A stretch of DNA of 32,000 nucleotides from Candidatus Thorarchaeota archaeon (lineage in GTDB: Archaea; Asgardarchaeota; Heimdallarchaeia; Hodarchaeales; Hodarchaeaceae). Of the stretch, positions 1 through 32,000 are shown piece by piece. The stretch spans positions 3,540 through 35,539 of the forward strand of contig JBHLRO010000030.1 in assembly GCA_048882505.1 (NCBI GenBank), in the 5' to 3' direction. The position numbers and the translations under genes were made by a program. A model generated the notes under the pieces. The model saw only the letters and a program-made list of their open reading frames with translations. It was not told the origin of the DNA and did not search any database. How positions within the stretch are numbered: the stretch's first letter is position 1; each line of letters begins with the position of its first letter.

Positions 1-906
1 AATTCTAAGCTTGCCTGAAATGTGAACCTCGGTAATTAGATTCTTATCTTTAATAGCTTGAAAATCAACTCGTTGTTCTCGGAGTCCCTTTCGCAGGAAT
101 TTAAACAGGATTTGGACATTTGATAAATCCGGTGCCGTCACTACCACGCGCCTGAATCGTTGATTCCTTTGATGGTCATTCGGAATCAGTTGAGAAAGAG
201 TTATCCCAACAGTAGCCGATTTTCCTCGTCCTCTATTTGCCACTACGACCGAACAGTTGTTTGGATTTGACTTATCTGAAAGAATTTCCGTCAGAGCGGT
301 AATTACTTCTTTTTGATCAGGTGTAACATCAAACCCATTTGTTTTTGCCGTTAGATTTACTGTATAATGCATTGGATTGAATCGGCGAAGAATCTCTTGA
401 CTAGACAGATCCTCAATTATGCAATGGGGATTTTGTTTGATATTTTCGAGAAACCAGCTCAATAAATATGATTTCGGCGTGAACTCCCTCGCAGGCGAAA
501 TTTGACTACGATTCACCGTTAAAATCCACTCCTCATAAGGTAAGCCGCAGATGATAACGAGTCCTCCTCCACAAACTGTTTCAATTAGCAGGCTCACTTT
601 GTTCGGATGAAATGTCCACCTTAGATCAAGTACCAGAAAATCTAATGTTTGCCCCAAAAGTGGTGTGAAATCTTTTAGAGAGATTACCCGAACTTGGGTT
701 AAATATGGTAGGATCGGATAAGCTTCATTGAGAATTACCGATTCATCGGGATCTTCTTCAGTGATGATTGCCCCCCTAACCCCGCGGTTGTTTTTCTCAT
801 ACAAATGCTGAAGAAAGCCTCCAATTGTATGAGAGAGAGCAATTGCATCTTGAAACAGGACAAGACTCCTTTTGTATGCTTCATAATGATTCTGAGACAG
901 GGTCAA
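1..906 (-). CDS. tmcA: tRNA/rRNA cytidine acetyltransferase TmcA (NAT10/Kre33 family), N-terminal part; runs off the window edge
   Basis: Not in the ORF track. Manual translation of the minus strand gives an open frame from TTG at 906 to base 1 (302 codons): LTLSQNHYEAYKRS...LGQTLDFLVLDLRWTFHPNKVSLLIETVCGGGLVII...VVANRGRGKSATVG...VVVTAPDLSNVQILF. This has the TmcA DUF1726-like region, the helicase-domain Walker A (RGRGKS) and the VTAP motif. GAGG lies upstream of the TTG. Confidence 0.88.
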   Translation of the reverse strand, partial: MTLSQNHYEAYKRSLVLFQDAIALSHTIGGFLQHLYEKNNRGVRGAIITEEDPDESVILNEAYPILPYLTQVRVISLKDFTPLLGQTLDFLVLDLRWTFHPNKVSLLIETVCGGGLVIICGLPYEEWILTVNRSQISPAREFTPKSYLLSWFLENIKQNPHCIIEDLSSQEILRRFNPMHYTVNLTAKTNGFDVTPDQKEVITALTEILSDKSNPNNCSVVVANRGRGKSATVGITLSQLIPNDHQRNQRFRRVVVTAPDLSNVQILFKFLRKGLREQRVDFQAIKDKNLITEVHISGKLRI

Positions 907-937
907 CCAGGCCTCTGTCGGTCAAGTGATTCTCACT

Positions 938-1507
938 TTATTGGATTTCGATTTTAGTAACTTTCTTTTTTGCTTTCTCCAATATTTCATCACAAACAGA
1001 TATCGCAATCTCGTGTTCCTTTTTGATACTCTTTACCTCTTTTAAGACCCTTTTTTGTTCAGAATGGGACAGGGCCTTTTCATCAAGGAGTTTTTGAAGT
1101 GTATTAAGGCGGGGAAAACTTGAACAACGCAATCGGTGCTGGGGAGGCGACTCCCCTTTTGTACGACGAATGAAAGCTGCCACATCAGGCACCACGCTAT
1201 AATAAAGCCTAGGTCGCCCTCTACGAGATGGTCTATCATGTCTCTCTTCACCTTTTACTAAATTATGCTTTTTAAGAACCTCCAAATGTCTGATGATCGA
1301 TTGTGGGTGATCATCTAATCTTCTAACCAGCTCATTGACAAAGCCCTCTCCTGCTGCCAGCTCTGCCAGCATTCGGCGCCGGGTTCGATTTGCTAGCAGG
1401 TGGAGAATTTCGTCAATTTCTTGTACATCTAGAAATCCTCGGTTTTCGATCTTAAAGGATAATACTTTTAGTATTAATTCTATTTCACTTAGCGTGTCAT
1501 CAACCAT
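938..1507 (-). CDS. ArsR-type wHTH regulator with C-terminal coiled coil, Phr/HSR1-like heat-shock repressor
   Basis: LLANRTRRRMLAEL...FVNELVRRL...SIIRHLEVL...RGRPRLYY closely parallels the Pyrococcus Phr N-terminus as I recall it (LGNETRRRIL...FVSELSREL...RGRPRKYY). C-terminal heptad helix. RBS GGAGGT upstream. Located in an hsp20/cdc48 operon. Confidence 0.8.
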   Translation of the reverse strand: MVDDTLSEIELILKVLSFKIENRGFLDVQEIDEILHLLANRTRRRMLAELAAGEGFVNELVRRLDDHPQSIIRHLEVLKKHNLVKGEERHDRPSRRGRPRLYYSVVPDVAAFIRRTKGESPPQHRLRCSSFPRLNTLQKLLDEKALSHSEQKRVLKEVKSIKKEHEIAISVCDEILEKAKKKVTKIEIQ

Positions 1508-1518
1508 ATTGTGACCTC

Positions 1519-2307
1519 CTAAACAAAAAATTGGGAATCAGGATCGCTTGGTTTATTTTGATCCCTTTTACCTCCTAATGTGCTTACATAATGAGTTTTG
1601 AACTCATGGGCTTTCTCTTCTAATTCGCTGAAATCCCCAATAAATCCCCATTCCTCCGACAAGTGTAATAATAACGTGTACGACGAAATCGGATCATATT
1701 CTGGGAAGGTGTCTACCGCGAACACTTCTACTGGGATATTATTTCCCCAATAAGTTAGAAAAGAGCATGCGATCTGACCACAGAGAGTAAACGAATTACC
1801 CGAGGTAATCATCTCACTCATTACCTCTAAATGTTGCTCATTGGAAGCAATCTTATGTACTAGAGGTTTTTTATCCATCGAACGATCCCGATTGTATACT
1901 CCATCTACCAACAGAATCTTTGCGACTTTATGTTTCTGATAAAAACGATAGAGTTCCTCTGCTATTTGATATCCAATTGCATCTGGAATTGCAAAATTGG
2001 TTGTAGCAAGGAAATATGGACGATCTCGAATTTCCAAATATTGAATTGTGATTGGAAGAAGTATTTCATTTGAGGATAATTGTACCATTTCGGTCATGTG
2101 GTTTGTAAAAAATCCTGCTAATTTATTCATTCTTGGAGTCGCACGTCGGATTTCGCTGGCCACCAAATGGCCTACTGCACCATAATACCCCAAAATTTCG
2201 ATTGCCACGGCACCGACAGGCGGAGAAAAATCGTTTTGAATGATAAATCGTAAATTATCCTGTTCTTCCATTTCTTCTAAGAAAGTTTCCACATTTGGTA
2301 CTTCCAT
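1519..2307 (-). CDS. PAC2-family (DUF75, PbaA/PbaB-like) proteasome assembly chaperone
   Basis: GYYGAVGHLVASEI (family pattern G.G.VG.IA...L), IAEELYRFYQKHKVAKILLVDG, and YDPISSYTLL (family DP.AA..LL); typical size. Confidence 0.75.
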   Translation of the reverse strand: MEVPNVETFLEEMEEQDNLRFIIQNDFSPPVGAVAIEILGYYGAVGHLVASEIRRATPRMNKLAGFFTNHMTEMVQLSSNEILLPITIQYLEIRDRPYFLATTNFAIPDAIGYQIAEELYRFYQKHKVAKILLVDGVYNRDRSMDKKPLVHKIASNEQHLEVMSEMITSGNSFTLCGQIACSFLTYWGNNIPVEVFAVDTFPEYDPISSYTLLLHLSEEWGFIGDFSELEEKAHEFKTHYVSTLGGKRDQNKPSDPDSQFFV

Positions 2308-2321
2308 ACTATGTGCACAGA

Positions 2322-4532
2322 TTAATGGTTTTCATGAGGAGGTCGAATGAAATTGAGCGCTTGAGCAACATCAGCAGGGTCTATCTCTGGTTTATTCTTC
2401 TCAATCAATTTTGATATCGTGTCTGGTTGGATTCCATCTAGCATCTCCTTTTGATCTTGAAGAAATCGGTTAATAGAGAGGAAGGCCGCACGACTTATCA
2501 GCCCTTTCAAATCTGCTCCACTAAAACCTTCAGTTTTTTTTGCTAGTTCGGGTAATAACACTTGTTTTGATAATGGCTTATGTCTAGTCAGTACACGTAG
2601 AATATCCTCTCTAGCAGGTGCATTGGGTAGAGGGAGTTCGATTATTCTTTCAAACCTTCCGGGCCTTAAGAGTGCTGGATCAAGCACCGAAGGGCGGTTA
2701 GTTGCCGCGATCACAATAACATCGCGTAACTCTTCCAACCCACTCATTTCCGTTAACAATGTGGTTACAATACGGTCTGATGCACCCCCATCCAAGCCAG
2801 ACACGGTCCTAGATGGAGTCAGGGCATCAATTTCGTCGAAAAAAATGATGCAGGGAGCACCCAGGCGGGCTTTTCGAAAGGTCTCTTGAATTATTTTTTC
2901 GCTCTCTCCCAACCACTTAGAGTGGACTTCTGATCCTTTTACATAGATGAAATTTCTCGAAACTTCATTTGCGATGGCACGGACAAGCAGGGTTTTTCCA
3001 GTTCCAGGTTTTCCAATCAGAAGGATCCCTCGTGGCACCTCTGCATCCATATAGTTGAACAGGTCTGGATATTTTGTGGGCCATTCGATAATCTCCTTGA
3101 GCTCATGCTTAACATCGTCTAATCCCCCTACATCATCCCATGTGACAGTAGGGATTTCGAGGAAAACTTCCCGGAGAGCACTGGGTTTAATCTCTGCTAA
3201 GGCATTATTAAAATCCTCTTGTAAAACAGTTATTTGCTCAATGATTTCAGCTGGAACATCTTCGTCCCACGTGATTTGAGGAAATACTCTCCGAATCGAT
3301 CGCATAGCAGCTTCCTTGGTTAGGGAAGCCAAATCGGCACCAACAAATCCATGGGTACGATCAGCCAATAATTCCAAATCCACTTCATCTGCTAATGGCA
3401 TCGCTCTAGTATGAATTCCCAGAATAACTAGACGGCCTTCTTTATTGGGAACTCCAAGCTCGATTTCACGGTCAAAACGACCAGGTCGACGAAGGGCGGG
3501 ATCAATTGCATTAGGTCTATTCGTAGCTCCAATCACAACTAACTCCCCCCGGCCTTCCAAGCCATCCATAAGCGCCAGCATTTGGGACACGACTCGACGT
3601 TCAAGTTCCCCTGAATTAGAGTCATCACGTTTGGTGGCTATGCTGTCAATTTCATCAATAAACAGGATACTAGGTGCATTTTGTCTAGCTTCCTCGAATA
3701 TGTCTCTAATCTTTTGTTCACTCTCACCATAAAACTTTGACATGATTTCTGGTCCAGAGACGGTTATAAAATGTGCATCAGTTTCATTTGCCACGGCCTT
3801 GGCTAGAAGGGTCTTACCTGTTCCCGGCGGGCCATGAAGGAGGACTCCTTTTGGAGGTTCTACCCCAAGTCTTTCAAACAGTTGGGGATAGCGCATTGGC
3901 AATTCAACCATTTCTCTTATCTTCTTAATCGTTTCGTCCATTCCCCCAATTTCCTCGTACGAAACTTTGGGAACAACCTGCATTTCACTTAGAGTTTCAG
4001 AAAAAGAATCAGAAGCCTCTTTTACTTCAAATACAGTAATTGTATCGACGTAAACGGAATGCTCTCTTTCTGGTATTATCTCAAGAACTTTATAATCGAT
4101 ATTTTGCCCCATGTAGGGTACCCGGAGGACGTCATCAATAGAAATCGCACGATCTTGGAGAGTTTTTTGAAAATATCCTGTCACGTTACTTATTGTGTAA
4201 TTGGACATTGGTGCTAGGATGATTTTCTCTGCTGGACTGAGGGTTACCTTACTAACCGTGACAATATCATCAAGGCGAACCCCCGCATTCGTACGTGTCG
4301 CCGCATCAATCGAAATGGTTAATCCATATTCATCGGATTTAAATGCGTGCCAAACCACCACTGTCGTTTTCTTCTCGGTAGGGCCCTCGATCTCTATTAT
4401 ATCACCCGCTGATACCCCTAATTTGTTCATAATCCGCTTTGAAATTCGTGCCCGTCCCCGATCTACATCTTGGTAGGCGGCTTCTTTGACCTTTAGCCTA
4501 ACTGAGTTTGAAGCCAAAATTAGTCCACCCAT
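2322..4532 (-). CDS. cdc48: CDC48/VAT (p97-like) AAA+ ATPase
   Basis: N-domain (VKEAAYQDVDRGRARI), D1 GPPGTGKT / IDEIDSI / LRRPGRFDRE, D2 GKPGTGKT / FDEIDAL / LLRPGRFER, pore loops SKFYGESE and SKWLGESE. Confidence 0.98.
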   Translation of the reverse strand: MGGLILASNSVRLKVKEAAYQDVDRGRARISKRIMNKLGVSAGDIIEIEGPTEKKTTVVVWHAFKSDEYGLTISIDAATRTNAGVRLDDIVTVSKVTLSPAEKIILAPMSNYTISNVTGYFQKTLQDRAISIDDVLRVPYMGQNIDYKVLEIIPEREHSVYVDTITVFEVKEASDSFSETLSEMQVVPKVSYEEIGGMDETIKKIREMVELPMRYPQLFERLGVEPPKGVLLHGPPGTGKTLLAKAVANETDAHFITVSGPEIMSKFYGESEQKIRDIFEEARQNAPSILFIDEIDSIATKRDDSNSGELERRVVSQMLALMDGLEGRGELVVIGATNRPNAIDPALRRPGRFDREIELGVPNKEGRLVILGIHTRAMPLADEVDLELLADRTHGFVGADLASLTKEAAMRSIRRVFPQITWDEDVPAEIIEQITVLQEDFNNALAEIKPSALREVFLEIPTVTWDDVGGLDDVKHELKEIIEWPTKYPDLFNYMDAEVPRGILLIGKPGTGKTLLVRAIANEVSRNFIYVKGSEVHSKWLGESEKIIQETFRKARLGAPCIIFFDEIDALTPSRTVSGLDGGASDRIVTTLLTEMSGLEELRDVIVIAATNRPSVLDPALLRPGRFERIIELPLPNAPAREDILRVLTRHKPLSKQVLLPELAKKTEGFSGADLKGLISRAAFLSINRFLQDQKEMLDGIQPDTISKLIEKNKPEIDPADVAQALNFIRPPHENH

Positions 4533-4574
4533 GATTCAAACGGTAGGTTGAAAATGTATGTAACGGGGTGAATC

Positions 4575-5198
4575 TTATCCCACGGGGACTTTGGTACTGC
4601 GTTCTTTGTCAGTAGATTTCTTCAATTCGACCTCGAGGACGCCATTCTTAAATTTTGCCGAGGCTGACTCAGGAATAATGATGCAAGGGAGATCTAATTC
4701 CTTGTAATACTTTCTATTCATATCTTCAGAGCTTGCCTGAACAAGTAGACTATTTTCGGTTGTGGACAAATCGATGTTTTCTTTTTGCACCCCAGGGATT
4801 TCCGCAATCACTCTCACAACATCAGTGTCCTCGATTACATCAACTAACGGTTCTCGTTCCGCAGAAGGTTGAAAGCCTGTTCTTCCTGTCATTTGACGGG
4901 GATTATTGCCAAAACGTTCGATATGTGGGCGTCCATCGGGCCCCGTCGTCATTCGAAAACCCCATACAAAGCCTGGTGGATTATTCTCACCCTCTACAGG
5001 GGTACTCAGGCTAAATCTTCGAAACAAATCTTCTAGGAAATAATCCATCTTGTTGAAAATATCGTCAAAGGATACCCCACCGAATTGGTCAAAAAAATTC
5101 TCAAAAATATCATCGAAGGGAGTTCTCCCACTTCTACGTCGGGGATACCGCCGGTGACGGTCGTCTTCATCATTAGGGTCAGTTGTTGGATCAGACAT
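4575..5198 (-). CDS. hsp20: Archaeal small heat-shock protein Hsp20 (alpha-crystallin domain)
   Basis: PGFVWGFRMTTGPDGRPHIERFGN, REPLVDVIED, AELPG-like AEIPGVQKENI, KFKNGVLEVEL. Start moved from 5297 to ATG 5198 (MSDPTT), which has GGAGA upstream; the longer ORF start runs through the promoter region. Confidence 0.95.
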   Translation of the reverse strand: MSDPTTDPNDEDDRHRRYPRRRSGRTPFDDIFENFFDQFGGVSFDDIFNKMDYFLEDLFRRFSLSTPVEGENNPPGFVWGFRMTTGPDGRPHIERFGNNPRQMTGRTGFQPSAEREPLVDVIEDTDVVRVIAEIPGVQKENIDLSTTENSLLVQASSEDMNRKYYKELDLPCIIIPESASAKFKNGVLEVELKKSTDKERSTKVPVG

Positions 5199-5366
5199 GT
5201 AACTATCTCCATCTAACGTGAATAATGAGTCAAATAAAGGCCAATTACTTATAATTAAAATAAGTTGCTGTAAGGTGTGAATAAAAAGAAAAGACAAGGG
5301 TCATAGTCGTGAAATGGAAAATTCGTTGTTTCTATAAGATTATAAGTAGAGCATCATCCTCTAGTA

Positions 5367-5390
5367 TTTATTAACGATTTGTGAATAATA
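5367..5390. promoter_or_regulatory. Candidate Phr/HSR1-type heat-shock operator (TTTATTAACGATTTGTGAATAATA)
   Basis: Imperfect palindrome TATTAAC-N5-GTGAATA. It matches all but one fixed position of the Phr consensus as I recall it (TTTAnnnACnnnnnGTnAnnAAAA). It lies between hsp20 and the divergent DUF62 gene. Two more GTGAATAA half-sites occur at 5218-5225 and 5277-5284. Confidence 0.6.
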
Positions 5391-5435
5391 CCTGAATTTA
5401 AATCAAGAAATAAATGTTTGCGTAATCAACCTATT

Positions 5436-6215
5436 ATGGGTGAAATTTTGTCAGAGCGTCCATTGATCGTTTTAATGACGGATTTTGGCAACGACGTTTA
5501 TACAGCAATCATGAAAGGTCGGATTATTCAAATCAATCCGGCAGCCAGAATTGTATCTCTTACGAACCATATTAAAAAGCACTCGGTCAGACAAGGAGCG
5601 TTTATTATGCAGAAGTCGTACAGATACTTCCCTTATGGATCTATATTCTTGGTTGTGGTAGACCCAGGCGTGGGAAGCTTAAGAAAAGCGGTAGTAGCGC
5701 AAACAGAGAACTATTTTTTCATTGCCCCTGATAATGGCATACTCTCACCTGTAATTTCGGAAAGCAGAGCTTTAGATATAATCAAACTACCTATTCCATC
5801 CGATGCATCCACTACATTTCACGGACGAGATGTATTCGCTCCTGCCGCTGCTAAAATTAGTCTAAACTACTCCCTTCAAAACCTTGGACAGCAAACCAAA
5901 CTGAATAAAAATCTCAGTTTCTATTGGGATCCTGGATCATTTACTGGGGAGGTAATTTTTAGCGATGAATTTGGGAATATTATCACTAACATACCTAAAC
6001 TCACTAAATTAGACTGTAGTGGTAAATTCATTGTCACTACAACGCATTTTAAAGGTGAGATGCCATTAAAAATGTCTTATTCTGAAGGTTCTGCTCGTGA
6101 ACCCTTTCTAATCTTCTCGAGTTTCGATACTTTGGAAATTGCCCTCCGCGAAGGAAGAGCTTGCGATCTTATACCTGTTAGTGGAGGAGATCGCGTGACA
6201 ATAACCCCTCTTTAA
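5436..6215 (+). CDS. SAM hydroxide adenosyltransferase / SAM-dependent chlorinase-fluorinase family (DUF62)
   Basis: LMTDFG, VVDPGVGS, FIAPDNGIL, STTFHGRDVFAPAAA, DEFGNIITN, LEIALREG. Start is ATG 5436 or TTG 5418. Confidence 0.93.
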   Translation: MGEILSERPLIVLMTDFGNDVYTAIMKGRIIQINPAARIVSLTNHIKKHSVRQGAFIMQKSYRYFPYGSIFLVVVDPGVGSLRKAVVAQTENYFFIAPDNGILSPVISESRALDIIKLPIPSDASTTFHGRDVFAPAAAKISLNYSLQNLGQQTKLNKNLSFYWDPGSFTGEVIFSDEFGNIITNIPKLTKLDCSGKFIVTTTHFKGEMPLKMSYSEGSAREPFLIFSSFDTLEIALREGRACDLIPVSGGDRVTITPL

Positions 6216-6408
6216 TAACTATCAACGAAGAACGAAATAACAGTGTCTCTTAGCGTTTCCATTCTCCTTAGATCGTAAGCAGCCTAACTGCTAGTTTTAA
6301 TTGCTCATGGGAGATCAAATAGATAATATCAAATAATCGAAAAGTCACATCTCGCGAAACCCCTACATTTCAGGAACCGCCCCCGATAATAGCAGTGGAA
6401 GTGAAAAA

Positions 6409-7164
6409 TTGAGTTTAGTCGAAAGAATACGGAAGATGGAACTATCACTTGATGAATTAATACCCAAGTTCCAAGGAAGGTTAGAACTAATTCGTGAGGA
6501 TCTCAAGTTATTAATAACTGGCATAGATGATTTGAAAACGAGTATTGGCGATAATCGTCGTAAATCAAATGATTATACTAGAGAGATTTCCGATCTATCA
6601 AATGATCTTCAAACTTTTAGAAATGAAATCGCCGAAATTGAGAAGGAGATTTCCCGATTACAAGATATGGCCCATACCGTCAATATGGAAACACAGGAAT
6701 TAAACAGTGAACTAATGGCGGAGAGAAACCGGCTTGGAACTCTCGAAGGAGAAAAAAACGCGCTAGAACATAGCTTAAGTGAGCTCGAACGCGAAGAAAC
6801 AGGATTACAAGAAATTCACGATCAATTCAAACCGAAATTTGAGAAAGAAGTCGCCTTAATCAATGAACGTCATACTTCGCTCAAGAAGAAACATGATTTA
6901 CTTGGTTATCGTTTCCAAGCTATGCGCATCCTATGTTCTGAGGGCTATCTCTCGACCCCAGAGGTAAATATAGTAAGGTACCTCGCTATGAAGCCATCTT
7001 CGACCTCAAATGTAACAGAAATTAGGTCCACACTTGGGGTTGATCCGACAGCGTTATCTACGGTTCTTCAAGGCCTGGCCACACGGCAAGTACTTGAACT
7101 GGACGAGTCCTCGGGTGATATTACAATACTTGCCAAGATTGATCTATTTAACGAGGTGAAATGA
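6409..7164 (+). CDS. Long coiled-coil protein with C-terminal winged-helix-like domain (paralog A)
   Basis: About 180 aa of continuous heptad E/K/L-rich helix, then PEVNIVRYLAMK...VTEIRSTLGVDPTALSTVLQGLATRQVLELDESSGDITI (HTH plus wing). Confidence 0.7.
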   Translation: MSLVERIRKMELSLDELIPKFQGRLELIREDLKLLITGIDDLKTSIGDNRRKSNDYTREISDLSNDLQTFRNEIAEIEKEISRLQDMAHTVNMETQELNSELMAERNRLGTLEGEKNALEHSLSELEREETGLQEIHDQFKPKFEKEVALINERHTSLKKKHDLLGYRFQAMRILCSEGYLSTPEVNIVRYLAMKPSSTSNVTEIRSTLGVDPTALSTVLQGLATRQVLELDESSGDITILAKIDLFNEVK

Positions 7165-7166
7165 TC

Positions 7167-7901
7167 ATGGATACCGAGACACTACGTGAGAAGTTTATTC
7201 GATCCGAGGAAGCGCTCAACAAACTCGCAGATGACATCAAACAACTGGTTTTTAGTCGGAGTCAAGAACTACGAGATTCTCGCGATTATCTTGAAACCTT
7301 GATAAAAGAAAAAGAAGCCGTTGACTCGCAAATCACAGAGCAGGAAGCTAAAATTGCATCACTTCAAGAAGAGATCTCAAAACAAGGTGGTTTGAAAGAA
7401 AGTTTAGTTAATAGACGATCCCTGGGTTCAGAGGATACTCAAAATAAGAAGATTAGGCTAGAGGAACTTCGTCATGAAGTAGCCACATTAGGAGATTCTG
7501 TTAATTCCACCAATCGTGTGATCGAACAAATAAAGATGAACATAACTCAAAAACGCGAGCGTATTGGAGAGTTAATTCGGGCAAACCAGGAATTAGAAGA
7601 AAAACTTAGGGTCGAGATGGATGTAAAAGTGACTGAAGCCAAAAATCTAGAACAAACTGTAGCTAATATGGAATCAGAAAATGCAGTAATCTCATATCTT
7701 CTTGAAGAGTCTGCGGAGGATATTCCTGAAGTTGATATCCTAGCCTCAGTAATGCAACTAGGTGAGGCTAGTAGAGATCAATTGAAACAATCCCTCGAAG
7801 GAATTGTGTCTCCAGTTATGCTTACACGAACCCTCGGACGGATGGCTGAAAAAGGAATACTTAACTTCGATGAGTCTCGTGATATTATTAGATACGAGTG
7901 A
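7167..7901 (+). CDS. Long coiled-coil protein with C-terminal winged-helix-like domain (paralog B)
   Basis: Heptad helix, then PEVDILASVMQLGEASRDQLKQSL...MLTRTLGRMAEKGILNFDESRDII. GAGGTGA at 7153-7159 favours ATG 7167; ATG 7161 overlaps the upstream stop (ATGA). Confidence 0.7.
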   Translation: MDTETLREKFIRSEEALNKLADDIKQLVFSRSQELRDSRDYLETLIKEKEAVDSQITEQEAKIASLQEEISKQGGLKESLVNRRSLGSEDTQNKKIRLEELRHEVATLGDSVNSTNRVIEQIKMNITQKRERIGELIRANQELEEKLRVEMDVKVTEAKNLEQTVANMESENAVISYLLEESAEDIPEVDILASVMQLGEASRDQLKQSLEGIVSPVMLTRTLGRMAEKGILNFDESRDIIRYE

Positions 7902-8958
7902 GGCGGAAATTATCACGATATCCGAATTAAGTAATGAACCAGAAAATCTGCATGAAGATTGGGTTTTCCATCGAAATCTTACATCAGGAAAAACCCAGTG
8001 TTTAGCATGTGCCCGCCATTGTCACTTGATTTCAGGTGAAATTGGATGGTGTGGTGCACGGATGTGTCAGGAAGGGAAAGTTGTACCTAGAACGTATGGT
8101 TTGGTTTCTTCCGTTGCTGTTGACCCCATTGAGAAAAAACCCCTTTACCACTTTCTACCTGGAACGGGTATCCTTAGCATCGGTGCTACTGGGTGTAATA
8201 TGAGGTGCCTCCACTGTCAAAACCATTCTATATCCCAAAGCCGGGCCATCGCTCACCTCCAAAGAGTATCTCCTCGTGAACTCGTGAATCAGGCATTGGA
8301 AAGGAATCTACCTTCTATAGCGAGTACGTATAATGAACCGATGATTGCTTACGAATATGTTAGGGATATTGGAAGGATAGCCCATCAAGAAGGATTGAAG
8401 ATGGTGGTCGTAGATAATGGCTACATTAGCAAACGACTGGCAGAAAGACTCACACCTTATCTTGATGGGGCTAATATTGATGTTAAAGGTTTTTCCGACG
8501 AATTCTATGGGGAAATCTGTGACGTGAGGGCATGGAAGCTCGTTTTGAAGACCTGTGAAGTTTTTTTCCAACGGGGTGTGCATCTAGAGATAACTAACCT
8601 CATTATCCCAACGAAGAATGATAATATGGAGATGATTAGGGAGATGTGTGAATGGATGGTGACCAAACTCAGTCCAAATGTACCTCTCCACTTCTCAGCG
8701 TTTCACCCTGATTACAGATTGAGGAACCTACCTCACACTCCCATGAAAACATTAGAAGATGCCCTAGCGGTTGCCAAGGACGTAGGGCTTAATTATGTAT
8801 ATCTTGGGAATGTTAGGGGTCGTAAGGGTAACGATACTTACTGTCATAACTGTCATAGCCATTTAATCTCTCGTGCTGGCTATTATACGAAGCTACTTGG
8901 AATTACGGAGGGTAGATGCACTAAATGCAACACAGAAATTCCAGGGGTCTTTCTCTAA
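7870..8958 (+). CDS. AmmeMemoRadiSam-system radical SAM enzyme (PFL-activase-like)
   Basis: N-terminal CxxCxxxC...WCGAR, VDPIEKKPLYHF, radical SAM CNMRCLHCQN, TYNEP, ANIDVKGF, PLHFSAFHPDY, C-terminal CxxC...CxxC. The start is uncertain: 7804 and 7870 both overlap the upstream gene. Confidence 0.9.
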   Translation: MSLVILLDTSEAEIITISELSNEPENLHEDWVFHRNLTSGKTQCLACARHCHLISGEIGWCGARMCQEGKVVPRTYGLVSSVAVDPIEKKPLYHFLPGTGILSIGATGCNMRCLHCQNHSISQSRAIAHLQRVSPRELVNQALERNLPSIASTYNEPMIAYEYVRDIGRIAHQEGLKMVVVDNGYISKRLAERLTPYLDGANIDVKGFSDEFYGEICDVRAWKLVLKTCEVFFQRGVHLEITNLIIPTKNDNMEMIREMCEWMVTKLSPNVPLHFSAFHPDYRLRNLPHTPMKTLEDALAVAKDVGLNYVYLGNVRGRKGNDTYCHNCHSHLISRAGYYTKLLGITEGRCTKCNTEIPGVFL

Positions 8959-8970
8959 TTCAGATCAGCC

Positions 8971-9396
8971 TTAAATAATTCTAATAGGGAGTTCTATTAC
9001 CTTTCCCTTGCGAAGGGCGAATGCTTTGAGTTTTGGATCGGATCCGTCCCCTCCGATCAACCACGTATAAGGATACGGCCAATATTCCATGAAATGTATG
9101 TCCTGGAGAGAAGGGGCGAGACGAGCATTCTTAGGATGACTGTGAAATATCCCTACTAACTCTCTTCCCTCTTTCTCGTATTTCATAATGTGGTGGTAGA
9201 AGATTTCATAATCGATACTGAAGTGGGTCGATGATTCATCCAGATTGAGCATTGGTTCGAAATCTGTTACATTAACATGATCCTGGGGCTCCCATTCTCC
9301 AAAAGCGAGTCCTACAACTTCAATAGGTTGATCTTCTTTTAACAATGATATAATTTCTCGGTAACAAGAATTAGAAATAGATATAGAAGGTGACAC
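8971..9396 (-). CDS. JAB1/MPN+ (JAMM) metalloprotease
   Basis: E(VVG) plus the JAMM motif HSHPKNARLAPSLQD (HxH-x7-S-xx-D). GTG start with RBS GGAGGTGG. Confidence 0.92.
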   Translation of the reverse strand: MSPSISISNSCYREIISLLKEDQPIEVVGLAFGEWEPQDHVNVTDFEPMLNLDESSTHFSIDYEIFYHHIMKYEKEGRELVGIFHSHPKNARLAPSLQDIHFMEYWPYPYTWLIGGDGSDPKLKAFALRKGKVIELPIRII

Positions 9397-9448
9397 AGAA
9401 CCACCTCCATTATTTAATCATATGAAGAGCTTAGGAACGTGCCTTTAT

Positions 9449-10849
9449 TTATGGATATTCAGGATGAACACTATACGGGGGAATAATCTTATCAGGAGAG
9501 TTCAGGGCTTCAATATACCGCTGCTGGGCCGCTGGTTCACCGTGGATCGGCAAAATCTTGGTTGGGTTTGTATATTTTACGACCTCGAGGAGGCCTCCTT
9601 GGGAGGCATGGCCTGAGAATTGGAATCGTTTTACCTCCAATTCAAGGTTAACATTATAGAGGCCTCCAAAACCGTTGTTCAATAAAATTTGTCGCTGCCC
9701 TGCGATTATATCTGATCCTACAGTCCCTTCGACTTGATAGCCCACGATATAAAGGCCGTTTTTTGGGTCACTCCCTAGATCGAACTTTCCCAGATATTCG
9801 TAAATTGGACCGCCCTCGATCATACCCGATGTCGTCAATATGATGATAGGTTTTTCCTGATTTGCCAATAATGCTCGTTTTCTATTTCTTCCTCCAGTTG
9901 GAAGGATCTCATCAATTTTGTGGATACCCTCATGGTCGAATGGTGATTTGTATCCATTCGCTTTTAGAAAGCTAAGCAATCGTTTGGATACCCACTTTTC
10001 GGTTAAATACCGTCTATATATCTTGTTTATATCAAGGATCATGCCATCTATCCAGAGTTGATATGAATCTAGAAACGTGTCAAACTCCTGGATCAAGTAG
10101 GTTTGAATTTCTTGTGAACGGCCCAGTGCAAATGAGGGTATTATCGCTTTTCCACCTCGGGAATAACACTGTAGTAATTTTTGTGTTAACTTTGAGGTTG
10201 TTTCCTTCCGCGATGGTAAAGGCCGAGTGGCATTGGTAGTCTCCGTAATCAATATATCGATGGGTTCCTCCAAAGAATCATTCATGAAATTCGGATCATG
10301 AAAGGGTGTTTTGGCGTCATTTATATCCCCGGTATAAAAAATCCTGGTTCCATCCCAATCAAGCAGAATGCACGCACTACCTAAGATGTGACTAGCATCA
10401 TAAAATTCAGCAGAAATACCGTCCAAAAGTCGAAAAGATCGGTTATAATTGTGAGGAACAGAATTTCGCAGGGCGTGATCGAGATGACGAAGACTAAAAT
10501 GAGTTTCTCCCTCGATTTTCAAGTGGTCTTTCCATAAAATTTTCACGATATCTTTTGTAGGTGCCGTTAGATGGATATCATTAGCATATCCCCAGCGATA
10601 GAGGGCTGGAACATATGCTGAATGGTCTATATGAGCGTGGGAAACCAACACGGCATCTATATCAGGGCTTAGATCATCGAGCTGCGCGGGGGGAGTCGAT
10701 CGTTGGTCTGTTCTTCTTGGATGAAGTTGAATACCTGCATCCAAGATGATCCGTCTATCTCTGTCTGAAATCATAATACATGATTTGCCAACGGATTCTG
10801 CGGCCCCAAGCACTGTGACTGTAAGCATTTCGATCAAGCCATAAGGCAT
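9449..10849 (-). CDS. Metallo-beta-lactamase/beta-CASP ribonuclease (aCPSF-like, no KH domains)
   Basis: LGAAESVGKSC, SHAHIDH, SHILGS, YTGD, IPSFALGRSQE, TTSGMIEGGP, GYQVEGT, FSGHAS, HGE. The true start may be ATG 10828 (MLTVTVLG). Confidence 0.93.
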   Translation of the reverse strand: MPYGLIEMLTVTVLGAAESVGKSCIMISDRDRRIILDAGIQLHPRRTDQRSTPPAQLDDLSPDIDAVLVSHAHIDHSAYVPALYRWGYANDIHLTAPTKDIVKILWKDHLKIEGETHFSLRHLDHALRNSVPHNYNRSFRLLDGISAEFYDASHILGSACILLDWDGTRIFYTGDINDAKTPFHDPNFMNDSLEEPIDILITETTNATRPLPSRKETTSKLTQKLLQCYSRGGKAIIPSFALGRSQEIQTYLIQEFDTFLDSYQLWIDGMILDINKIYRRYLTEKWVSKRLLSFLKANGYKSPFDHEGIHKIDEILPTGGRNRKRALLANQEKPIIILTTSGMIEGGPIYEYLGKFDLGSDPKNGLYIVGYQVEGTVGSDIIAGQRQILLNNGFGGLYNVNLELEVKRFQFSGHASQGGLLEVVKYTNPTKILPIHGEPAAQQRYIEALNSPDKIIPPYSVHPEYP

Positions 10850-11025
10850 GTGATAGAGGAACGGTGGTTAATCAGGGTAAAAACTGGAGATCCACTGTTT
10901 TCTCTGCTGAAGCAACGAGAGAATACCCACAATAAGAATTTTCGGTTCTATATTTCGAACCAATGGTTCGTCTAAGGAAAAATCTATATAACCAAAGAGT
11001 CCTCCCCCCCCTTAGGTGCACTCTG

Positions 11026-11733
11026 ATGCCAGTCGACCCACAACAAATACCGCTTTCAGGGATTCCCATTGGCATTTTTCTGATGTTTTTGGGTTCACTC
11101 CTGGGATTAATTCCTTTATATGACCTTGGATTTATAATATTCCTCGGTTCACTAGCAATAGTGTTTATTCAATGGATTAGTAGCGGGGGTATTGCAGAAA
11201 TGTTAAATTGGCTTCCATTGGTTTTGATACTGGCAATTGTCTTAACACTTTCGTCTGATTTCGTGAGTCAATCCCCTGAAACTCAAGTTTTTACATGGCC
11301 TTTGATACTCTTCGTTTTAGTGCTGATCCTTGGTTTCATGTTCGCTCAAGGAGGGGATCTAAGTTTTATTATGCCTTTTTTACCGTTTTTATTAGGAATC
11401 GGCATAATTGGAGTGGTAGGCGGGGAATTATTGTGGCAAGACGCGTTTCGGGGTTTGGCTTATAGTATTGGCTTTCTAGGGATTGTGGTTGTGCTTATTT
11501 GGCTGCGAGTCCGTAAAACCCAACGTATGGCACCTATAGTAGGGGATAAGGAACATATGATTGGAAAAACAGGACTAACTCTAAGTTTGATCTCCCCTGA
11601 CGTTGAAGGACGCGTGAGGGTTGGGGGGGCGACTTGGAAGGCACAGTCTGAGGTTAAAATCTATGAGAATGAGCCGATTCAAGTCGTGGGCATTGAAGGC
11701 TTGGTTCTCAAAGTCAAACCAAAATCAAGATGA
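11026..11733 (+). CDS. NfeD-family membrane protein (about 6-7 hydrophobic segments plus C-terminal OB-fold)
   Basis: C-terminus MIGKTGLTLSLISPDVEGRVRVGGATWKAQSE...VVGIEGLVLKVKP is the NfeD OB-fold. AGGTG RBS precedes ATG 11026; the ORF track starts at 10963. Confidence 0.85.
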   Translation: MPVDPQQIPLSGIPIGIFLMFLGSLLGLIPLYDLGFIIFLGSLAIVFIQWISSGGIAEMLNWLPLVLILAIVLTLSSDFVSQSPETQVFTWPLILFVLVLILGFMFAQGGDLSFIMPFLPFLLGIGIIGVVGGELLWQDAFRGLAYSIGFLGIVVVLIWLRVRKTQRMAPIVGDKEHMIGKTGLTLSLISPDVEGRVRVGGATWKAQSEVKIYENEPIQVVGIEGLVLKVKPKSR

Positions 11734-11780
11734 CCCCTAATTCGTTATTTTTGCACTTCTGTCCGTGTCAACGATCCCTC

Positions 11781-11793
11781 GGAAATTATATAT
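11781..11793 (+). promoter_or_regulatory. Candidate BRE/TATA promoter for tRNA-Val
   Basis: GGAAA followed by TTATATAT, about 63 bp upstream of the mature tRNA 5' end. Confidence 0.4.
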
Positions 11794-11855
11794 TAATCAA
11801 GATGGAATATTATCTATTAGATCAAAATCATGATCTTAGACCTATAACGGATCAA

Positions 11856-11929
11856 GGGCCGGTGGTCTAGCTCGGTATGACGGCTCCCTCACACGGAGCA
11901 GGTCGATGGTTCAAATCCGTCCCGGCCCA
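11856..11929 (+). tRNA. tRNA-Val (anticodon CAC), intronless, CCA not encoded
   Basis: Acceptor GGGCCGG/CCGGCCC plus discriminator A; D arm GTCT...TGAC; anticodon arm GCTCC-CTCACAC-GGAGC; T arm GATGG-TTCAAAT-CCGTC; T-rich tail follows. Confidence 0.97.
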
Positions 11930-11950
11930 TTCTCTTTATTGGCCCATGAA

Positions 11951-14188
11951 TCATGTGGAAGATTCAAACGCATCCAAAATATACGAGTATATGGTTTTTT
12001 CTTCTCCGGACGATTTGGCAAACAATCGTCGCACAATTAATTCTGGTGTACTAGCTGCATATTGATAATACACTGGGGTACGATCCACCAAAAGTTCTAA
12101 ATCCTCCGAAAGTCCTTGCGCTTCAATGCCATCAATTCTTAGAGCCTCTTTGCTGTATTTTGCAATTTCTTGAGCGAGATGAGTAACGAAAATCCCCACA
12201 GAATGCGATGATCGTCCCAATAAATCAAGAAACGCGGCGATCACACGAGCGGATGCCCCCGGTTCAGAGATACTCTCCATTTCGTCTGCTAAAACCAAAC
12301 GAGAATGAGGGCTCATGATCATCTGCGAGAGAGTTTGCAGCGTAGTTTCGAAAGCACCTGCATCCATCTGGCCTGCCGCCTTTCTATAGTAATGGAGTTC
12401 CTTGAATCCTCCTAGCACTGCTTTTTTACACGGAATTGGGAGTCCCATCTGACCAAGAATTACCATTACGGCAAGTGAAACGATCAGGGTTGTCTTACCT
12501 CCGCTATTGGCACCAGAGAGCAGAACAATGCGTTCTCCGCTTACTACTCCATCGATCGTTCCAACTTCACCTACTGCATAAGATACTGGCTGAACCTTTG
12601 CTCCACCGCGTAGCTCCTGCTGGGCGAGAAATAGATTACGACCATTTTCAATTAATAATCCAGTTTTCGAGGATTCCCCGAGTTGAGGTAGGATTAATTG
12701 ATATGTTGAAGCGAACTTACCCAGCATAAATAGGTAATCAAGTTCCAACATGTAGTTTAATGCTTGTTTAGCGATGTTTTCATATTGTTTCAGCGCTTTG
12801 GCCAGTCTAGTCTTTAACTCAAAGGATTTGATGGCACGTCGTTGTCGAAGATATGTTGTTAAACGGGAAACAATATCCTCAACAGGATCTACGGGATATC
12901 GAAGTTCTCGTGGAAATATCCCTACAAGGTATTCAATCTCCTCGTCCTGGAGATCAAGGGCTTTGATAAGACTTTCTTCCGCCTTATTTATGATCTCTTC
13001 AACTGCCATGAAGAGTTCATCATCCAAGTATTCTCGAAGATCCGTCCGACCACTGTCGGGAGCGTATTGGGAATCTTCAGATGAAATACCCTTAATGAGG
13101 GCGAGGATTTTTTCTCCTCCGAGTTCAACTGTGGACTGTTGGAGCTTTTTCTCAAGAGCCTCATTAAGTCCGATGAGAATCTCATCGAGCTTGGTTTCAA
13201 ATAGCGTCTCTGCTCGTAATAAACGGGAGTATTCCACATTTAGGTCTGAGGTTGGTTCCCCAGATTCTTCCAAATTCCCCAGTTCTTTTCCCATTTCTCT
13301 TAGCATCTCTAGATCGAGATCCTCAATATAGGCACTTAACGCGGAGGACGGTAGAGTTTGAAGGAGATGGGTGAGACCGGCAATTGATTCAAGCGTTCTT
13401 TTGTTTCTGGCGAAAAAACTTAGGGTTTTTTCCGGAACAATCTGAACCAGATCATTCCGAGCCGATTCGCCGACCGTCACAACATTAGGAAGACTGTCAT
13501 CTAGCAGGACATCAGAACCAATCCAGATAATCTCATCATATCCTTTTGTATAATCGCCTATTCGTTCGATATCATCGATAAGAGTAACCTCACAATGATA
13601 ACCTACATCGGATGTGGTAAGATCTTTAAACAAATCCCTGTCAGGAGTGACAATCAATCTTGATGCAGTGTCAAGGCGCGCCTTTTGCTCTTTAAGAGGA
13701 GTTAGATTGCGCAAGAGAGTGTCATATTCCTTGTAGGAATGAGGGGATGCATGAATTAGTGATGCCAATTGCATTCCCAGATGAGCCACATTTTGACGTT
13801 CCCTGATTTTATCGAGTGCAGAAATAGGGAGAGGGAAGTAGAGATACAATTTTGAGCGAGCATACAGGGTATTTGCAAATTTAGCAATGATATCAATCGT
13901 CTGATTGTAGATACGGATTGCATCCTCGGTTTTCAAGAAATTCCGAACATCTTCTCCTGTTTCTTGAAAATGCAGATTGCGGCACAAGCTTAAAGCGAAT
14001 TTTTCCCCGATTCCTTCAATAGCTGAGATTTCAGCTATCCGAGATTCACGTAATGCTAGTAGAACGGCAGCTTCACTTCCAAATGCGGCTACGAGCCTAT
14101 CTGCCACGGAGGGCCCAATCCCACGAATATCTCGAAGGTTTGTTATACTCAAAGTCTGTTCCTTTCGCTTGGCTATCTTTTTAAACAA
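11951..14188 (-). CDS. MutS5-like protein: N-terminal helix-hairpin-helix pair plus C-terminal MutS ATPase domain V
   Basis: HhH motifs IRGIGPSVA and IEGIGEKFA; Walker A SGANSGGKTT; DAGAFETTL; LADEME; FVTHL. No mismatch-recognition domain I. The start may be TTG 14152. Confidence 0.88.
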   Translation of the reverse strand: MFKKIAKRKEQTLSITNLRDIRGIGPSVADRLVAAFGSEAAVLLALRESRIAEISAIEGIGEKFALSLCRNLHFQETGEDVRNFLKTEDAIRIYNQTIDIIAKFANTLYARSKLYLYFPLPISALDKIRERQNVAHLGMQLASLIHASPHSYKEYDTLLRNLTPLKEQKARLDTASRLIVTPDRDLFKDLTTSDVGYHCEVTLIDDIERIGDYTKGYDEIIWIGSDVLLDDSLPNVVTVGESARNDLVQIVPEKTLSFFARNKRTLESIAGLTHLLQTLPSSALSAYIEDLDLEMLREMGKELGNLEESGEPTSDLNVEYSRLLRAETLFETKLDEILIGLNEALEKKLQQSTVELGGEKILALIKGISSEDSQYAPDSGRTDLREYLDDELFMAVEEIINKAEESLIKALDLQDEEIEYLVGIFPRELRYPVDPVEDIVSRLTTYLRQRRAIKSFELKTRLAKALKQYENIAKQALNYMLELDYLFMLGKFASTYQLILPQLGESSKTGLLIENGRNLFLAQQELRGGAKVQPVSYAVGEVGTIDGVVSGERIVLLSGANSGGKTTLIVSLAVMVILGQMGLPIPCKKAVLGGFKELHYYRKAAGQMDAGAFETTLQTLSQMIMSPHSRLVLADEMESISEPGASARVIAAFLDLLGRSSHSVGIFVTHLAQEIAKYSKEALRIDGIEAQGLSEDLELLVDRTPVYYQYAASTPELIVRRLFAKSSGEEKTIYSYILDAFESST

Positions 14189-14342
14189 GAATCCCAGGAT
14201 TCTTTTTTGCTTTTTTCTCCTTTAACTCCCACATAGCGCTAGTAAATTCAAAATTAAAAACAATTTTCTGCTATATTTTCTCAACTCGACAGGAAATCTT
14301 CGATTCGGAATATTAACAGTCAAAGTCAAAAGCAATCGATAA

Positions 14343-15305
14343 TTAAATACCAAGTTTGGTTATTCGTTTTGGATTTACCTCACGAATAAAAGTATGTAGC
14401 TCAGAAAACGAACAATGGTCACTATATGGGAAAAAATGGACATCAAGGCGTTTGTGGGCCAATTTTATTGCCCAACCCGTCGGTGATATTCGTAGTGCGT
14501 CCGAAATTTTGGGATGTAAGGAATTATCAATTCCCTGGAGATTTTCAACCATTCTTCTACTCCCAACAAAGACTTGAACATCATCGTTGTCTGTGAAAAT
14601 ATCCCATTCCCCGCCAATCTCCTTAAAAATCTCAATTTTTTGAGGTGGGGCCCAGATTTTTTTTCCAATTGCTTTGCTGATTGTTTGAAATAAAATCTCC
14701 TTGCCTATCTGGTATGCGGACAACCAGACATTTCTTTCAGGGTAATTTCCTGGGGCATGAATTAAGGTAAGGATATCCGAAATAAGCTCCTTGCGAGAAG
14801 GAAAATCATATTTTGGATCTCTTCCATACACGTAGTCCACGTATAAATGATCAGGATTTCTTAATAATTCCATTTCCTCAATGATGACTGAACCAAGACG
14901 AAAATCGCCCGTATATACTTCTTTAGTTCCATCATTATCTTCTATAACAAACATTAAGCTGCCCAGACAATGATTGGCGTCCAGACAGTGAACCTTAAAA
15001 TCGTCAAAATCCAAAGATTGGCTAGGTTTGACGATTAAGCACTTTTCCCGGGGAATTCGATGTAAAGCTTTGATAACCGCCGCTGTTTCTCGTGTACATA
15101 CGACCGTAGAATCTTGAGCGGTAATAATATTCTTTAATCCTCTAGTATGGTCAGAATGGGCATGTGATAGGAAAAAATACCCGGATGAAGGTCTTCTGCG
15201 ATCGTTTCTACCAAAAGGAAATTCATCGAAATAACTTCTGGCGATCGAAGAATACACGTCGATTTCCTCTTGATATCTAGTGGGAAAAACCTCTTGAATG
15301 AACAA
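14343..15305 (-). CDS. SNM1/Apollo/Pso2 (DCLRE1)-like MBL beta-CASP DNA nuclease
   Basis: FFLSHAHSDHTRGL, LDANHCLGSLMF, YTGDFR, LYVD, FPSRKE, YQIGKE, PTGW and PYSDHCSFSELHTFI occur in the same order as in eukaryotic SNM1A/SNM1B. Confidence 0.8.
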   Translation of the reverse strand: MFIQEVFPTRYQEEIDVYSSIARSYFDEFPFGRNDRRRPSSGYFFLSHAHSDHTRGLKNIITAQDSTVVCTRETAAVIKALHRIPREKCLIVKPSQSLDFDDFKVHCLDANHCLGSLMFVIEDNDGTKEVYTGDFRLGSVIIEEMELLRNPDHLYVDYVYGRDPKYDFPSRKELISDILTLIHAPGNYPERNVWLSAYQIGKEILFQTISKAIGKKIWAPPQKIEIFKEIGGEWDIFTDNDDVQVFVGSRRMVENLQGIDNSLHPKISDALRISPTGWAIKLAHKRLDVHFFPYSDHCSFSELHTFIREVNPKRITKLGI

Positions 15306-15444
15306 TAAATGTGGTACGATTCAGTTTGGTTTATCAGTTTTCCAATTGGTTAATTTACGGTAGTAATCCTTATTCCTTCTTGTCCAGCAACATGGAACGA
15401 GTAAAAGACATCATCCTAGATATTAAACCATCCAAAAGTAGATT

Positions 15445-15483
15445 GCGAAAATTTTTAAAGACTCTTAGAACCGCCTTTAATTG
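15445..15483 (+). promoter_or_regulatory. Candidate BRE/TATA elements for the permuted 5S transcript
   Basis: GCGAAAA-TTTTTAAAG at 15445-15460 and TTTAATTG at 15476-15483. Either places the TSS upstream of the 5' arm of the processing stem (15517). Confidence 0.3.
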
Positions 15484-15537
15484 AATCTAAAGGTACAGAA
15501 TCTCACGTTGTATCATGACATCGAGATCCTGCCGGAA

Positions 15538-15686
15538 GTTAAGCCGAGTTTCGTTCTGATCTGTACTGTTATGCGCGAGCTTACGGGAACATCAGAAAAC
15601 GGGTATTGCCCGTTCATAGGGCTCGAGTAACACCCGGTCTCATTCCGAAAGATATGAAGGAATTTCTTCATTCCGGGAACCCGGAA
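15538..15686 (+). rRNA. rrf: 5S rRNA gene, circularly permuted and intron-containing
   Basis: 15538-15603 is the 5S 3' half (GTTAAG CCGAGTT TCG TTCTGAT CTGTAC...GC-GCGA-GC...GGGAAC ATCAGAA AACGGG). 15604-15608 is the linker TATTG. 15609-15649 is the 5' half (CCCGTT CATAG GGCTCGAG TAACA CCCGG TCTCATTCCGAA). 15650-15679 is an intron and 15680-15686 is CCCGGAA. Helices I (CCCGTT/AACGGG), II, III and V (TTCTGAT/ATCAGAA), loop E and the GCGA tetraloop are all recoverable. Confidence 0.93.
15650..15679 (+). other. 30-nt archaeal BHB/BHL-type intron in 5S rRNA loop C
   Basis: Central helix UCCG(15644-47)/CGGG(15674-77), bulges AA|A (15648-50) and AA|C (15678-80), intron hairpin GA-U-AUGAAGG-AAUU-UCUUCAU-UC. 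Removal restores CAUUCCGAACCCGG. Confidence 0.85.
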
Positions 15687-15877
15687 ACAGGATCCTCATG
15701 TCCATTTACTTGGATATTAGGGATGTGGAGAGTATGTTGTTTTTAGAATAGACATCGAAGGTTTTCCCCAAGGACCAATGTCCATATTCGTGATTTTTAA
15801 TGTATATGAATCGATTCTTATCAAAGGAATGAAAAAGCAGATTCAAAATCATTTCAGTTTTGGTTGGGACTGTTATA

Positions 15878-16684
15878 ATGGACTGGAAAACATGGGAAAT
15901 TGAATACCAGTACATCGTTGAAGAGCTAGGGCTGGATCGCAAATCTGACTCCTATAGTGCCCAGCAACTTGAGGAAATCCTACTAAAGCATGCATCGAAT
16001 CGTAAAAAAACGATTTTGGATAAATTAATTGCAATACTTCAATATCCAATAATTATAGCTGGCGCAGGGCCTTCCTTGGAGAGAGATTTTGAACTGTTGA
16101 TGATTACAAAAGGATTACGCAGAGCTTGGGTTATTTCCGCGGATGGGGCCACATCCTTATTGAAGAAGAAGTCCTTAGTCCCTCAGGTTGTGCTAACAGA
16201 TCTTGACGGAGACCCTACTGCGATTGAATGGGCAATGAAGAATGGTTCAATCATTTTAATACACGCTCATGGGGACAACATCCATCTCGTAAAATCATTT
16301 TGTGAGGTTTATGGGCCCAAATTTTCTACCTATCTTGTGTGGGGTACAACACAAACATATCCGGAACATTTATGGAATTTTGGAGGTTTTACAGACGGGG
16401 ATAGGGCTATCTGTTTAGCCCTACATTTTCAATCTCCATTAATAGCTTTAATAGGATTTGATTTTGGGAAAAAAATTGGAAAATACAGTATTCATAATTC
16501 CCCTCTCCAAAAATCTCCTGTCCGTAAAATTAGGAAGTTTGAAATCGCGCTCCGTATTATTTCATCCTCGTATCCTGATCATAAGGGATTTAGATATAAT
16601 CTCACTGAAAAGGGGCAAGAAATCCCAGGTTTTACACGAATTATTGCTAACAGATTTTGGCAAGAGTGGGATCGTCTCGTCTGA
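15878..16684 (+). CDS. mptE: 6-hydroxymethyl-7,8-dihydropterin pyrophosphokinase MptE (DUF115)
   Basis: MDWKTWEIEYQYIVEELG, GAGPSL, ADGA, TDLDG, HAHGDN, NFGGFTDGDRA, GFDF. ATG 15878 is preferred over TTG 15860. Confidence 0.93.
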   Translation: MDWKTWEIEYQYIVEELGLDRKSDSYSAQQLEEILLKHASNRKKTILDKLIAILQYPIIIAGAGPSLERDFELLMITKGLRRAWVISADGATSLLKKKSLVPQVVLTDLDGDPTAIEWAMKNGSIILIHAHGDNIHLVKSFCEVYGPKFSTYLVWGTTQTYPEHLWNFGGFTDGDRAICLALHFQSPLIALIGFDFGKKIGKYSIHNSPLQKSPVRKIRKFEIALRIISSSYPDHKGFRYNLTEKGQEIPGFTRIIANRFWQEWDRLV

Positions 16685-17177
16685 AGGTGTAGCTTGCCAT
16701 ATAGTATTGCGTTTCCCAGATTGTGACTGTTATCGAATAGATCTGTTCCCATGAAGGATGGTTCTGCAAGGTCTCGGCGAGCTTTTCGCTTAAAAGCCGA
16801 GCCAGCGTTTCCGTGGTAACATTTACACAAGGGAGGAGTTTGACCTCTGCTCTTGGGATTGAATAAACTCGATCTGTATAGCTAATTTGGAGATTGAGAT
16901 CCAGTTCTGAAGTCAGAATCTCAATTCTTGGATTATGCGAAGGAAATAGCGTGTAATGATCCCAATCTGATAGTAATTGCTTTATAAGTTCCTCAAGAAA
17001 GATAAAATCTATCAGAATACCTTCGTCTGTTACGTTGCCCGTGATCTCAACTTCTACCCGATAGTTGTGCCCATGTAGCCCTTCAACATATTCGTCCAGT
17101 ACCAGAGCATGACTGGCGCAGAAATGACTTGCATTCCTATTTATTGTCACCGAAAAAGAATGATCACGAGAATTCAA
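16647..17177 (-). CDS. 6-pyruvoyl-tetrahydropterin synthase family, PTPS-III type (Glu in place of catalytic Cys)
   Basis: HFCASH, VEGLHGHNY (E-x2-HGH, no C-x3-HGH), NVTTETLA, IWETQ; T-fold size. Confidence 0.85.
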   Translation of the reverse strand: MNSRDHSFSVTINRNASHFCASHALVLDEYVEGLHGHNYRVEVEITGNVTDEGILIDFIFLEELIKQLLSDWDHYTLFPSHNPRIEILTSELDLNLQISYTDRVYSIPRAEVKLLPCVNVTTETLARLLSEKLAETLQNHPSWEQIYSITVTIWETQYYMASYTFRRDDPTLAKIC

Positions 17178-17218
17178 TTTGAAGCCACGGAATATATCTT
17201 CTATAGTCAGCAGTACTA

Positions 17219-18166
17219 CTAATTGGTCTCTTCACCGTACCAATCGCCGCCCTTCATATCCAGAAAGGCAGAAATCGCTGCAGTAGTACCTTCACCAACA
17301 GCCACAGAAATCTGTCCTTGTCCAGGAGTGATATCTCCACAAGCATAAACACGAGGGACACTCGTTCGCTGTTTATTGTCTACCTTTATGAGTCCATCTT
17401 GAGTTAACTCAACACCAATTTTCTTGGCTAATCCATTTGACGGGATAATCCCAATTGCCACGAAGACCGCTTTAACACGAATAGAGGACTCTTCGCCAGA
17501 TTTGACATTTTTTAGAGCGATGCTTTTCACTCCCCCCATATCTGAACCTTTGATTTGTGTTACCACGGAATCCCAGACCATATTTACCCTGCTATTGTTA
17601 AGAATCTGGTCTTGCAGTTTATCCTCAGCCCGTAATTGATCACGTCGGTGGATTAAGTAGACCTCTCTCACAACATTATCAAGATAAAGCGCTTCTGTAA
17701 CTGCTGAATTTCCGCCCCCAACAACAGCAACCTTTTTTTGTCTGTAAAGGGCCCCATCACAGGTTGCACAGTAGGAAACTCCTTTACCATCAAACTCCTG
17801 TTCACCTGGAACATCGAGATGTCTGTGATAGGTTCCCATAGCTAATATAACCACTTTGCATGTGAAAGTGCCCGAAGTCGTCACTACTTCGTGAGTTTTA
17901 TCCTGAGATATAACATCAGTAACTTCCACGAGTTCCTGGATTTCCGCCCCGAATTTTTCGGCTTGCTTCCGAAGGCGTTCTCCGAATTCCAACCCAGTAA
18001 CATATTCAAATCCAGGATAATTTTCAATAAAAGGAGTTTTCGCTGCGAGTCCTCCCACTGCCTCCTTTTCTAAGACTAGAACCTTCCATCCCATTCGGGA
18101 TCCATAAATCGCAGCTGCCATCCCTGCAGGTCCTGCACCAACGATAATCATATCGTAATCTGTCAT
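17219..18166 (-). CDS. trxB: Thioredoxin-disulfide reductase
   Basis: GAGPAG, GVSYCATCDG, GGGNSA, HRRDQLRA, VYACGD. ATG 18166 is preferred over TTG 18178. Confidence 0.97.
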   Translation of the reverse strand: MTDYDMIIVGAGPAGMAAAIYGSRMGWKVLVLEKEAVGGLAAKTPFIENYPGFEYVTGLEFGERLRKQAEKFGAEIQELVEVTDVISQDKTHEVVTTSGTFTCKVVILAMGTYHRHLDVPGEQEFDGKGVSYCATCDGALYRQKKVAVVGGGNSAVTEALYLDNVVREVYLIHRRDQLRAEDKLQDQILNNSRVNMVWDSVVTQIKGSDMGGVKSIALKNVKSGEESSIRVKAVFVAIGIIPSNGLAKKIGVELTQDGLIKVDNKQRTSVPRVYACGDITPGQGQISVAVGEGTTAAISAFLDMKGGDWYGEETN

Positions 18167-18466
18167 AGATTCAACCAAGCGGAATACGGCTCTATTAGAA
18201 CGCTTTCTACGATGAAAAGGGCTTAATAACTCTTAATTACTCTTCATTTAATCCGTTATTATATATATCATCGCATGATTTAATTAAGCATTTCTTATGT
18301 ATAGAGCAAGAACTAGTGACCGAGTTGAACTAGAGGAATTTGCCAGAGTAGTTCACCTAAAGGTTTTACGATCTGCCTAGGTGAAAAATCGTCATCAAAA
18401 TCAAAAGGCTTTTTCTTTTGGGATCAGATCTAAGTAAAGATACCTCTATGGTATGGTTGTTTAATA

Positions 18467-21109
18467 ATGAAAATAGTCAGGTCATCAACCTCAGAGATCT
18501 CATTTCTAGTTGAATCTATCGATATTCCGATGCAAGAACAGGATTTCATAATAATCACTGAACCTGAGAGAGATGGGGAAGCCCCCCAGAAATATTTGGC
18601 TCAAATTGAAAAGCTGATTCAAAACAAAGAAGGTAGTATCACAGGCAGCGCAGCAATTTTGGGGATTATAAATGCCACAGACCACAGCCTATCTGCATGT
18701 CGATTTCCTATCTCAACAGATTCTCGTTTGGATCCGCCACCTGTCGGGCTTATTTCGAAAATCCTTTCTTCACGGGACGATAGAGGAATATATCTGGGAG
18801 ATGTAATTACCTCTGCAAACCAAAAAGAACCTTTTCTGATCACACCTAATTTTATTGAAAGACATTTGTTATGTGTCGCAACTACGGGAGCAGGGAAGTC
18901 ATATAGCATAGGGGTTCTACTTGAGGAAATTCTACTGAAATTTCCAGAAGCGGCTGTCATCCTGTTCGATATTCATAATGAATATTGGGGTTTAGCTCTT
19001 CCCAATGATGGCATCGAAGTAGAGCATTTAGACCACCAAGACTACTCTCCACGGGGATTTCTAGCCAATATCTTAATCTTCGAAAAAGAATCCCTAGGTC
19101 TGGGAAGAAAGTTCGATCTACCTCGCCTCCGTCGCTTGGTGGATCTAACTGCACCACAAGAAAATTCACTCGCTACGCTCCTGGATTCGCCATTGGTCCT
19201 GGAGGACTTGATTGAGAAAATCAAGCAAAGTGAGGATATGCATAGTGCCACGCGAGAGAATTTAATTTCTAAAATTCGAAAACTTCGTACTCTAAGATTT
19301 TTTGATTCTGAATTACCATTGGATGCCCTAGTTCGATCCGGACAGGTGTCATTGGTACGTTTGGATCAATTTGTGGATGAACGGAACAGGGGTATTGTGG
19401 TTAATGAGATCCTTACCCAGCTGTTTGACCAGAAGATTCGTGGAGAACTTGACACCAAAGAAGTTATTATCGTTTGCGAAGAAGCACATCGTTTTTCCTC
19501 GGAAAATGATATTTTAGCTAGAATCTCACGTGAAGGCCGTAAGTTTGGAATCTATACCGTTCTTGTCTCCCAGCGACCAGGGGATCTTCCTGATGATATC
19601 ATCGCCAACATGAACACGCTCATAGCACTTCGTGTTCGTTCAGATAAGGATCTGACGAAAATCCGACTGATGGAGGGAATTCGGGCTGAAACGGTAGCGT
19701 TACTTCCACACTTGTCTCGCGGAGAAGCGTTAATTGTCGGGCTTCGACAAGGTACTTATCGCCCAATTAAGGTTTTAGTTCGCCCACGTATGAGTAAACA
19801 TATCGACCCTCAAATAGATCATTTGCCTGATTCAATTCCTCGATATTCACCTCACAGACAGATTGCCATTAGTCCTCCTGTTACATCAGTGCCCGAGGAG
19901 ATTAAACCACCGCCCAGCTATTCCCCACCACTTATCGATGCCATCCAAGCTTTTGATTCCAAAGATTTGAGTAATCTTTTAGCGTGCGAACACGTTTTCA
20001 TCCTACATAAGCGTACTGGACTTTGTCTCTTTGATCTTAGTGTGAGCATGCTAGAAATTGATTCGCAACTCGTCTCGGGATTTTTAACAGCTATTTCAGG
20101 GTTTTTTCAGGAACTAAAGACCCAGAGTTCTGTAAAAGAAAGGCTCATTGTCCGAACTTTTGCTGAAGATATCGGCGATCGTGCTTTCGAGATAGTACAA
20201 TGTGAGGGAGAATATACGGTAACTGCTGTCATCCTTGATCGCGCCCTCAAATATCTAAACAAGTTCAAACAACGAATAAGGGATTTTGTATATGTTTTTG
20301 AAAACACATTTCGGTCTCAGCTAAATTCAGCGAGTACCAGTGGTGTTATCATACACGAGGATTTTGCCATGGCCATAAAGCTTCTCGACTACTTCATGGG
20401 CTTTTCCTTGCTCATTCCCCTGCGATTAGATCCTTTTCCACCAGAAATGGAATTTTCTGATCTCTTAGGAATTATTGATTCTCAAATGGAAAGAGTAGCT
20501 AAATCTGAGGGTCTCTTTGCTGAGGAAATCGTCAATCAGTGTCTATTGGACTCTGAATATAATCTAAGGGAAATTATCCAAGCTGTCCTCCTTTTCTTAC
20601 AGAAAGGAATCTTGGTTCTGCAGGATAAAACACGAACATTACCTCCCTTTACAGAGACTTCTAGACCCGGAGATCTCATTGAATCCTCTCCAATCGAGGA
20701 TATCAAGGTAAAGGAGGAACCTCTTCTCGAAAAGATGTCCGTTATCCCTCCTAAACTCTCTGAGGAAAACGAAACACTCCACATCGAGTGGTTGCCTGCT
20801 GTTATTGAAAAAATCACGCCAACTGCTCTACCAAATGCCTTGGTACCTGATATTTTAGAAAGAGATCTCATTTTTGAATCGGATTTAAGGATAAAAACGC
20901 ATTCCACAAGAGTAGAAACCCTTTCAAAAACTGATCTCGATAAGTGGGCTCGAATTATGGACACGAATGGCTTTATTTTGACTCAACAGAATGGAAATCC
21001 TCTTAGCGGGATAAAACTGATATTTGAATCAGAAGCGACGAAACTTGTCTGTTCGCTCGCAAAACTGAAGGACGGCGATTATATACTCATTCTTGGAGAA
21101 ATACTATGA
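18467..21109 (+). CDS. HerA-like (DUF87) ATPase fused to a longin-like domain, a winged helix and a further C-terminal domain
   Basis: HAS-barrel-like N-terminus; RHLLCVATTGAGKS; FDIHNEY; VCEEAHRF; REGRKFG; VSQRP; Pro-rich linker. Then HVFILHKRTGLCLF...DSQLVSGFLTAISGFFQEL (Asgard longin-like) and EEIVNQC...IIQAVLLFLQKGILV (wHTH). Confidence 0.82.
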   Translation: MKIVRSSTSEISFLVESIDIPMQEQDFIIITEPERDGEAPQKYLAQIEKLIQNKEGSITGSAAILGIINATDHSLSACRFPISTDSRLDPPPVGLISKILSSRDDRGIYLGDVITSANQKEPFLITPNFIERHLLCVATTGAGKSYSIGVLLEEILLKFPEAAVILFDIHNEYWGLALPNDGIEVEHLDHQDYSPRGFLANILIFEKESLGLGRKFDLPRLRRLVDLTAPQENSLATLLDSPLVLEDLIEKIKQSEDMHSATRENLISKIRKLRTLRFFDSELPLDALVRSGQVSLVRLDQFVDERNRGIVVNEILTQLFDQKIRGELDTKEVIIVCEEAHRFSSENDILARISREGRKFGIYTVLVSQRPGDLPDDIIANMNTLIALRVRSDKDLTKIRLMEGIRAETVALLPHLSRGEALIVGLRQGTYRPIKVLVRPRMSKHIDPQIDHLPDSIPRYSPHRQIAISPPVTSVPEEIKPPPSYSPPLIDAIQAFDSKDLSNLLACEHVFILHKRTGLCLFDLSVSMLEIDSQLVSGFLTAISGFFQELKTQSSVKERLIVRTFAEDIGDRAFEIVQCEGEYTVTAVILDRALKYLNKFKQRIRDFVYVFENTFRSQLNSASTSGVIIHEDFAMAIKLLDYFMGFSLLIPLRLDPFPPEMEFSDLLGIIDSQMERVAKSEGLFAEEIVNQCLLDSEYNLREIIQAVLLFLQKGILVLQDKTRTLPPFTETSRPGDLIESSPIEDIKVKEEPLLEKMSVIPPKLSEENETLHIEWLPAVIEKITPTALPNALVPDILERDLIFESDLRIKTHSTRVETLSKTDLDKWARIMDTNGFILTQQNGNPLSGIKLIFESEATKLVCSLAKLKDGDYILILGEIL

Positions 21110-21175
21110 TATTTCAGGGAAAATTGCGCTTTAGCTTCGCCTCCTAGGAAACCAATCTGCCAGGTGTTTATGGGG

Positions 21176-23755
21176 TTACCCCATAAATTCCCGATCAACA
21201 ATCATTTGTTCGTCCTTGAAAATGTCCAGATTCCCAAGCCAGGTTGGAAGAACCTTCGCATAACGCTTTTCAAAATCGACAAGAAAATCATTCAGTTTTC
21301 TTCGAAGTTCGGTAGATGTAGAATCAGCAAAGATGGCTGCAAACACCCACTTGGCATACTCAATGGTCAAAACAACATCTCCATGATCGATGGTTCTGAG
21401 GAGTTGTTCACTCCTTACAGCTTCTTTGGCAAAAGAAGTTATGGCCGAAAAAAGACCAGCTACTAGGGCAGGTTCAACTATTGATTCTTTACCAAACGTA
21501 TGGGCAAGTACAGCGCGGCCATCAAGCATCATAACATGCAGAGAGTCGATTGTGACTTCTTCAAACGAATAAGCGAATTCCCTATGTAAAAGGGATAAAA
21601 CTTGCGTTAAAGGAACCTCCAAATCGAAAGTGAGCTCATCCAAAATATGGTGAATCTCTGTGTTGCTCAAACCAGTAGCATTAGAGAGTTCTCCAATGGG
21701 ACGATATTGAGTGGAGAGGGCTTGTCGTAAAACGGCGCCATCATCGATTTTCTCCCAACGCTCGTTTATTAGAGCCTTGACAGCGGGATCATCAACGGTA
21801 CCAGGGAGTCCAATAAGAATAATATCGGATTTTCGGGATATTTCACCTTCCGAAGGCAACCGTGTCATATCGGAAAAAACGGATTTATATTGGGTTTTTC
21901 CTTCTCCTTTTTGTGTTCTCGTATGGAATTGAATCCGGGCAAGGAAAAGTAAGGCGCCGAAGATAAGGATTATTGCCAAAGGATGTAGAAGATTGTAAGG
22001 AATGGAAAGGATGCCCAAAAAAGTACTACCTCCCGTTCCACGCCATATCACTGGAATTTGATGCAGCTCAGGCACCAAGAAGTAAACATCTGCAAACCTA
22101 CCTGTTTTCCACACACTCGTGAGCCATTTTAAGTTTATAACTTGACCAAAGCCGGCCAAAGTGGATTCTATTGTTATAAAAGGTGTAATCAATGGAACCC
22201 CAGCAAAACGGGGGAATCCCTGTGGAAGACCCAGGAATGTGGCCCATCCACCAGAATACCAACTGATGAGAGCCAAACTCACTGTTAAGATCGAAAGATA
22301 TGTGACAACAGCAGTTCCAATTATACTCCAATTCCATCTCCGGAAAAAAAGAAGCACAAGGGCCGCAATTAGGAATGTAGCATAATTTTGCGTTAACCAA
22401 AAGAAAGTGTCATATTGGACAGTATTAATATTGACAAAAATACTTTGTATAATCACTCGATATGCAAAAAACATGAATGCTAATAAGAAGCCAATTACAA
22501 CTCCGAATGAATAGGATTTTACCGTATTACGGACGGAAATACGTTTGAAGGAGGTTCGAACGTTTTTGATGGTTTCGATTAGCTTAATAAGAAGATAAAT
22601 CGAAAATGGTTCAAATATATCCAGGAATAGGATAAAAAAGATTGATACCATTAGGAAATATACGACAAAATAAGAAATTACAAATATCTGTTGCGAGAAA
22701 AGGATTAGGAAAAGAAACACTGCCAGGATTGACATGAACGCTCCGACTGTCGATAGACTTTGGACCATTGCTACATATAGCTGATTGCCCAAAAACTTCC
22801 CTTTTCGTGATAATCGACTGGCTTTAATCAGATATACGGAGAAAACAATCGCCGCAATATAGGCAAAGAAGATCTCCAGGAACCACCCCATAGAGGTCCC
22901 TTGTAGCAAGCTAGGATTTTCCTCCTCACCAAGAGCTAGAAGAATAGTATTAAGCAAGAATAGAGTAATCGGTAGGATAGCAATCAAGACTTTTAAGAGC
23001 TCTCGCTCATTATCCCAATCTTTCTCCTTCACGCGGATCGATATTTCTTGGAATGGAGAGTTTTCAGTTTCATATTGGATTTCTCTTATTCGTTCTCTTA
23101 CCCCACGGACTTGGAGGAATTGGTTCCGTAGATCTTCATTATCCTTTTCCAGTTCTTCTATCGCAGTAGTTAAGGCTTGAAGCTCATCCCCCGTTGCGTG
23201 CTTTTTCTGGGCCTGAAATTCTTTCAAGTTTTCTTGATTCCGTTTAATCAGTCTTTTCAAAGGTTTTCGATCATTTCGTTTATCCCCCCATGTCTGATAG
23301 AGAATTATTCCCATAGATAAGAATGGAGATATACCGAAAACAAAAGCAAGAATTACTACGGGATATGTTAGGAAGATAACGATACTGTTCACGAAATGTT
23401 GGAACAAATATTTGACCAATAGAGGAATTGGAATAAAAATCGCTCCAGTTTGGATGACGGCTTCAGAATCCCAGACTGTTGACCATTGGTTGCTGTTTGA
23501 GATAGGATAGTATTGCTGTTCCAAGTATGCGGACGGGTTAGGAACCAAGGCATTCAAGAAGCTAGGAAAAATAAAATATGCCAAATAAAAAACACAAAAA
23601 CCAATGAATCCCCTATTATAGATAGTTGCTCGTATATTATCCCTTTTTCTGCGGGTAAACAAGTATGGGATAGCTAGTACTATAAGGGGGGAGAGTGACA
23701 GGACAACCGAAACGGTCAAATTAAGGGGATCCGAAAGCGGGTCAAACAAGTCCAT
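21176..23755 (-). CDS. Polytopic membrane protein (more than 10 TM segments, cytoplasmic coiled coil) with C-terminal HTH and longin-like domain
   Basis: Many hydrophobic segments; coiled coil LKRLIKRNQENLKE...EELEKDNEDLRNQ; C-terminus LHVMMLDGRAVLAHTF...LVAGLFSAITSFAKEA...LRTIDHGDVVLTIEYAKWVFAAIFAD...LRRKLNDFLVDFEKRY is a typical Asgard longin-like fold. Confidence 0.8.
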   Translation of the reverse strand: MDLFDPLSDPLNLTVSVVLSLSPLIVLAIPYLFTRRKRDNIRATIYNRGFIGFCVFYLAYFIFPSFLNALVPNPSAYLEQQYYPISNSNQWSTVWDSEAVIQTGAIFIPIPLLVKYLFQHFVNSIVIFLTYPVVILAFVFGISPFLSMGIILYQTWGDKRNDRKPLKRLIKRNQENLKEFQAQKKHATGDELQALTTAIEELEKDNEDLRNQFLQVRGVRERIREIQYETENSPFQEISIRVKEKDWDNERELLKVLIAILPITLFLLNTILLALGEEENPSLLQGTSMGWFLEIFFAYIAAIVFSVYLIKASRLSRKGKFLGNQLYVAMVQSLSTVGAFMSILAVFLFLILFSQQIFVISYFVVYFLMVSIFFILFLDIFEPFSIYLLIKLIETIKNVRTSFKRISVRNTVKSYSFGVVIGFLLAFMFFAYRVIIQSIFVNINTVQYDTFFWLTQNYATFLIAALVLLFFRRWNWSIIGTAVVTYLSILTVSLALISWYSGGWATFLGLPQGFPRFAGVPLITPFITIESTLAGFGQVINLKWLTSVWKTGRFADVYFLVPELHQIPVIWRGTGGSTFLGILSIPYNLLHPLAIILIFGALLFLARIQFHTRTQKGEGKTQYKSVFSDMTRLPSEGEISRKSDIILIGLPGTVDDPAVKALINERWEKIDDGAVLRQALSTQYRPIGELSNATGLSNTEIHHILDELTFDLEVPLTQVLSLLHREFAYSFEEVTIDSLHVMMLDGRAVLAHTFGKESIVEPALVAGLFSAITSFAKEAVRSEQLLRTIDHGDVVLTIEYAKWVFAAIFADSTSTELRRKLNDFLVDFEKRYAKVLPTWLGNLDIFKDEQMIVDREFMG

Positions 23756-23779
23756 GAAAAGGCACCATTACAATTGAAT

Positions 23780-23796
23780 CTATCGATTATCGATAG
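23780..23796. promoter_or_regulatory. Perfect 17-bp palindrome CTATCGAT-T-ATCGATAG, candidate operator
   Basis: 8-bp arms with a 1-nt spacer, 25 bp upstream of the ATG of the membrane-longin gene. Confidence 0.45.
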
Positions 23797-24083
23797 CTAG
23801 GTTTACCTGTCTTTTTAGTTTTTTGAACCTTTTTCTATTAAACCGCAAAATCCACAATGACGGGCTCCAAAAAGTCTCATGAGTTCTCGTCACATATCTT
23901 GAAAATGAGCGCCATTAAGTCATGTGAACCCTTACATACGAATTTTTCAGAGGCTCTCGACTATATACAAGACTCTTGGGAATATGAAGAATGAATATTA
24001 CACCCTAAAAATCGAAATATCTTCTAGTTGATAAAACTAGAGAAAAGAAGGAATAATAAAAAAAAGGAGAGAAGAGGGGAGAT

Positions 24084-25841
24084 TTAACGTCTCTTTCTGT
24101 ACAATGCGACCAAGGGGGGAATTGCCAGGACTACTGAGAGCAGTTCAAATCCCGATATCGGACCCGTGGTTGTATCTCCCGGACCTGGTCCCGTAGTAGT
24201 TGTATCTCCTGCTGCGAGCGCAGCTACGGCAGAATAGGCAGGATCGTGTATGATTTCACCACCATACCACTCTGGGAACTCTGTAAAGGTGAAGTATAGC
24301 ACAAAGTTGAAGTAGACGCCTTCGTCACCAGGCGGTAAAAGACCCGGCTCCAGTTGGACAGCAAACCACTTTGTGAACTGATAGGCTAGCGCAAATTCCA
24401 ATTTAAAGTAGACTTTTGATACGTCAGGAATAGCCCAGGCCCAGTTGGTTGGATCGAAGAGGTGAATTTCTACATTTCGAGGCACCGCGGGATCAATATT
24501 CCACGGCGCGTTTTCAAGACCTTGTAGGAGATACGTATACTTGCCCGTGAATTCTGTGTAAAAGAATGTATTTCCACCTGAGTCCAAACTGATACGTCGT
24601 TGAGTAGGATTGTCTGTTTCATCTGTATGTTCTGGATTAGATAAACCAATAGATGTGGTAGCGGTGGCTACTGTTAATCCAAATCCATTCTGCATATTCA
24701 TCCGTCTCTTGGCATCATCGTTGAAATAGAAGGCCATGTTTGGAAAGAACACCGTTTTACTAGCTGGAATATTTTTACCCAAAACATCCACACTGACTAA
24801 CGATGAAGGCATTTGGAATGTGTAGTTTGGTTGGTCAGTAAATGGAGAATAATCCCAGGTTTCTGACATGTTAACCGTTTCTCCGGCGATAACCAAGAAA
24901 TTTGTTTCCCCGATGTTATAATGTGTAGTGGTGGTTCCTAGCACATGAGCGTTAGCGCCGCTGTTTATTTGCGTTGTAAATTCATATTCAAAGCTTAAAT
25001 AGTCCAAAACACTGGCAGCTACAATATTTTTTCCAAAAACAATTCCTCCTGGGTTATCAGCAACGAGATTTGCGTCTCCTAGGATGTCAATTCCGCCCAG
25101 TTCAACACTAATTGGTTGCCATAGTACGAACAGATTGGTGTAGTTTATTCCAAACCTGTATCCGTTTTCTACTGTCTCGAAGAAGGGAAAATAGTCGAAA
25201 TGATTGATTCGATAGGAATGTCCGTTGTCTGCGAATACATCATTGAAGCCATCGATCCCTTCTTGCAGGCCAAAAGTATAGCCCATGTAAATTTCATCCC
25301 CAGCGTCCATTGTGGTGTCAGTCGAATTGGAGCTGTATGCTATGAGCGACATGAAGTTATTAGTCACGAAAACTTCTTCATTATCCCAAGGTACTGTCCA
25401 ATGCTGGACTAATTGCTGGAATGGAGCAGTCGCATTAATATGGAAGATTGGGGTGCGCAAGGCGTCTTGGTACTGAGGGAACAAGGGAGAGTCCAAAACT
25501 GTCTTGATATCATCATGGAATAGATCTAGCAACGTCAGGTTGTGTTCGTACTTCTCCAAGGCGGAAAAACCCGTTTCGATACCAGAATTATTCATATATG
25601 CGAAGAAGAACTGTTTGTCTTCTGTTTCATCAGAATCTCCCGTTGCAGCACTTGCGTTATAGAGATCGCGAATTAAATCAGGATTGGCTGGATCCACGAC
25701 TGCTACGTCTACTTCTACGGCAAAGTAGTCTTCACTGAATGAGTGGCCCACAAAGGAAGATGCAGCACTGACGGGGGTGGAGATCATTACAAGGGCTAGC
25801 AGAAAGATCACTGAAAAGCCCATAAGAAGCTTCTTTTTCAT
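24084..25841 (-). CDS. Secreted cell-surface (glyco)protein with PGF-CTERM-like sorting signal
   Basis: Signal peptide MKKKLLMGFSVIFLLALVMISTPVSA; many N-x-S/T sequons; Thr/Gly/Pro linker GDTTTTGPGPGDTTTGP; terminus ISGFELLSVVLAIPPLVALYRKRR. GGTGA RBS favours ATG 25841. Confidence 0.85.
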   Translation of the reverse strand: MKKKLLMGFSVIFLLALVMISTPVSAASSFVGHSFSEDYFAVEVDVAVVDPANPDLIRDLYNASAATGDSDETEDKQFFFAYMNNSGIETGFSALEKYEHNLTLLDLFHDDIKTVLDSPLFPQYQDALRTPIFHINATAPFQQLVQHWTVPWDNEEVFVTNNFMSLIAYSSNSTDTTMDAGDEIYMGYTFGLQEGIDGFNDVFADNGHSYRINHFDYFPFFETVENGYRFGINYTNLFVLWQPISVELGGIDILGDANLVADNPGGIVFGKNIVAASVLDYLSFEYEFTTQINSGANAHVLGTTTTHYNIGETNFLVIAGETVNMSETWDYSPFTDQPNYTFQMPSSLVSVDVLGKNIPASKTVFFPNMAFYFNDDAKRRMNMQNGFGLTVATATTSIGLSNPEHTDETDNPTQRRISLDSGGNTFFYTEFTGKYTYLLQGLENAPWNIDPAVPRNVEIHLFDPTNWAWAIPDVSKVYFKLEFALAYQFTKWFAVQLEPGLLPPGDEGVYFNFVLYFTFTEFPEWYGGEIIHDPAYSAVAALAAGDTTTTGPGPGDTTTGPISGFELLSVVLAIPPLVALYRKRR

Positions 25842-25981
25842 CTCATTAATCACCTAAGAATATCTTCGGGTAAGAGCTACCCAAGTCAGATTCTAACCTC
25901 TTCCACCTACTTAGCATTATTAAAGATGTATGTAATTAAAATCCGCAATTTTGTTCCTAAGAAAGGGTTTGGCGAGTGTAT

Positions 25982-27613
25982 TTAGCCACGGCGCCATTTC
26001 TTACGCGTAAGAACCACCAAAGCTAGAACAACAGTTATGTTTGGCCATAATTGGAATGATGTGATCTGCCCATTGGATGATAGGTTCGAAGGCGGAGAGT
26101 CCTTGATTGCGTATTGAAGAGAACTAAACGCAAATGGAGTGCCTGCCCATGATGGTAATCTGAATTCACGGTTATACAGAGCATCTGTAAGATACAGATT
26201 AGATAGGTGATAAAGTTCGTCACTCGTTAGAGAACTTACATTTGAGTTCTCAACAAATCGTTTAATACTATCTACAATCAAATGCCTAACCAAGGATGTC
26301 TCTTGGGAGAAGAGCTCGGCACCTGCAAAACCGATATGTTGGTTAAATGCAATAGTTTTCGTAACAGCGGGGACAAATGATTCTGAACCAACTTCGTTTT
26401 CTCTTTGAACAACGTAGTCACGACCTGTAACGGGAGTTGACGTAAGGAGAATACCATCATGAATAATGTCGACCGCTTCTGTAATTGGGAAATCCGCTTC
26501 ATTGAGTGCGGATACAGTCTTATTTTGGTCATCAATTTCTATTTGAATGTCCTCTAATGGGTTAATGTCGTTAAAAATACCAACATTGTGACCCGTAAGG
26601 AGGGAAAGCGAAATTTCGGGGAATAGATCCAATCGGGTCTGGATATCGGAGCCTTTATACCAGGAGATGGTTTCGTTGATTGTGAAGAGCTGATTGTAGG
26701 TCTTTTCAATTTTACCTTGGGTAGAATTTGTCCAGATCGGTTCTGCAGGTAGTTCTTCATTTATTATCAAATTCGTCACTCTTCCAATTGAAACATCACT
26801 AATCGTTTCTACACCCTCAATTTCATATGAAGTATATTTTCTGATGGTTAAGGAGAAAGTTATGTTTTCGAACTGAACCAACAGAAACTTATTAGCAATA
26901 CCCACTACTGAAACTTGGCTAAAATCTATGTTCTCCGTTTGAAACAAATAGGTGATGTTTGAGTACGTCATATCTATTCGTACTCCCAATGGCAGTTCCT
27001 CCATTTCGACCAAGAGCGTACTGGATGTATCAGTCGAAAAATTACCACCATAAAGAGATTCTAGGAATTCTAGAGGAACATTCCCGTATCCCAGTTGGTA
27101 GTGAGCCGGATTAAATCCAGATCCATTAATCTTAAGGGCTATGCCTAGAAAATCCTGTGTGATGACAAAATCTTGCCCCGATGGGAGTTCGAAGTGGTGT
27201 AAATATTTGACATAGGGGACAGTAGAAGTCACTTTTAATGAATCAATCAGAGGATGCGTTCGTTTAACCTTCTCCAAGGCTAGGACAGTAGATTGGATGC
27301 TTGGAGTTTGGTGGACGACCATAGAGACGATATTATCCTCATCAAGATCTGGATCGCTGGTATCATTGAAGGGCTGGTGGGTAAATAAGTTTTGCTTGAG
27401 GTAAATTGCCTCATCAATGGAGGTCTCTTGTACATTATTGAAGTCAAATTCTACCCCAAACAAACTTTGTCCATCGAAGAAAGGATTGAGCTGGGAGAAA
27501 ACATAATTGTTACTTTCGGCTACTGCCGTGGTATTACCCGTCCAAATAAGTCCAAAAAAGAAAATGCCGGATAATCCCAGAATGAGAAGGAAGGTTTGAG
27601 AATGTTTGATTAT
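25982..27613 (-). CDS. Secreted cell-surface protein, paralog of 24084-25841; probable non-canonical ATA start
   Basis: The frame is open 50 codons upstream of the ORF-track start (27463) and adds a signal peptide (IIKHSQTFLLILGLSGIFFFGLIWTGNTTAVA|ES). Shared blocks with the neighbour: ALEK, VPYVKYLHHF/APFQQLVQHW, YSNITYLFQ/YTNLFVLWQ, LPSWAG/FPEWYG. C-terminal ITSF+TM+RKKWRRG. Confidence 0.75.
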   Translation of the reverse strand: MIKHSQTFLLILGLSGIFFFGLIWTGNTTAVAESNNYVFSQLNPFFDGQSLFGVEFDFNNVQETSIDEAIYLKQNLFTHQPFNDTSDPDLDEDNIVSMVVHQTPSIQSTVLALEKVKRTHPLIDSLKVTSTVPYVKYLHHFELPSGQDFVITQDFLGIALKINGSGFNPAHYQLGYGNVPLEFLESLYGGNFSTDTSSTLLVEMEELPLGVRIDMTYSNITYLFQTENIDFSQVSVVGIANKFLLVQFENITFSLTIRKYTSYEIEGVETISDVSIGRVTNLIINEELPAEPIWTNSTQGKIEKTYNQLFTINETISWYKGSDIQTRLDLFPEISLSLLTGHNVGIFNDINPLEDIQIEIDDQNKTVSALNEADFPITEAVDIIHDGILLTSTPVTGRDYVVQRENEVGSESFVPAVTKTIAFNQHIGFAGAELFSQETSLVRHLIVDSIKRFVENSNVSSLTSDELYHLSNLYLTDALYNREFRLPSWAGTPFAFSSLQYAIKDSPPSNLSSNGQITSFQLWPNITVVLALVVLTRKKWRRG

Positions 27614-29128
27614 CTAGCTTACCTCCAAGTAATCCTTTAACCACGTCAGGTGCTTTGATCCAATTGTATATGAAGATCTCTTCTGGTCCTTTATAATAAT
27701 TATGACCCCTAACTCCGATAATTTCTTTATGTGATGTTGTACGCTTGAATGGTGGGCATTGATCTCGTTAGAAAGCTGTGATAACGACATTGGCTTACGT
27801 TTATCCATTAATGTGCGACACAGCTCTCTTGAAAGATTGCTTTTCAAGGCTAAGGCCAATTCCGAGGTTTGCGGTGATTTTTCTCCGAGAATGTAGAAGA
27901 TATGATAACGTCCAACCTTCTCATGCGTGACGAAGTTAAAATCATCTAAGGCCTGGAGGTGCCATAGCAGTGATGAGATTCCGCATCCGATTTCTCTCTG
28001 AATCTCCCGTAAATGGGCTCCTTGTTCCCCTTTCTCCTCTAGATACTCCATTATTTGTGCCCTGAGTTCGTTATCGAGTAATTCATCTTCAGTCATCCTT
28101 CGACGTTGAGGTGAGTAGGTCACGTGTGCGATGAAGAAAAATGTACCCAAAAGCGCACCAACAATAACGTCACGACTCTTCGACATGAGTCCTGTTTGTA
28201 CCAATAAAACAAAGCCGATAATGGCTGCTCCACCAAGAACCGCCAGTCCGACAAGCTGTTCCAGTCCACCAAACTCTATTAGAGCGTTATTTCCATTGGA
28301 AGAGGGCCTCACGGTCAAGAGCGCGGTCTGTTGCAATATTGAAACAATTTCTGGTTCAGTAACCCTCCCGTTTGAATTCAGGAGGAAAAAGTTGGATCCA
28401 ATGGAACTCTCTTGAACTTCTAGAGCAAAACTCCCAATTACCACTCGCGGGCCGTCCATCCAAATTCCTGAATGAAAACCGTCAAATATTGATTCGAAGG
28501 GTTCAGGCTTGGGAATTTCCGCCAAGAGTCGAGTACGATTACTGAGCGCAACCCAAGCTGAGCTGCCAGGGAATTCAAGATTGGTTTGGGATGAATTGAT
28601 GTTTAATAGAGACATTTGAGCTTCGTCAAGTTGAATATTTAGATTGTCATAAGAACCGTCAAGTGGATACACAACGGGTGCGGTGGCGGTAATTCCAAGC
28701 TGATTAAGGATCTGAAGGGGCGTGGTATGTAAAAATCGATTTAGTATAAAGACTCCTCTTCCCGATTCTTTCCACAGCCTTATATTCACGGGCAATTTGA
28801 TTGGCAAGGGCTGATCATTGATCCACCAGATTGCGCCGACGCTCTCATTTTGAAAGAGGAATGAGCTATTGGAAAAGAGGTGCTCAATATCATAATAGGT
28901 CGCTTGTCGCCCAGAATCGGCCACTAAGCTTTCACCCAATGATTTGTCCTTAAAAGACCCGTAAAATATCGCAATCTTTTCTAAATCAGAGAAGTTTTGC
29001 TCTGTCCTAGCAAATAGCCCCGTTCCAAGACTAGAAAAGAGAATTCCCCAAAAAACTAGAAAAAAGAAAACGATATGAATTATCGGGGCTCTTACTTCCA
29101 ACTTCATGATTTCGCTACCCATTTTCAA
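27614..29128 (-). CDS. Membrane-anchored transcription regulator: extracellular domain, two TM helices, tandem C-terminal wHTH (COG3398-like)
   Basis: N-terminal hydrophobic signal, about 260 aa ectodomain, TM segments LVGLAVLGGAAIIGFVLLV and VIVGALLGTFFFIA. Then LDNELRAQIMEYL...HLREIQREIGCGISSLLWHLQAL and LSQLSNEINAHHSSVQHHIKKL. The start may be ATG 29122 or 29107. Confidence 0.8.
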   Translation of the reverse strand: MKMGSEIMKLEVRAPIIHIVFFFLVFWGILFSSLGTGLFARTEQNFSDLEKIAIFYGSFKDKSLGESLVADSGRQATYYDIEHLFSNSSFLFQNESVGAIWWINDQPLPIKLPVNIRLWKESGRGVFILNRFLHTTPLQILNQLGITATAPVVYPLDGSYDNLNIQLDEAQMSLLNINSSQTNLEFPGSSAWVALSNRTRLLAEIPKPEPFESIFDGFHSGIWMDGPRVVIGSFALEVQESSIGSNFFLLNSNGRVTEPEIVSILQQTALLTVRPSSNGNNALIEFGGLEQLVGLAVLGGAAIIGFVLLVQTGLMSKSRDVIVGALLGTFFFIAHVTYSPQRRRMTEDELLDNELRAQIMEYLEEKGEQGAHLREIQREIGCGISSLLWHLQALDDFNFVTHEKVGRYHIFYILGEKSPQTSELALALKSNLSRELCRTLMDKRKPMSLSQLSNEINAHHSSVQHHIKKLSELGVIIIIKDQKRSSYTIGSKHLTWLKDYLEVS

Positions 29129-29198
29129 ATGCAGTTTACTTCGACATATTATTACCAGGCTAGAGCTAAAAAGCTTTCTTCAATTGGAGGTCAACTGG

Positions 29199-29708
29199 AT
29201 GTCTGATCCCTTATTTAACTACTATCTTGCTGTTCCATGGAAGGCCGATTATGTACGAAGTAAAAAAGATCCGAATCGATGTATTCTCTGTGAAATTTCC
29301 CAAAAAAGGAGTTCAGAAGATTCGTGGGAAGTTTTCCGTGATGACAAAGTAATTGTCTTGCTCAATAAATTTCCATATACCCCGGGTCATCTTTTAATCG
29401 CACCATTGGAACATTTTGAAGAGTTTACCGACCTACCTCAAGTCTTGATAACTCGTCTAACGTTAATACTACAACGATCGGTCCTTCTTCTAAATCGTAC
29501 TCACTCTCCCATGGGATTCAATGTGGGACTTAATCTGGGTGATGCAGCCGGCGGGAGTATTAGACACATACATTGGCATGTTGTCCCACGCTACAGAGGT
29601 GATCTGAATTTTATGGATATCCTAAGGACAAGAACGTTGATCGAGACTCTAGATGAGACCCTCGCAAAATTACAAAAACACAGCCAGTTACTCGCGGGAT
29701 CCCCCTAG
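29199..29708 (+). CDS. HIT-family nucleotide hydrolase/phosphorylase (Ap4A phosphorylase-like)
   Basis: CILC, LNKFPYTPGHLLIAP, GFNVGLNLGDAAGGSIRHIHWHVVPR (HxHxH). GGAGGT precedes ATG 29199; the ORF-track start 29106 overlaps the divergent gene. Confidence 0.93.
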   Translation: MSDPLFNYYLAVPWKADYVRSKKDPNRCILCEISQKRSSEDSWEVFRDDKVIVLLNKFPYTPGHLLIAPLEHFEEFTDLPQVLITRLTLILQRSVLLLNRTHSPMGFNVGLNLGDAAGGSIRHIHWHVVPRYRGDLNFMDILRTRTLIETLDETLAKLQKHSQLLAGSP

Positions 29709-30022
29709 TTTATATTAAAAGAAGATGTTGGCTCCAAATCTCTTTGACAGTTTATCAACTATAATCTTATAACAGGGAGAAAAGACGGGGTACCTTGAAA
29801 GGCCAGTTATGAATCGTTGGTTTATTGAAATAATTTAAATATTCAATTATTGAGGGCAAGATAGGGCTTTTCGGACTATTCATTTGAGGCCCCTTATATA
29901 GAACACCCACCATCATCCTAGTGTAGAGCATTTTGAATATTTCCATCTGCTCCATTAGGTGTAAGGAAACCAAAATCCCTATATCACCTTTCACATAAGA
30001 TTCTATGGAGGAATCGCTAGAA

Positions 30023-30460
30023 ATGAAACTGATTCGAAATATACCAAAAAAACGGCGGGCTGTAAGCCCGATTCTAGCCGCAATACTCTTGATTGGGCTT
30101 GCTATAACAGCCGGGGCGGTCCTTTTCGTCGTTGTTCTCCCGTTGATAACGGCTCCTGGAAGTGGAGTCGTTTTTGATTCGGGAACAACTGAGCTTACAG
30201 CTAATTCGGTTCACGTTGTGCTCAGAAACGAAGGATCCGAAATAGTAACAGTCACAGGCATTAGTGTAAAAAATGGTACAGATACGGCCGCTATTAATAC
30301 CACATTCAACTCCTTTTCAATCGGTGTAGGACAGGGGGCCATCAAAGACTACACTTTCGCAACGGGCCTTTCGTCCGGGCCTTACACCATAGAAGCGACA
30401 TACTATATTGGAACAGATACGACAAACACAGGAACCGCAACTCTGAACACAAACATCTGA
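30023..30460 (+). CDS. Archaeal type IV pilin / archaellin-like protein with class III signal peptide
   Basis: KKRRA|VSPILAAILLIGLAITAGAVLF (PibD/FlaK-type cleavage site plus hydrophobic helix), followed by a small beta-rich Thr/Ser-rich domain. GGAGG precedes ATG 30023. Confidence 0.88.
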   Translation: MKLIRNIPKKRRAVSPILAAILLIGLAITAGAVLFVVVLPLITAPGSGVVFDSGTTELTANSVHVVLRNEGSEIVTVTGISVKNGTDTAAINTTFNSFSIGVGQGAIKDYTFATGLSSGPYTIEATYYIGTDTTNTGTATLNTNI

Positions 30461-30502
30461 ATAGGAAAATAAACCACCTCATGTTTCCTATTTTTATTTA
30501 TT
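30460..30502 (+). terminator. Hairpin plus T-tract downstream of the pilin gene
   Basis: ATAGGAAA (30461-68) pairs with TTTCCTAT (30484-91), followed by TTTTATTTATTT, between convergent genes. Confidence 0.55.
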
Positions 30503-30570
30503 TCATTCCAGACTCTCACGATCATGTGAAGGAATATATTACAAGTTCAGTGTAATGTCCACATATGTCC

Positions 30571-31032
30571 CTATTTGAACTGTACATTGGCCGCCCGACT
30601 TCTCACATACTTATTAAAGACCATTTTCCCATCAGTCAAAACGCTACTTAAATTCCTACCAAATTCGGACCAGTATTTGATAAGCGACTGTCGTTCTTGC
30701 CGAGTCTTGACCATTTCAGGGGAGAGGAAAAACGAGATCTCAAAACCTTCTTCTGGAGTTTTCATTACCGTGAGGTGACGATCAGAATTGCGAGCCAGCT
30801 CGGTACGCATTCGATCGAAAATAAACTGCTCAACAGGGTCGTTAATTGCGATTTTCAAGGAAACGACGGCAGAATTACCGTGTCGAATTACTTCCCCATT
30901 TTCAAAAGGGATTACCTCTCGTGGTACCCCCTTACAACACTCATCATCTGGTTCCATAACGCAAATTGGCTCTCTTCCTCCGCTTTTACAATCTAGTGGC
31001 TCTAAAATCAAATCCGTCTCTGATAATGGCAA
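30571..31032 (-). CDS. ARPC4 (Arp2/3 complex p20 subunit)-like protein
   Basis: NSAVVSLKIAINDPVEQFIFDRMRTELARNSDRHLTVMKTPEEGFEISFFL...GKMVFNKYVRSRA aligns by eye with human ARPC4 [51 protein letters not shown]...MKLSVNARARIVA. Confidence 0.78.
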   Translation of the reverse strand: MPLSETDLILEPLDCKSGGREPICVMEPDDECCKGVPREVIPFENGEVIRHGNSAVVSLKIAINDPVEQFIFDRMRTELARNSDRHLTVMKTPEEGFEISFFLSPEMVKTRQERQSLIKYWSEFGRNLSSVLTDGKMVFNKYVRSRAANVQFK

Positions 31033-31184
31033 CTAATGCTCACCCAATATACTAGCAACTTGTAATTGGGGAATGGTCTCTCTCTATTTACAGCTTGCTA
31101 ATGGACGGGACAAGAAAAAGGGCCTCGCATTATTCGTAAAACGCCCATTGGATTGAAATATTGATAGAAATACGCCAACAAATA

Positions 31185-31613
31185 TCAAAAATCGCGCAGA
31201 TTGAGCATTTTCTTACGGGTGGAGGTAATGAGATAGTGCATCAAACCGAGCTTCACGCTTGGTTCTGTTATTAGAACTAATATTGCACCTTCCACCTTAG
31301 AAAGTAATCCTAGACCTTGTGGTGTTTGAACATGGATGAAATCGATTTCTGTACCAAGATTAAGTTGGATGCAAGCACTAGAAAACGTACTAAATATTCC
31401 TGCAACCATAGCTGAAGCTAAGGTCTCCACTTCATCACTTATGGGTTTTGTTTTGGCACATAAGATGGGAAATCCTTCTTCACTTACTAAAAGAGCTTTT
31501 CTCACTCCTTGAACGGCCCCAAGTCCATCTAAGATACGTTGGACACGGGTCATTGATGAATTTTCATCCTCTGGTTTGCCGGCAAGTTGATCATAAAGCG
31601 CCAATATAATCAC
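31185..31613 (-). CDS. Roadblock/LC7 (MglB-like) domain protein
   Basis: VQGVRKALLVSEEGFPI...TLASAMVAGIFST...IHVQTPQGLGLL...LVLITEPSVKLGLM. The start may be ATG 31553. Confidence 0.88.
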   Translation of the reverse strand: MIILALYDQLAGKPEDENSSMTRVQRILDGLGAVQGVRKALLVSEEGFPILCAKTKPISDEVETLASAMVAGIFSTFSSACIQLNLGTEIDFIHVQTPQGLGLLSKVEGAILVLITEPSVKLGLMHYLITSTRKKMLNLRDF

Positions 31614-31827
31614 ACACTGAGCTAGGTAGGGTAATGGAATTGATTACCTCTCAGGTAGTATTCAACATATTGGTATATAAAAACCAAAATTCTTGGATTG
31701 CATTTGTCTCAGAATCATGGAACATCAACACACAAAAAACCGAGAAAAGACCGTCACTCGTGGTAAGTCAGAGAATAATTTATTATTCGGTCATCATATC
31801 GGGCTATTAACCGATGAGGTAACCCCA

Positions 31828-32000
31828 ATGAGTGAAACGATACGTATGCAGCGCTGTAATCCTTGTCAGGTCGCGGTTATGCCTAGTGAACATGGAACCA
31901 CGCGTTTTCCGTGCCCAAACTGTGGGATGATTCCAATTATCCGGTGTGAACGCTGTCGTCAGCTGGGTAATCGGTATACGTGTCCGAATTGCGGGTTCAC
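31828..32000 (+). CDS. DUF1610 (HVO_2753-type) small zinc-finger protein; runs off the window edge
   Basis: Not in the ORF track. Manual translation: MSETIRMQRCNPCQVAVMPSEHGTTRFPCPNCGMIPIIRCERCRQLGNRYTCPNCGF, four CxxC motifs. RBS GAGGT at 31816-31820. Confidence 0.9.
   Translation, partial: MSETIRMQRCNPCQVAVMPSEHGTTRFPCPNCGMIPIIRCERCRQLGNRYTCPNCGF

What the first reader, a model, noticed from the sequence alone, without database searches (positions are those of the whole stretch)
14343..15305. Eukaryote-type SNM1/Apollo interstrand-crosslink nuclease in an Asgard-like genome
Seen in sequence: FFLSHAHSDHTRGL, LDANHCLGS, YTGDFR, FPSRKE, IGKE, PTGW and PYSDHCSFSEL. Established, from memory: human SNM1B/Apollo has FFLSHMHSDHTVGL, LDANHCPGS, YTGDFR, LPSRQE, LGKE and PYSDHSSYSEL, and SNM1A has PTGW. 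This pattern differs from the aCPSF-type beta-CASP at 9449-10849 in the same window. Inference: a possible prokaryotic sister of the DCLRE1 family, relevant to the origin of Artemis/Apollo/Pso2.
Basis: partly seen in the sequence, partly recalled or inferred. Interest (0 to 1): 0.6.

Follow-up and report, generated by a model that had tools for sequence, protein, structure and literature searches.

The report
Stand-alone SNM1/Apollo-type nuclease in Hodarchaeales
This Asgard (Hodarchaeales) archaeon has a compact, apparently active version of the SNM1/Apollo DNA-repair nuclease otherwise described from eukaryotes, next to a MutS-like ATPase; a few bacteria carry the same enzyme, so the data do not show that eukaryotes inherited theirs from Asgard archaea.

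Summary
Observation confirmed.

It belongs to the SNM1/Pso2/DCLRE1 (Pfam DRMBL) branch of MBL/beta-CASP nucleases:
- Sequence matches: human Apollo E 4e-29, SNM1A 2e-22, Artemis 3e-17, CPSF73 only 5e-3.
- The AlphaFold model (pLDDT 93.6) matches Apollo and SNM1A best (TM about 0.8).
- All metal-binding and catalytic residues are conserved.
- The 5'-phosphate pocket that marks the exonucleases is nearly intact.

It is not a ligase-associated exonuclease (42.7 bits against a cut-off of 325) and not an RNA-type beta-CASP.

The "Asgard sister of DCLRE1" reading is only partly supported.
- The same roughly 290-aa protein occurs sporadically in Planctomycetota, Spirochaetota, KSB1, Riflebacteria and Eisenbacteria.
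- In a mixture-model tree the Asgard and eukaryotic copies are each monophyletic. Eukaryotes sit beside a bacterial subclade (100/91).
- AU tests reject neither Asgard+eukaryotes (p 0.20) nor all prokaryotes together (p 0.38).

New here: the gene is near-universal in Hodarchaeales (22 of 23 other genomes, plus the window's own). In 22 of 24 genomes it lies directly upstream of an HhH-MutS-family ATPase.

The likely function is a 5'-phosphate-dependent 5'-3' DNA exonuclease. Other first readers of this scan also noted the gene pair on this same stretch.

The parts
14343..15257 (-). SNM1/DRMBL-type MBL/beta-CASP nuclease, 304 aa (P0001). The maximal ORF runs on to 15305 (320 aa, TTG).
   Evidence: GTG start with GAGG upstream; orthologs are 303 aa.
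15147..15164 (-). MBL motif 2, HAHSDH (H32, H34, D36, H37): metal ligands. Equivalent to Apollo H31, H33, D35, H36.
   Evidence: residue roles from PMC8450094.
14970..14984 (-). MBL motif 3, LDANH (H96; Apollo H99).
   Evidence: (invariant column).
14901..14915 (-). MBL motif 4, YTGDF (D118; Apollo D120).
14835..14846 (-). beta-CASP motif A, LYVD (D141; Apollo D145).
14700..14714 (-). YQIGK: Y182 and K186 of the 5'-phosphate pocket (same numbers in Apollo).
14472..14483 (-). PTGW: T260 of the phosphate pocket (Apollo T257). G and W as in SNM1A-type and bacterial members.
14415..14423 (-). SDH: S279 and D280 (phosphate pocket) and H281 (beta-CASP motif B, general acid; Apollo S274, D275, H276).
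11951..14188 (-). Downstream same-strand partner: MutS-family ATPase (core, clamp and domain V) with an N-terminal helix-hairpin-helix. It has no mismatch-binding domain and no Smr domain.
   Evidence: Pfam MutS_V plus HHH_5. PDB sequence hits to MutS2 and Msh3 at 3e-8. Fold matches to MutS, MutSbeta and MutS2. Adjacent to the nuclease in 22 of 24 Hodarchaeales genomes (coordinates).
14189..14342 (-). 154-nt AT-rich spacer between the nuclease and the MutS-like gene. By the match coordinates, relatives have a gap of about 20-95 nt.
   Evidence: coordinates. Co-transcription was not tested.

Best explanation
The gene encodes a minimal, stand-alone catalytic core of the SNM1/Pso2/DCLRE1 nuclease family: an MBL domain with an inserted beta-CASP domain and no regulatory tails.

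It most likely binds two metal ions through HxHxDH, H96 and D118. D141 and H281 would act as the acid/base pair. A 5'-phosphate would be held in a pocket formed by Y182, K186, T260, S279 and D280. On this reading it degrades DNA 5'-to-3', one nucleotide at a time, from a phosphorylated end, as human Apollo and SNM1A do.

In Hodarchaeales the gene has been kept since the ancestor of the order. It sits directly upstream of an HhH-MutS-family ATPase. That partner plausibly acts as the DNA-structure or lesion sensor, or as a sliding clamp, that brings the nuclease to its substrate (blocked ends, cross-links or stalled forks).

In evolutionary terms it belongs to a prokaryotic set of SNM1 proteins shared by a few Asgard lineages and scattered bacteria. 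Whether eukaryotes took SNM1 from the Asgard side, from bacteria, or gave it to prokaryotes is not resolved by these data.

Shown: family membership, intact active site, fold, distribution and gene order. Inferred: exonuclease polarity, DNA substrate and cooperation with the MutS-like protein.
For: Family:
- Apollo 3.6e-29, SNM1A 1.7e-22 and Artemis 3e-17, against CPSF73 at 5e-3.
- DRMBL above its Pfam cut-off.
- AlphaFold pLDDT 93.6. Foldseek top hits are Apollo and SNM1A at E 1e-23 and TM about 0.8, then Artemis at 1e-20, then RNA-type beta-CASPs at 1e-13 to 1e-15.
- The SNM1 clade has 100/100 support against ligase-associated-exonuclease-like proteins.

Active site and phosphate pocket:
- Alignments and invariant columns.
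- Residue roles are taken from PMC8450094. That paper states that the pocket is conserved in SNM1A and SNM1B but not in Artemis, and that it confers the 5'-phosphate requirement.

Conservation:
- 20 of 21 genomes of the same genus at 58-97% identity, and 2 of 2 in the sister family at 36-38%.
- The Hodarchaeales copies form a clade with 100/98 support.

Gene pair:
- Adjacent and on the same strand in 22 of 24 Hodarchaeales genomes.
- This holds although the nuclease has diverged to 36% identity and the ATPase to 40%.

Bacterial members sit on long bacterial contigs. They are rare in Planctomycetota: 10 of 301 sampled genomes.
Against: - No biochemistry exists for any prokaryotic member.
- One pocket residue differs from Apollo (S258 becomes G261), although SNM1A-type proteins share that state.
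- beta-CASP motif C (Val in eukaryotic SNM1) falls at the very C-terminus and is neither Val nor His.
- The MutS-like family is widespread in Asgard genomes that lack the nuclease (172 of 400).
- It is not adjacent to the nuclease in three other Asgard genomes that have both genes.
- Bacterial copies have no MutS-like neighbour and no conserved neighbour at all. The pairing is therefore lineage-specific and could be a gene-order accident that became fixed.
- The 154-nt spacer may hold a separate promoter.
Confidence: 0.7

Rival explanations
1. Direct ancestry. The Hodarchaeales/Asgard gene is the vertical sister of all eukaryotic SNM1 paralogs, so it is a true eukaryotic signature protein inherited at eukaryogenesis. 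The bacterial copies would be secondary transfers.
For: The gene is near-universal and apparently vertically inherited in Hodarchaeales, but rare and patchy in bacteria (10 of 301 Planctomycetota). An Asgard+eukaryote clade is not rejected (p-AU 0.20).
Against: The ML tree places a bacterial subclade next to eukaryotes with 100/91 support. Forcing Asgard+eukaryotes costs 15.6 lnL units. The FastTree run nests Asgard inside a prokaryotic clade. Within Asgard only 4 of 33 families have the gene.
Confidence: 0.25
2. Bacterial origin. SNM1 arose in, or was spread by, bacteria, and passed separately into an ancestor of Hodarchaeales (and a few other Asgard lineages) and into the eukaryotic stem.
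For: In the careful tree both the Asgard clade and the eukaryote clade are nested among bacterial sequences. Eukaryotes are sister to the Riflebacteria/Spirochaetota/Phycisphaerae copies (100/91). A Planctomycetia copy branches first.
Against: The backbone is a polytomy. Prokaryote monophyly is not rejected (p 0.38). The rooting rests on a distant outgroup. Bacterial carriers are sporadic, which fits recipients as well as it fits donors.
Confidence: 0.35
3. Artemis-like function: a structure-specific endonuclease (hairpin or overhang opening) rather than an exonuclease.
For: Same fold and catalytic centre; Artemis matches at 3e-17 and Foldseek 1e-20.
Against: The phosphate-pocket residues that separate the exonucleases from Artemis are present. 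Artemis is the most distant of the three human paralogs by sequence and by structure. Sequence alignment to Artemis covers only residues 30-230.
Confidence: 0.12
4. It is an archaeal version of the ligase-associated DNA-damage-response exonuclease, or an RNA-processing beta-CASP.
For: TIGR04122 is the best NCBIfam hit. There is a weak RMMBL match (E 0.0086).
Against: 42.7 bits against a 325-bit cut-off. A 100/100 branch separates it from TIGR04122-like proteins. No ligase gene lies next to it. CPSF73 scores E 5e-3. Motif C is not His. A separate RNA-type beta-CASP lies at 9449-10849.
Confidence: 0.03

Closest known systems
Human SNM1B/Apollo (DCLRE1B; PDB 7a1f, 5aho, 7b2x)
   Same: Best sequence match (E 3.6e-29) and best fold match (E 1e-23, TM 0.76-0.81). 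Motifs 2-4, A and B are identical. The 5'-phosphate pocket residues Y, K, T, S and D are conserved. The catalytic core is about the same length (about 300 aa).
   Different: No C-terminal tail (Apollo carries a TRF2-binding region). It has PTGW where Apollo has PTSR. Motif C is not Val. It is encoded next to a MutS-like ATPase. About 26% identity in the structural alignment.
Human SNM1A (DCLRE1A) and yeast Pso2
   Same: E 1.7e-22; Foldseek E 3e-23, TM 0.81. It shares the PTGW state with SNM1A-type eukaryotic proteins. The predicted activity is the same: a 5'-phosphate-dependent 5'-3' exonuclease.
   Different: SNM1A-type proteins carry the domain at the C-terminus of 600-1000-aa proteins and have an insertion after PTGW. 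The archaeal protein is the bare core.
Stand-alone bacterial DRMBL proteins (Planctomycetota, Spirochaetota, KSB1, Riflebacteria, Eisenbacteria MAGs)
   Same: Same size (280-300 aa), same motifs including PTGW, 28-37% identity. Same SNM1 clade. 30 of 31 short prokaryotic members hit DRMBL.
   Different: Sporadic occurrence (10 of 301 Planctomycetota), no conserved neighbours and no MutS-like partner. I found no paper describing them.
Ligase-associated DNA damage response exonuclease (NCBIfam TIGR04122)
   Same: Nearest non-SNM1 beta-CASP family; similar size; a DNA-repair context is assumed.
   Different: Separate clade (100/100). Score far below the cut-off. Motif C is His and there is an RMMBL-type C-terminus. 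No ligase neighbour here.
MutS2, MutS and Msh3 (for the partner gene)
   Same: Domain V ATPase with Walker motifs, and a core/clamp-like helical region.
   Different: An HhH N-terminus replaces the mismatch-binding domain. There is no Smr nuclease domain. Sequence similarity is only about 1e-8.

Membership tests
SNM1/Pso2/DCLRE1 (Pfam DRMBL, PF07522) nucleases | MBL motifs 1-4 (D; HxHxDH; H; D) that bind two metal ions | tested here: met
   D11, H32/H34/D36/H37, H96 and D118 align with the Apollo residues. They are invariant or nearly invariant in A1.
SNM1/Pso2/DCLRE1 (Pfam DRMBL, PF07522) nucleases | beta-CASP insertion with motif A (Asp) and motif B (His) | tested here: met
   D141 and H281 are invariant. 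The model shows the two-domain MBL/beta-CASP fold of Apollo and SNM1A.
SNM1/Pso2/DCLRE1 (Pfam DRMBL, PF07522) nucleases | Motif C is Val (DNA type) rather than His (RNA type). This definition is recalled from Callebaut et al. 2002 and was not re-read here. | tested here: inconclusive
   It is not His. The aligned position lies 1-2 residues from the C-terminus (G or L) in Hodarchaeales and is N or variable in bacteria. It is Val in the eukaryotic rows.
SNM1/Pso2/DCLRE1 (Pfam DRMBL, PF07522) nucleases | Score above the curated Pfam DRMBL threshold | tested here: met
   31.8 bits against 22, the same result for P0001.
SNM1/Pso2/DCLRE1 (Pfam DRMBL, PF07522) nucleases | Groups with eukaryotic SNM1A and Apollo to the exclusion of other beta-CASP families | tested here: met
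   100/100 branch in the IQ-TREE LG+C20 PMSF tree. Ranking by sequence and by fold agrees. Artemis and RNA-type sequences were not in the tree.
SNM1A/SNM1B exonuclease subtype | 5'-phosphate binding pocket (Apollo Y182, K186, T257, S258, S274, D275) | tested here: met
   Y182, K186, T260, S279 and D280 are conserved. S258 becomes G261, as in SNM1A-type PTGW. This is a sequence-level result only.
SNM1A/SNM1B exonuclease subtype | 5'-phosphate-dependent 5'-3' exonuclease activity on DNA, able to digest past an interstrand cross-link | not testable with these tools
   Needs purified protein.
Ligase-associated DNA damage response exonuclease (TIGR04122) | Score above the equivalog cut-off, and linkage to an ATP-dependent ligase or Lhr-type operon | tested here: not met
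   42.7 bits against 325. The neighbours are the MutS-like ATPase, a 5S rRNA gene reported by another agent of this scan and an MptE-like kinase. Separate clade.
RNA-processing beta-CASP (aCPSF, CPSF73, RNase J) | RMMBL C-terminal domain with motif C His, and the Beta-Casp Pfam domain | tested here: not met
   RMMBL scores 16.5 bits against 21.6, and there is no Beta-Casp hit. CPSF73 scores E 5e-3. The window's real member of this family is at 9449-10849.

The most novel reading that the evidence does not exclude
The Hodarchaeales SNM1-like gene descends from the same Asgard gene that gave rise to eukaryotic SNM1A, Apollo and Artemis. On this reading the conserved nuclease plus HhH-MutS-ATPase pair is an archaeal cross-link or blocked-end repair module that predates, and seeded, the eukaryotic Pso2/SNM1 pathway. 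The bacterial copies would be later transfers out of Asgard archaea.
Probability: 0.2. Interest if true: 0.75.

Novelty: new member of a known kind. Interest (0 to 1): 0.5.

Why it matters
SNM1/Pso2/Artemis nucleases are usually treated as eukaryotic inventions. One comparative study dates DCLRE1B to "early eukaryotes" (PMC3969565).

This work shows three things:
- Complete, apparently active SNM1 cores exist in prokaryotes.
- They are a stable part of the genome in Hodarchaeales, which from memory (Eme et al. 2023, not re-read here) are the proposed closest archaeal relatives of eukaryotes.
- There they are wired to a MutS-family ATPase.

That gives a small, tail-less and tractable model enzyme for SNM1 mechanism. 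It also gives a concrete, testable case for how a eukaryotic repair nuclease family originated. The caveat matters as much: bacterial homologs exist, and the phylogeny does not single out Asgard archaea as the source.

Tried and rejected
1. Ligase-associated exonuclease identity: rejected.

2. RNA-type beta-CASP: rejected.

3. Strict co-occurrence of the MutS-like ATPase with the nuclease. It looked perfect within the class (23 of 23 against 0 of 60). It failed at phylum level, where 172 of 400 genomes have the ATPase and most of them lack the nuclease. Only the adjacency is specific to Hodarchaeales.

4. Conserved neighbours of the bacterial or Wukongarchaeum copies: none found.

5. Resolving the sister group of eukaryotic SNM1. 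FastTree and IQ-TREE disagree on the backbone, and two AU tests are non-significant.

6. Adding Artemis and named eukaryotic sequences through a "longer" homolog search gave only six hits; the four with names were from plants. Artemis is therefore missing from the tree.

8. Literature searches for Asgard or prokaryotic SNM1/DRMBL found nothing specific. The one review that mentions both terms (PMC10340364) treats MBL-fold proteins generically.

9. The genome-contig scan used a single peptide pattern, so the bacterial distribution is a lower bound.

Full report
**Observation.** Gene callers and about 60 orthologs give 303-304 aa. A GTG at 15257, preceded by GAGG, is the likely start, so the CDS is 14343-15257.

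**What it is.**
- Pfam gives Lactamase_B_2 plus DRMBL, the latter at 31.8 bits against a cut-off of 22.
- Against all PDB sequences the best matches are human Apollo (3.6e-29, residues 36-316), SNM1A (1.7e-22) and Artemis (3e-17). CPSF73 reaches only 5e-3.
- The best NCBIfam model, the ligase-associated exonuclease TIGR04122, scores 42.7 bits against a cut-off of 325.
- An AlphaFold2 model built on a 31-sequence alignment is confident (pLDDT 93.6, pTM 0.90).
- Foldseek ranks Apollo and SNM1A first (E about 1e-23, TM 0.76-0.82), then Artemis (about 1e-20), then a clear step down to RNase J, CPSF73 and Integrator (1e-13 to 1e-15).

**Active site.** In P0001 numbering:
- H32, H34, D36 and H37 form motif 2.
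- H96 is motif 3 and D118 is motif 4.
- D141 is beta-CASP motif A and H281 is motif B.

All align with the catalytic residues of Apollo and are invariant or nearly so among the prokaryotic homologs.

The 2021 Apollo-nucleotide structure paper defines a 5'-phosphate pocket made of Y182, K186, T257, S258, S274 and D275. It states that the pocket is conserved in SNM1A and SNM1B but not in Artemis, and that it underlies the strict 5'-phosphate requirement of the exonucleases (PMC8450094). The archaeal protein has Y182, K186, T260, S279 and D280. Only S258 is replaced, by Gly, within a PTGW string that SNM1A-type eukaryotic and bacterial members share.

The motif C position is not His. It lies at the extreme C-terminus, and the protein has no tails. 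I therefore predict a 5'-phosphate-dependent 5'-3' DNA exonuclease. This is an inference from sequence and model, not a demonstration.

**Distribution.**
- Close homologs (52-100% identity) that carry source names are labelled Hodarchaeales, Hodarchaeota, Heimdallarchaeota or Promethearchaeota.
- Among 400 genomes of the phylum, strong matches occur in 20 of 21 genomes of the same genus (58-97% identity) and 2 of 2 genomes of the sister family (36-38%).
- Three genomes of two other families also match (31-36%).
- All other matches are weak (1e-11 to 1e-22) and fall on a different beta-CASP of about 340 aa. That protein groups with TIGR04122-like sequences.
- The exhaustive representative search found 2,918 relatives. 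After the Hodarchaeales representative, the best scores belong to stand-alone proteins of 280-307 aa (120-196 bits). These are interleaved with eukaryotic Apollo-type and SNM1A-type proteins at about 90-120 bits.
- A scan of species-representative genomes places such short proteins in Planctomycetota (many), Spirochaetota, KSB1, Riflebacteria and Eisenbacteria, on contigs up to 1 Mb, and in Wukongarchaeum.
- 30 of 31 of these short proteins hit DRMBL.
- In Planctomycetota they are rare: 10 of 301 sampled genomes, two of which were the seeds.

**Phylogeny.**
- The first tree used 123 rows with FastTree. The main tree used 68 rows with IQ-TREE under LG+C20+F+G4 PMSF, with ultrafast bootstrap and SH-aLRT support. 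Both were rooted on TIGR04122-like proteins.
- The SNM1 clade as a whole has 100/100 support.
- Eukaryotes (Apollo-type plus SNM1A-type) are monophyletic (100/99).
- All Asgard copies are monophyletic (100/91). Inside them, the clade holding the Hodarchaeales-family copies has 100/98 support.
- Eukaryotes are sister to a bacterial group (Riflebacteria, Spirochaetota, Phycisphaerae) with 100/91 support.
- The rest of the backbone is a polytomy.
- FastTree instead recovered one prokaryotic clade (96).
- AU tests reject neither an Asgard+eukaryote clade (delta lnL 15.6, p 0.20) nor a single prokaryotic clade (delta lnL 5.9, p 0.38).

Limits: Artemis and RNA-type beta-CASPs were not in the tree, the eukaryotic rows come from the top 150 hits only, and many short rows are unlabelled metagenomic proteins.

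**Surroundings.** Directly downstream on the same strand (11951-14188) lies a 745-aa protein.
- It has an N-terminal helix-hairpin-helix and MutS domain V.
- It shows weak sequence similarity to MutS2 and Msh3 (3e-8).
- A model of moderate confidence aligns over 470-800 columns with MutS, MutSbeta and MutS2.
- It lacks the mismatch-binding and Smr domains.

By coordinates, the nuclease and this ATPase are adjacent and co-oriented in 22 of 24 Hodarchaeales genomes. The same arrangement is seen in loci L002-L005. The order is kept although the nuclease has diverged to 36-38% identity and the ATPase to 40-42% between the two families.

Within the class the ATPase is found only in these two families (23 of 23 against 0 of 60). 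Across the phylum it is common (172 of 400, 30-38% identity). In the three other Asgard genomes that have both genes, they lie on different contigs. Bacterial copies have no such neighbour and no conserved neighbour at all.

I read the pair as a functional module specific to Hodarchaeales (confidence about 0.45). Yeast genetics links Pso2 and MutS factors in cross-link repair, but as parallel pathways (PMC3415447, abstract seen). That parallel is suggestive only.

**Literature.** Searches combining SNM1, Pso2, DCLRE1, DRMBL or Artemis with Asgard, Hodarchaeales, archaea or Planctomycetes found no description of these proteins. A general review of MBL-fold proteins mentions Asgard and SNM1 separately. 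A comparative study of the DNA-damage-response network dates DCLRE1B to early eukaryotes. JGI's automatic annotation already calls one Asgard member "DNA cross-link repair 1A protein", so databases recognise the family.

**Verdict.** This is a real and well-conserved prokaryotic member of a known nuclease family. It has a new, lineage-specific genomic partnership and an unresolved but testable bearing on the origin of eukaryotic SNM1. Other first readers of this scan noted the same gene pair on this stretch, and I checked the adjacency independently.

Noticed in passing
window 9449-10849 (-): RNA-type beta-CASP (Pfam Beta-Casp plus RMMBL plus Lactamase_B_2, 466 aa), syntenic in Hodarchaeales loci L002 and L003 at 58% identity. 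It is a second, unrelated MBL nuclease 3.5 kb from the SNM1-like gene.
   Followed up: partly
window 11951-14188 (-) and phylum-wide: The HhH-MutS-domain-V ATPase family is present in 172 of 400 Asgard genomes (30-38% identity). It was not found in the five non-Hodarchaeales families of the same class (0 of 60) or in family f20 (0 of 135). This is an oddly disjunct distribution.
   Followed up: partly
G069, G072, G076, G064, G079, G297, G299 and others: Several orthologs of the MutS-like gene contain a single in-frame stop (TGA, TAA or TAG) within otherwise full-length matches. Two SNM1-like orthologs (G071 and G062) show one TAA each. These could be sequencing errors, pseudogenes or recoding; I did not examine them.
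   Followed up: no
G300, G301 and G303 (family f27): In three small Asgard genomes the TIGR04122-like beta-CASP lies a constant distance of about 10 kb downstream of the HhH-MutS-like gene on the same strand.
   Followed up: no
P0079 (Acropora digitifera, 1141 aa): A coral protein with two tandem SNM1 domains. It has two stretches in the representative search, two profile domains spanning residues 5-627 and two DRMBL stretches. It is the highest-scoring eukaryotic hit to the archaeal query.
   Followed up: no
P0303-P0305 and P0307: Plant SNM1 proteins carry SAM domains (PF00536, PF07647) fused to the DRMBL core.
   Followed up: no
window 7804-9396, 10963-11733 and 15860-18178: Neighbouring genes: radical SAM, Prok-JAB, NfeD-like, MptE-like kinase, PTPS and a pyridine-nucleotide disulfide oxidoreductase. 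Most are syntenic with L002; none is an obvious repair gene.
   Followed up: partly
window 15538-15686: According to earlier notes of this scan, a permuted, intron-bearing 5S rRNA gene lies about 280 nt upstream of the nuclease start. I did not examine it.
   Followed up: no

What the first reader, a model, noticed from the sequence alone, without database searches (positions are those of the whole stretch)
15517..15702. Terminal BHB-like motif whose predicted cut sites rejoin exactly to the conserved 5S sequence
Seen in sequence: the leader 15517-15531 and trailer 15688-15702 form a 14-bp stem with two single-nt bulges. It stacks on a 4-bp helix CCGG(15532-35)/CCGG(15681-84), with 3-nt bulges 3' of the helix on each strand (AAG 15536-38; AAA 15685-87). 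The inner side is relaxed (U15539 faces C15680). Established: the archaeal splicing endonuclease cuts after the second bulge nucleotide and RtcB ligates the ends. Applying that rule gives ends at G15538 and A15686, and joining them yields GAACCCGGAA|GUUAAG, the conserved 5S helix III/loop B sequence. This exact match is strong evidence that the permutation is a functional design and not a rearrangement scar.
Basis: partly seen in the sequence, partly recalled or inferred. Interest (0 to 1): 0.88.

Follow-up and report, generated by a model that had tools for sequence, protein, structure and literature searches.

The report
Permuted 5S rRNA gene with splice-type ends
This Asgard (Hodarchaeales-type) archaeon encodes its only 5S ribosomal RNA with the two halves swapped, and a conserved tRNA-splicing-type motif at the new ends (plus a 30-base intron) would let the cell cut and rejoin it into a normal 5S sequence, probably as a closed ring, which explains why 5S genes seemed to be missing from these genomes.

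Summary
Window 15517-15702 is the genome's only 5S-like locus and it is circularly permuted. The 3' part (15538-15607) precedes the 5' part (15608-15649, 15680-15686), and helix I is closed by a short loop. Leader and trailer form a 14-bp stem stacked on CCGG/CCGG, with bulges AAG and AAA. That is a relaxed bulge-helix-bulge (BHB).

Cutting after the second bulge base and ligating gives CCCGGAA|GUUAAG, the canonical helix III sequence. The stem and central helix covary strongly in 20 close and 62 phylum-wide orthologs. A custom model finds the permuted gene in 77 of 83 genomes of the class and in many other Asgard families. Canonical 5S occurs almost only where the permuted form is not found.

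The genome encodes two EndA paralogs and RtcB, and four of its tRNA introns obey the same cutting geometry. This copy also carries a 30-nt insert (15650-15679) in loop C with its own BHB; removing it restores the sequence of the intron-less relatives.

No RNA data could be obtained, so cleavage, ligation and a circular mature form remain inferred. I found no paper describing this. The scan has noted the same phenomenon before on other genomes.

The parts
15450..15470 (+). Promoter-like element (TATA-like TTTTTAAAG followed by ACTCTTAGAA). Predicted transcription start is about 15480-15488.
   Evidence: The motif TTTAAAG(A/G)CTCTTGAA is conserved about 75-85 nt upstream of the central helix in the genus, and a CTTTAAA box occurs in genus g5. 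Promoter function is inferred.
15517..15531 (+). Leader strand of the outer (leader-trailer) stem.
   Evidence: It forms 14 bp with 15688-15702. Covariation is shown.
15532..15535 (+). CCGG, the 5' strand of the central 4-bp helix of the terminal BHB.
   Evidence: It pairs with 15681-84. 91-96% of cells are paired in orthologs, and G021 shows a compensatory CUGG/CCAG.
15536..15538 (+). Bulge AAG. The predicted cut is at 15537|15538, and G15538 becomes the 5' end.
   Evidence: Direct reading. The geometry was calibrated on this genome's tRNA introns.
15538..15607 (+). 3' part of 5S: loop B (GUUAAG), 3' strand of helix II, helix V, loop E, helix IV, 3' strand of helix I and the cap loop.
   Evidence: Rfam partial match. 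blastn/nhmmer map positions 44-119 of the re-ordered, spliced 5S sequence here. Helices covary.
15598..15614 (+). Helix I (7 bp) closed by the loop AUU 15605-07, which joins the native 3' and 5' ends.
   Evidence: Folds. Helix I pairs covary and 100% of cells are paired. Most other lineages have UNCG-type caps.
15608..15649 (+). 5' part of 5S: 5' strand of helix I, loop A, 5' strand of helix II, 5' strand of helix III (CCGG 15634-37), and loop C up to CCGAA.
   Evidence: Positions 1-42 of the re-ordered 5S sequence map here. Colinear alignment with canonical Asgard 5S.
15650..15679 (+). 30-nt insert in loop C, read as a BHB mini-intron. Central helix is UCCG 15644-47 with CGGG 15674-77, bulges are AAA 15648-50 and AAC 15678-80, and an inner stem is formed by 15651-60 with 15665-73.
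   Evidence: It is absent from 19 same-genus orthologs and present in G016. All pairs were verified. Removal restores CAUUCCGAA|CCCGG. Shuffles reach this geometry in 0.2-1.3% of trials. It is present without indels in three independent DNA data sets.
15680..15686 (+). Last exon piece CCCGGAA: end of loop C, 3' strand of helix III and the AA bulge. A15686 is the predicted 3' end.
   Evidence: Direct reading. Helix III is 100% paired in orthologs.
15681..15684 (+). CCGG, the 3' strand of the terminal BHB helix. The same bases form helix III in the mature fold.
   Evidence: G021 changes all three partners together (leader CUGG, helix III CUGG, trailer CCAG).
15685..15687 (+). Bulge AAA. The predicted cut is at 15686|15687.
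   Evidence: Direct reading. AAA is invariant in 20 orthologs.
15688..15702 (+). Trailer strand of the outer stem.
15737..15744 (+). T-run (TTGTTTTT), a likely archaeal terminator.
   Evidence: T-runs lie 30-50 nt after the trailer in the orthologs, and the run is kept in variant strains. Terminator function is inferred.

Best explanation
This is the organism's functional 5S rRNA gene in circularly permuted form. The order is leader, loop B to the 3' strand of helix I, a short cap loop, the 5' strand of helix I to loop C, the 3' strand of helix III, then trailer. It is transcribed on its own from a TATA-like promoter. In the precursor, leader and trailer pair into a relaxed bulge-helix-bulge: a long outer stem, the 4-bp helix CCGG/CCGG, and bulges AAG and AAA. 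The archaeal splicing endonuclease, here probably a heteromer of two EndA paralogs, cuts at 15537|15538 and 15686|15687. RtcB joins A15686 to G15538. The trailer CCGG then pairs with CCGG 15634-37 and rebuilds helix III with its conserved AA bulge. A second BHB removes the 30-nt insert 15650-15679 from loop C. The end product is a 119-nt covalently closed 5S rRNA. Shown here: the gene identity, the permutation, both motifs, their conservation and covariation, the presence of the enzymes, and the phyletic pattern. Inferred: cleavage by EndA (about 0.85), ligation (about 0.8), intron removal (about 0.7), and that the ring itself is the ribosomal form (about 0.5-0.55).
For: It is the only 5S-like locus in the genome, with its halves in swapped order. 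After re-ordering and splicing it aligns colinearly with canonical Asgard 5S at 53-65% identity, with an identical junction CCCGGAAGUUAAGCC. All 5S helices and the leader-trailer BHB covary. The permuted gene is found in 77 of 83 genomes of the class and 14 of 14 high-quality ones. It is also found in many other families of the phylum. Canonical 5S is found almost only in families without it (f11 26/26, f17 17/19). The canonical hits within the class are bacterial contamination, a spurious overlap, or a foreign contig. G021 changes the leader helix strand, the helix III strand and the trailer strand together. G022 has bulge AGG, and only the standard register gives the conserved AA bulge. EndA is present as two paralogs, one apparently lacking the catalytic His, and RtcB is present. 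The heteromeric EndA type accepts relaxed BHBs (PMC7714728). Four canonical tRNA introns of this genome show 4 of 4 central-helix pairs under the same cut rule. The intron BHB restores the loop C sequence seen in relatives. A fold holding both BHBs lies only 5 kcal/mol above the MFE. Independent DNA assemblies carry the same arrangement, and strain differences are structure-neutral. There is a precedent: the permuted SRP RNA of Thermoproteus is cut at a leader-trailer BHB and is circular (PMC4731332). Wu et al. 2022 could not predict 5S genes in closed Heimdall-group genomes.
Against: There is no RNA evidence of any kind. The inner flank of the terminal BHB is weak (relaxed motif). In 7 of 20 close orthologs the leader reads CCGA, which gives an A.C mismatch in the 4-bp helix. 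CCGG is self-complementary and occurs three times, and the MFE pairs the leader CCGG with the helix III strand instead. The local MFE of 15636-88 does not show the intron BHB. The A-rich bulges make the product insensitive to the cutting register, so the exact junction is weaker evidence for EndA geometry than it looks. Loop C is a known site of retained 5S expansion segments in some bacteria (PMC7812874).
Confidence: 0.78

Rival explanations
1. The RNA is cut and ligated as above, but the ring is only an intermediate. A further nuclease opens the helix I cap and gives a linear 5S with conventional ends, as in the permuted tRNA genes of Cyanidioschyzon.
For: Permuted tRNAs mature this way (from memory; cited in PMC4267664). 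Circular pre-16S and pre-23S rRNAs are usually re-linearised.
Against: The cap is only 3-5 nt and is a UNCG-type tetraloop in most lineages. That is a stabilising cap with no conserved processing signal. Helix I is shortened to 6-7 bp, as if the loop replaces the terminal pairs.
Confidence: 0.15
2. The BHB only trims the precursor. The ends at the helix III bulge stay unligated, and the ribosome carries a linear, permuted (nicked) 5S held together by base pairing.
For: Permuted linear 5S rRNAs exist in some organelles (PMC4267664). The helix III bulge is among the least obstructed sites of 5S in the ribosome (PMC7812874).
Against: RtcB is present, and archaeal EndA products with adjacent ends, such as introns, pre-rRNAs and SRP RNA, are ligated as a rule. 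Only two pairs (C15633-G15538 and A15632-U15539) would hold the 5' end.
Confidence: 0.1
3. The 30-nt insert 15650-15679 is not an intron. It stays in the mature RNA as an expansion segment of loop C.
For: Loop C hosts expansion segments in several bacterial 5S rRNAs, and insertions cannot be classed without RNA data (PMC7812874). The insert folds as a self-contained hairpin.
Against: It interrupts the conserved CCGAA|C motif, which the described expansion segments avoid. It carries a 4-bp helix and two 3-nt bulges placed so that standard cuts restore the relatives' sequence exactly; 0.2% of shuffles do so.
Confidence: 0.25
4. The locus is a rearranged pseudogene, and the real 5S gene lies in unassembled sequence.
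For: The genome is a draft (83 contigs, 94.5% complete), and rRNA genes often fail to assemble.
Against: The same permuted gene, with covariation in every helix, is present in 77 of 83 genomes of the class, including five single-contig genomes that have no canonical 5S. A promoter-like box and a T-run are conserved.
Confidence: 0.01

Closest known systems
Permuted, circular SRP RNA of Thermoproteus tenax and T. uzoniensis (Plagens et al. 2015, eLife; PMC4731332)
   Same: A universal structured RNA gene seemed to be 'missing'. The halves are swapped, the leader and trailer fold into a BHB, and cutting and ligation by the tRNA-splicing machinery restore a functional element. The gene has its own TATA promoter.
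   Different: The RNA here is 5S rRNA, a ribosome component. The trait spans a whole class and much of a phylum rather than two species. This copy carries an extra BHB intron. Circularity and EndA cleavage are shown for SRP RNA and are not shown here.
Circularly permuted tRNA genes (Cyanidioschyzon merolae and some archaea; Soma et al. 2007, from memory, cited in PMC4267664)
   Same: The 3' half lies upstream of the 5' half, there is a BHB at the precursor ends, and a circular RNA is formed by the splicing machinery.
   Different: In tRNAs the ring is an intermediate that RNase P and tRNase Z reopen at a linker. Here the linker is a 3-5-nt cap loop with no such signals.
Circular pre-16S/23S rRNAs, circular 23S in ribosomes, and permuted 23S of Pyrococcus and Thermococcus (PMC12918454, PMC7758197, bioRxiv 10.64898/2026.03.23.713588)
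   Same: BHBs in leader-trailer processing stems of rRNA are cut by EndA and the ends are ligated. A circular rRNA can be the form found in ribosomes.
   Different: Those genes are colinear, and any permutation arises at the RNA level. PMC12918454 states that 5S is not processed this way. Here the permutation is in the gene, and ligation is needed to build a helix.
Permuted organellar 5S rRNAs (Valach et al. 2014, PMC4267664)
   Same: 5S rRNA genes with swapped halves that escape standard models.
   Different: They are organellar, no BHB or splicing endonuclease is involved, and the RNAs are described as linear permuted molecules.
Archaeal BHB introns in tRNA and 16S/23S rRNA genes (PMC4496867, PMC7714728)
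   Same: The 30-nt insert has the defining 4-bp helix and two 3-nt bulges, and its removal restores a conserved sequence.
   Different: The host gene is 5S rRNA. My searches found no paper describing a BHB intron in a 5S gene.

Membership tests
5S rRNA (Rfam RF00001) | Helices I-V supported by covariation | tested here: met
   93-97% of cells are paired. Helices I, II, IV and V have pairs changed on both sides, and helix III is 100% paired.
5S rRNA (Rfam RF00001) | Conserved motifs: loop C CCGAAC, helix III/loop B GGAAGUUAAG, loop E GUAC...GGGAA | tested here: met
   All are present. Two of them become contiguous only after the predicted joins.
5S rRNA (Rfam RF00001) | Colinear gene order that reaches the family's gathering score | tested here: not met
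   The score is 20.3 bits against a cut-off of 38. The halves map in swapped order. This is a permuted gene, not a standard member at the DNA level.
5S rRNA (Rfam RF00001) | Incorporated into the 50S subunit | not testable with these tools
   No RNA or ribosome data were available.
Substrates of the archaeal splicing endonuclease (BHB motif) | Central 4-bp helix | tested here: met
   CCGG 15532-35 with CCGG 15681-84. 91-96% of cells are paired in orthologs, with compensatory changes.
Substrates of the archaeal splicing endonuclease (BHB motif) | Two 3-nt bulges on opposite strands, each 3' of the helix strand | tested here: met
   AAG 15536-38 and AAA 15685-87.
Substrates of the archaeal splicing endonuclease (BHB motif) | Flanking helices on both sides (strict hBHBh') | tested here: inconclusive
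   The outer helix has 14 bp. The inner side is either unpaired or a 3-bp GUU/AAC helix with a 2-nt bulge. Family f3 has a clearer inner helix. The motif fits the relaxed class.
Substrates of the archaeal splicing endonuclease (BHB motif) | Enzymes encoded in the genome, and the same geometry at bona fide substrates | tested here: met
   Two EndA paralogs and RtcB are present. Four tRNA introns show 4 of 4 helix pairs with a cut after bulge base 2.
Substrates of the archaeal splicing endonuclease (BHB motif) | Cleavage by EndA at the predicted phosphates | not testable with these tools
   This needs an in vitro assay or RNA end mapping.
Permuted RNA genes matured through a circular RNA | 3' half upstream of 5' half, with native ends joined by a short linker | tested here: met
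   The cap loop is at 15605-07.
Permuted RNA genes matured through a circular RNA | Junction-spanning RNA molecules | not testable with these tools
   No RNA run was listed.
Archaeal BHB intron (for the insert 15650-15679) | A 4-bp helix and two 3-nt bulges placed so that excision restores the conserved exon sequence | tested here: met
   UCCG/CGGG with bulges AAA and AAC. The product CAUUCCGAA|CCCGG equals the 19 intron-less orthologs.
5S expansion segment (for the insert 15650-15679) | The insertion does not interrupt conserved motifs and is retained in mature RNA | tested here: not met
   It splits CCGAA|C. Retention itself could not be tested.

The most novel reading that the evidence does not exclude
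The ribosomes of this organism carry a covalently closed, 119-nt circular 5S rRNA, made from a permuted gene by two splicing-endonuclease/RtcB events. The same would hold for every Heimdall-group family with more than one sampled genome and for many other Asgard families. The shared breakpoint sits at the helix III bulge. That is the site where a foreign archaeal contig carries an ordinary BHB intron in a colinear 5S gene, which suggests the permutation arose from an intron-bearing ancestor. Because eukaryotes have a colinear linear 5S, the permutation would be a rare genomic change bearing on where eukaryotes branch relative to Heimdallarchaeia.
Probability: 0.45. Interest if true: 0.92.

Novelty: new variant of a known kind. 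Interest (0 to 1): 0.82.

Why it matters
5S rRNA is a universal ribosome component, and archaeal reviews treat it as linear, colinear and not circularised. A gene that can only fold after cut-and-join would be the first cellular 5S of this kind.

It explains the 'missing' 5S genes of closed Heimdall-group genomes (PMC8813620) and shows that standard annotation misses them.

It extends the moonlighting of the tRNA-splicing machinery from SRP RNA to the ribosome. It also gives a simple, testable prediction: junction reads 15686>15538 and 15649>15680.

Its distribution is a discrete character. The permuted form is found in 77 of 83 sampled Heimdall-group genomes, covering every family except one represented by a single genome, and in many other Asgard families. 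Canonical 5S is found in a few others. This could inform Asgard phylogeny and the placement of eukaryotes.

This particular copy adds what appears to be the first BHB intron seen in a 5S gene of this genus.

Tried and rejected
- **RNA evidence.** No RNA holder was listed for the locus, so expression, ends and junctions could not be examined.
- **Rfam.** At gathering threshold Rfam finds no 5S in the window.
- **Local fold.** The local MFE of 15636-15688 prefers a CCGGG/CCCGG hairpin over the intron BHB. This is not decisive, because those bases are engaged by the terminal BHB in the precursor.
- **Collection scan.** The genome contigs pattern scan returned about 25 bacterial hits and 3 archaeal hits (L031, L071, L072) that are chance matches in coding sequence.
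- **Canonical 5S within the class.** The hits in G023:C798 and G005:C310 lie next to bacterial 23S and are contamination. G067:C90 is a spurious overlap with a permuted copy. I considered G048:C117 as a second, colinear 5S type of the class. I rejected this because its RNA polymerase B fragment is only 43-48% identical to every Asgard genome sampled and the gene is split, so the contig is foreign.
- **ARAGORN.** Its intron calls are noisy. Only the four clean anticodon-loop introns were used for calibration.
- **'Mutually exclusive CCGG switch'.** Other first-reader notes proposed this. A single structure holding both BHBs is feasible at -58.6 against -63.6 kcal/mol, so exclusivity is not required.
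- **Mobile mini-intron.** The insert sequence is unique in the genome, so a repeated mobile element is not supported.
- **Literature.** Searches for circular or permuted archaeal 5S, for an Asgard ribosome structure, and for 5S BHB introns found nothing relevant. One paper reading failed on a term that was too short.

Full report
**The observation.** The sequence at 15517-15702 is as described. A script confirmed every pair. There are 14 standard pairs between 15517-31 and 15688-15702, with C15522 and C15694 bulged. The 4-bp helix CCGG 15532-35 / CCGG 15681-84 follows. AAG 15536-38 and AAA 15685-87 lie 3' of that helix on the two strands. The free fold of 15505-15715 contains the outer stem, but its energy is only modestly better than shuffles (z = -2.0). 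The case therefore rests on comparison with orthologs, not on folding energy.

**What the locus is.**
- Rfam finds no 5S at gathering threshold in the window or in the whole 4.3-Mb, 94.5% complete genome. There is only a 20-bit partial match at this place.
- blastn and nhmmer with canonical Asgard 5S sequences hit this locus alone. Positions 44-119 map to 15532-15607 and positions 1-42 map directly after, at 15608-15649. The gene is therefore circularly permuted.
- Its order is loop B, the 3' strand of helix II, helix V, loop E, helix IV and the 3' strand of helix I. A 3-nt cap loop (15605-07) follows. Then come the 5' strand of helix I, the 5' strand of helix II, the 5' strand of helix III and loop C. 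The 3' strand of helix III (CCGG 15681-84) and AA come last.
- Re-ordered and spliced, the 119-nt sequence aligns colinearly with canonical 5S of other Asgard families at 53-65% identity. The junction region CCCGGAAGUUAAGCC is identical to theirs.

**Orthologs and covariation.**
- The same arrangement occurs in 19 of 21 genomes of the genus and in a second family.
- A collection-wide pattern scan named the true holders as MAGs labelled Hodarchaeota, Heimdallarchaeota or Promethearchaeota. They include the closed genomes CP070665, CP070695 and CP070760 and B3_Heim. All other hits were chance matches.
- On a MAFFT alignment of 20 orthologs, 93% of cells pair in the precursor structure. Slid controls give 33-49%, and 0 of 500 shuffles reach the observed values. 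Eight of 11 outer-stem pairs change on both sides.
- The mature structure, including helix III across the predicted junction, is 97% paired.
- G021 is the most telling case. The trailer CCGG has become CCAG, and both of its partners, the leader strand and the helix III strand, have become CUGG. This is what one expects if the trailer strand pairs first with the leader and later with helix III.
- On 62 sequences from across the phylum, all 11 outer pairs and all 4 central pairs covary. That alignment is fitted to the model, which favours the structure.

**Distribution.**
- A covariance model of the precursor (R1) gives full-length matches in 77 of 83 genomes of the class. That covers every family with more than one genome and 14 of 14 high-quality genomes, including five single-contig genomes.
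- RF00001 passes its cut-off in only 4 of the 83. Two of these lie beside bacterial 23S on short contigs and are contamination. One is a spurious overlap with a permuted copy. One is on a foreign contig (see 'A related observation' below).
- In a sample of 151 genomes of the phylum, strong permuted matches occur in at least 14 further families. Canonical 5S is found in f11 (26/26), f17 (17/19), f20, f15, f27 and f28. The two states are almost mutually exclusive.
- All lineages inspected share the same breakpoint at the AA bulge of helix III. Most close helix I with a UNCG-type tetraloop.
- Wu et al. [quoted passage not shown] The permutation explains this.

**Mechanism.**
- The motif has the defining features of a BHB: a 4-bp helix flanked by two 3-nt bulges (PMC7714728; PMC4731332). 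The outer helix is long and the inner flank is weak, so it belongs to the relaxed class.
- The genome encodes two divergent EndA paralogs, each with N- and C-terminal domains. One keeps the Tyr...His spacing of the catalytic site and the other has lost the His. This suggests a catalytic plus structural heteromer, the type reported to accept relaxed motifs. RtcB is also present.
- As an internal calibration, four clean anticodon-loop tRNA introns of this genome have exon borders fixed by tRNA structure. All four show 4 of 4 central-helix pairs when the cut is placed after the second bulge base.
- Applied here, the rule gives ends at G15538 and A15686 and the junction CCCGGAA|GUUAAG.
The exact match therefore does not prove the register.
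- G022 has bulge AGG. There only the standard register gives the universally conserved AA bulge.

**The insert.**
- This copy, and that of the 99%-identical G016, has 30 extra bases (15650-15679) inside the loop C motif CCGAA|C. The other 19 genus members lack them.
- The insert carries its own BHB. UCCG 15644-47 pairs with CGGG 15674-77. The bulges are AAA 15648-50 and AAC 15678-80. An inner stem runs 15651-60 with 15665-73 and has an AAUU loop.
- Standard cuts remove exactly these 30 bases and restore CAUUCCGAA|CCCGG.
- Only 1.3% of shuffled inserts form the helix in register, and only 0.2% form the helix plus two inner pairs.
- Both BHBs fit into one structure 5 kcal/mol above the MFE.
- The arrangement is present without indels in contigs from three studies. 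A diverged strain differs by T15664A in the intron loop and by two U-to-C changes in helix II. One turns a G.U pair into G-C and the other lies at a bulged base.
- The rival reading is a retained expansion segment. Loop C is a known site for these in bacteria (PMC7812874). However, those segments avoid conserved motifs, and this insert splits one.

**What is not shown.** No RNA run could be listed. Cleavage, ligation, intron removal and the final topology are therefore inferences.
- The ring could be an intermediate that is later reopened.
- The ends could stay unligated.
- The very short, often UNCG cap and the shortened helix I favour a ring as the end product. I put this at about one half.

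**Comparison with known systems.** The closest precedent is the permuted SRP RNA of Thermoproteus. There the leader-trailer BHB, EndA cleavage and circular mature RNA were demonstrated. Permuted tRNA genes, circular pre-rRNAs, circular 23S, and permuted organellar 5S share parts of the logic. I found no paper on a permuted or circular archaeal 5S, or on a BHB intron in a 5S gene, in the library searched. Subscription-only literature was not covered. The scan itself has noted the same phenomenon on other genomes (63 notes in at least 58 genomes) and on this locus. I reached the intron reading before seeing those notes.

**A related observation.** A contig binned with G048 carries a colinear 5S gene with a 22-23-nt BHB insert. 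Its central helix is CACG/CGUG, its bulges are GAA and AAA, and it has a 5-bp inner stem. It sits exactly at the helix III bulge where the Asgard genes are permuted. The contig is foreign to Asgard: it has a split RNA polymerase B gene that is only 43-48% identical to every Asgard genome sampled. It nevertheless shows that an intron at this site exists in nature. This fits the idea, voiced for SRP RNA, that permuted genes descend from intron-bearing ones.

**Verdict.** The gene is a genuine, conserved, permuted 5S rRNA gene whose BHB ends are positioned to rebuild helix III. This copy also has a probable BHB intron. It is a new variant of a known kind and of high interest. RNA-level proof is outstanding.

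Noticed in passing
L137:1501-1638 (- strand) = G048:C117:8277-8414: A colinear 5S gene (48 bits) carries a 22-23-nt BHB-type insert exactly at the helix III bulge where the Asgard genes are permuted. It lies next to an intron-bearing tRNA. The contig is foreign to Asgard (split rpoB, 43-48% identity to every sampled Asgard genome).
   Followed up: partly
L115:104-253 and 261-410 (G023:C510): Two permuted 5S copies lie in tandem, 7 nt apart, with different leader-trailer stems. Tandem copies are the arrangement from which a permutation can arise.
   Followed up: no
L154:63-245 (G197) and L155:66-243 (G168), family f14: These permuted 5S genes carry extra insertions, about 28 nt in the helix I cap and about 29 nt in helix IV. 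They could be further introns or expansion segments.
   Followed up: no
L009:1154-1220 (G008:C16:11203-11363): A degenerate partial second copy of the permuted 5S (33 bits) lies about 350 nt upstream of the intact gene.
   Followed up: no
window 15640-15647 and 15668-15675: The 8-nt direct repeat UCAUUCCG means the 3' end of the insert nearly duplicates the exon end before it. The intron may have arisen by local duplication.
   Followed up: no
window 15732 onward: Contigs from two other samples (X3, X4) diverge from the window right after 15732 but keep a T-run. This is strain-level variation downstream of the gene.
   Followed up: no
L135 and L136 (G023:C798, G005:C310): Short contigs carrying bacterial 23S plus 5S are binned into two Heimdall-group MAGs. 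This is contamination that could be mistaken for the archaeon's 5S.
   Followed up: yes
window 11856-11929; 11951-14188(-); 14343-15305(-); 15860-16684; 16647-17177(-); 17219-18178(-); 18467-21109: The neighbours are unrelated housekeeping genes: tRNA-Val(CAC), a MutS-domain protein with HhH motifs, a metallo-beta-lactamase/DRMBL nuclease, an MptE-like kinase, a PTPS-like protein, a thioredoxin-reductase-like flavoprotein and a HerA-type ATPase. The 5S gene stands alone, away from 16S and 23S.
   Followed up: partly
G000 whole genome: ARAGORN flags introns in 23 of 39 tRNA genes. Many of these calls are unreliable, but the result is consistent with heavy use of the splicing machinery in this genome.
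   Followed up: partly

Follow-up and report, generated by a model that had tools for sequence, protein, structure and literature searches.

A locus on the plus strand of the window, the 32,000-nt stretch of Asgard DNA of Heimdall/Hod type that was analyzed, has the sequence expected of a circularly permuted, intron-bearing 5S rRNA gene that is encoded back to front. We consider it probable that this permuted gene carries a recent bulge-helix-bulge (BHB) intron, that the ends of its transcript are joined first, and that the change of pairing partner made by one of its CCGG words is a by-product of the permutation breakpoint. In such a gene, one helix strand of a core ribosomal RNA would serve first in a cut site and later in the mature fold.

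The gene reads, in order, leader, the 3' two-thirds of 5S, a 3-nt helix I cap, the 5' third, a 30-nt insert, the heptamer CCCGGAA, and trailer. In the 4.3-Mb, 94.5%-complete assembly, the sole 5S-like place lies at 15504-15604 and scored 20.3 bits with Rfam RF00001 at relaxed thresholds; the gathering threshold of this family is 38 bits, and the 20.3 bits were obtained with the permuted genomic order. At the gathering score, a search of the whole window returned only tRNA-Val and no 5S, with RF00001 falling short of its threshold. This tRNA-Val(CAC) gene, at 11856-11929, is 65% G+C and intronless. The 3' part of 5S (helix II 3' strand, helices IV/V, and helix I 3' strand) occupies 15538-15604, corresponding to Rfam positions ~52-120, as judged from the 20.3-bit match and from alignment of the rearranged sequence. 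It is followed at 15605-15607 by a small loop that caps helix I at the place of the normal 5S ends, an assignment based on the predicted fold and on covariation of helix I in relatives. The 5' part (helix I 5' strand, loop A, helix II, helix III 5' strand, and loop C) spans 15608-15649, as placed by alignment to canonical 5S and by the Rfam alignment of an intronless relative (L008). The unit may be bounded by a promoter-like A/T box, TTTTTAAAGACTCTTAGAA (15452-15470), ~70 nt upstream of the first predicted cut site, and by a T5 run at 15740-15744 that could act as an archaeal terminator. The word TTTAAAG.CTCTTGAA was found at an equal distance upstream in genus relatives.

When the gene was rearranged in silico by joining 15649 to 15680 and 15686 to 15538, the resulting 119-nt RNA could be aligned over its full length to 7 canonical Asgard 5S rRNAs (53-67% identity), and both junctions were gapless. 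The product adopted a 5S fold with helices I-V in RNAfold, and the probability of helix III was 0.96-0.99. Base for base, the predicted product is the sequence of the intronless relatives, and it agrees with canonical Asgard 5S at the junctions; the 15686-to-15538 junction reads ...CCCGGAAGUUAAGCC, the same as in the canonical genes.

The first-pass annotation had pointed to three copies of CCGG, at 15532-35 (copy 1), 15634-37 (copy 2), and 15681-84 (copy 3). All three positions were confirmed, but the total was not: a fourth copy, at 15673-76, had gone uncounted although it was used as the 5' arm of a proposed hairpin. The hairpin, UUCCGG-GAAC-CCGGAA (15671-15686), does exist, with a start that had been given off by one; its GAAC loop is closed by 5 bp with U15672-A15685 and by 6 bp with U15671-A15686. 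Copy 2 (15634-15637) is the helix III 5' strand, and the Rfam consensus structure has it paired with copy 3. In the Rfam alignment of L008, copy 2 falls at positions 29-32 and copy 3 at positions 46-49, both in helix III, and the AA after copy 3 is the conserved bulge at positions 50-51, placing the permutation breakpoint between positions 51 and 52. Four copies of CCGG in 153 nt compare with ~0.2 expected (window rate, 41 per 32 kb), and the word is scarce across the window (41 observed versus 76 expected from shuffles). Function accounts for this local enrichment, and we do not count it as independent signal. A palindromic helix III (CCGG/CCGG) and a breakpoint two bases 3' of it explain the triple CCGG: the complement of copy 3 is then also CCGG. 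As read from the sequences compared, three identical words arise solely in lineages whose helix III is the palindrome CCGG.

We found no description of a permuted archaeal 5S gene and no intron in 5S rRNA in the literature searched. The 5S genes of circular Heimdallarchaeum genomes were not predictable in the hands of Wu et al. 2022 (PMC8813620), and the permuted layout would account for that report.

Predicted terminal and intron BHB motifs

BHB motifs are cut after the second bulge base. At the termini, copy 1 (15532-15535) would form the leader strand of a 4-bp central helix with copy 3 (15681-15684), flanked by the opposite 3-nt bulges AAG (15536-15538) and AAA (15685-15687). Beyond these bulges lies an outer processing helix in which the leader strand GAUCCUG (15525-15531) pairs with the trailer strand CAGGAUC (15688-15694); it had P >0.9 in the fold, and its two strands covary in relatives. 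The BHB was the MFE structure of the isolated duplex, at -17.2 kcal/mol, and the CCGG-AAA-outer-helix layout recurs in relatives. The predicted cuts fall between 15537 and 15538 and between 15686 and 15687, and copy 1 would leave with the leader. No inner helix was found between the segments that begin at 15539 and end at 15680, and the strict hBHBh' form was thus not obtained. From its sequence, we class the terminal motif as a relaxed (BHL-like) BHB.

In other relatives, ...CAUUCCGAA is followed directly by CCCGGAA and, across the cut site, by A, and 30 nt are inserted between both parts here. The insert was present in 2 of 22 genus genomes (G000 and G016) and absent in 20 of 22, and the two versions differ by one base, in the hairpin loop. 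Removal of the insert restores the sequence of the relatives exactly. It is best read, from this distribution, as an intron that was a recent gain within the genus. In the sister genome G016, the 5S gene is split between two contig ends (L025 at the end of C27; L041/L083 at the end of C32) that overlap by 82 identical bases, indicating an assembly break inside the gene.

The predicted intron (15650-15679) has boundaries that are exact relative to the relatives, folds into a hairpin of its own (15654-60 with 15665-71), and interrupts the helix III 3' strand between Rfam positions 44 and 45. Pairing of UCCG (15644-47) with CGGG (15674-77) was the sole register in which a 4-bp central helix is combined with cuts that fall on the insert boundaries. 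Its bulges are AAA (15648-50), which completes the 5' side of the motif at 15644-15650, and AAC (15678-80), and its intron helix is ~9 bp. These features fit a BHB, with predicted cuts between 15649 and 15650 and between 15679 and 15680. Shuffled inserts reached this register-exact arrangement in 0.2% of trials, and an isolated 37-mer of the motif had the BHB as its MFE structure (-8.8 kcal/mol). The intron BHB is relaxed as well, its exon-side helix being displaced by a 6-nt loop. Copy 4 (15673-15676) is intronic; it overlaps the CGGG strand and, by word count and fold, forms the local hairpin with copy 3. All cut positions are predictions from the BHB rules and from the exact match of the product. 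Eight nucleotides of the upstream exon (UCAUUCCG, 15640-15647) recur at the end of the insert (15668-15675). The insert can be read as 22 new bases plus the duplicated exon word plus GG, a possible trace of its origin that kept the context of copy 3.

The abutment of the two motifs at C15680 and C15681 and the 7-nt exon between them (15680-15686), both put forward in the first-pass annotation, fit BHB geometry with 4-bp helices and 3-nt bulges. This exon, CCCGGAA, corresponds to Rfam positions 45-51 (a C, the helix III 3' strand, and the AA bulge); it holds copy 3 and takes in the bulge together with the entire proximal 3' strand of helix III. A maturation pathway with such an exon would offer a stringent natural substrate on which to study how exons this short are kept in place by EndA and RtcB. 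The junction of an intron-bearing ring is predicted to read ...UUCCGGGAACCCGGAAGUUAAG. Metagenome scans for the processed junction and for 20-50 nt inserts at the site returned no match.

The genome encodes an EndA alpha protein of 182 aa, with Tyr, His, and Lys as catalytic triad candidates, and an EndA beta protein of 213 aa in which the matching His was not seen. Both carry N- and C-terminal endonuclease domains, and an RtcB gene is also present. Asgard EndA is reported to be an (alpha-beta)2 enzyme with a specificity loop, a type that cuts relaxed motifs (PMC5829648), and the alpha and beta genes are consistent with this enzyme type.

Permuted relatives and their conserved pairings

Weak 5S-type matches were present in 17 of 18 genus genomes, which share the permuted layout, and the same layout was found across the class and in many Asgard families. 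Most sampled Asgard families had twin weak 5S matches (L062-L076 and others; G031-G141) that represent permuted genes; their breakpoint likewise lies after the helix III AA bulge, and their leader-trailer helices are 10 bp. Canonical 5S was found in 39 of the 121 phylum genomes sampled. Class-level sampling of relatives turned up only two canonical 5S genes, both inside the order (L002, G020:C798; L003, G005:C310); they lie beside bacterial 23S rRNA on contigs of 2-3 kb and were set aside as MAG contamination.

Pairs were counted in an alignment (A2) of 24 distinct permuted 5S genes that was built without the window sequence and without the lineages that use a CGUG register, the latter being tabulated instead with a motif-locating script. 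An initial MAFFT alignment (A1) was discarded; it had displaced the insert of the window to its end and combined two different pairing registers. For the outer helix and copy 1/copy 3 together, 92.4% of cells were paired versus 65% in shuffles, and the covariation score was 0.764 versus 0.208, a value reached by 0 of 500 shuffles. Changes on both sides were seen in 10 of 12 pairs overall and in 8 of 8 aligned outer-helix pairs, and the terminal BHB thus shows compensatory pairing in relatives. Helix III (copy 2/copy 3) was 100% paired, with compensatory change in 2 pairs. The pairing of copy 1 with copy 2 behaved otherwise: it was 87.5% paired, equal to shuffles, and had no covariation. Changes in copy 2 were tracked by copy 3 and not by copy 1, and copy 1/copy 2 was unpaired in 6 of the 24 genes.

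By lineage, the script table gave the copy 1/copy 3 word pairs CCGG/CCGG, CUGG/CCGG, CGUG/CACG, and CCGA/UCGG as well as CCGU/ACGG, CUGG/UCAG, and UCCG/CGGA. There are at least 7 complementary word pairs; several relatives have CCGA/CCGG, with one A.C mismatch. In family f3, read directly from the sequences, CAGG or CGGG pairs with CCUG. The proposal that copy 3 must pair with copy 1 in the BHB and with copy 2 in helix III therefore held up: these are exclusive partners, and both helices covary across Asgard relatives. Copy 3 is thus shared by two mutually exclusive conserved helices, as a regulatory switch would require, and its alternation between a processing helix and helix III appears, from these comparisons, to extend far beyond this genome.

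Several variants of the layout were observed among the relatives. Family f14 includes a second permutation type (L077/G089, L089/G074, and L095/G107) in which the gene starts with C-CAUCCGAAC-CCGG-AAGUUAAAC and ends with ...ACCCGGUC; here, the leader CCGG or CUGG pairs in the BHB with copy 2, the helix III 5' strand. Other f14 genomes (L072, L093, and L094) have the copy 3 breakpoint, and it seems that the palindrome lets the breakpoint move. Two f14 genes have ~30-nt inserts in the helix IV/V region (L089:190-225 and L096:35-70, approximate positions), indicating that mini-inserts recur elsewhere in permuted 5S genes. In f3 (L004, L022, L023, and L078), a hairpin stretch of ~30 nt lies between the outer-helix leader strand and copy 1, and a second copy-1-like word, CAGA/GCAG-AAA, adjoins the outer helix; the stretch could belong to a three-way junction or be another segment that is cut out. 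One locus (L030, G020:C510) has a tandem pair of permuted 5S genes, each with its own leader-trailer helix.

Predicted folding and order of maturation

Folding was modeled with RNAfold (ViennaRNA) at 37 °C, and the values given are nearest-neighbour energy estimates, that is, predictions. In the transcript (15515-15705), the outer helix, copy 1/copy 2, and the copy 4/copy 3 hairpin formed together with a joint probability of 0.94 (copy 1/copy 2, P ~0.98; hairpin, P 0.99). The terminal and intron BHB helices had probabilities of 0.004 and 0.003, and forcing them cost +4.0 kcal/mol each and +5.5 kcal/mol for both. The terminal BHB cost +4.2 kcal/mol in linear RNA without the intron; in the model, the intron thus has neither a masking nor a stabilizing effect on it. 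Most genus relatives likewise favored copy 1/copy 2 in their folds. The MFE fold, with copy 1/copy 2 and the hairpin, was examined for an alternative BHB, and none was found. Since both BHBs had probabilities <0.01 in the primary transcript, cutting must involve refolding or capture, a step that the model lacks. The covariation of the terminal BHB shows that it must form in cells, although the model rates it rare.

In the ring, with the ends joined and the intron kept, helix III had a predicted probability of 0.84 and the intron BHB helix 0.65, the two co-occurring at 0.56, and the hairpin fell to 0.06; the intron BHB cost +0.25 kcal/mol. A run in which helix III and the intron BHB were enforced in the ring gave +6.14 kcal/mol. 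It contradicts the pair probabilities and the 0.56 obtained by sampling, and we rejected it as a circular-constraint artefact. The first-pass annotation had held that helix III is impossible before both cuts. The model does not support this claim: the copy 1/copy 2 surrogate is predicted in uncut RNA, and the true helix III would predominate after end-joining alone. Both reactions are needed only to make the helix III 3' strand and loop C covalently continuous, which is trivially true.

These data suggest the following pathway. The (alpha-beta)2 splicing endonuclease would cut at the two terminal sites, and copy 3 would then shift from copy 1 to copy 2, placing A15686 beside G15538 at the helix III AA bulge, where RtcB would close the RNA into a ring by ligation. 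In this ring, helix III would form along with the intron BHB and serve as the exon-side helix of the intron motif, and a second round of cutting and joining would excise 15650-15679 to yield a 119-nt ring. In this model, the ends are probably joined before the intron is removed, because the intron BHB is rare in linear RNA and favored in the ring and because the terminal duplex is more stable in isolation (-17.2 versus -8.8 kcal/mol). The departure of copy 3 from copy 1 probably matters mechanically: since the terminal motif has no inner helix, only helix III could align A15686 and G15538 after cutting. On grounds of parsimony, the partner swap is an unavoidable by-product of the breakpoint and not a dedicated regulatory switch, since it is common to intronless relatives.

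A different order, in which the intron leaves the linear transcript first or one compound double BHB undergoes all four cuts, is unlikely. The two BHBs do use different bases and can coexist, the double ensemble lying 1.5 kcal/mol above either single one, and in the double structure copy 3/copy 1 provides a helix directly 3' of the AAC bulge; moreover, the ring of a permuted, intron-bearing tRNA of Cyanidioschyzon merolae was found without its intron (PMC3728597). The predicted probability of the intron BHB, however, is 0.003 in linear RNA versus 0.65 in the ring, the isolated terminal motif is the more stable of the two, and four cuts made before ligation would free a 7-mer held by 4 bp to the discarded leader. 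The first-pass annotation had read the CCGG copies as a selected folding switch that withholds the uL5/uL18 arm until both splicing reactions are complete, a checkpoint on 5S RNP assembly. In its favor, copy 3 has two exclusive conserved partners, loop C and the helix III 3' strand are covalently discontinuous until both ligations, and folding predicts a strong local hairpin of copy 4 with copy 3 in the transcript. Nevertheless, we regard a checkpoint as very improbable. The same arrangement occurs in intronless relatives of many Asgard families, the intron is young (2 of 22 genus genomes), and copy 1 varies (CUGG, CCGA, CGUG, and others), so that three identical words are lineage-specific. 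Copy 1/copy 2 pairing is not conserved, and the model gives a surrogate helix III in the transcript and a true one after the first ligation alone. Finally, no regulator or signal was evident in the sequence or its neighbours, and the change of state follows irreversible cutting. If true, the regulatory reading, which lacks support so far, would have consequences for ribosome assembly in the archaea most closely related to eukaryotes.

Two further proposals take the copies as devices. Copy 1 could be a functional placeholder that forms a surrogate helix III with copy 2, promotes early 5S folding, and hands over at ligation; copy 1/copy 2 is indeed the dominant predicted pairing here and in most of the genus, and the leader CCGGAA, followed across the cut by G, is identical to the mature strand. 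The pairing lacks covariation, is absent from 6 of 24 genes, and cannot form in family f3 and the CGUG-type lineages, making this role highly improbable. In a broader version, the palindrome is an exploited strand-exchange device that combines surrogate pre-folding (with a hand-over to the true strand after cutting and before ligation), breakpoint jumps in evolution, and, in this species and jointly with the intron and the 7-nt exon, a fixed two-round splicing order gating uL5/uL18 binding. This version is suggested by the ability of the leader copy to pair with either helix III strand and, for the jumps, by those f14 genomes in which the partner of the leader copy is copy 2 and not copy 3. 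We judge it to be quite doubtful. Alternatively, the 30-nt insert might not be spliced and might be kept in mature 5S as an expansion of the helix III/loop C arm. Long retained inserts are known in Halococcus 5S rRNA, and the metagenome scans gave no junction match. Retention here is, in our estimate, highly improbable, given a register-exact BHB that arises in 0.2% of shuffles, an insertion that breaks the helix III 3' strand between Rfam positions 44 and 45 and whose 3' end would compete with helix III, and the fact that this is the sole 5S gene in the assembly. The reading that we favor thus remains a permuted 5S gene with a recent BHB intron, ends joined first, and a partner swap that comes with the breakpoint.

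Comparison with known systems

The closest known system is the permuted SRP RNA of Thermoproteus tenax (Plagens et al. 2015, eLife, PMC4731332): the tRNA splicing endonuclease cleaves its transcript, and ligation then yields a functional ring. Both are permuted genes for a structural RNA other than tRNA, and both have termini near a functionally important loop. The present locus differs in encoding 5S rRNA; its breakpoint lies in helix III, where one strand would serve both the cut site and the mature fold, and it has an additional predicted intron, which gives rise to a 7-nt exon.

The permuted, intron-bearing tRNAs of C. merolae also combine a terminal BHB and a BHB intron on one transcript, and they are processed sequentially by way of a ring, in an order tied to the free energy of the motifs (Soma et al. 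2013, PMC3728597; reviewed in PMC3978253). These genes are eukaryotic and encode tRNAs, and their motifs lie far apart and fold independently, whereas the 5S motifs abut and share a 7-nt exon; the tRNA ring is eventually linearized by RNase P and tRNase Z. In C. merolae tRNA-Gly, the intron appeared to be removed first (PMC3728597), opposite to the ends-first order predicted here. Archaeal 16S and 23S rRNAs offer another parallel: EndA cuts a BHB in their leader-trailer helix, the RNA is circularised, and rings can be the mature form (PMC12918454, PMC7758197). The leader-trailer helix with a BHB and the predicted EndA cut and ring are shared with the 5S locus, but the 16S and 23S genes are collinear and the permutation in Pyrococcus is post-transcriptional. 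In the cultures studied, 5S rRNA was not processed by BHB circularisation (PMC12918454). Relaxed BHB introns (hBH, HBh', and BHL; PMC5829648) resemble the motifs described here in their 4-bp helix, 3-nt bulges, and one weak or missing flanking helix, although their substrates are tRNAs and the substrate here is 5S rRNA. The two-step maturation proposed for this locus, with its 7-nt exon, lends itself to testing; what is new relative to known permuted genes is the 5S rRNA itself, the breakpoint inside a helix, the abutting motifs, and the 7-nt exon.

What the first reader, a model, noticed from the sequence alone, without database searches (positions are those of the whole stretch)
15538..15686. 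Circularly permuted 5S rRNA gene: 3' half precedes 5' half and the native ends are joined by a loop
Seen in sequence: the 5S 3' portion (15538-15603, GUUAAG...GC-GCGA-GC...AACGGG) lies upstream of the 5' portion (15609-15649, CCCGUU CAUAG...CACCCGGUCUCAUUCCGAA). The native 3' end AACGGG and 5' start CCCGUU are perfectly complementary (helix I) and are separated only by UAUUG, so helix I is a capped hairpin. Reassembled, the molecule is CCCGUUCAUAGGGCUCGAGUAACACCCGGUCUCAUUCCGAA|CCCGGAA|GUUAAGCCGAGUUUCGUUCUGAUCUGUACUGUUAUGCGCGAGCUUACGGGAACAUCAGAAAACGGG (114 nt), with all 5S helices recoverable. Established: permuted archaeal tRNA genes and the permuted SRP RNA genes of Thermoproteus mature through BHB cleavage and ligation, and circular rRNA intermediates occur in archaea. 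I know of no described genomically permuted 5S rRNA gene, but could not search the literature. Inference: the product is a 119-nt covalently closed 5S rRNA, or a 114-nt linear one if the UAUUG loop is later opened. Such genes would be missed or reported as fragments by standard rRNA finders.
Basis: partly seen in the sequence, partly recalled or inferred. Interest (0 to 1): 0.97.

Follow-up and report, generated by a model that had tools for sequence, protein, structure and literature searches.

The report
Circularly permuted, intron-bearing 5S rRNA gene
This Heimdall-group Asgard archaeon encodes its only 5S ribosomal RNA back-to-front and with a 30-base intron, so a normal 5S sequence can arise only by tRNA-style cutting and rejoining, probably into a closed ring; this would explain why 5S genes seemed to be missing from these close relatives of eukaryotes.

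Summary

- **Gene order.** Window 15538-15686 holds a 5S rRNA gene with the 3' part first, helix I capped by UAUUG, then the 5' part. A 30-nt insert sits in loop C.
- **Model scores.** Rfam's linear 5S model scores 20 bits. A permuted covariance model built only from relatives scores 137 bits (E 1e-36) over its full length.
- **Only 5S gene found.** No other 5S was found in the 94.5%-complete genome.
- **Distribution.** The same arrangement occurs in 79 of 83 species genomes of the class, including closed Heimdallarchaeum genomes whose authors could not find a 5S gene. It also occurs in many other Asgard families.
- **Structure.** All 5S helices and a flanking processing stem covary. The flanks form a bulge-helix-bulge (BHB) motif whose cut sites rejoin to the canonical ...CCCGGAA-GUUAAG...
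- **Enzymes.** The genome encodes two splicing-endonuclease paralogues and RtcB.
- **RNA evidence, from relatives only.** Metatranscriptome contigs from two studies, laid on a relative's gene from another Asgard family, cover only the 122-nt unit. They carry exactly the predicted junction, and one closes into a circle.
- **Intron.** The loop-C insert has its own BHB and recurs at the same site in a distant family.

No RNA data exist for this organism, and whether the ribosomal 5S stays circular is open. No paper in the searched library describes this. The scan has noted the same kind of gene on other genomes before.

The parts
15445..15459 (+). Possible archaeal promoter: GCGAAAA (BRE-like) followed by TTTTTAAA (TATA-like), about 58 nt upstream of the processing stem.
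   Evidence: Read from the sequence only; inferred. One related family has a conserved AAACTTTAAAA at a similar distance.
15517..15531 (+). 5' strand of the leader-trailer processing stem (GACAU-C-GAGAUCCUG).
   Evidence: It pairs with 15688-15702 in the minimum-free-energy fold. The homologous stem shows compensatory changes in all 7 modelled pairs across 31 relatives (helix 1).
15532..15538 (+). BHB-1, 5' side: central-helix strand CCGG (15532-15535) and bulge AAG (15536-15538). The predicted cut is 15537|15538.
   Evidence: Hand parse checked for pairing. In relatives whose helix III is not palindromic, this tetramer always matches the helix III 5' strand and so complements the 3' strand. 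The homologous cut site is confirmed in RNA contigs of relatives.
15538..15603 (+). 5S rRNA 3' part: GUUAAG (loop B side), helix II 3' strand, helices V and IV with loops E and D, and helix I 3' strand.
   Evidence: Model R1 alignment, RF00001 partial alignment, covariation.
15604..15608 (+). UAUUG loop capping helix I where the normal 5S ends would be.
   Evidence: Sequence. The capped helix I covaries (GGG/CCC, GAG/CUC, GAA/UUC, helix 6).
15609..15649 (+). 5S rRNA 5' part: helix I 5' strand, loop A, helix II 5' strand, helix III 5' strand and loop C up to ...CAUUCCGAA.
15650..15679 (+). 30-nt BHB-type intron in loop C. Central helix UCCG (15644-15647) pairs with CGGG (15674-15677). The bulges are AA|A (15648-15650) and AA|C (15678-15680). 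The inner hairpin spans 15651-15673.
   Evidence: It appears as a 31-nt insertion relative to model R1. Removing it restores CAUUCCGAA-CCCGG. A 30-nt insert with the same boundaries and an unrelated, covarying hairpin occurs in another Asgard family, and G016 of the same genus has the window's own insert with one change. The pairing is consistent.
15680..15687 (+). End of loop C plus helix III 3' strand (CCCGG), which is also the BHB-1 central-helix strand (15681-15684), and bulge AAA (15685-15687). The predicted cut is 15686|15687.
   Evidence: The junction is homologous to the one seen in RNA of relatives.
15688..15702 (+). 3' strand of the processing stem (CAGGAU-C-CUCAUGUC).
15740..15744 (+). 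T5 run, a possible archaeal transcription terminator.
   Evidence: Sequence only. Relatives also have T-runs 15-40 nt after the stem. Inferred.

Best explanation
Window 15517-15702 is the organism's only detectable 5S rRNA gene, and it is functional. It is written in circularly permuted order: the 3' part, then a capped helix I, then the 5' part. A 30-nt intron interrupts loop C.

Proposed pathway:
1. An independent transcript folds so that leader and trailer form a long stem ending in a BHB motif.
2. The archaeal tRNA-splicing endonuclease cuts after A15537 and after A15686.
3. RtcB joins A15686 to G15538, recreating the universal ...GAACCCGGAA-GUUAAGCC... of helix III and loop B.
4. A second BHB within loop C is cut after A15649 and A15679 and religated, which removes the intron.

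The product is a 119-nt covalently closed 5S rRNA.

What is shown:
- the gene order;
- that it is the only 5S gene found in the genome;
- its conservation and covariation;
- that the enzyme genes are present;
- the ligated junction and a circle-closing contig in RNA of relatives.

What is inferred:
- that the same cuts and ligations happen in this organism;
- which enzymes act, and in what order;
- that the ring itself is the ribosomal form. My odds are about 60% for the ring and about 25% for re-opening in the helix I cap.
For: - **Identity and uniqueness.** The permuted model R1 scores 137.2 bits, E 1e-36, over its full length, against 20.3 bits for RF00001. It is the only significant hit in the 4.3-Mb, 94.5%-complete genome.
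- **Fit to canonical 5S.** The reassembled RNA aligns colinearly with canonical Asgard 5S rRNAs and folds as a 5S.
- **Conservation in the class.** The same order is found in 79 of 83 species genomes, 14 of 14 high-quality ones and all 7 families.
- **Named genomes.** They include the closed genomes of Ca. Heimdallarchaeum aukensis and H. endolithica. Their authors wrote that 5S genes 'could not be predicted' (PMC8813620).
- **Covariation.** 96.5% of cells are paired against 73.7% when shuffled. 32 of 41 pairs have compensatory changes. The score is 0.647, against 0.13 or less when partners are slid. The outer stem varies compensatorily at all 7 pairs.
- **BHB pairing.** The 5'-flank tetramer tracks the helix III 5' strand in every non-palindromic case, as BHB pairing predicts.
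- **RNA from relatives.** On a relative's gene (L139, a closed genome of another Asgard family), contigs from two metatranscriptomes of different studies cover only the 122-nt unit. They contain a joint that 'goes back 122' from 242 to 121, which reads ...CACGGAA-GUUAAG. One 151-nt contig equals the unit plus a k-1 overlap, that is, a closed cycle.
- **Enzymes in this genome.** There are two endonuclease paralogues of 182 and 213 aa, each with both EndA domains, and RtcB.
- **Intron.** Its boundaries are invariant, its hairpin covaries (7 of 8 pairs), and it lies at the same site in another family.
- **Feasibility.** The double-BHB fold lies only 5 kcal/mol above the minimum free energy.
Against: - No RNA run holds this organism's locus, so processing here rests on homology.
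- The RNA evidence consists of assembled contigs of low depth (3.7 and 9) from relatives 95-99% like a gene of another Asgard family. Contigs cannot show ends or abundance.
- BHB-1 is relaxed in the window. The 5' bulge is 2-3 nt, the inner helix is at most GUU/AAC, and the central helix competes with native helix III. The minimum-free-energy fold picks helix III-like pairing instead.
- The BHB central helices are nearly invariant, so they give little covariation.
- Ten of 31 relatives have an A-C mismatch in the fourth central pair.
- BHB-2 lacks a proper outer helix.
- Nothing shows which form sits in the ribosome.
Confidence: 0.85

Rival explanations
1. The gene and the cut-and-join step are the same, but the circle is only an intermediate. 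An unknown nuclease then opens the helix I cap (UAUUG), giving an ordinary linear 5S of about 114 nt. Permuted tRNA precursors are opened in this way after circularisation.
For: - Permuted tRNAs mature through a circular intermediate that is then opened at the acceptor stem (PMC3978253).
- Circular 16S and 23S RNAs are commonly described as intermediates (PMC12918454).
- The cap loop varies in sequence and length (4-9 nt), as a spacer might.
Against: - No processing signal is conserved at the cap.
- Helix I is only 6-8 bp, 3-4 bp shorter than in canonical Asgard 5S, and would be weak with free ends.
- RNA contigs of relatives span the cap loop in several pieces, and one closes the full circle. 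This is a weak hint, because contigs cannot rank abundance.
- In some relatives a roughly 35-nt insert sits in the cap. If it is spliced out, which I have not tested, a short UUCG-type cap would be restored.
- Thermoproteus SRP RNA shows that a permuted RNA can stay circular and still function (PMC4731332).
Confidence: 0.25
2. No ligation takes place. The transcript is only trimmed, and a linear permuted 5S is used whose ends lie in helix III or loop C. The 5'-flank CCGGAA would act as the helix III 3' strand, and everything after ...CAUUCCGAA would be a discarded trailer.
For: - The minimum-free-energy fold of the precursor pairs the 5'-flank CCGG with the helix III 5' strand.
- Brown-algal mitochondrial 5S rRNAs are permuted in the final product without ligation (PMC4267664).
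- Engineered E. coli ribosomes tolerate a 5S opened in loop C (PMC7283268).
Against: - Where helix III is not palindromic, the 5'-flank tetramer equals the helix III 5' strand (CGAG/CGAG/CUCG, CCAG/CCAG/CUGG, CAAG/CAAG/CUUG, CUGG/CUGG/CCAG). It therefore cannot replace the 3' strand, but it does pair with it, as a BHB requires.
- This model leaves the conserved downstream CCCGGAA, the covarying outer stem and the conserved intron boundaries without a role.
- RNA contigs of relatives carry the ligated junction and no flanks.
Confidence: 0.06
3. The locus is an assembly artefact, or a decayed remnant of a tandem 5S array, and the working 5S gene lies in the unassembled 5% of the genome.
For: - The genome is a draft of 83 contigs, 94.5% complete.
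- rRNA genes are often left unassembled.
- A truncated pseudo-copy and tandem copies exist in two relatives.
Against: - The same order is found in closed genomes and in about 180 of roughly 270 species genomes searched across the phylum.
- Independent DNA runs hold the locus.
- There is strong compensatory covariation in every helix.
- No archaeal canonical 5S was found in the genomes of the class that were searched with RF00001. The only two hits clearly above the cut-off lie behind bacterial 23S ends on 2.3-2.6-kb contigs, so they are contamination. A third hit, just at the cut-off (38.4 bits, G067), lies on a permuted gene.
Confidence: 0.01

Closest known systems
Permuted, circular SRP RNA of Thermoproteus tenax and T. 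uzoniensis (Plagens et al. 2015, eLife, PMC4731332)
   Same: - A universal structured RNA whose gene seemed to be missing.
- The gene is circularly permuted.
[quoted passage not shown]
- The circle is the functional form (abstract).
   Different: - The RNA here is 5S rRNA, a ribosome component.
- It is spread over most of a phylum rather than a few species.
- This copy also carries an intron.
- Circularity and function are not shown experimentally.
Circularly permuted tRNA genes of Cyanidioschyzon merolae and other algae, and of one archaeon (review: Soma 2014, PMC3978253)
   Same: - The 3' half lies upstream of the 5' half.
- A BHB forms at the junction of the precursor ends.
- There is a circular RNA stage.
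- Some genes also carry a BHB intron, so both swapping and splicing are needed (abstract).
   Different: - In tRNAs the circle is re-opened at the acceptor stem to give functional ends.
- Here no conserved re-opening signal was seen.
- RNA contigs of relatives span the cap.
Circular or permuted 23S rRNA in archaeal ribosomes (Pyrococcus furiosus, PMC7758197; diverse archaea, PMC12918454)
   Same: BHB-dependent excision and ligation of an rRNA, with the ligated form kept in ribosomes.
   Different: - Those genes are colinear in the genome; only the RNA is circular or permuted.
- That literature states that 5S is not processed in this way (PMC12918454, Background).
Permuted mitochondrial 5S rRNA of brown algae (Valach et al. 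2014, PMC4267664; model mtPerm-5S)
   Same: A 5S rRNA in which a hairpin takes the place of the open helix I, and which standard models miss.
   Different: - It is organellar.
- The ends lie at the junction of two domains.
- The final product is linear and permuted, with no BHB and no ligation.
- No Rfam family other than RF00001 matched the window locus at E up to 10.
Engineered circularly permuted 5S (cp5S) grafted into E. coli 23S rRNA (Huang et al. 2020, PMC7283268)
   Same: The native 5S ends are closed by a 4-nt connector and new ends are opened in loop C or loop D. The cells are viable, which shows that a capped helix I is compatible with a working ribosome.
   Different: It is artificial and bacterial, and the 5S is tethered to 23S rather than circular.
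Low-level circular 5S rRNA reads in Sulfolobus and Halobacterium (Danan et al. 2012, PMC3326292)
   Same: Circular 5S molecules were detected by circRNA-seq.
   Different: - They come from colinear genes and are joined at the native ends.
- They are minor species that RT-PCR did not validate, and may be degradation products.

Membership tests
5S rRNA (Rfam RF00001) | Reaches the family's gathering score (38 bits) on the genomic sequence. | tested here: not met
   Score 20.3 bits at 15504-15604, and only the 3' part is truly aligned. This is expected for a permuted gene.
5S rRNA (Rfam RF00001) | Five helices around a three-way junction, with conserved loop A, C and E sequences, once the order is restored. 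| tested here: met
   The reassembled 114-nt RNA aligns colinearly, with no internal gap in the window row, to 8 canonical Asgard 5S rRNAs at 55-67% identity. It folds into the three-arm structure both as a linear and as a circular molecule. All helices covary in 31 relatives.
5S rRNA (Rfam RF00001) | It is the organism's 5S gene: no other copy exists. | tested here: met
   There is no other RF00001 or R1 hit in the 94.5%-complete genome. Closed genomes of the same genus and class likewise have only permuted copies.
Circularly permuted RNA genes matured by splicing endonuclease and ligase | The 3' part is encoded upstream of the 5' part, with the native ends linked. | tested here: met
Circularly permuted RNA genes matured by splicing endonuclease and ligase | Leader and trailer form a BHB: a 4-bp helix between two 3-nt bulges on opposite strands. 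| tested here: met
   - The outer stem has 14 bp.
- The central helix pairs CCGG with CCGG.
- The 3' bulge is AAA and the 5' bulge is AA(G).
- The inner helix is weak, so this is a relaxed form.
- The outer stem covaries.
- The 5'-flank tetramer tracks helix III.
- Some relatives, such as L139 and L051, have textbook 3-nt bulges.
Circularly permuted RNA genes matured by splicing endonuclease and ligase | Cutting after the second bulge nucleotide and joining restores the canonical sequence. | tested here: met
   The join ...GAACCCGGAA + GUUAAGCC... is identical in length and sequence to the canonical Asgard 5S at this site.
Circularly permuted RNA genes matured by splicing endonuclease and ligase | The ligated junction is present in RNA. 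| tested here: inconclusive
   There are no RNA data for this organism. In relatives of another family, the junction and a circle-closing contig occur in two metatranscriptomes.
Circularly permuted RNA genes matured by splicing endonuclease and ligase | The genome encodes the endonuclease and an RNA 3'-phosphate ligase. | tested here: met
   PF01974 and PF02778 are found in two ORFs of 182 and 213 aa. PF01139 (RtcB) scores 541 bits.
Circularly permuted RNA genes matured by splicing endonuclease and ligase | The endonuclease cuts the precursor at the predicted sites. | not testable with these tools
   This needs an in vitro cleavage assay.
Archaeal BHB (endonuclease-dependent) introns | Intron ends lie in two 3-nt bulges separated by a 4-bp helix, and removal restores the conserved sequence. 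| tested here: met
   UCCG pairs with CGGG, and the bulges are AA|A and AA|C. Removing 15650-15679 gives CAUUCCGAA-CCCGG. The outer helix is replaced by helix III plus a 6-nt loop, so this is a relaxed form.
Archaeal BHB (endonuclease-dependent) introns | Conserved boundaries with a variable, structurally conserved interior. | tested here: met
   In 13 distinct sequences from two classes, the central helix and bulges are invariant and the inner hairpin has compensatory changes at 7 of 8 pairs.
Archaeal BHB (endonuclease-dependent) introns | The spliced form is present in RNA. | not tested
   No RNA run was laid on an intron-bearing copy.
Permuted mitochondrial 5S (mtPerm-5S type, Valach 2014) | Ends at the junction of two domains, a linear permuted product and no ligation signal. 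| tested here: not met
   Here the ends lie in a BHB at helix III. No Rfam family other than RF00001 matches the locus at E up to 10. The paper's description differs.

The most novel reading that the evidence does not exclude
In Heimdallarchaeia, and in most other Asgard lineages, the 5S rRNA in working ribosomes is a covalently closed circle of about 120 nt. It would be made from a permuted gene by the tRNA-splicing machinery, and in some lineages only after removal of one or two 30-nt mini-introns. This would be the first cellular 5S rRNA without ends. It would make ribosome biogenesis in the closest archaeal relatives of eukaryotes depend on EndA and RtcB.
Probability: 0.55. Interest if true: 0.95.

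Novelty: new variant of a known kind. Interest (0 to 1): 0.9.

Why it matters
- **A textbook assumption is affected.** 5S rRNA is one of the most conserved genes known, and its gene is assumed to be colinear and easy to find. The searched literature says archaeal 5S is not processed through circularisation (PMC12918454).
- **The trait is widespread.** The 5S gene is permuted across the whole class Heimdallarchaeia and in many other Asgard families, and it is the only 5S gene present there.
- **It would explain a published puzzle.** No 5S gene could be predicted in closed Heimdallarchaeum genomes (PMC8813620).
- **It affects genome quality scoring.** Standards that require a 5S gene for a high-quality draft will wrongly penalise these genomes, because Rfam-based annotation misses the gene. 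A permuted covariance model would fix this.
- **It ties ribosome assembly to the splicing machinery.** Making a ribosome here would depend on the tRNA-splicing endonuclease and RtcB.
- **It predicts a circular 5S rRNA** that can be tested directly in cultured Asgard archaea.
- **It adds a new class of introns.** Mini-introns of about 30 nt sit at several sites in these 5S rRNA genes; I found no description of 5S rRNA introns in the papers I searched, though I ran no search aimed at them.
- **It bears on the origin of permuted RNA genes.** The tandem and truncated copies seen in relatives fit the duplication model proposed for permuted tRNA genes.

Tried and rejected
- **Rfam.** At gathering thresholds Rfam finds only tRNA-Val in the window.
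- **RNA runs for the window.** No RNA holder was listed.
- **Nanopore RNA runs.** X24 and X25, from the wetland study linked to L139, had nothing laid on them.
- **Minimum-free-energy fold.** The fold of the precursor does not show the BHB central helices. I did not count this against the model, because the BHB fold lies only 5 kcal/mol higher.
- **Genome-wide pattern scan.** It gave four false positives: three Thermoplasmata and one Halobellus. These are ordinary colinear 5S genes with a chance CCGAWCC downstream.
- **Submitter labels.** Labels such as 'Thorarchaeota', 'Hermodarchaeota' and 'Bathyarchaeia' on three true hits do not fit their sequence groups. I did not rely on them.
- **Canonical 5S hits in G005 and G023.** These are bacterial contamination. 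G005 has its own permuted copy.
- **RF00001 hit in G067.** This 38-bit hit looked like a canonical copy, but it lies on a simple permuted gene.
- **Partial model hits in G016, G017, G003 and G056.** They looked like split genes but are cut by contig ends.
- **The 'nick in loop C, no ligation' model.** Rejected on three-way covariation.
- **First alignment with the window included (A1).** MAFFT misplaced the intron, so I built the model without the window (A2).
- **Names of coded families.** I could not name the other Asgard families with these tools. Guesses from genome size, from the wetland study and from earlier notes (Odin-like, Freya/Atabeya-like, Loki-type) remain guesses.
Full report
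**1. What is in the sequence**

- GUUAAGCC...AACGGG lies at 15538-15603.
- UAUUG lies at 15604-15608.
- CCCGUUCAUAGG...CAUUCCGAA lies at 15609-15649.
- A 30-nt stretch follows at 15650-15679.
- CCCGGAA lies at 15680-15686.

Rfam's linear 5S model does not reach its cut-off anywhere in the window. With relaxed thresholds it gives one 20.3-bit hit, in which only the 3' part is truly aligned. The whole genome (4.32 Mb, 83 contigs, 94.5% complete) has no other 5S-like hit.

**2. The arrangement is conserved**

A search of 40 relatives with RF00001 found the same weak, split signal almost everywhere. When aligned, 18 other species of the genus show the same order: 3' part, capped helix I, then the 5' part with an intact helix III and loop C. 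All are flanked by complementary leader and trailer sequences.

A pattern that requires the 3'-half motifs to precede loop C was scanned over 185,579 species genomes and gave 68 loci. About 60 of them are named Heimdallarchaeota, Hodarchaeota or Promethearchaeati. They include the complete genomes of Ca. Heimdallarchaeum aukensis and H. endolithica, with two copies each, and three other chromosome-level records, CP070695, CP070665 and CP070760. Four hits were ordinary colinear 5S genes of other archaea.

**3. Structure and covariation**

I aligned 31 distinct relatives without the window (A2). RNAalifold recovers:
- the leader-trailer stem;
- helix II;
- helices V and IV;
- a capped helix I;
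- helix III.

Of the 41 pairs, 32 show compensatory changes. On the named structure, 96.5% of cells pair, against 73.7% after shuffling. The covariation score is 0.647 against 0.217, and 0.13 or less when partners are slid by 1-3 columns.

A covariance model built from this alignment (R1) matches the window at 15512-15706. The score is 137.2 bits, E 1.1e-36, over its full length, with a 31-nt insertion in loop C. It finds no second copy in the genome.

After reassembly (5' part + CCCGGAA + 3' part), the 114-nt sequence aligns, with no internal gap in the window row, to eight canonical 5S rRNAs of other Asgard families at 55-67% identity. It folds as a 5S. Helix I is 3-4 bp shorter than in the canonical genes.

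**4. Distribution**

| Group searched | Model | Result |
|---|---|---|
| Class, 83 species genomes | R1 | 79 with a hit; 14 of 14 high-quality genomes; all 7 families |
| 41 genomes of genus, order and class (window's genome included) | RF00001 | 2 hits above cut-off |
| Phylum sample, 151 genomes | RF00001 | 49 above cut-off, nearly all in six families |
| Phylum sample, 151 genomes | R1 | full-length hits of 40-136 bits in 14 further families, some with closed genomes of 1.4, 2.8 and 3.6 Mb |

The only two RF00001 hits clearly above the cut-off in relatives lie directly behind bacterial 23S ends on contigs of 2.3 and 2.6 kb. They are contamination, and one of those bins also has its own permuted copy. 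A third hit in the class, at the cut-off (38.4 bits, G067), lies on a permuted gene.

The permuted gene is therefore the rule in much of the Asgard phylum. I could not attach names to the coded families.

**5. The termini form a BHB**

In the window:
- GACAU-C-GAGAUCCUG (15517-15531) pairs with CAGGAU-C-CUCAUGUC (15688-15702).
- Next to this stem, CCGG (15532-15535) can pair with CCGG (15681-15684).
- That leaves AAA (15685-15687) bulged on the 3' strand and AA(G) (15536-15538) bulged on the 5' strand.

In archaeal tRNA introns the endonuclease cuts after the second bulge nucleotide; I take this rule from established knowledge and did not test it here. Applied here, it gives ...CCCGGAA joined to GUUAAG..., which is exactly the canonical sequence.

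The central helix is nearly invariant, so it offers little covariation. However, in the four cases where helix III is not palindromic, the 5'-flank tetramer is identical to the helix III 5' strand and complementary to its 3' strand: CGAG/CGAG/CUCG, CCAG/CCAG/CUGG, CAAG/CAAG/CUUG and CUGG/CUGG/CCAG.

BHB pairing predicts this pattern. It contradicts a model in which the 5' flank simply replaces the helix III 3' strand and no ligation is needed.

The motif in the window is relaxed, with a short 5' bulge and a weak inner helix. Some relatives have textbook versions.

**6. RNA evidence, from relatives only**

No RNA run holds the window's locus. For a relative's gene on a closed genome of another Asgard family (L139), RNA runs were listed, and four were laid on the locus.

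- Contigs from two metatranscriptomes of different studies (soil 2022, peat 2018) lay on it. The two Nanopore runs gave nothing.
- These contigs cover only positions 121-242, which is the predicted 122-nt unit. They do not cover the flanks.
- Both runs contain a joint that 'goes back 122' from 242 to 121. On the RNA strand this reads ...CACGGAA-GUUAAGC..., the junction that the BHB rule predicts, with a 2-nt ambiguity in the repeated AA.
- The soil contig is 151 nt, which is the unit plus a k-1 overlap. This is how a closed cycle appears in a de Bruijn assembly.
- Other contigs span the helix I cap.

These are low-depth contigs from relatives. They cannot show ends or abundance, and DNA in the libraries cannot be formally excluded. 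A joined form without flanks is nevertheless what processing and ligation predict.

**7. The 30-nt insert is a second BHB intron**

- UCCG (15644-15647) pairs with CGGG (15674-15677).
- The bulges are AA|A (15648-15650) and AA|C (15678-15680).
- The interior forms a 9-bp hairpin, and all pairs check out.
- Removing 15650-15679 restores CAUUCCGAA-CCCGG.

G016, another species of the genus, has the same insert with one change. In a large family of another class, 11 further distinct genes carry a 30-nt insert at exactly this site. Their boundaries are invariant (CCG-AAN...CGGG-AAC-CCGG) and their hairpins are unrelated in sequence but covary at 7 of 8 pairs.

In that family, about 40 of the 96 model hits are 195-199 nt long. 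That is about 30 nt longer than the intron-free genes, as one such insert would make them. Two hits are 226-227 nt long.

**8. Enzymes**

The genome encodes two splicing-endonuclease paralogues of 182 and 213 aa. Each has the N-terminal and catalytic domains. One resembles the catalytic repeat and the other the structural repeat of two-repeat enzymes. The genome also encodes RtcB.

A two-subunit enzyme would fit the broad-specificity type that accepts relaxed BHBs. This last point rests on general knowledge and is an inference.

**9. Comparison with what is known**

- **Closest precedent:** the permuted SRP RNA of Thermoproteus. It is circularised by the splicing machinery and works as a circle (PMC4731332).
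- **Permuted tRNA genes:** they share the gene layout, the BHB and even additional introns, but their circle is re-opened (PMC3978253).
- **Circular and permuted 23S rRNAs:** they arise from colinear genes (PMC7758197 and PMC12918454).
- **Brown-algal 'permuted' mitochondrial 5S:** linear and unligated (PMC4267664).
- **Engineered cp5S in E. coli:** shows that a capped helix I is compatible with function (PMC7283268).
- **Circular 5S reads in Sulfolobus:** minor and unvalidated (PMC3326292).

Seven full-text searches found no description of a permuted archaeal 5S gene.

This scan's own notes list the same kind of gene on at least 57 other genomes and on this same stretch.

**10. Verdict**

| Claim | My odds |
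|---|---|
| This is a real, functional, circularly permuted 5S rRNA gene, and the only one found in the genome | about 97% |
| It matures by BHB cutting and ligation | about 90% (by homology, and by RNA evidence in relatives) |
| The intron is removed in the same way | about 85% |
| The ribosomal 5S remains a 119-nt circle | about 60% |
| The circle is re-opened in the helix I cap | about 25% |

The last two rows are the open question.

Noticed in passing
L161-L165, L174 (helix IV / loop D); L134, L177 (helix I cap); L168 (another loop C site); L179, L180 (two inserts): In another Asgard family of 135 species, permuted 5S genes carry inserts of about 30 nt at several different positions. Some genes have two inserts and are 226-227 nt long. 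They look like a family of mini-introns in 5S rRNA.
   Followed up: partly
L004, L005, L025-L027, L029 and many of L031-L098 (Heimdallarchaeaceae-type genes): These genes have a conserved, covarying hairpin of about 25 nt between the outer stem and GUUAAG in the 5' flank. Two alternative tetramers (UCAG next to the stem, CAGG or CGGG next to GUUAAG) can each pair with the 3' strand. It looks like an intron placed exactly at the permutation junction, which would need two successive BHB events.
   Followed up: partly
L147 (G023:C510:3500-4090) and L148 (G008:C16:11100-11800): One relative has two permuted 5S copies in direct tandem. Another has a truncated pseudo-copy (3' part only) about 330 nt upstream of the intact gene. 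This fits an origin by tandem duplication, as proposed for permuted tRNA genes.
   Followed up: no
L141 (G041:C30:2941-3125): A family of the same class has a 185-nt version with a 22-nt insert. Its flank sequences suggest that the break point lies in loop C rather than after helix III.
   Followed up: no
L182, L185 (G067:C77, G068:C118): In one family the permuted 5S follows, about 30 nt downstream, a sequence that by eye resembles part of 23S rRNA (...GAAGCAUCUA...CUGAAAGCAUAAAUAAG...); I did not check it against an rRNA model. If so, the 5S there may be co-transcribed with LSU rRNA, unlike the stand-alone gene in the window.
   Followed up: no
same genome, other contigs (earlier notes e1-5416875 and e1-5416899): Earlier first-reader notes report a free-standing 23S domain VI in this genome, possibly a split or rearranged LSU rRNA gene. 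If real, it might be another rRNA rearrangement repaired at the RNA level.
   Followed up: no
window 11856-11929 (+): An ordinary tRNA-Val (CAC), 61 bits. It is the only Rfam gathering-level hit in the window.
   Followed up: yes
window 15474-15493 (+): A hairpin, CCUUUA-N8-UAAAGG, lies in the presumed leader between the TATA-like box and the processing stem. Relatives have a different hairpin at a similar place (GGUUUGUAG...CUACAACC).
   Followed up: no

What the first reader, a model, noticed from the sequence alone, without database searches (positions are those of the whole stretch)
15644..15680. 30-nt BHB/BHL intron inside 5S rRNA loop C
Seen in sequence: the conserved loop C motif CAUUCCGAAC is interrupted by AGAUAUGAAGGAAUUUCUUCAUUCCGGGAA (15650-15679). 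It forms the central helix UCCG/CGGG (one U-G pair), bulges AA|A and AA|C, and an intron hairpin (G15651-C15673, A15652-U15672, AUGAAGG/UCUUCAU, AAUU loop). Standard BHB cuts remove exactly these 30 nt and give CAUUCCGAA|CCCGG, a 13-nt loop C. Established: archaeal BHB introns are known in tRNA, 16S, 23S and a few mRNAs, and loop C is the uL5 contact surface. I am not aware of 5S introns. The known 5S insertions (e.g. Halococcus) are retained in the mature RNA. Inference: this is a 5S rRNA intron, independent of the permutation.
Basis: partly seen in the sequence, partly recalled or inferred. Interest (0 to 1): 0.9.

Follow-up and report, generated by a model that had tools for sequence, protein, structure and literature searches.

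The report
Splicing-type mini-intron in 5S rRNA
The only 5S ribosomal RNA gene of this Asgard archaeon carries a 30-base insert in its most conserved loop, and the insert has the shape, exact boundaries and patchy distribution of a tRNA-type (bulge-helix-bulge) intron, a kind I found no report of in 5S rRNA; RNA data to show that it is removed are still missing.

Summary
Window 15650-15679 is a 30-nt insert in the loop C motif CCGAAC of a circularly permuted 5S rRNA gene (15538-15686). This is the only 5S gene found in the genome.

- **Distribution.** Nineteen congeneric genomes, and every other hit among 83 genomes of the class, read CAUUCCGAACCCGG without the insert. Only G000, its near relative G016 and three environmental strains carry it.
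- **Motif.** The insert forms a BHB core: central helix UCCG/CGGG, bulges AA|A and AA|C, and an intron hairpin. The standard cuts remove exactly the 30 nt. Only 0.4-1.2% of randomised inserts do the same.
- **Second lineage.** A distant Asgard family (records titled Promethearchaeota or Hodarchaeota) has 30-nt inserts at the same site in at least 15 genomes. All end in CGGGAA. Their hairpins differ in sequence but covary.
- **Other sites.** That family also has BHB inserts of about 30 nt at three other 5S sites.
- **Enzymes.** G000 encodes two EndA paralogs and RtcB, and its tRNA introns are 22-31 nt long.

My verdict is a splicing-endonuclease intron, at about 0.85. A retained expansion segment is the main rival. 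No RNA run was available, so excision is inferred and not shown. Earlier notes of this scan reported the same kind of intron in other Asgard genomes. The paper library held no description of it.

The parts
15517..15531 (+). Leader strand of the outer processing helix (h). It pairs with 15688-15702.
   Evidence: MFE fold. The equivalent helix covaries in 8 of 9 pairs across 22 relatives.
15532..15535 (+). Leader CCGG, the 5' strand of the central helix H1 of the circularisation BHB. It is discarded with the leader.
   Evidence: Relatives vary here (CCGG, CUGG, CCGA) while the 3' copy is invariant. G021 changes leader, helix III and 3' copy together.
15536..15538 (+). Bulge AA|G, with the predicted cut at 15537|15538. 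G15538 becomes the 5' end of the excised 5S body.
   Evidence: Joining A15686 to G15538 gives CCCGGAA-GUUAAG, the contiguous order of unpermuted 5S genes of family f17.
15538..15603 (+). 5S rRNA 3' part, encoded first: helix III inner pairs, loop B, helix II 3' strand, helices V/IV and helix I 3' strand.
   Evidence: Rfam 5S partial match of 20 bits. Model R1 scores 131 bits. Covariation.
15604..15607 (+). Linker UAUU, which joins the native 3' and 5' ends and closes helix I.
   Evidence: Alignment A1. Other families have longer linkers at this place.
15608..15649 (+). 5S rRNA 5' part: helix I 5' strand, helix II 5' strand, helix III 5' strand, and loop C up to CCGAA. This is exon 1 of the loop C intron.
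   Evidence: Alignment with relatives. Homology ends at 15649.
15644..15647 (+). UCCG, the exon strand of the intron's central helix H2.
   Evidence: Pairs with 15674-15677. Paired in all 13 distinct intron-bearing sequences.
15648..15650 (+). 5' bulge AA|A, with the predicted 5' splice site at 15649|15650.
   Evidence: BHB rule checked on this genome's tRNA introns and applied to the 5S gene.
15650..15679 (+). The 30-nt intron.
   Evidence: Not found in 19 congeneric genomes, and the only over-length full hit among 83 genomes of the class. Present in G016 and in strains X3, X4 and X7.
15651..15673 (+). Intron hairpin h': G51-C73, A52-U72, bulged U53, A54-G60 with U65-U71, and loop A61-U64.
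   Evidence: Strain variants fall only at U53 and U64, both unpaired. The homologous helix covaries in 7 of 8 pairs.
15674..15677 (+). CGGG, the intron strand of the central helix H2.
   Evidence: Invariant in all 13 distinct sequences.
15678..15680 (+). 3' bulge AA|C, with the predicted 3' splice site at 15679|15680.
   Evidence: AA followed by C is invariant in alignment A2.
15680..15686 (+). A 7-nt micro-exon, CCCGGAA: the last loop C base, the helix III 3' strand (which is also the H1 3' strand) and AA. It lies between the intron's 3' splice site and the circularisation junction.
   Evidence: Read directly from the sequence. The same arrangement occurs in all loop C intron loci.
15685..15687 (+). 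Bulge AA|A of the circularisation BHB, with the predicted cut at 15686|15687.
   Evidence: Geometry of the motif. The position is conserved in alignment A1.
15688..15702 (+). Trailer strand of the outer processing helix.

Best explanation
Window 15650-15679 is a bulge-helix-bulge (splicing-endonuclease) mini-intron in loop C of a circularly permuted 5S rRNA gene of an Asgard archaeon.

Shown by sequence and comparison:
- The 30 nt are an insertion into the conserved CCGAAC motif of what appears to be the genome's only 5S gene.
- They fold into the HBh' form of the BHB motif: central helix U44-G47 with C74-G77, 3-nt bulges A48 A49|A50 and A78 A79|C80, and an intron hairpin that starts right after the bulge.
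- The rule-based cuts restore exactly the sequence of intron-less orthologs.

Inferred:
- The two-subunit EndA of this organism cuts at 15649|15650 and 15679|15680.
- RtcB joins A15649 to C15680.
- The flanking BHB (cuts at 15537|38 and 15686|87) circularises the permuted RNA, joining A15686 to G15538.
- Maturation therefore needs four cuts and two ligations, and it passes through a 7-nt micro-exon, CCCGGAA.
- In the precursor, the helix next to the intron's 3' bulge is the leader/CCGG helix of the circularisation BHB. It may serve as the missing outer helix, giving a tandem double BHB.
For: 1. **Insertion relative to orthologs.** Nineteen congeneric genomes lack it. G000 gives the only over-length full hit, 179 nt against 133-154 nt, among 83 genomes of the class.
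2. **Sole 5S gene.** Neither Rfam 5S nor model R1 finds a second copy in G000. The same holds for five other intron-bearing genomes. The exons show compensatory changes, so the gene is under selection.
3. **BHB geometry.** The cuts coincide exactly with the insertion boundaries. The chance rate is 0.35-1.2%.
4. **Rule validated in this genome.** The same cutting rule reproduces six tRNA introns of 22-31 nt here, one of them in the variable arm.
5. **A distant family has it too.** In family f14, at least 15 genomes carry an insert at the same site. It is 30 nt long (31 in one) and always ends in CGGGAA. H2 is paired in 100% of cells. Seven of the 8 h' pairs have compensatory changes. The first h' pair is A-U in 8 sequences and G-C in 5, and is never broken. 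Overall pairing is 87%, against 17-61% in slid controls.
6. **Other 5S sites.** BHB inserts of 29-31 nt occur at three more sites: helix IV, loop D and a second loop C site. Some have full hBHBh'. At these three sites the cuts restore the sequence layout of intron-less relatives. Two genes carry two inserts.
7. **Enzymes.** G000 has two EndA paralogs: one has Tyr, His and Lys at the motif positions, and I saw no such His in the other. It also has RtcB. Five other genomes also have two EndA genes.
8. **Strain variants.** Changes inside the insert fall only at unpaired positions 15653 and 15664.
9. **Site is a poor fit for an expansion segment.** It interrupts a conserved motif. The neighbouring bacterial positions 42-43 are blocked by uL5, and known expansion segments lack complementarity to the core (PMC7812874).
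Against: - There is no RNA evidence of any kind.
- The motif has no outer exon helix in cis (h = 0), and H2 contains a U-G pair. The MFE of the isolated region adds a fifth pair, U43-A78, which shortens the 3' bulge to 2 nt.
- In the full precursor, the thermodynamic ensemble gives H2 and H1 pair probabilities of about 0.002. Four CCGG copies compete for pairing. The double-BHB conformer lies 5 kcal/mol above the MFE.
- The 7-nt micro-exon must be held and ligated at both ends.
- A conserved hairpin with covariation would also be expected for a retained structured insert.
Confidence: 0.85

Rival explanations
1. The 30 nt are a retained expansion segment. They stay in the mature 5S rRNA as an extra hairpin protruding from loop C, as in Halococcus or the clostridial oversized 5S rRNAs.
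For: Expansion segments do occur in 5S rRNA, including in bacterial loop C at positions 34-37 (PMC7812874). The insert is a compact hairpin whose structure is conserved, which a retained module would also show. Nothing here shows that it is removed.
Against: - The site splits the conserved CCGAAC motif. The only archaeal expansion site known is 104.1-105.
- Reported expansion segments do not interrupt conserved motifs and lack complementarity to the core. Here the invariant tail CGGGAA pairs with core UCCG in exact BHB register.
- Distribution is patchy even within genera.
- Similar inserts sit at three other sites, including helix IV and loop D, each with cuts that restore the consensus layout.
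- The length is fixed at about 30 nt, like this genome's tRNA introns.
Confidence: 0.1
2. The locus is a decaying or non-ribosomal 5S copy, and the working 5S gene lies in an unassembled part of the genome.
For: The genome is a 94.5%-complete MAG in 83 contigs, and rRNA genes are often left unassembled. In G016 the contigs break inside this gene.
Against: - No other 5S-like locus turns up with Rfam or with R1, in G000 or in five other carriers. One carrier is a single-contig genome and another is 99% complete.
- The exons keep all helices through compensatory changes.
- The same intron-bearing gene is conserved in several strains, and in at least 15 species of another family.
Confidence: 0.03
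3. The motif is cut but the ends are not rejoined. The result is a fragmented 5S rRNA held together by base pairing, so the insert acts as an excised spacer and not as an intron.
For: Excised spacers that leave fragmented rRNAs are known in bacteria ('rRNA in pieces', cited in PMC7812874). The permuted gene already needs one discontinuity or a closed circle.
Against: Without ligation the 7-nt piece CCCGGAA would be held by only 4 bp. RtcB is encoded in the genome, and EndA products are its normal substrates (established knowledge).
Confidence: 0.02

Closest known systems
Non-canonical BHB introns of archaeal tRNA genes (Thermoproteales; Asgard tRNA genes, bioRxiv 10.64898/2026.10.13.758758)
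   Same: - Size is 20-30 nt, with an HBh' or hBHBh' motif and cuts after the second bulge nucleotide.
- Several introns can sit in one gene, with short exons between them.
- Distribution among close relatives is patchy.
- The same EndA and RtcB machinery would act.
- The rule was checked on six tRNA introns of this genome.
   Different: The host RNA is 5S rRNA. The site is a protein-contacting loop of a ribosomal RNA. The preprint on Asgard tRNA introns does not mention rRNA.
BHB introns in archaeal 16S and 23S rRNA genes (Thermoproteales, Desulfurococcales; from my own knowledge)
   Same: They are introns in a ribosomal RNA, removed at a BHB motif by the tRNA splicing endonuclease, and they are sporadically distributed.
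   Different: Those introns are usually hundreds of nucleotides long and often carry homing endonuclease ORFs. This one is a 30-nt mini-intron without coding capacity, and it sits in 5S, where I found no report of an intron.
5S rRNA expansion segments (Halococcus morrhuae, Thermoanaerobacterium; PMC7812874, PMC7530397)
   Same: They are extra structured nucleotides inside a 5S gene that standard models miss. Some bacterial cases lie in loop C.
   Different: Those are retained in the mature RNA, sit at exposed sites (archaea: 104.1-105 only), do not break conserved motifs and do not pair with the core. The present insert fails each of these sequence-level criteria.
Permuted RNA genes matured through a BHB: Thermoproteus SRP RNA (PMC4731332), Cyanidioschyzon permuted tRNAs (PMC3978253), Pyrococcus 23S (PMC7758197)
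   Same: The host gene here is permuted and flanked by a BHB. EndA cutting and ligation would restore the canonical order, and the intron uses the same enzymes.
   Different: Those cases have the flanking BHB only. Here a second BHB, nested and almost abutting the first, interrupts the RNA 7 nt from the junction.

Membership tests
Archaeal BHB (splicing-endonuclease) intron | A 4-bp central helix flanked by two 3-nt bulges on opposite strands | tested here: met
   U44-G47 pairs with C74-G77 (one U-G pair), with bulges 15648-50 and 15678-80. The MFE can add U43-A78.
Archaeal BHB (splicing-endonuclease) intron | At least one flanking helix (h or h') of 2 bp or more, directly adjoining a bulge | tested here: met
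   h' is G51-C73 and A52-U72, followed by 7 more pairs after a bulged U. h in cis is 0. The motif is therefore class HBh', which the Asgard tRNA census counts as canonical.
Archaeal BHB (splicing-endonuclease) intron | Predicted cuts and ligation restore the functional, uninterrupted RNA | tested here: met
   The product CAUUCCGAA-CCCGG is identical to 19 congeneric genes. The chance rate is 0.35-1.2%.
Archaeal BHB (splicing-endonuclease) intron | The motif is maintained by covariation in homologous introns | tested here: met
   In alignment A2 of 13 sequences, H2 is 100% paired and 7 of 8 h' pairs are compensatory. No shuffle out of 500 reaches the observed score.
Archaeal BHB (splicing-endonuclease) intron | Splicing endonuclease and RtcB ligase are encoded, and the endonuclease is of a broad-specificity type | tested here: met
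   Two EndA paralogs, each with N and C domains, one of them with Tyr, His and Lys at the motif positions. RtcB is present. Broad specificity is inferred from the two-subunit make-up and was not assayed.
Archaeal BHB (splicing-endonuclease) intron | The intron is absent from the mature RNA, and the excised intron is detectable | not testable with these tools
   No RNA run was listed for this stretch.
5S rRNA expansion segment | Rooted at an exposed site without interrupting a conserved sequence motif | tested here: not met
   It splits CCGAA|C of loop C. Criteria are taken from PMC7812874.
5S rRNA expansion segment | No noticeable complementarity to the 5S core | tested here: not met
   The invariant tail CGGG pairs with core UCCG.
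5S rRNA expansion segment | Retained in the mature ribosomal 5S rRNA | not testable with these tools
   No RNA data.

The most novel reading that the evidence does not exclude
The loop C insert belongs to a family of recurrently gained, possibly mobile, 30-nt BHB mini-introns of Asgard 5S rRNA genes. This family prefers the site because the circularisation BHB of the permuted gene supplies its missing outer helix. The precursor would then carry a tandem double BHB: h, bulge, H1, double bulge, H2, bulge, h'. Maturation of 5S rRNA would need four endonuclease cuts and two ligations around a 7-nt micro-exon, and might end in a covalently closed 5S circle. In that case 5S biogenesis in the closest archaeal relatives of eukaryotes would depend wholly on the tRNA-splicing machinery.
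Probability: 0.4. Interest if true: 0.9.

Novelty: new variant of a known kind. Interest (0 to 1): 0.85.

Why it matters
BHB introns are known in tRNA, 16S and 23S rRNA and a few mRNAs. 5S rRNA was thought to be intron-free in archaea: the review of oversized prokaryotic 5S genes lists a single archaeal insertion site, and that insert is retained.

If these inserts are spliced, three things follow.
- The substrate range of the archaeal splicing endonuclease grows to include 5S rRNA.
- In many Asgard archaea, a universal ribosomal RNA can only be made by cutting and rejoining.
- It helps explain why rRNA and tRNA finders report missing 5S genes and few tRNAs in these genomes.

The same site is occupied in distant lineages, and four different sites are used within one family. 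This gives a compact system, a 120-nt RNA with 30-nt introns, for studying how BHB introns are gained and lost. It also gives annotators a concrete rule for finding these genes.

Tried and rejected
- **RNA evidence.** No RNA holder was listed for the stretch in two searches, so nothing can be said about expression or splicing.
- **Thermodynamic folding of the whole precursor.** The ensemble gives about 0.002 probability to H2 and to H1 alike, because four CCGG copies compete. The flanking BHB, which is supported by covariation, is missed in the same way. I therefore treat this as uninformative and not as evidence against the motif.
- **In-silico mature 5S fold.** My segment ends were off by one base and the MFE did not give the canonical 5S fold. 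I did not use it.
- **Second copy of the intron in the genome.** blastn-short found only chance-level matches of 11-18 nt, so there is no sign of transposition from a tRNA gene.
- **Rfam.** The 5S model does not reach its threshold on this gene, so I built my own model, R1.
- **Pattern scan of all species genomes.** It added two further archaeal carriers and the record titles.
- **ARAGORN with introns allowed.** Its long-intron calls look unreliable. I used only the introns re-derived.
- **Homology between the G000 intron and the family f14 introns.** By eye, the sequence similarity beyond the structurally constrained tail is not convincing. Common descent, transfer and convergence remain open.

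Full report
**What is at the site.** The surrounding 15517-15702 is a circularly permuted 5S rRNA gene.
- The 3' part of 5S (from GUUAAG of helix III/loop B to the 3' strand of helix I) comes first, at 15538-15603.
- A UAUU linker follows at 15604-15607.
- The 5' part (helix I 5' strand to loop C) comes last.
- Complementary leader and trailer strands flank the whole.

Rfam finds only a 20-bit partial 5S match here. It finds no other 5S in the 4.3-Mb, 94.5%-complete genome.

**The host gene is real and conserved.**
- I aligned 22 homologous loci from the genus and from a second family.
- On that alignment, my hand-drawn structure of the permuted 5S plus the leader/trailer helix is paired in 96% of cells. 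Compensatory changes occur in 23 of 40 pairs, against 31-48% pairing in slid controls.
- A covariance model built from the alignment (R1) hits 77 of 83 genomes of the class and 91 of 151 genomes sampled across the phylum.
- Record titles of some of these loci read 'Promethearchaeota archaeon' or 'Candidatus Hodarchaeota archaeon', so the phylum is Asgard.
- The flanking motif is a BHB: leader/trailer helix, CCGG (15532-35) with CCGG (15681-84), and bulges AA|G and AA|A.
- Its cuts and ligation give CCCGGAA-GUUAAG, the contiguous order seen in unpermuted 5S genes of another family.
- One relative (G021) changes helix III, the 3' CCGG and the leader CCGG together.

**The 30 nt are an insertion.**
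- BLAST homology of 19 congeneric genomes ends exactly at 15649.
- All 19 loci from 18 congeners, plus G005, read CUCAUUCCGAACCCGGAAAC without a break.
- Among 83 genomes of the class, full-length R1 hits are 133-154 nt long. G000 is the exception at 179 nt.
- The insert is also present in G016, which is 99% identical, and in contigs of three other sediment metagenomes, with no indel.
- The only differences inside it are at 15653 (the bulged U of the hairpin) and 15664 (the hairpin loop), which are both unpaired positions.

**BHB geometry.**
- Folding 15630-15690 alone reproduces the proposed structure.
- I used the rule of a 4-bp central helix with a cut after the second nucleotide of each 3-nt bulge. 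I derived it from the canonical 37/38 tRNA intron.
- I checked the rule in this genome. It recovers introns of 22-31 nt in tRNA-Thr, Ala (two genes), Met, Gln and Ser(GCU), the last in the variable arm. Each yields a tRNA that ARAGORN accepts.
- Applied to the 5S gene, the rule gives one motif at the insert, cutting after 15649 and after 15679.
- Loose BHB-like motifs are frequent (17 in 110 nt). Coincidence of the cuts with the phylogenetic boundaries is rare: 0.35% of shuffled inserts, and 1.2% with the hairpin kept and the tail randomised.
- The motif is of the HBh' class and has no outer exon helix in cis.

**Independent comparative support.**
- Some R1 hits in another class of the phylum were 173-211 nt long. 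I fetched 40 of these loci.
- In family f14, at least 15 genomes, plus two further records from a pattern scan, carry an insert at exactly the same place: after CCGAA and before CCCGGAA.
- It is 30 nt long (31 in one) and always ends in CGGGAA.
- In an alignment of the 13 distinct sequences, including G000 and G016:
  - H2 is paired in every sequence.
  - The first h' pair is A-U in 8 and G-C in 5, and is never broken.
  - Seven of 8 h' pairs have changes on both sides.
  - 87% of cells pair, against 17-61% in slid controls, and no shuffle out of 500 reaches the covariation score.

**Other sites in the same family.** Inserts of 29-31 nt occur at three further 5S sites, each with a BHB.
- Helix IV 5' strand: CUGC AA|A ... 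GCAG AA|U, with h of 3 and h' of 5.
- Loop D: h of 3-6 and h' of 4-9.
- A second loop C site: UCCC AU|U ... GGGA AA|C.

At these three sites the cuts restore the sequence layout of intron-less relatives. A further 30-nt insert in G285 lies in the same region, but its BHB register is uncertain. Two genes carry two inserts each. Extra length in some other loci lies in the linker that closes helix I and not in the 5S body.

**Only copy.** Each of these genomes shows a single 5S locus. Rfam finds no canonical 5S in five carriers that I checked.

**Machinery.**
- G000 encodes two EndA-family proteins with both domains. By eye, one (182 aa) has Tyr, His and Lys at the motif positions, and I saw no such His in the other (213 aa). 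This suggests a two-subunit enzyme like the crenarchaeal heterotetramer. That type is reported to cleave relaxed motifs (PMC3239211 abstract, and my own knowledge).
- Five other genomes, four of them from family f14, also have two EndA genes.
- RtcB is present in G000.
- Only 27 tRNA matches reach E of 0.001 or better in G000. This fits the heavily interrupted tRNA genes recently described for Asgard archaea (bioRxiv 10.64898/2026.10.13.758758).

**Mechanism, with its status.**
- Shown: the insertion, the motif, the exact in-silico restoration, the covariation, and the presence of the enzymes.
- Inferred: EndA cuts at 15649|50 and 15679|80, and RtcB joins the exons. The flanking BHB is cut at 15537|38 and 15686|87, and its ends are joined.
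- The two 3' cuts are 7 nt apart. A micro-exon, CCCGGAA, must therefore be ligated on both sides, either in an ordered pathway or while held by its CCGG pairing.
- In the precursor, the helix directly 3' of the intron's bulge is leader CCGG with 15681-84. It could stand in for the missing outer helix, giving a tandem double BHB.
- This conformer is 5 kcal/mol above the MFE, and only 1.5 kcal/mol above the conformer with the flanking BHB alone.
- Whether the final 5S is re-opened at the UAUU linker or stays circular is outside this finding.

**Rivals.**
- A retained expansion segment remains possible, because nothing shows removal. The sequence-level criteria fit poorly, however. The only archaeal expansion site known is 104.1-105. 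Expansion segments avoid conserved motifs and lack complementarity to the core. Bacterial positions 42-43, next to this site, are blocked by uL5 (PMC7812874). By my own count from the E. coli sequence, recalled from memory, the insert lies at about 46/47.
- The pseudogene reading is weakened by the absence of any other copy and by the conservation of the exons.
- The cut-without-ligation reading is weakened by the 7-nt piece and by the presence of RtcB.

**Novelty.** Searches of the held library found no archaeal 5S intron and no permuted archaeal 5S gene. The 2021 review of oversized 5S genes and the 2026 preprint on Asgard tRNA introns do not describe one. Earlier notes of this scan reported a 30-nt loop C intron in permuted 5S genes of other Asgard genomes, and permuted 5S genes in many Asgard lineages. 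These are AI notes. I list them but do not count them as support.

Noticed in passing
window 15517-15702: The host gene is a circularly permuted 5S rRNA gene flanked by a covarying BHB. Model R1 finds the same layout in 77 of 83 genomes of the class and in 91 of 151 genomes sampled from the phylum. Family f17 has ordinary, unpermuted 5S genes.
   Followed up: partly
L103, L132, L124 (helix IV); L120, L122, L125, L139, L149 (loop D); L123 (second loop C site): Family f14 (Hodarchaeota-type Asgard) has BHB inserts of 29-31 nt at three further 5S sites. L139 and L149 carry two inserts in one gene. L121 (G285) has a 30-nt insert whose BHB register is uncertain.
   Followed up: partly
L102, L126, L127, L167 (linker closing helix I): A GC-rich hairpin insert of about 31-35 nt sits in the loop that joins the native 5S ends. 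I did not examine it for a BHB.
   Followed up: no
L009:1150-1310 (G008:C16:11205-11360): A truncated second 5S-like copy (36.6 bits with R1) lies about 200 nt upstream of the intact permuted gene. It is probably a pseudogene.
   Followed up: no
L003 and L030 (G016 contigs C32 and C27): Both contigs end inside the 5S gene and overlap by 77 nt (window 15552-15628). This looks like an assembly-graph fork, perhaps from strain variation at 15549/15551.
   Followed up: no
G000 whole genome: Only 27 tRNA matches reach E of 0.001 or better. Several are 94-160 nt long, with BHB introns of 22-31 nt, one of them in the variable arm of tRNA-Ser(GCU) at C16:65700-65813.
   Followed up: partly
window 15640-15647 and 15668-15675: An 8-nt direct repeat, TCATTCCG, is formed by exon sequence and the 3' part of the intron. 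Part of it follows from the CCGG palindrome that H2 needs. The remaining 4 nt are unexplained.
   Followed up: no
window 15452-15459 and 15740-15744: An A/T box, TTTTTAAA, lies about 60 nt upstream of the leader helix, and a T run lies about 40 nt downstream of the trailer. These are candidates for the archaeal promoter and terminator of an independently transcribed 5S unit.
   Followed up: no
window 15732 onward: Contigs of runs X3 and X4 match the window up to 15732 and then continue with unrelated sequence. The strains therefore differ in what follows the 5S gene.
   Followed up: no

Follow-up and report, generated by a model that had tools for sequence, protein, structure and literature searches.

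A HerA-type motor fused to a longin arm in Hodarchaeales: predicted independence from NurA, exchange of the motor and possible docking at the membrane

What a longin, a docking domain of the kind that eukaryotes use in membrane traffic, might do on what is most likely a ring-shaped DNA-pumping motor is the question raised by a gene of the Hodarchaeales, an archaeal order proposed among the closest relatives of eukaryotes. The gene lies in a window of 32,000 nucleotides (the whole stretch of contig JBHLRO010000030.1 that was analysed). Its product comprises successively a HAS barrel, a HerA ATPase, a longin, a winged helix and a terminal domain of about 105 residues, hereafter CT (Table 1). The first-pass annotation of this DNA had described the gene as a fusion, to be checked against a lost stop codon, and the fusion was borne out. 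The frame contains no internal stop, it is open over its full length in 17 of 18 genomes of the same genus (the Hodarchaeales genus including Ca. Hodarchaeum mangrovi), the 18th being interrupted by a contig end, and 43 near-full-length homologues were collected. Contigs from a second study span the motor-longin junction (X2, window 19648-20016; X1 may be the source). A lost stop codon or an assembly artefact is ruled out by these observations and the fusion is a real gene, present in single copy in 22 of 22 genomes of the genus. No transmembrane segment was predicted in the protein and no RNA dataset covering the window was listed.

Table 1. Positions, in the window, of the parts of the fusion gene and of its convergent neighbour.
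Feature	Position	Strand	Basis or remark
Whole fusion gene, 880 aa, soluble	18467..21109	+	ORF scan; TM segment search
HAS barrel, aa 1-100, without the ~27-residue helix and loop of NurA-linked HerAs	18467..18766	+	Alignment with NurA-linked HerAs
HerA/DUF87 RecA-like ATPase with helical-bundle insert, aa 101-450	18767..19816	+	Pfam; alignment to solved HerAs
Walker A, aa 138-145	18878..18901	+	Motif, invariant in homologues
Helical-bundle DNA-contact helix (predicted)	19250..19273	+	Alignment to T. kodakarensis (Tko) HerA
Walker B (338-341) through R358/K359	19478..19543	+	R358/K359 align to Tko R466/K467
Variable linker 1, 37-50 aa	19829..19951	+	Pro-rich in window genome, acidic in most orthologues
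Longin domain, aa 497-650	19955..20416	+	Predicted structure superposed on solved longins
Winged-helix domain, net charge about -7 in genus	20444..20632	+	Predicted structure
Acidic disordered linker 2	20648..20782	+	Predicted structure, composition
CT domain, aa ~773-880	20783..21109	+	Alpha/beta fold, no known family
Membrane protein, 859 aa, ~10 TM, C-terminal longin; candidate docking partner	21176..23755	-	Convergent; same phyletic range

The motor belongs, as judged from its sequence, to the HerA (DUF87) clade of the HerA/FtsK superfamily (Pfam DUF87, E 3e-17, 63.9 bits for a cut-off of 23.2). It had been described as intact and indeed its four motifs (Walker A, EEAH, REGRKFG at 355-361 and SQRP at 368-371) are invariant, the Walker A, the Walker B, the Arg-Lys pair and the conserved Gln being retained in 43/43 homologues. 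The closest solved relatives are the archaeal HerAs of Thermococcus kodakarensis (9x1l) and Sulfolobus solfataricus (4d2i). In the former, Q262, T325, R328 and K332 contact DNA, and ATP hydrolysis requires R466/K467 (PMC12977600). In the alignment, T262 and K269 of the fusion correspond to T325 and K332, and R358/K359 to R466/K467; these four residues, which match T. kodakarensis residues needed for dsDNA processing and DNA-stimulated ATPase, are invariant in the 43 homologues. Q231 is also invariant and is the probable equivalent of Q262. The R328 position is not kept, being N or T in the fused motor, and the adjacent R263 is invariant. Because its DNA-contact residues are invariant, the motor most likely still grips double-stranded DNA, and it would assemble into a hexameric ring with DNA-stimulated ATPase and translocation activities. 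Of the two roles first envisaged for the protein, a DNA translocase under longin-type control fits better on this account than a motor recruited to GTPase signalling.

HerA ATPases are also found in anti-virus defence, and a Nezha/Sir2-HerA or DUF4297-HerA type system, in which the arm would be the sensor, was considered. PADLOC HerA models match the ATPase core (E 9e-35), and the HerA-NurA of T. kodakarensis was proposed to destroy foreign DNA (PMC12977600). Nevertheless, the matches cover the core only, with 60-63 bits where the NCBIfam cut-offs are 800-850, no effector gene is found nearby, and the fusion gene is a single-copy gene at a fixed housekeeping locus instead of being patchily distributed. 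A defence function is highly improbable.

The relation to NurA was addressed through the N-terminal barrel. No match to the Pfam HAS-barrel profile was obtained with the window protein, which nonetheless aligns strand by strand with the barrels of unfused HerAs, minus a clean deletion of 27 residues. The deleted segment is missing in 5/5 fused copies aligned and present in 3/3 unfused HerAs. In T. kodakarensis, HerA binds NurA through the alpha-1 helix of the HAS domain (PMC12977600). The profile alignment of the motor with T. kodakarensis HerA begins at residue 102, and from the position of the deletion just before this residue we infer that the missing segment is the NurA-binding element. 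Its deletion provides a structural reason for the independence from NurA that was initially suggested by the gene neighbourhood: nurA, mre11 and rad50 are absent from the window ORFs scanned, as had been reported, nurA is absent from the locus in relatives, and the NurA matches of the genome are located on other contigs. Two nurA-herA pairs occur elsewhere in the genome, one of them with mre11/rad50-like genes. By these sequence features the fused motor is not a member of the HerA-NurA end-resection system and is most likely a HerA paralogue that grips dsDNA without NurA. Separately, a third unfused HerA (contig C61 of G000; L159 1268-4251) adjoins an ORF of 508 aa whose start is HTH-like and which has no Pfam match; this ORF could encode a highly divergent NurA or a partner of another kind. 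In the tree this HerA was labelled 'nurA_C61', which is misleading, as its neighbour has no Pfam NurA match.

The structure of the C-terminal arm (residues 490-880) was predicted with AlphaFold using the 43 homologues (pLDDT 78.5), yielding three domains joined by flexible linkers. None of the three pieces matched a Pfam family at cut-off or a PDB entry by sequence. The linker that follows the motor had been called Pro-rich, which holds for the window genome (24% Pro) but not for its orthologues, where it averages 9% Pro and is acidic and variable. The longin-like domain, originally placed at about 19970-20400, is well supported by the model. VIA matches were synbindin (Z 10.7, rmsd 3.1, 122 aligned), the Loki longin 8yqg (10.4) and Sec22 (10.2), nearly all top structure matches are longins, and the topology of two strands, a helix, three strands and two helices is recovered. 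The predicted structure thus has a true longin fold. The domain is conserved to the same degree as the ATPase core and is similarly constrained, with 9 amino-acid for 27 synonymous codon differences, compared with 22 for 69 in the ATPase. Longins dimerise through a long central helix, and this helix is kept in the fused longin. In 19 diverse copies, the Gly of the Gly-Pro motif at strands 1-2 is present without the following Pro, and no conserved Arg is found in the turn between strands 4 and 5, which we take to be the position of the GAP arginine finger. The sequence of the fused longin is accordingly not that of the GAP type (FLCN/SMCR8/NPRL2).

A wHTH had been noticed after the longin. Residues ~660-722 do adopt a winged-helix topology in the model, with weaker support than the longin (Z 6.7 to Nse1-Nse3-Nse4, rmsd 2.5, 60 aligned). 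DNA binding by this domain is disfavoured by its acidic charge in the genus (mean net charge -6.7), and it is not basic elsewhere; because it is acidic, it probably contacts protein rather than DNA. The further alpha/beta domain that had been announced, CT, is confidently folded when predicted alone (pLDDT 90). Its comparison with known structures gave nothing above background and no Foldseek match at E <= 0.001. Roadblock, longin and KA1 identities were tried and none matched above background, the several rows obtained with KA1 domains at Z 4.1-5.2 lying within it. CT was found in 22/22 genomes of the genus, in 1/2 genomes of the sister family, with a weaker copy in the second, and in 0/377 other Asgard genomes searched; among the genomes searched, it was found only in Hodarchaeales. 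Complex prediction with two copies of CT (score 0.00, mark 0.42) gave no evidence either way, so that self-association of CT is something we infer.

An exhaustive search for the arm retrieved longin-wH-CT on three motors of the HerA superfamily, each of them HerA-type. Type A is the HAS-HerA of the window, type B lacks the HAS barrel and is related to DUF853-annotated proteins, and type C is represented by one 5'-truncated contig (P0053). In the motor tree, type A branches with NurA-linked HerA (86/80) and type B with free archaeal ATPases, the split between them being supported at 100/100. A single origin of the fused motors was rejected (p-AU 2e-5 under LG+G4, with long branches present). 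The arm and motor trees are in conflict (p-AU 1e-4, 3e-15 and 0.002), neither motor type forming a clade on the arm tree (1e-4 and 3e-15). Type-B fusions occupy the locus of the window, beside MptE/PTPS and/or the convergent membrane-longin gene, and two of the three motor types are thus found at the same locus. These phylogenies indicate that the motor was exchanged between unrelated types while the arm was retained. The contrast between types A and B is drawn from many genomes. The clearest swap is seen in one Logan contig, P0048 (run SRR21285597), whose arm is 37% identical to that of the window and whose neighbour's tree places it beside the genus (100/100); its motor shares 64% identity with that of P0056, a distant relative, and can hardly be aligned with the window motor. 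No further P0048-like copies were found in metagenome contigs. The type-B fusion orthologue P0063 was recovered from run DRR620298, an RNA-seq of the cultured strain HC1, on a 67-kb contig that demonstrates the presence of the gene and not its transcription.

The two parts of the protein can also be encoded separately. In G019, a motor-less longin-wH-CT gene adjoins MptE and a type-B motor ending in CT is found elsewhere; GCA_054014235.1 carries the same pair of genes (P0055 and P0204), and the two splits are one event in two related genomes. A motor-CT gene is present in G020, where no longin-wH-CT gene was found (80% complete, 860 contigs). CT on the separate motors scored 24, 22 and 12 bits for a shuffled maximum of 5.5. 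Since both halves keep CT, this domain might re-join them and hold arm and motor together as separate proteins. Motor-less arms exist in two more lineages, bringing split or motor-less forms to at least three lineages. The first-pass annotation had stated that consistently split orthologues would count against the fusion; they are not so overall, and the architecture it described stands, but it had foreseen neither the split and motor-less forms nor the interchangeability of the motor. Type-B HerA-like ATPases of other Heimdallarchaeia (L051 3726-6794, L052 1115-4138, L046, L049) bear other long tails, with a coiled coil and a zinc-finger-like, Cys-rich end in the forms of ~1000 aa and an HTH-like segment in those of ~740 aa. 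The type-B motor seems to exchange its C-terminal arms readily.

These rearrangements bear on the possibility that domains were loosely shuffled and that a longin-wH tail, promiscuous among Asgard proteins, landed on HerA with little functional coupling. Lineage-restricted multidomain shuffling, including longin fusions, is a known pattern of Asgard signature proteins (bioRxiv 2020.10.19.343400), the genome encodes ~30 longin proteins, and motor-less arms occur in several lineages. The strong constraint on a gene that is single-copy throughout the genus, the HerA type of all three motors and the retention of CT on the separate motor in two genomes argue in the other direction, and we regard such shuffling as rather unlikely.

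The gene convergent to the fusion encodes a polytopic protein whose terminal longin (aa ~740-859) is homologous to the fused longin (HHalign 92%). This neighbour is found in 22/22 genomes of the genus, 2/2 of the sister family and 0/57 other genomes of the class, and it adjoins the fusion gene in 20/20 loci of the genus and in four type-B loci. The split lineage and two further ones have lost this adjacency. Being convergent, the two genes are not co-transcribed. The housekeeping genes MptE, PTPS and TrxB are also syntenic with the fusion gene, and the synteny with the neighbour may reflect vertical descent alone. Further along (24084-29128, minus strand), a block conserved with the membrane-longin gene encodes two secreted-looking, C-terminally anchored proteins (589 and 493 aa) with no Pfam match and a membrane-anchored double-HTH protein of 504 aa; in strain HC1 the block is partly retained. 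A homologue of ARPC4 (30571-31032, Pfam E 1e-8) directly adjoins a roadblock gene (31185-31613) and lies beside a pilin-like gene with a weak match only (30005-30460). On the other side of the fusion gene, a CDC48/VCP gene (2322-5297, minus strand) adjoins an Hsp20 gene and a PAC2 proteasome-chaperone gene, an ordinary arrangement. On the plus strand (6409-7901), genes for a coiled-coil protein with a C-terminal HTH and for a helical-repeat-like protein without confident family come before a radical SAM gene. A gene for a MutS-domain-V protein with N-terminal HhH motifs adjoins one for an SNM1/DRMBL-like metallo-beta-lactamase (11951-15305, minus strand), and this pair is syntenic across the genus.

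Could the longin instead connect the motor to a small GTPase? A motor for DNA repair or recombination that stays in the cytosol, undocked from the membrane, with a small GTPase as its switch on a longin-dimer platform, would agree with the branching of the motor among NurA-linked HerAs, with its conserved DNA-contact residues, with the MutS-type and SNM1-like genes within 7 kb and with the ability of longin dimers to bind small GTPases. Arf-like genes also lie near three related loci; at one of them (L158 2175-4906) two Arf-like GTPase genes in tandem are convergent with a motor-less longin-wH-CT gene, an arrangement that recurs, with one such GTPase gene or more, in a close relative. This adjacency was not counted, because 63 Arf-family matches in 4.3 Mb of genome give about 0.2 expected per 16 kb. 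No small GTPase gene was seen in the window, the longin has neither the Gly-Pro motif nor the conserved GAP arginine, and the NurA-binding segment is lost. A GTPase-switched motor is therefore unlikely, and the initial proposal stands for its domain calls and for NurA-independence but not for its link to GTPase signalling.

In a broad formulation, which we consider fairly probable, the fusion is a DNA motor that works without NurA and whose position or control depends on a protein-contact arm. More specifically, in the reading that we favour, though tentatively, the dsDNA motor would be docked at the membrane by longin pairing, most likely with the 859-aa neighbour. A soluble, ATP-driven HerA ring would act on double-stranded DNA without NurA, its flexible longin-wH-CT arms directing it to a place on the inner side of the membrane. 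There the helix of the fused longin would pair with the longin tail of a membrane protein, the neighbour being the best candidate, and DNA would be pumped or tethered at the membrane, as by CedB/CedD, VirB4 and FtsK at their membrane partners. Consistent with this docking, the longin is carried on long flexible linkers without a membrane anchor of its own, the arm was repeatedly re-joined with a HerA-type motor, and its closest longin-wH relatives are mostly tails of membrane proteins, 94 of 143 having an upstream hydrophobic segment. Longins are known to act as heterodimers in TRAPP and GAP complexes (PMC10933270, PMC12290439). Against it, any of the ~30 other longin proteins of the genome could be the partner, the genes are convergent and flanked by syntenic housekeeping genes, their adjacency was lost in some lineages, arms occur without motors, the equivalent of T. 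kodakarensis R328 is lost, and no clear equivalent of the helix that contacts DNA is seen in type-B motors.

The same surface-protein context would suit an ATPase of the VirB4, TrwB or EccC kind, handling proteins and not DNA, which would take hold of longin-wH tails so as to assemble, export or remodel surface or membrane proteins. The longin-wH module is mostly the cytoplasmic tail of large surface proteins, the products of the three genes downstream are membrane proteins or secreted, anchored ones, the winged helix is acidic, and in other lineages a HAS-less motor without clear DNA helix takes the same position. The window motor nevertheless keeps the invariant residues that contact DNA phosphates, and some free type-B relatives carry HTH domains. 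Handling of proteins is quite unlikely.

Docking at the membrane might be generalised to a machine common to the whole order Hodarchaeales: a eukaryote-type longin adaptor would hold exchangeable DNA pumps of the HerA family on a dedicated membrane protein so as to anchor, segregate or transport DNA there, the new CT domain coupling motor and adaptor whether fused or in trans. This extension is doubtful though conceivable; if true, it would functionally link trafficking-type adaptors to chromosome or DNA handling in a lineage next to eukaryotes. If the arm is loosely attached cargo, the fusion is one more case of Asgard domain shuffling. Its features suggest, without proving it, an action of the fusion on DNA at the cell membrane. 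To the question of the role that longins play in Asgard cells, which have no organelles, it brings an enzyme whose activity (ATPase, DNA translocation) is simple to read out. The fusion is fixed in the genus and occurs in several further lineages of Hodarchaeales. Strain HC1, in whose data an orthologue was found, is in culture, with RNA-seq and proteome (PXD059994) datasets available. The motor swaps and split forms, taken as natural experiments, suggest that the functional unit being conserved is the longin-wH-CT arm. One arm on three motors, two of them at the same locus, and its separation into longin-wH-CT and motor-CT genes are new; among the openly accessible papers searched, none joins Asgard, longin and HerA. 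The fusion is apparently an undescribed variant of a known motor, with an unusual evolution, a cultured host and a predicted function.

Compared with known systems, the fusion shares with the archaeal repair HerAs (4d2i, 9x1l) the HAS barrel, RecA-like core, helical bundle, Walker A/B, Arg-Lys pair and most DNA-contact residues, and its motor has 32% identity with an ordinary HerA (~500 aa) from Heimdallarchaeia. It differs from them by a 430-aa longin-wH-CT arm, by the lack of the NurA-binding segment and of a nurA neighbour, and by the replacement of the motor by other HerA subfamilies in other lineages. Its longin has the fold of synbindin/TRAPPC4, Sec22, VAMP7, AP sigma/mu and the Loki roadblock-longin 8yqg (Z 9-10.7 over 113-155 residues) with ~10% identity; unlike these it is joined to a ring ATPase and a winged helix, and unlike the GAP longins FLCN, SMCR8 and NPRL2 it lacks the Gly-Pro/arginine signature. 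The homologous Asgard longin-wH tail module, with 143 representatives, is mostly the C-terminal tail of membrane-anchored proteins, whereas that of the fusion is soluble, internal between motor and CT, and single-copy. In other Hodarchaeales, strain HC1 among them, the type-B DUF853-annotated HerA-like ATPases bear this arm at this locus, with motors of a separate clade. CedB, CedD, TraD/TrwB and FtsK belong to the same ATPase superfamily, and the fusion has a polytopic membrane protein as conserved neighbour; its similarity to CedD (61 bits, cut-off 600) and CedB (40 bits, cut-off 700) is weak, no Ced or T4SS genes were recognised, and its ATPase, unlike Ced/VirB4-type transporters, has no transmembrane anchor. 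We know of no longin in the CedB, CedD, TraD/TrwB or FtsK systems. By these sequence measures the fusion is neither a Ced-type transporter nor an anti-phage HerA, and by analogy it may work like CedB, VirB4 or FtsK, the longin replacing the membrane anchor.

Follow-up and report, generated by a model that had tools for sequence, protein, structure and literature searches.

Near one end of the window (the whole 32,000-nucleotide stretch analysed here) lies a gene whose product is a true homologue of ARPC4: sequence profiles and a structural model both give it the complete alpha/beta fold of this Arp2/3 subunit together with its long C-terminal helix. We lean towards the view that it is a stand-alone ARPC4 homologue, in which the cysteine loop would be metal-bound, the C-terminal helix would bind the side of actin filaments, and the protein would pair with itself without nucleating branches. 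The family has been listed in the literature since about 2017 and is catalogued as the Asgard eukaryotic signature protein 'ARP2/3 complex subunit 4' (PMC7444086; PMC7522288; 2026 structural-clustering preprint). The window protein is a real and well-supported but ordinary member of it. In the literature covered by our searches the Asgard family is only listed; we found there no description of the cysteine cluster, of alternative ligand sets or of covariation with actin, and no experiment on Asgard ARPC4. What is specific to the window's copy is its remodelled ligand set, together with the alternation of two such sets within the genus.

The gene and its fold

The original prediction took this open reading frame for a gene, and it is one: an in-frame TAG at 31035-31033 stands immediately upstream of the TTG on the minus strand, a Shine-Dalgarno-like GGGTGA precedes the start (Table 1), and the N-terminus is kept in homologues. 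There are 21 close homologues, all of 152-159 aa and all covering the query from its first residues, which come from Hodarchaeales, Heimdallarchaeota and 'Promethearchaeota' MAGs and are annotated as hypothetical proteins. Conservation begins at residue 3, with L3, L10, C15, E21, P22, I23 and C24 invariant across the window protein and the 21 homologues, so that the long TTG form is the one translated, not a form starting at the internal ATG of M26.

Table 1. Coordinates of the ARPC4-like gene, its parts and its upstream neighbour in the window.
Feature	Position	Strand	Basis and remarks
ARPC4-like gene	30571..31032	-	153 aa, TTG start; ORF, Pfam PF05856, homologues of like length, AF2 model, structural Z 15
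Long C-terminal helix, residues 111-150	30583..30702	-	DSSP on AF2 model; role in Arp2/3 from PMC9894260, PMC10918085
Pfam ARPC4 match: residues 53-148 on positions 68-162 of the 167-position model	30589..30876	-	Pfam and profile alignments
K136, N140, R144 (equivalents of S. pombe ARPC4 K150, N154, R158)	30601..30627	-	Alignments
Cysteine cluster, residues 15-33 (C15, C24, E27, D30, C32, C33)	30934..30990	-	Conservation; probable Zn knuckle, remodelled
Shine-Dalgarno-like GGGTGA	31040..31045	-	7 nt before the TTG; read from sequence
TAAATA, possible archaeal TATA box	31085..31090	-	53-58 nt upstream of the start; inferred from sequence
Roadblock/LC7-domain protein, 142 aa	31185..31613	-	PF03259, E 1.1e-7; adjoins the ARPC4-like gene on its upstream side, same strand

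The likeness to ARPC4 had first been seen by eye (NS..VS, D..E, P.EG..ISF, N...R), and profile searches establish that it is real. The protein matches Pfam PF05856 with E 1e-8 and 35.4 bits (curated cut-off 22.2); a search of NCBIfam gave no match. Used alone, the window sequence finds ARPC4 in the PDB weakly (E 0.08), and an Asgard-only profile (A4, 30 sequences) finds S. pombe ARPC4 with E 3.3e-13 and bovine ARPC4 with E 1e-12, along with a faint match (E 0.032) to the two ARPC2 domains. The AlphaFold2 model, for which an alignment of 22 sequences was used (A1; pLDDT 85, pTM 0.76), predicts one globular alpha/beta domain that leads into a helix some 40 residues long, and superposes on solved ARPC4. 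In Foldseek the top-ranked hits were all ARPC4 (TM 0.70, E 4e-7), with ARPC2 chains behind them. In VIA-align, residues 1-153 of the model matched ARPC4 residues 11-167 with Z 15.0 and an rmsd of 2.7 A over 148 of 153 residues, ARPC2 residues 120-276 matched with Z 9.7 over 130 residues, and unrelated folds reached Z 5.3 or less. A profile or structural match to ARPC4 had been set beforehand as the test of the assignment, and significant matches were obtained in Pfam, Foldseek and VIA-align alike. By these scores the protein resembles ARPC4 (Z 15) far more than ARPC2 (Z 9.7).

Eukaryotic ARPC4 (p20-Arc, PF05856; chain F of 1K8K, 1TYQ, 3DWL, 6W17 and 9M64) has the same fold over its whole length, and the two proteins have in common the core motifs NS..S, D..E and P.EGY.ISF as well as the K/N/R stripe on the C-terminal helix. 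They differ in that the archaeal protein is about 10-15 residues shorter at the N-terminus, that identity is 15-21%, and that eukaryotic ARPC4 lacks the conserved four-ligand cysteine cluster of the archaeal N-terminal loop. The C-terminal alpha/beta domain of ARPC2 (p34-Arc, PF04045) also shares the fold, with much weaker similarity, but ARPC2 consists of two such domains and a tail, whereas the ARPC4-like protein is a single domain. Placing the root of eukaryotic ARPC4 within the Asgard sequences was attempted and dropped, the tree having 128 columns and long branches.

Putative actin contact, distribution and neighbouring genes

In eukaryotes, the C-terminal helix of ARPC4 pairs antiparallel with that of ARPC2 and touches the mother filament (PMC9894260; PMC10918085). 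The isolated ARPC2/ARPC4 dimer binds F-actin with micromolar affinity and accounts for 60% of the mother-filament interface (PMC9894260), and N154 and R158 of S. pombe ARPC4 contact D80, E83 and T126 in subdomain 1 of actin (PMC10918085). These two residues align with N140 and R144 of the window protein in both single-sequence and profile alignments. N140 and R144 are invariant in alignment A1; among 38 Asgard sequences from outside the genus, position 136 is Lys or Arg in all 38, and N140 and R144 are each found in 31. K136, N140 and R144 do not vary within the genus, and their equivalents are kept in most Asgard and eukaryote-like sequences. On this evidence, we propose that the protein may bind the side of host actin filaments through the K136, N140, R144 face of its C-terminal helix.

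The other side of the putative contact is also present in the host. Its sole actin (440 bits to Pfam Actin; contig C1, 456287-457393) reads W-D-A-M-E at 79-83 and F-E-T-F-N at 124-128, so that D80, E83 and T126 are kept, as is E100. E99 is replaced by Ser, and R55 of S. pombe ARPC4, the partner of actin E99, has no reliable equivalent in the window protein, where the hairpin is two residues shorter. Conservation on the actin side has to be read with care, since many constraints other than ARPC4 binding act on these residues.

A more direct indication comes from pairing actin with the ARPC4-like protein across 11 Asgard families. Residue 80 of actin is Asp in eukaryotes, and in 9 of the 11 Asgard families D80 occurs with R144 in the ARPC4-like protein. 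In family f24, actin has Lys or Arg at position 80 (4/4 genomes; L035, L055, L056, L058) and the ARPC4-like protein has E144 (2/2), which amounts to a reciprocal charge swap, and in family f27 P80 (3/3; L046, L057, L059) occurs with D144 (4/4). Family f25, a relative of f24 whose actin is likewise fast-evolving, nevertheless retains D80 with R144. No counterexample was seen across the 11 families: R144 is altered solely in those whose actin has lost D80, an overlap with a chance of about 1 in 55 if families are taken as independent units. Because there are two independent events and the f24 actin is fast-evolving overall, this covariation is suggestive, not proof; it supports docking of the protein on actin subdomain 1 in the manner of ARPC4.

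The distribution of the gene and its surroundings bear on whether actin is the target at all. Of 400 genomes from the phylum, 70 have a PF05856 match and 345 have actin. The ARPC4-like gene is widespread within certain groups (20 of 21 other genomes of the genus, 26 of 31 of family f4, and 4 of 4 of family f27, where it lies within a longer open frame of 383-394 aa), but its absence from most actin-bearing Asgard genomes means that it is no general requirement of Asgard actin. The window's copy sits in a run of genes (HIT, pilin-like, ARPC4-like, Roadblock/LC7 and HVO_2753 zinc finger) whose order recurs at 11 loci within the genus. At 19 loci from other families, the ARPC4-like gene had no Roadblock gene beside it. 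In family f5 the neighbour is a PadR-TRASH regulator. Family f4 has instead an unrelated helical protein, some 150 aa long, in which Trp, Arg and Glu residues are invariant (alignment A2; L006:2020-2460 (-) plus 12 further loci). Its gene lies immediately upstream of the ARPC4-like one, on the same strand, and the protein has no Pfam match and no homologue in the window's genome. Since the neighbours differ between families, no partner is conserved across them, and Roadblock/LC7 was rejected as a conserved partner, its synteny being confined to the genus.

An alternative that we regard as unlikely is that the ARPC4 fold serves a non-actin role here, for example as an adaptor or chaperone-like scaffold, possibly with Roadblock/LC7 or a small GTPase, whose binding would then occupy the helix face. 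The Roadblock gene directly upstream on the same strand, kept in the 11 loci, would suit such a role, as would the patchy presence of the gene among actin-bearing Asgard genomes and the identity of the next-best structural neighbours, which are type III secretion chaperones and YbjN-like proteins (Z 4-5). These chaperone matches are, however, far weaker than those to ARPC4, and the Roadblock neighbour is lost outside the genus, where the f4 helical protein or the f5 PadR regulator stands instead. Even in the window a T-tract at 31112-31120, past the end of the Roadblock gene and before the ARPC4-like gene, and the TATA-like box come between the two genes. This alternative also has to contend with the conservation of exactly those residues with which ARPC4 contacts actin, and with their covariation with actin residue 80. 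We accordingly retain actin side-binding as the preferred role.

The window also holds archaeal housekeeping genes, including TmcA, CDC48, PAC2, HSP20, JAB, beta-CASP, NfeD, a HerA-like ATPase, a thioredoxin-reductase-like protein and HIT, among others. Several further features were observed. The pilin-like protein whose place beside the ARPC4-like gene is conserved within the genus (30005-30460, +) is 151 aa long, with an archaeal class III (type IV pilin-like) signal-peptide N-terminus (KKRRAVSPILAAILLIGLAI...) and a Thr/Gly-rich body, and is without a Pfam match. The HVO_2753-like small zinc-finger protein (31693-31998, +; PF07754, E 2.5e-16), whose position is conserved in the genus, runs off the window. 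Three large consecutive ORFs of 859, 589 and 493 aa (21176-27463, -) have no Pfam match at E<=0.001; they are flanked by an 880-aa HerA/DUF87-like ATPase (18467-21109, +) and by a 504-aa protein with C-terminal ArsR-type HTH domains (27614-29128, -). A 251-aa coiled-coil protein (6409-7164, +) gives a sub-threshold match to ATG16 (29.8 bits, cut-off 33.7) that probably reflects coiled-coil composition only.

The N-terminal cysteine cluster

The four cysteines to which the original prediction drew attention are present at positions 15, 24, 32 and 33 (LDC, PIC, ECC). They had been read as a metal- or redox-sensitive extension, of which the first half fares better than the second. A metal site is likely, given that the cysteines are kept family-wide and that lost ligands are swapped for ligand-type residues, but the segment is not an extension. 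The whole model superposes on ARPC4 11-167 and the protein is shorter than ARPC4, so that, in the model, the cysteine loop replaces ARPC4's own N-terminal segment; it stands in for that segment instead of being added to an ARPC4 core.

A profile search of 1.8 billion representatives returned 28 relatives only. The motif C-x7-9-C-x2-C-x2-C (or x5) occurs in the N-terminal loop of nearly all archaeal relatives, and is absent from all 3 eukaryote-like representatives. In an alignment of 75 sequences (72 Asgard, 38 of them from outside the window's genus, and 3 eukaryote-like), cysteine occupies the equivalents of C15, C24 and C33 in 71, 71 and 72 of the 72 Asgard sequences. Position 27 is Cys in 37 of the 38 Asgard sequences outside the genus and Glu in the window's copy, and C32 is specific to the genus. 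The short loop thus offers four conserved metal-ligand residues, C15, C24, C33 and a fourth, which is C27 elsewhere and either C32 or E27/D30 here. Compared with the usual Asgard C-x8-C-x2-C-x2-C, the window's set is C15, C24, E27, D30, C32 and C33, two cysteines having been swapped for Glu and Asp and an adjacent one gained.

Within the genus, two ligand sets alternate. Twelve sequences carry C27 and C30, two of which also have C32 and so possess all six cysteines; 21, the window's included, have D/E27, H/D/N30 and the new C32; one outlier is without the site. Wherever a cysteine ligand is lost, Asp, Glu, His or an adjacent Cys takes its place, all ligand-type residues. This argues that selection has maintained a metal site, more probably one for Zn than for a cubane Fe-S cluster. 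From these sequence patterns, the cluster is a putative and probable metal site, with Zn2+ the most likely occupant and an Fe-S cluster or a disulfide as other candidate states of the cysteines. In a tree built without the loop columns, the two types are interleaved within the genus. Repeated switching between the ligand sets, which this tree suggests, was not adopted, as a single origin remains compatible with the data in an AU test (p 0.49). Weak matches of the cysteine region to CHFR and UBR-box zinc domains (E 0.025-2) were likewise set aside as evidence, few cysteines being matched in the alignments.

A competitor to structural zinc is an Fe-S cluster or a redox switch, which would make actin binding or dimerisation redox-responsive. 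The family motif includes CxxCxxC, a spacing typical of ferredoxin-type [4Fe-4S] sites, and the host, an Asgard archaeon of anaerobic type, has many Fe-S enzymes, with radical SAM genes in the window itself. In this genus, however, the CxxCxxC triad is broken, with Glu/Asp, His/Asp and a vicinal cysteine pair in its stead. Zn sites commonly tolerate such ligand changes, whereas cubane clusters seldom do. A vicinal Cys-Cys pair, such as C32 and C33, is itself an unusual ligand pair for one Zn. Weighing these points, we consider the Fe-S or redox explanation quite improbable and continue with zinc. The cluster would then bind a structural metal, most likely Zn2+, that staples the N-terminal loop, a loop that eukaryotic ARPC4 may stabilise through its longer helix and neighbouring subunits. 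In the window's lineage, two ancestral cysteine ligands would have been replaced by Glu27 and Asp30, with Cys32 newly gained.

Partners in the host genome and a possible role

The host is a Heimdall-group (Hodarchaeales-type) archaeon, and its genome is a MAG of 4.3 Mb in 83 contigs, 94.5% complete, with the window on contig 30. Besides its single actin-family gene, it contains two gelsolin-domain genes and a weak profilin-like ORF. Profiles for ARPC2, ARPC3 and ARPC5 (PF04045, PF04062 and PF04699) gave no match at E<=1 in this 94.5%-complete genome, the family profile revealed no further ARPC4-like paralogue at the same threshold, and with one actin-family gene only there is no Arp paralogue. 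ARPC2 and ARPC5 are likely missing from the genome, although control searches with these two profiles matched nowhere either. Measured against the seven-subunit Arp2/3 complex, co-occurrence was not found in the host genome, where ARPC2, Arp2, Arp3, ARPC3 and ARPC5 all went undetected, and the absence of these partners implies that the ARPC4-like protein is no part of a seven-subunit complex. The stand-alone status first proposed from the window, in which Pfam annotation of the ORFs indeed finds no actin, Arp or ARPC2 gene, thus holds for the genome: ARPC2, ARPC3, ARPC5 and a second ARPC4-like paralogue are without a match, and actin is represented once.

A second ARPC4 match lies on contig C83 (L001, 2522 bases), which encodes a zinc finger, Roadblock, ARPC4-like, pilin-like and HIT proteins. 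We rejected it as a paralogue: the contig is colinear throughout and 91% DNA-identical to window 29491-32000, and probably comes from a strain variant that was binned together with the main genome. Two copies, on short contigs, are also seen in genome G075, which belongs to the same genus. That the protein belongs to a cryptic Arp2/3-like complex, with other subunits too divergent to recognise or encoded in the missing 5% of the genome, is very improbable: the genome is a MAG in 83 contigs, 94.5% complete, and the Asgard profile does show its faint similarity to both ARPC2 domains, but a single actin-family gene leaves no candidates for Arp2 or Arp3, ARPC2, ARPC3 and ARPC5 are absent at the Pfam level, and there is no second ARPC4-fold paralogue at E<=1, the copy on contig C83 being a strain variant.

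For a stand-alone ARPC4 homologue, the question becomes what takes the place of ARPC2. Lacking it, the protein would probably self-pair through its C-terminal helix and so form a homodimer where eukaryotes have the ARPC2/ARPC4 heterodimer. We infer this because the partner gene is missing and because a small residue is conserved in the middle of the helix: position 135 is Gly in the window protein and Gly or Ala in 34 of the 38 other Asgard sequences, as opposed to Met or Leu in the eukaryote-like ones. Such a homodimer could act as a filament side-binder, bundler or anchor, not as a branch nucleator. A unifying model, which we put forward tentatively and hold to be somewhat doubtful as a whole, is that Asgard ARPC4 is a metal-stapled homodimer gripping the side of the actin filament by the same Arg/Asn-to-D80/E83 contact that the Arp2/3 clamp uses.

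The origin of the Arp2/3 complex is an open question in eukaryogenesis. To our knowledge, ARPC4 is the sole scaffold subunit of the complex with clear archaeal homologues, none of which has been characterised. If the unifying model is true, the filament-docking module of Arp2/3 would be older than Arp2, Arp3 and branching, and the f24 pair (actin K80, ARPC4 E144) would provide a ready-made natural test of that interface. The window's copy is free of partners and keeps the actin-gripping residues, and in other Asgard lineages its putative contact residue changes with actin residue 80. Together, these observations turn a catalogue entry into a hypothesis testable by mutation, that of a pre-eukaryotic module for binding the side of filaments.
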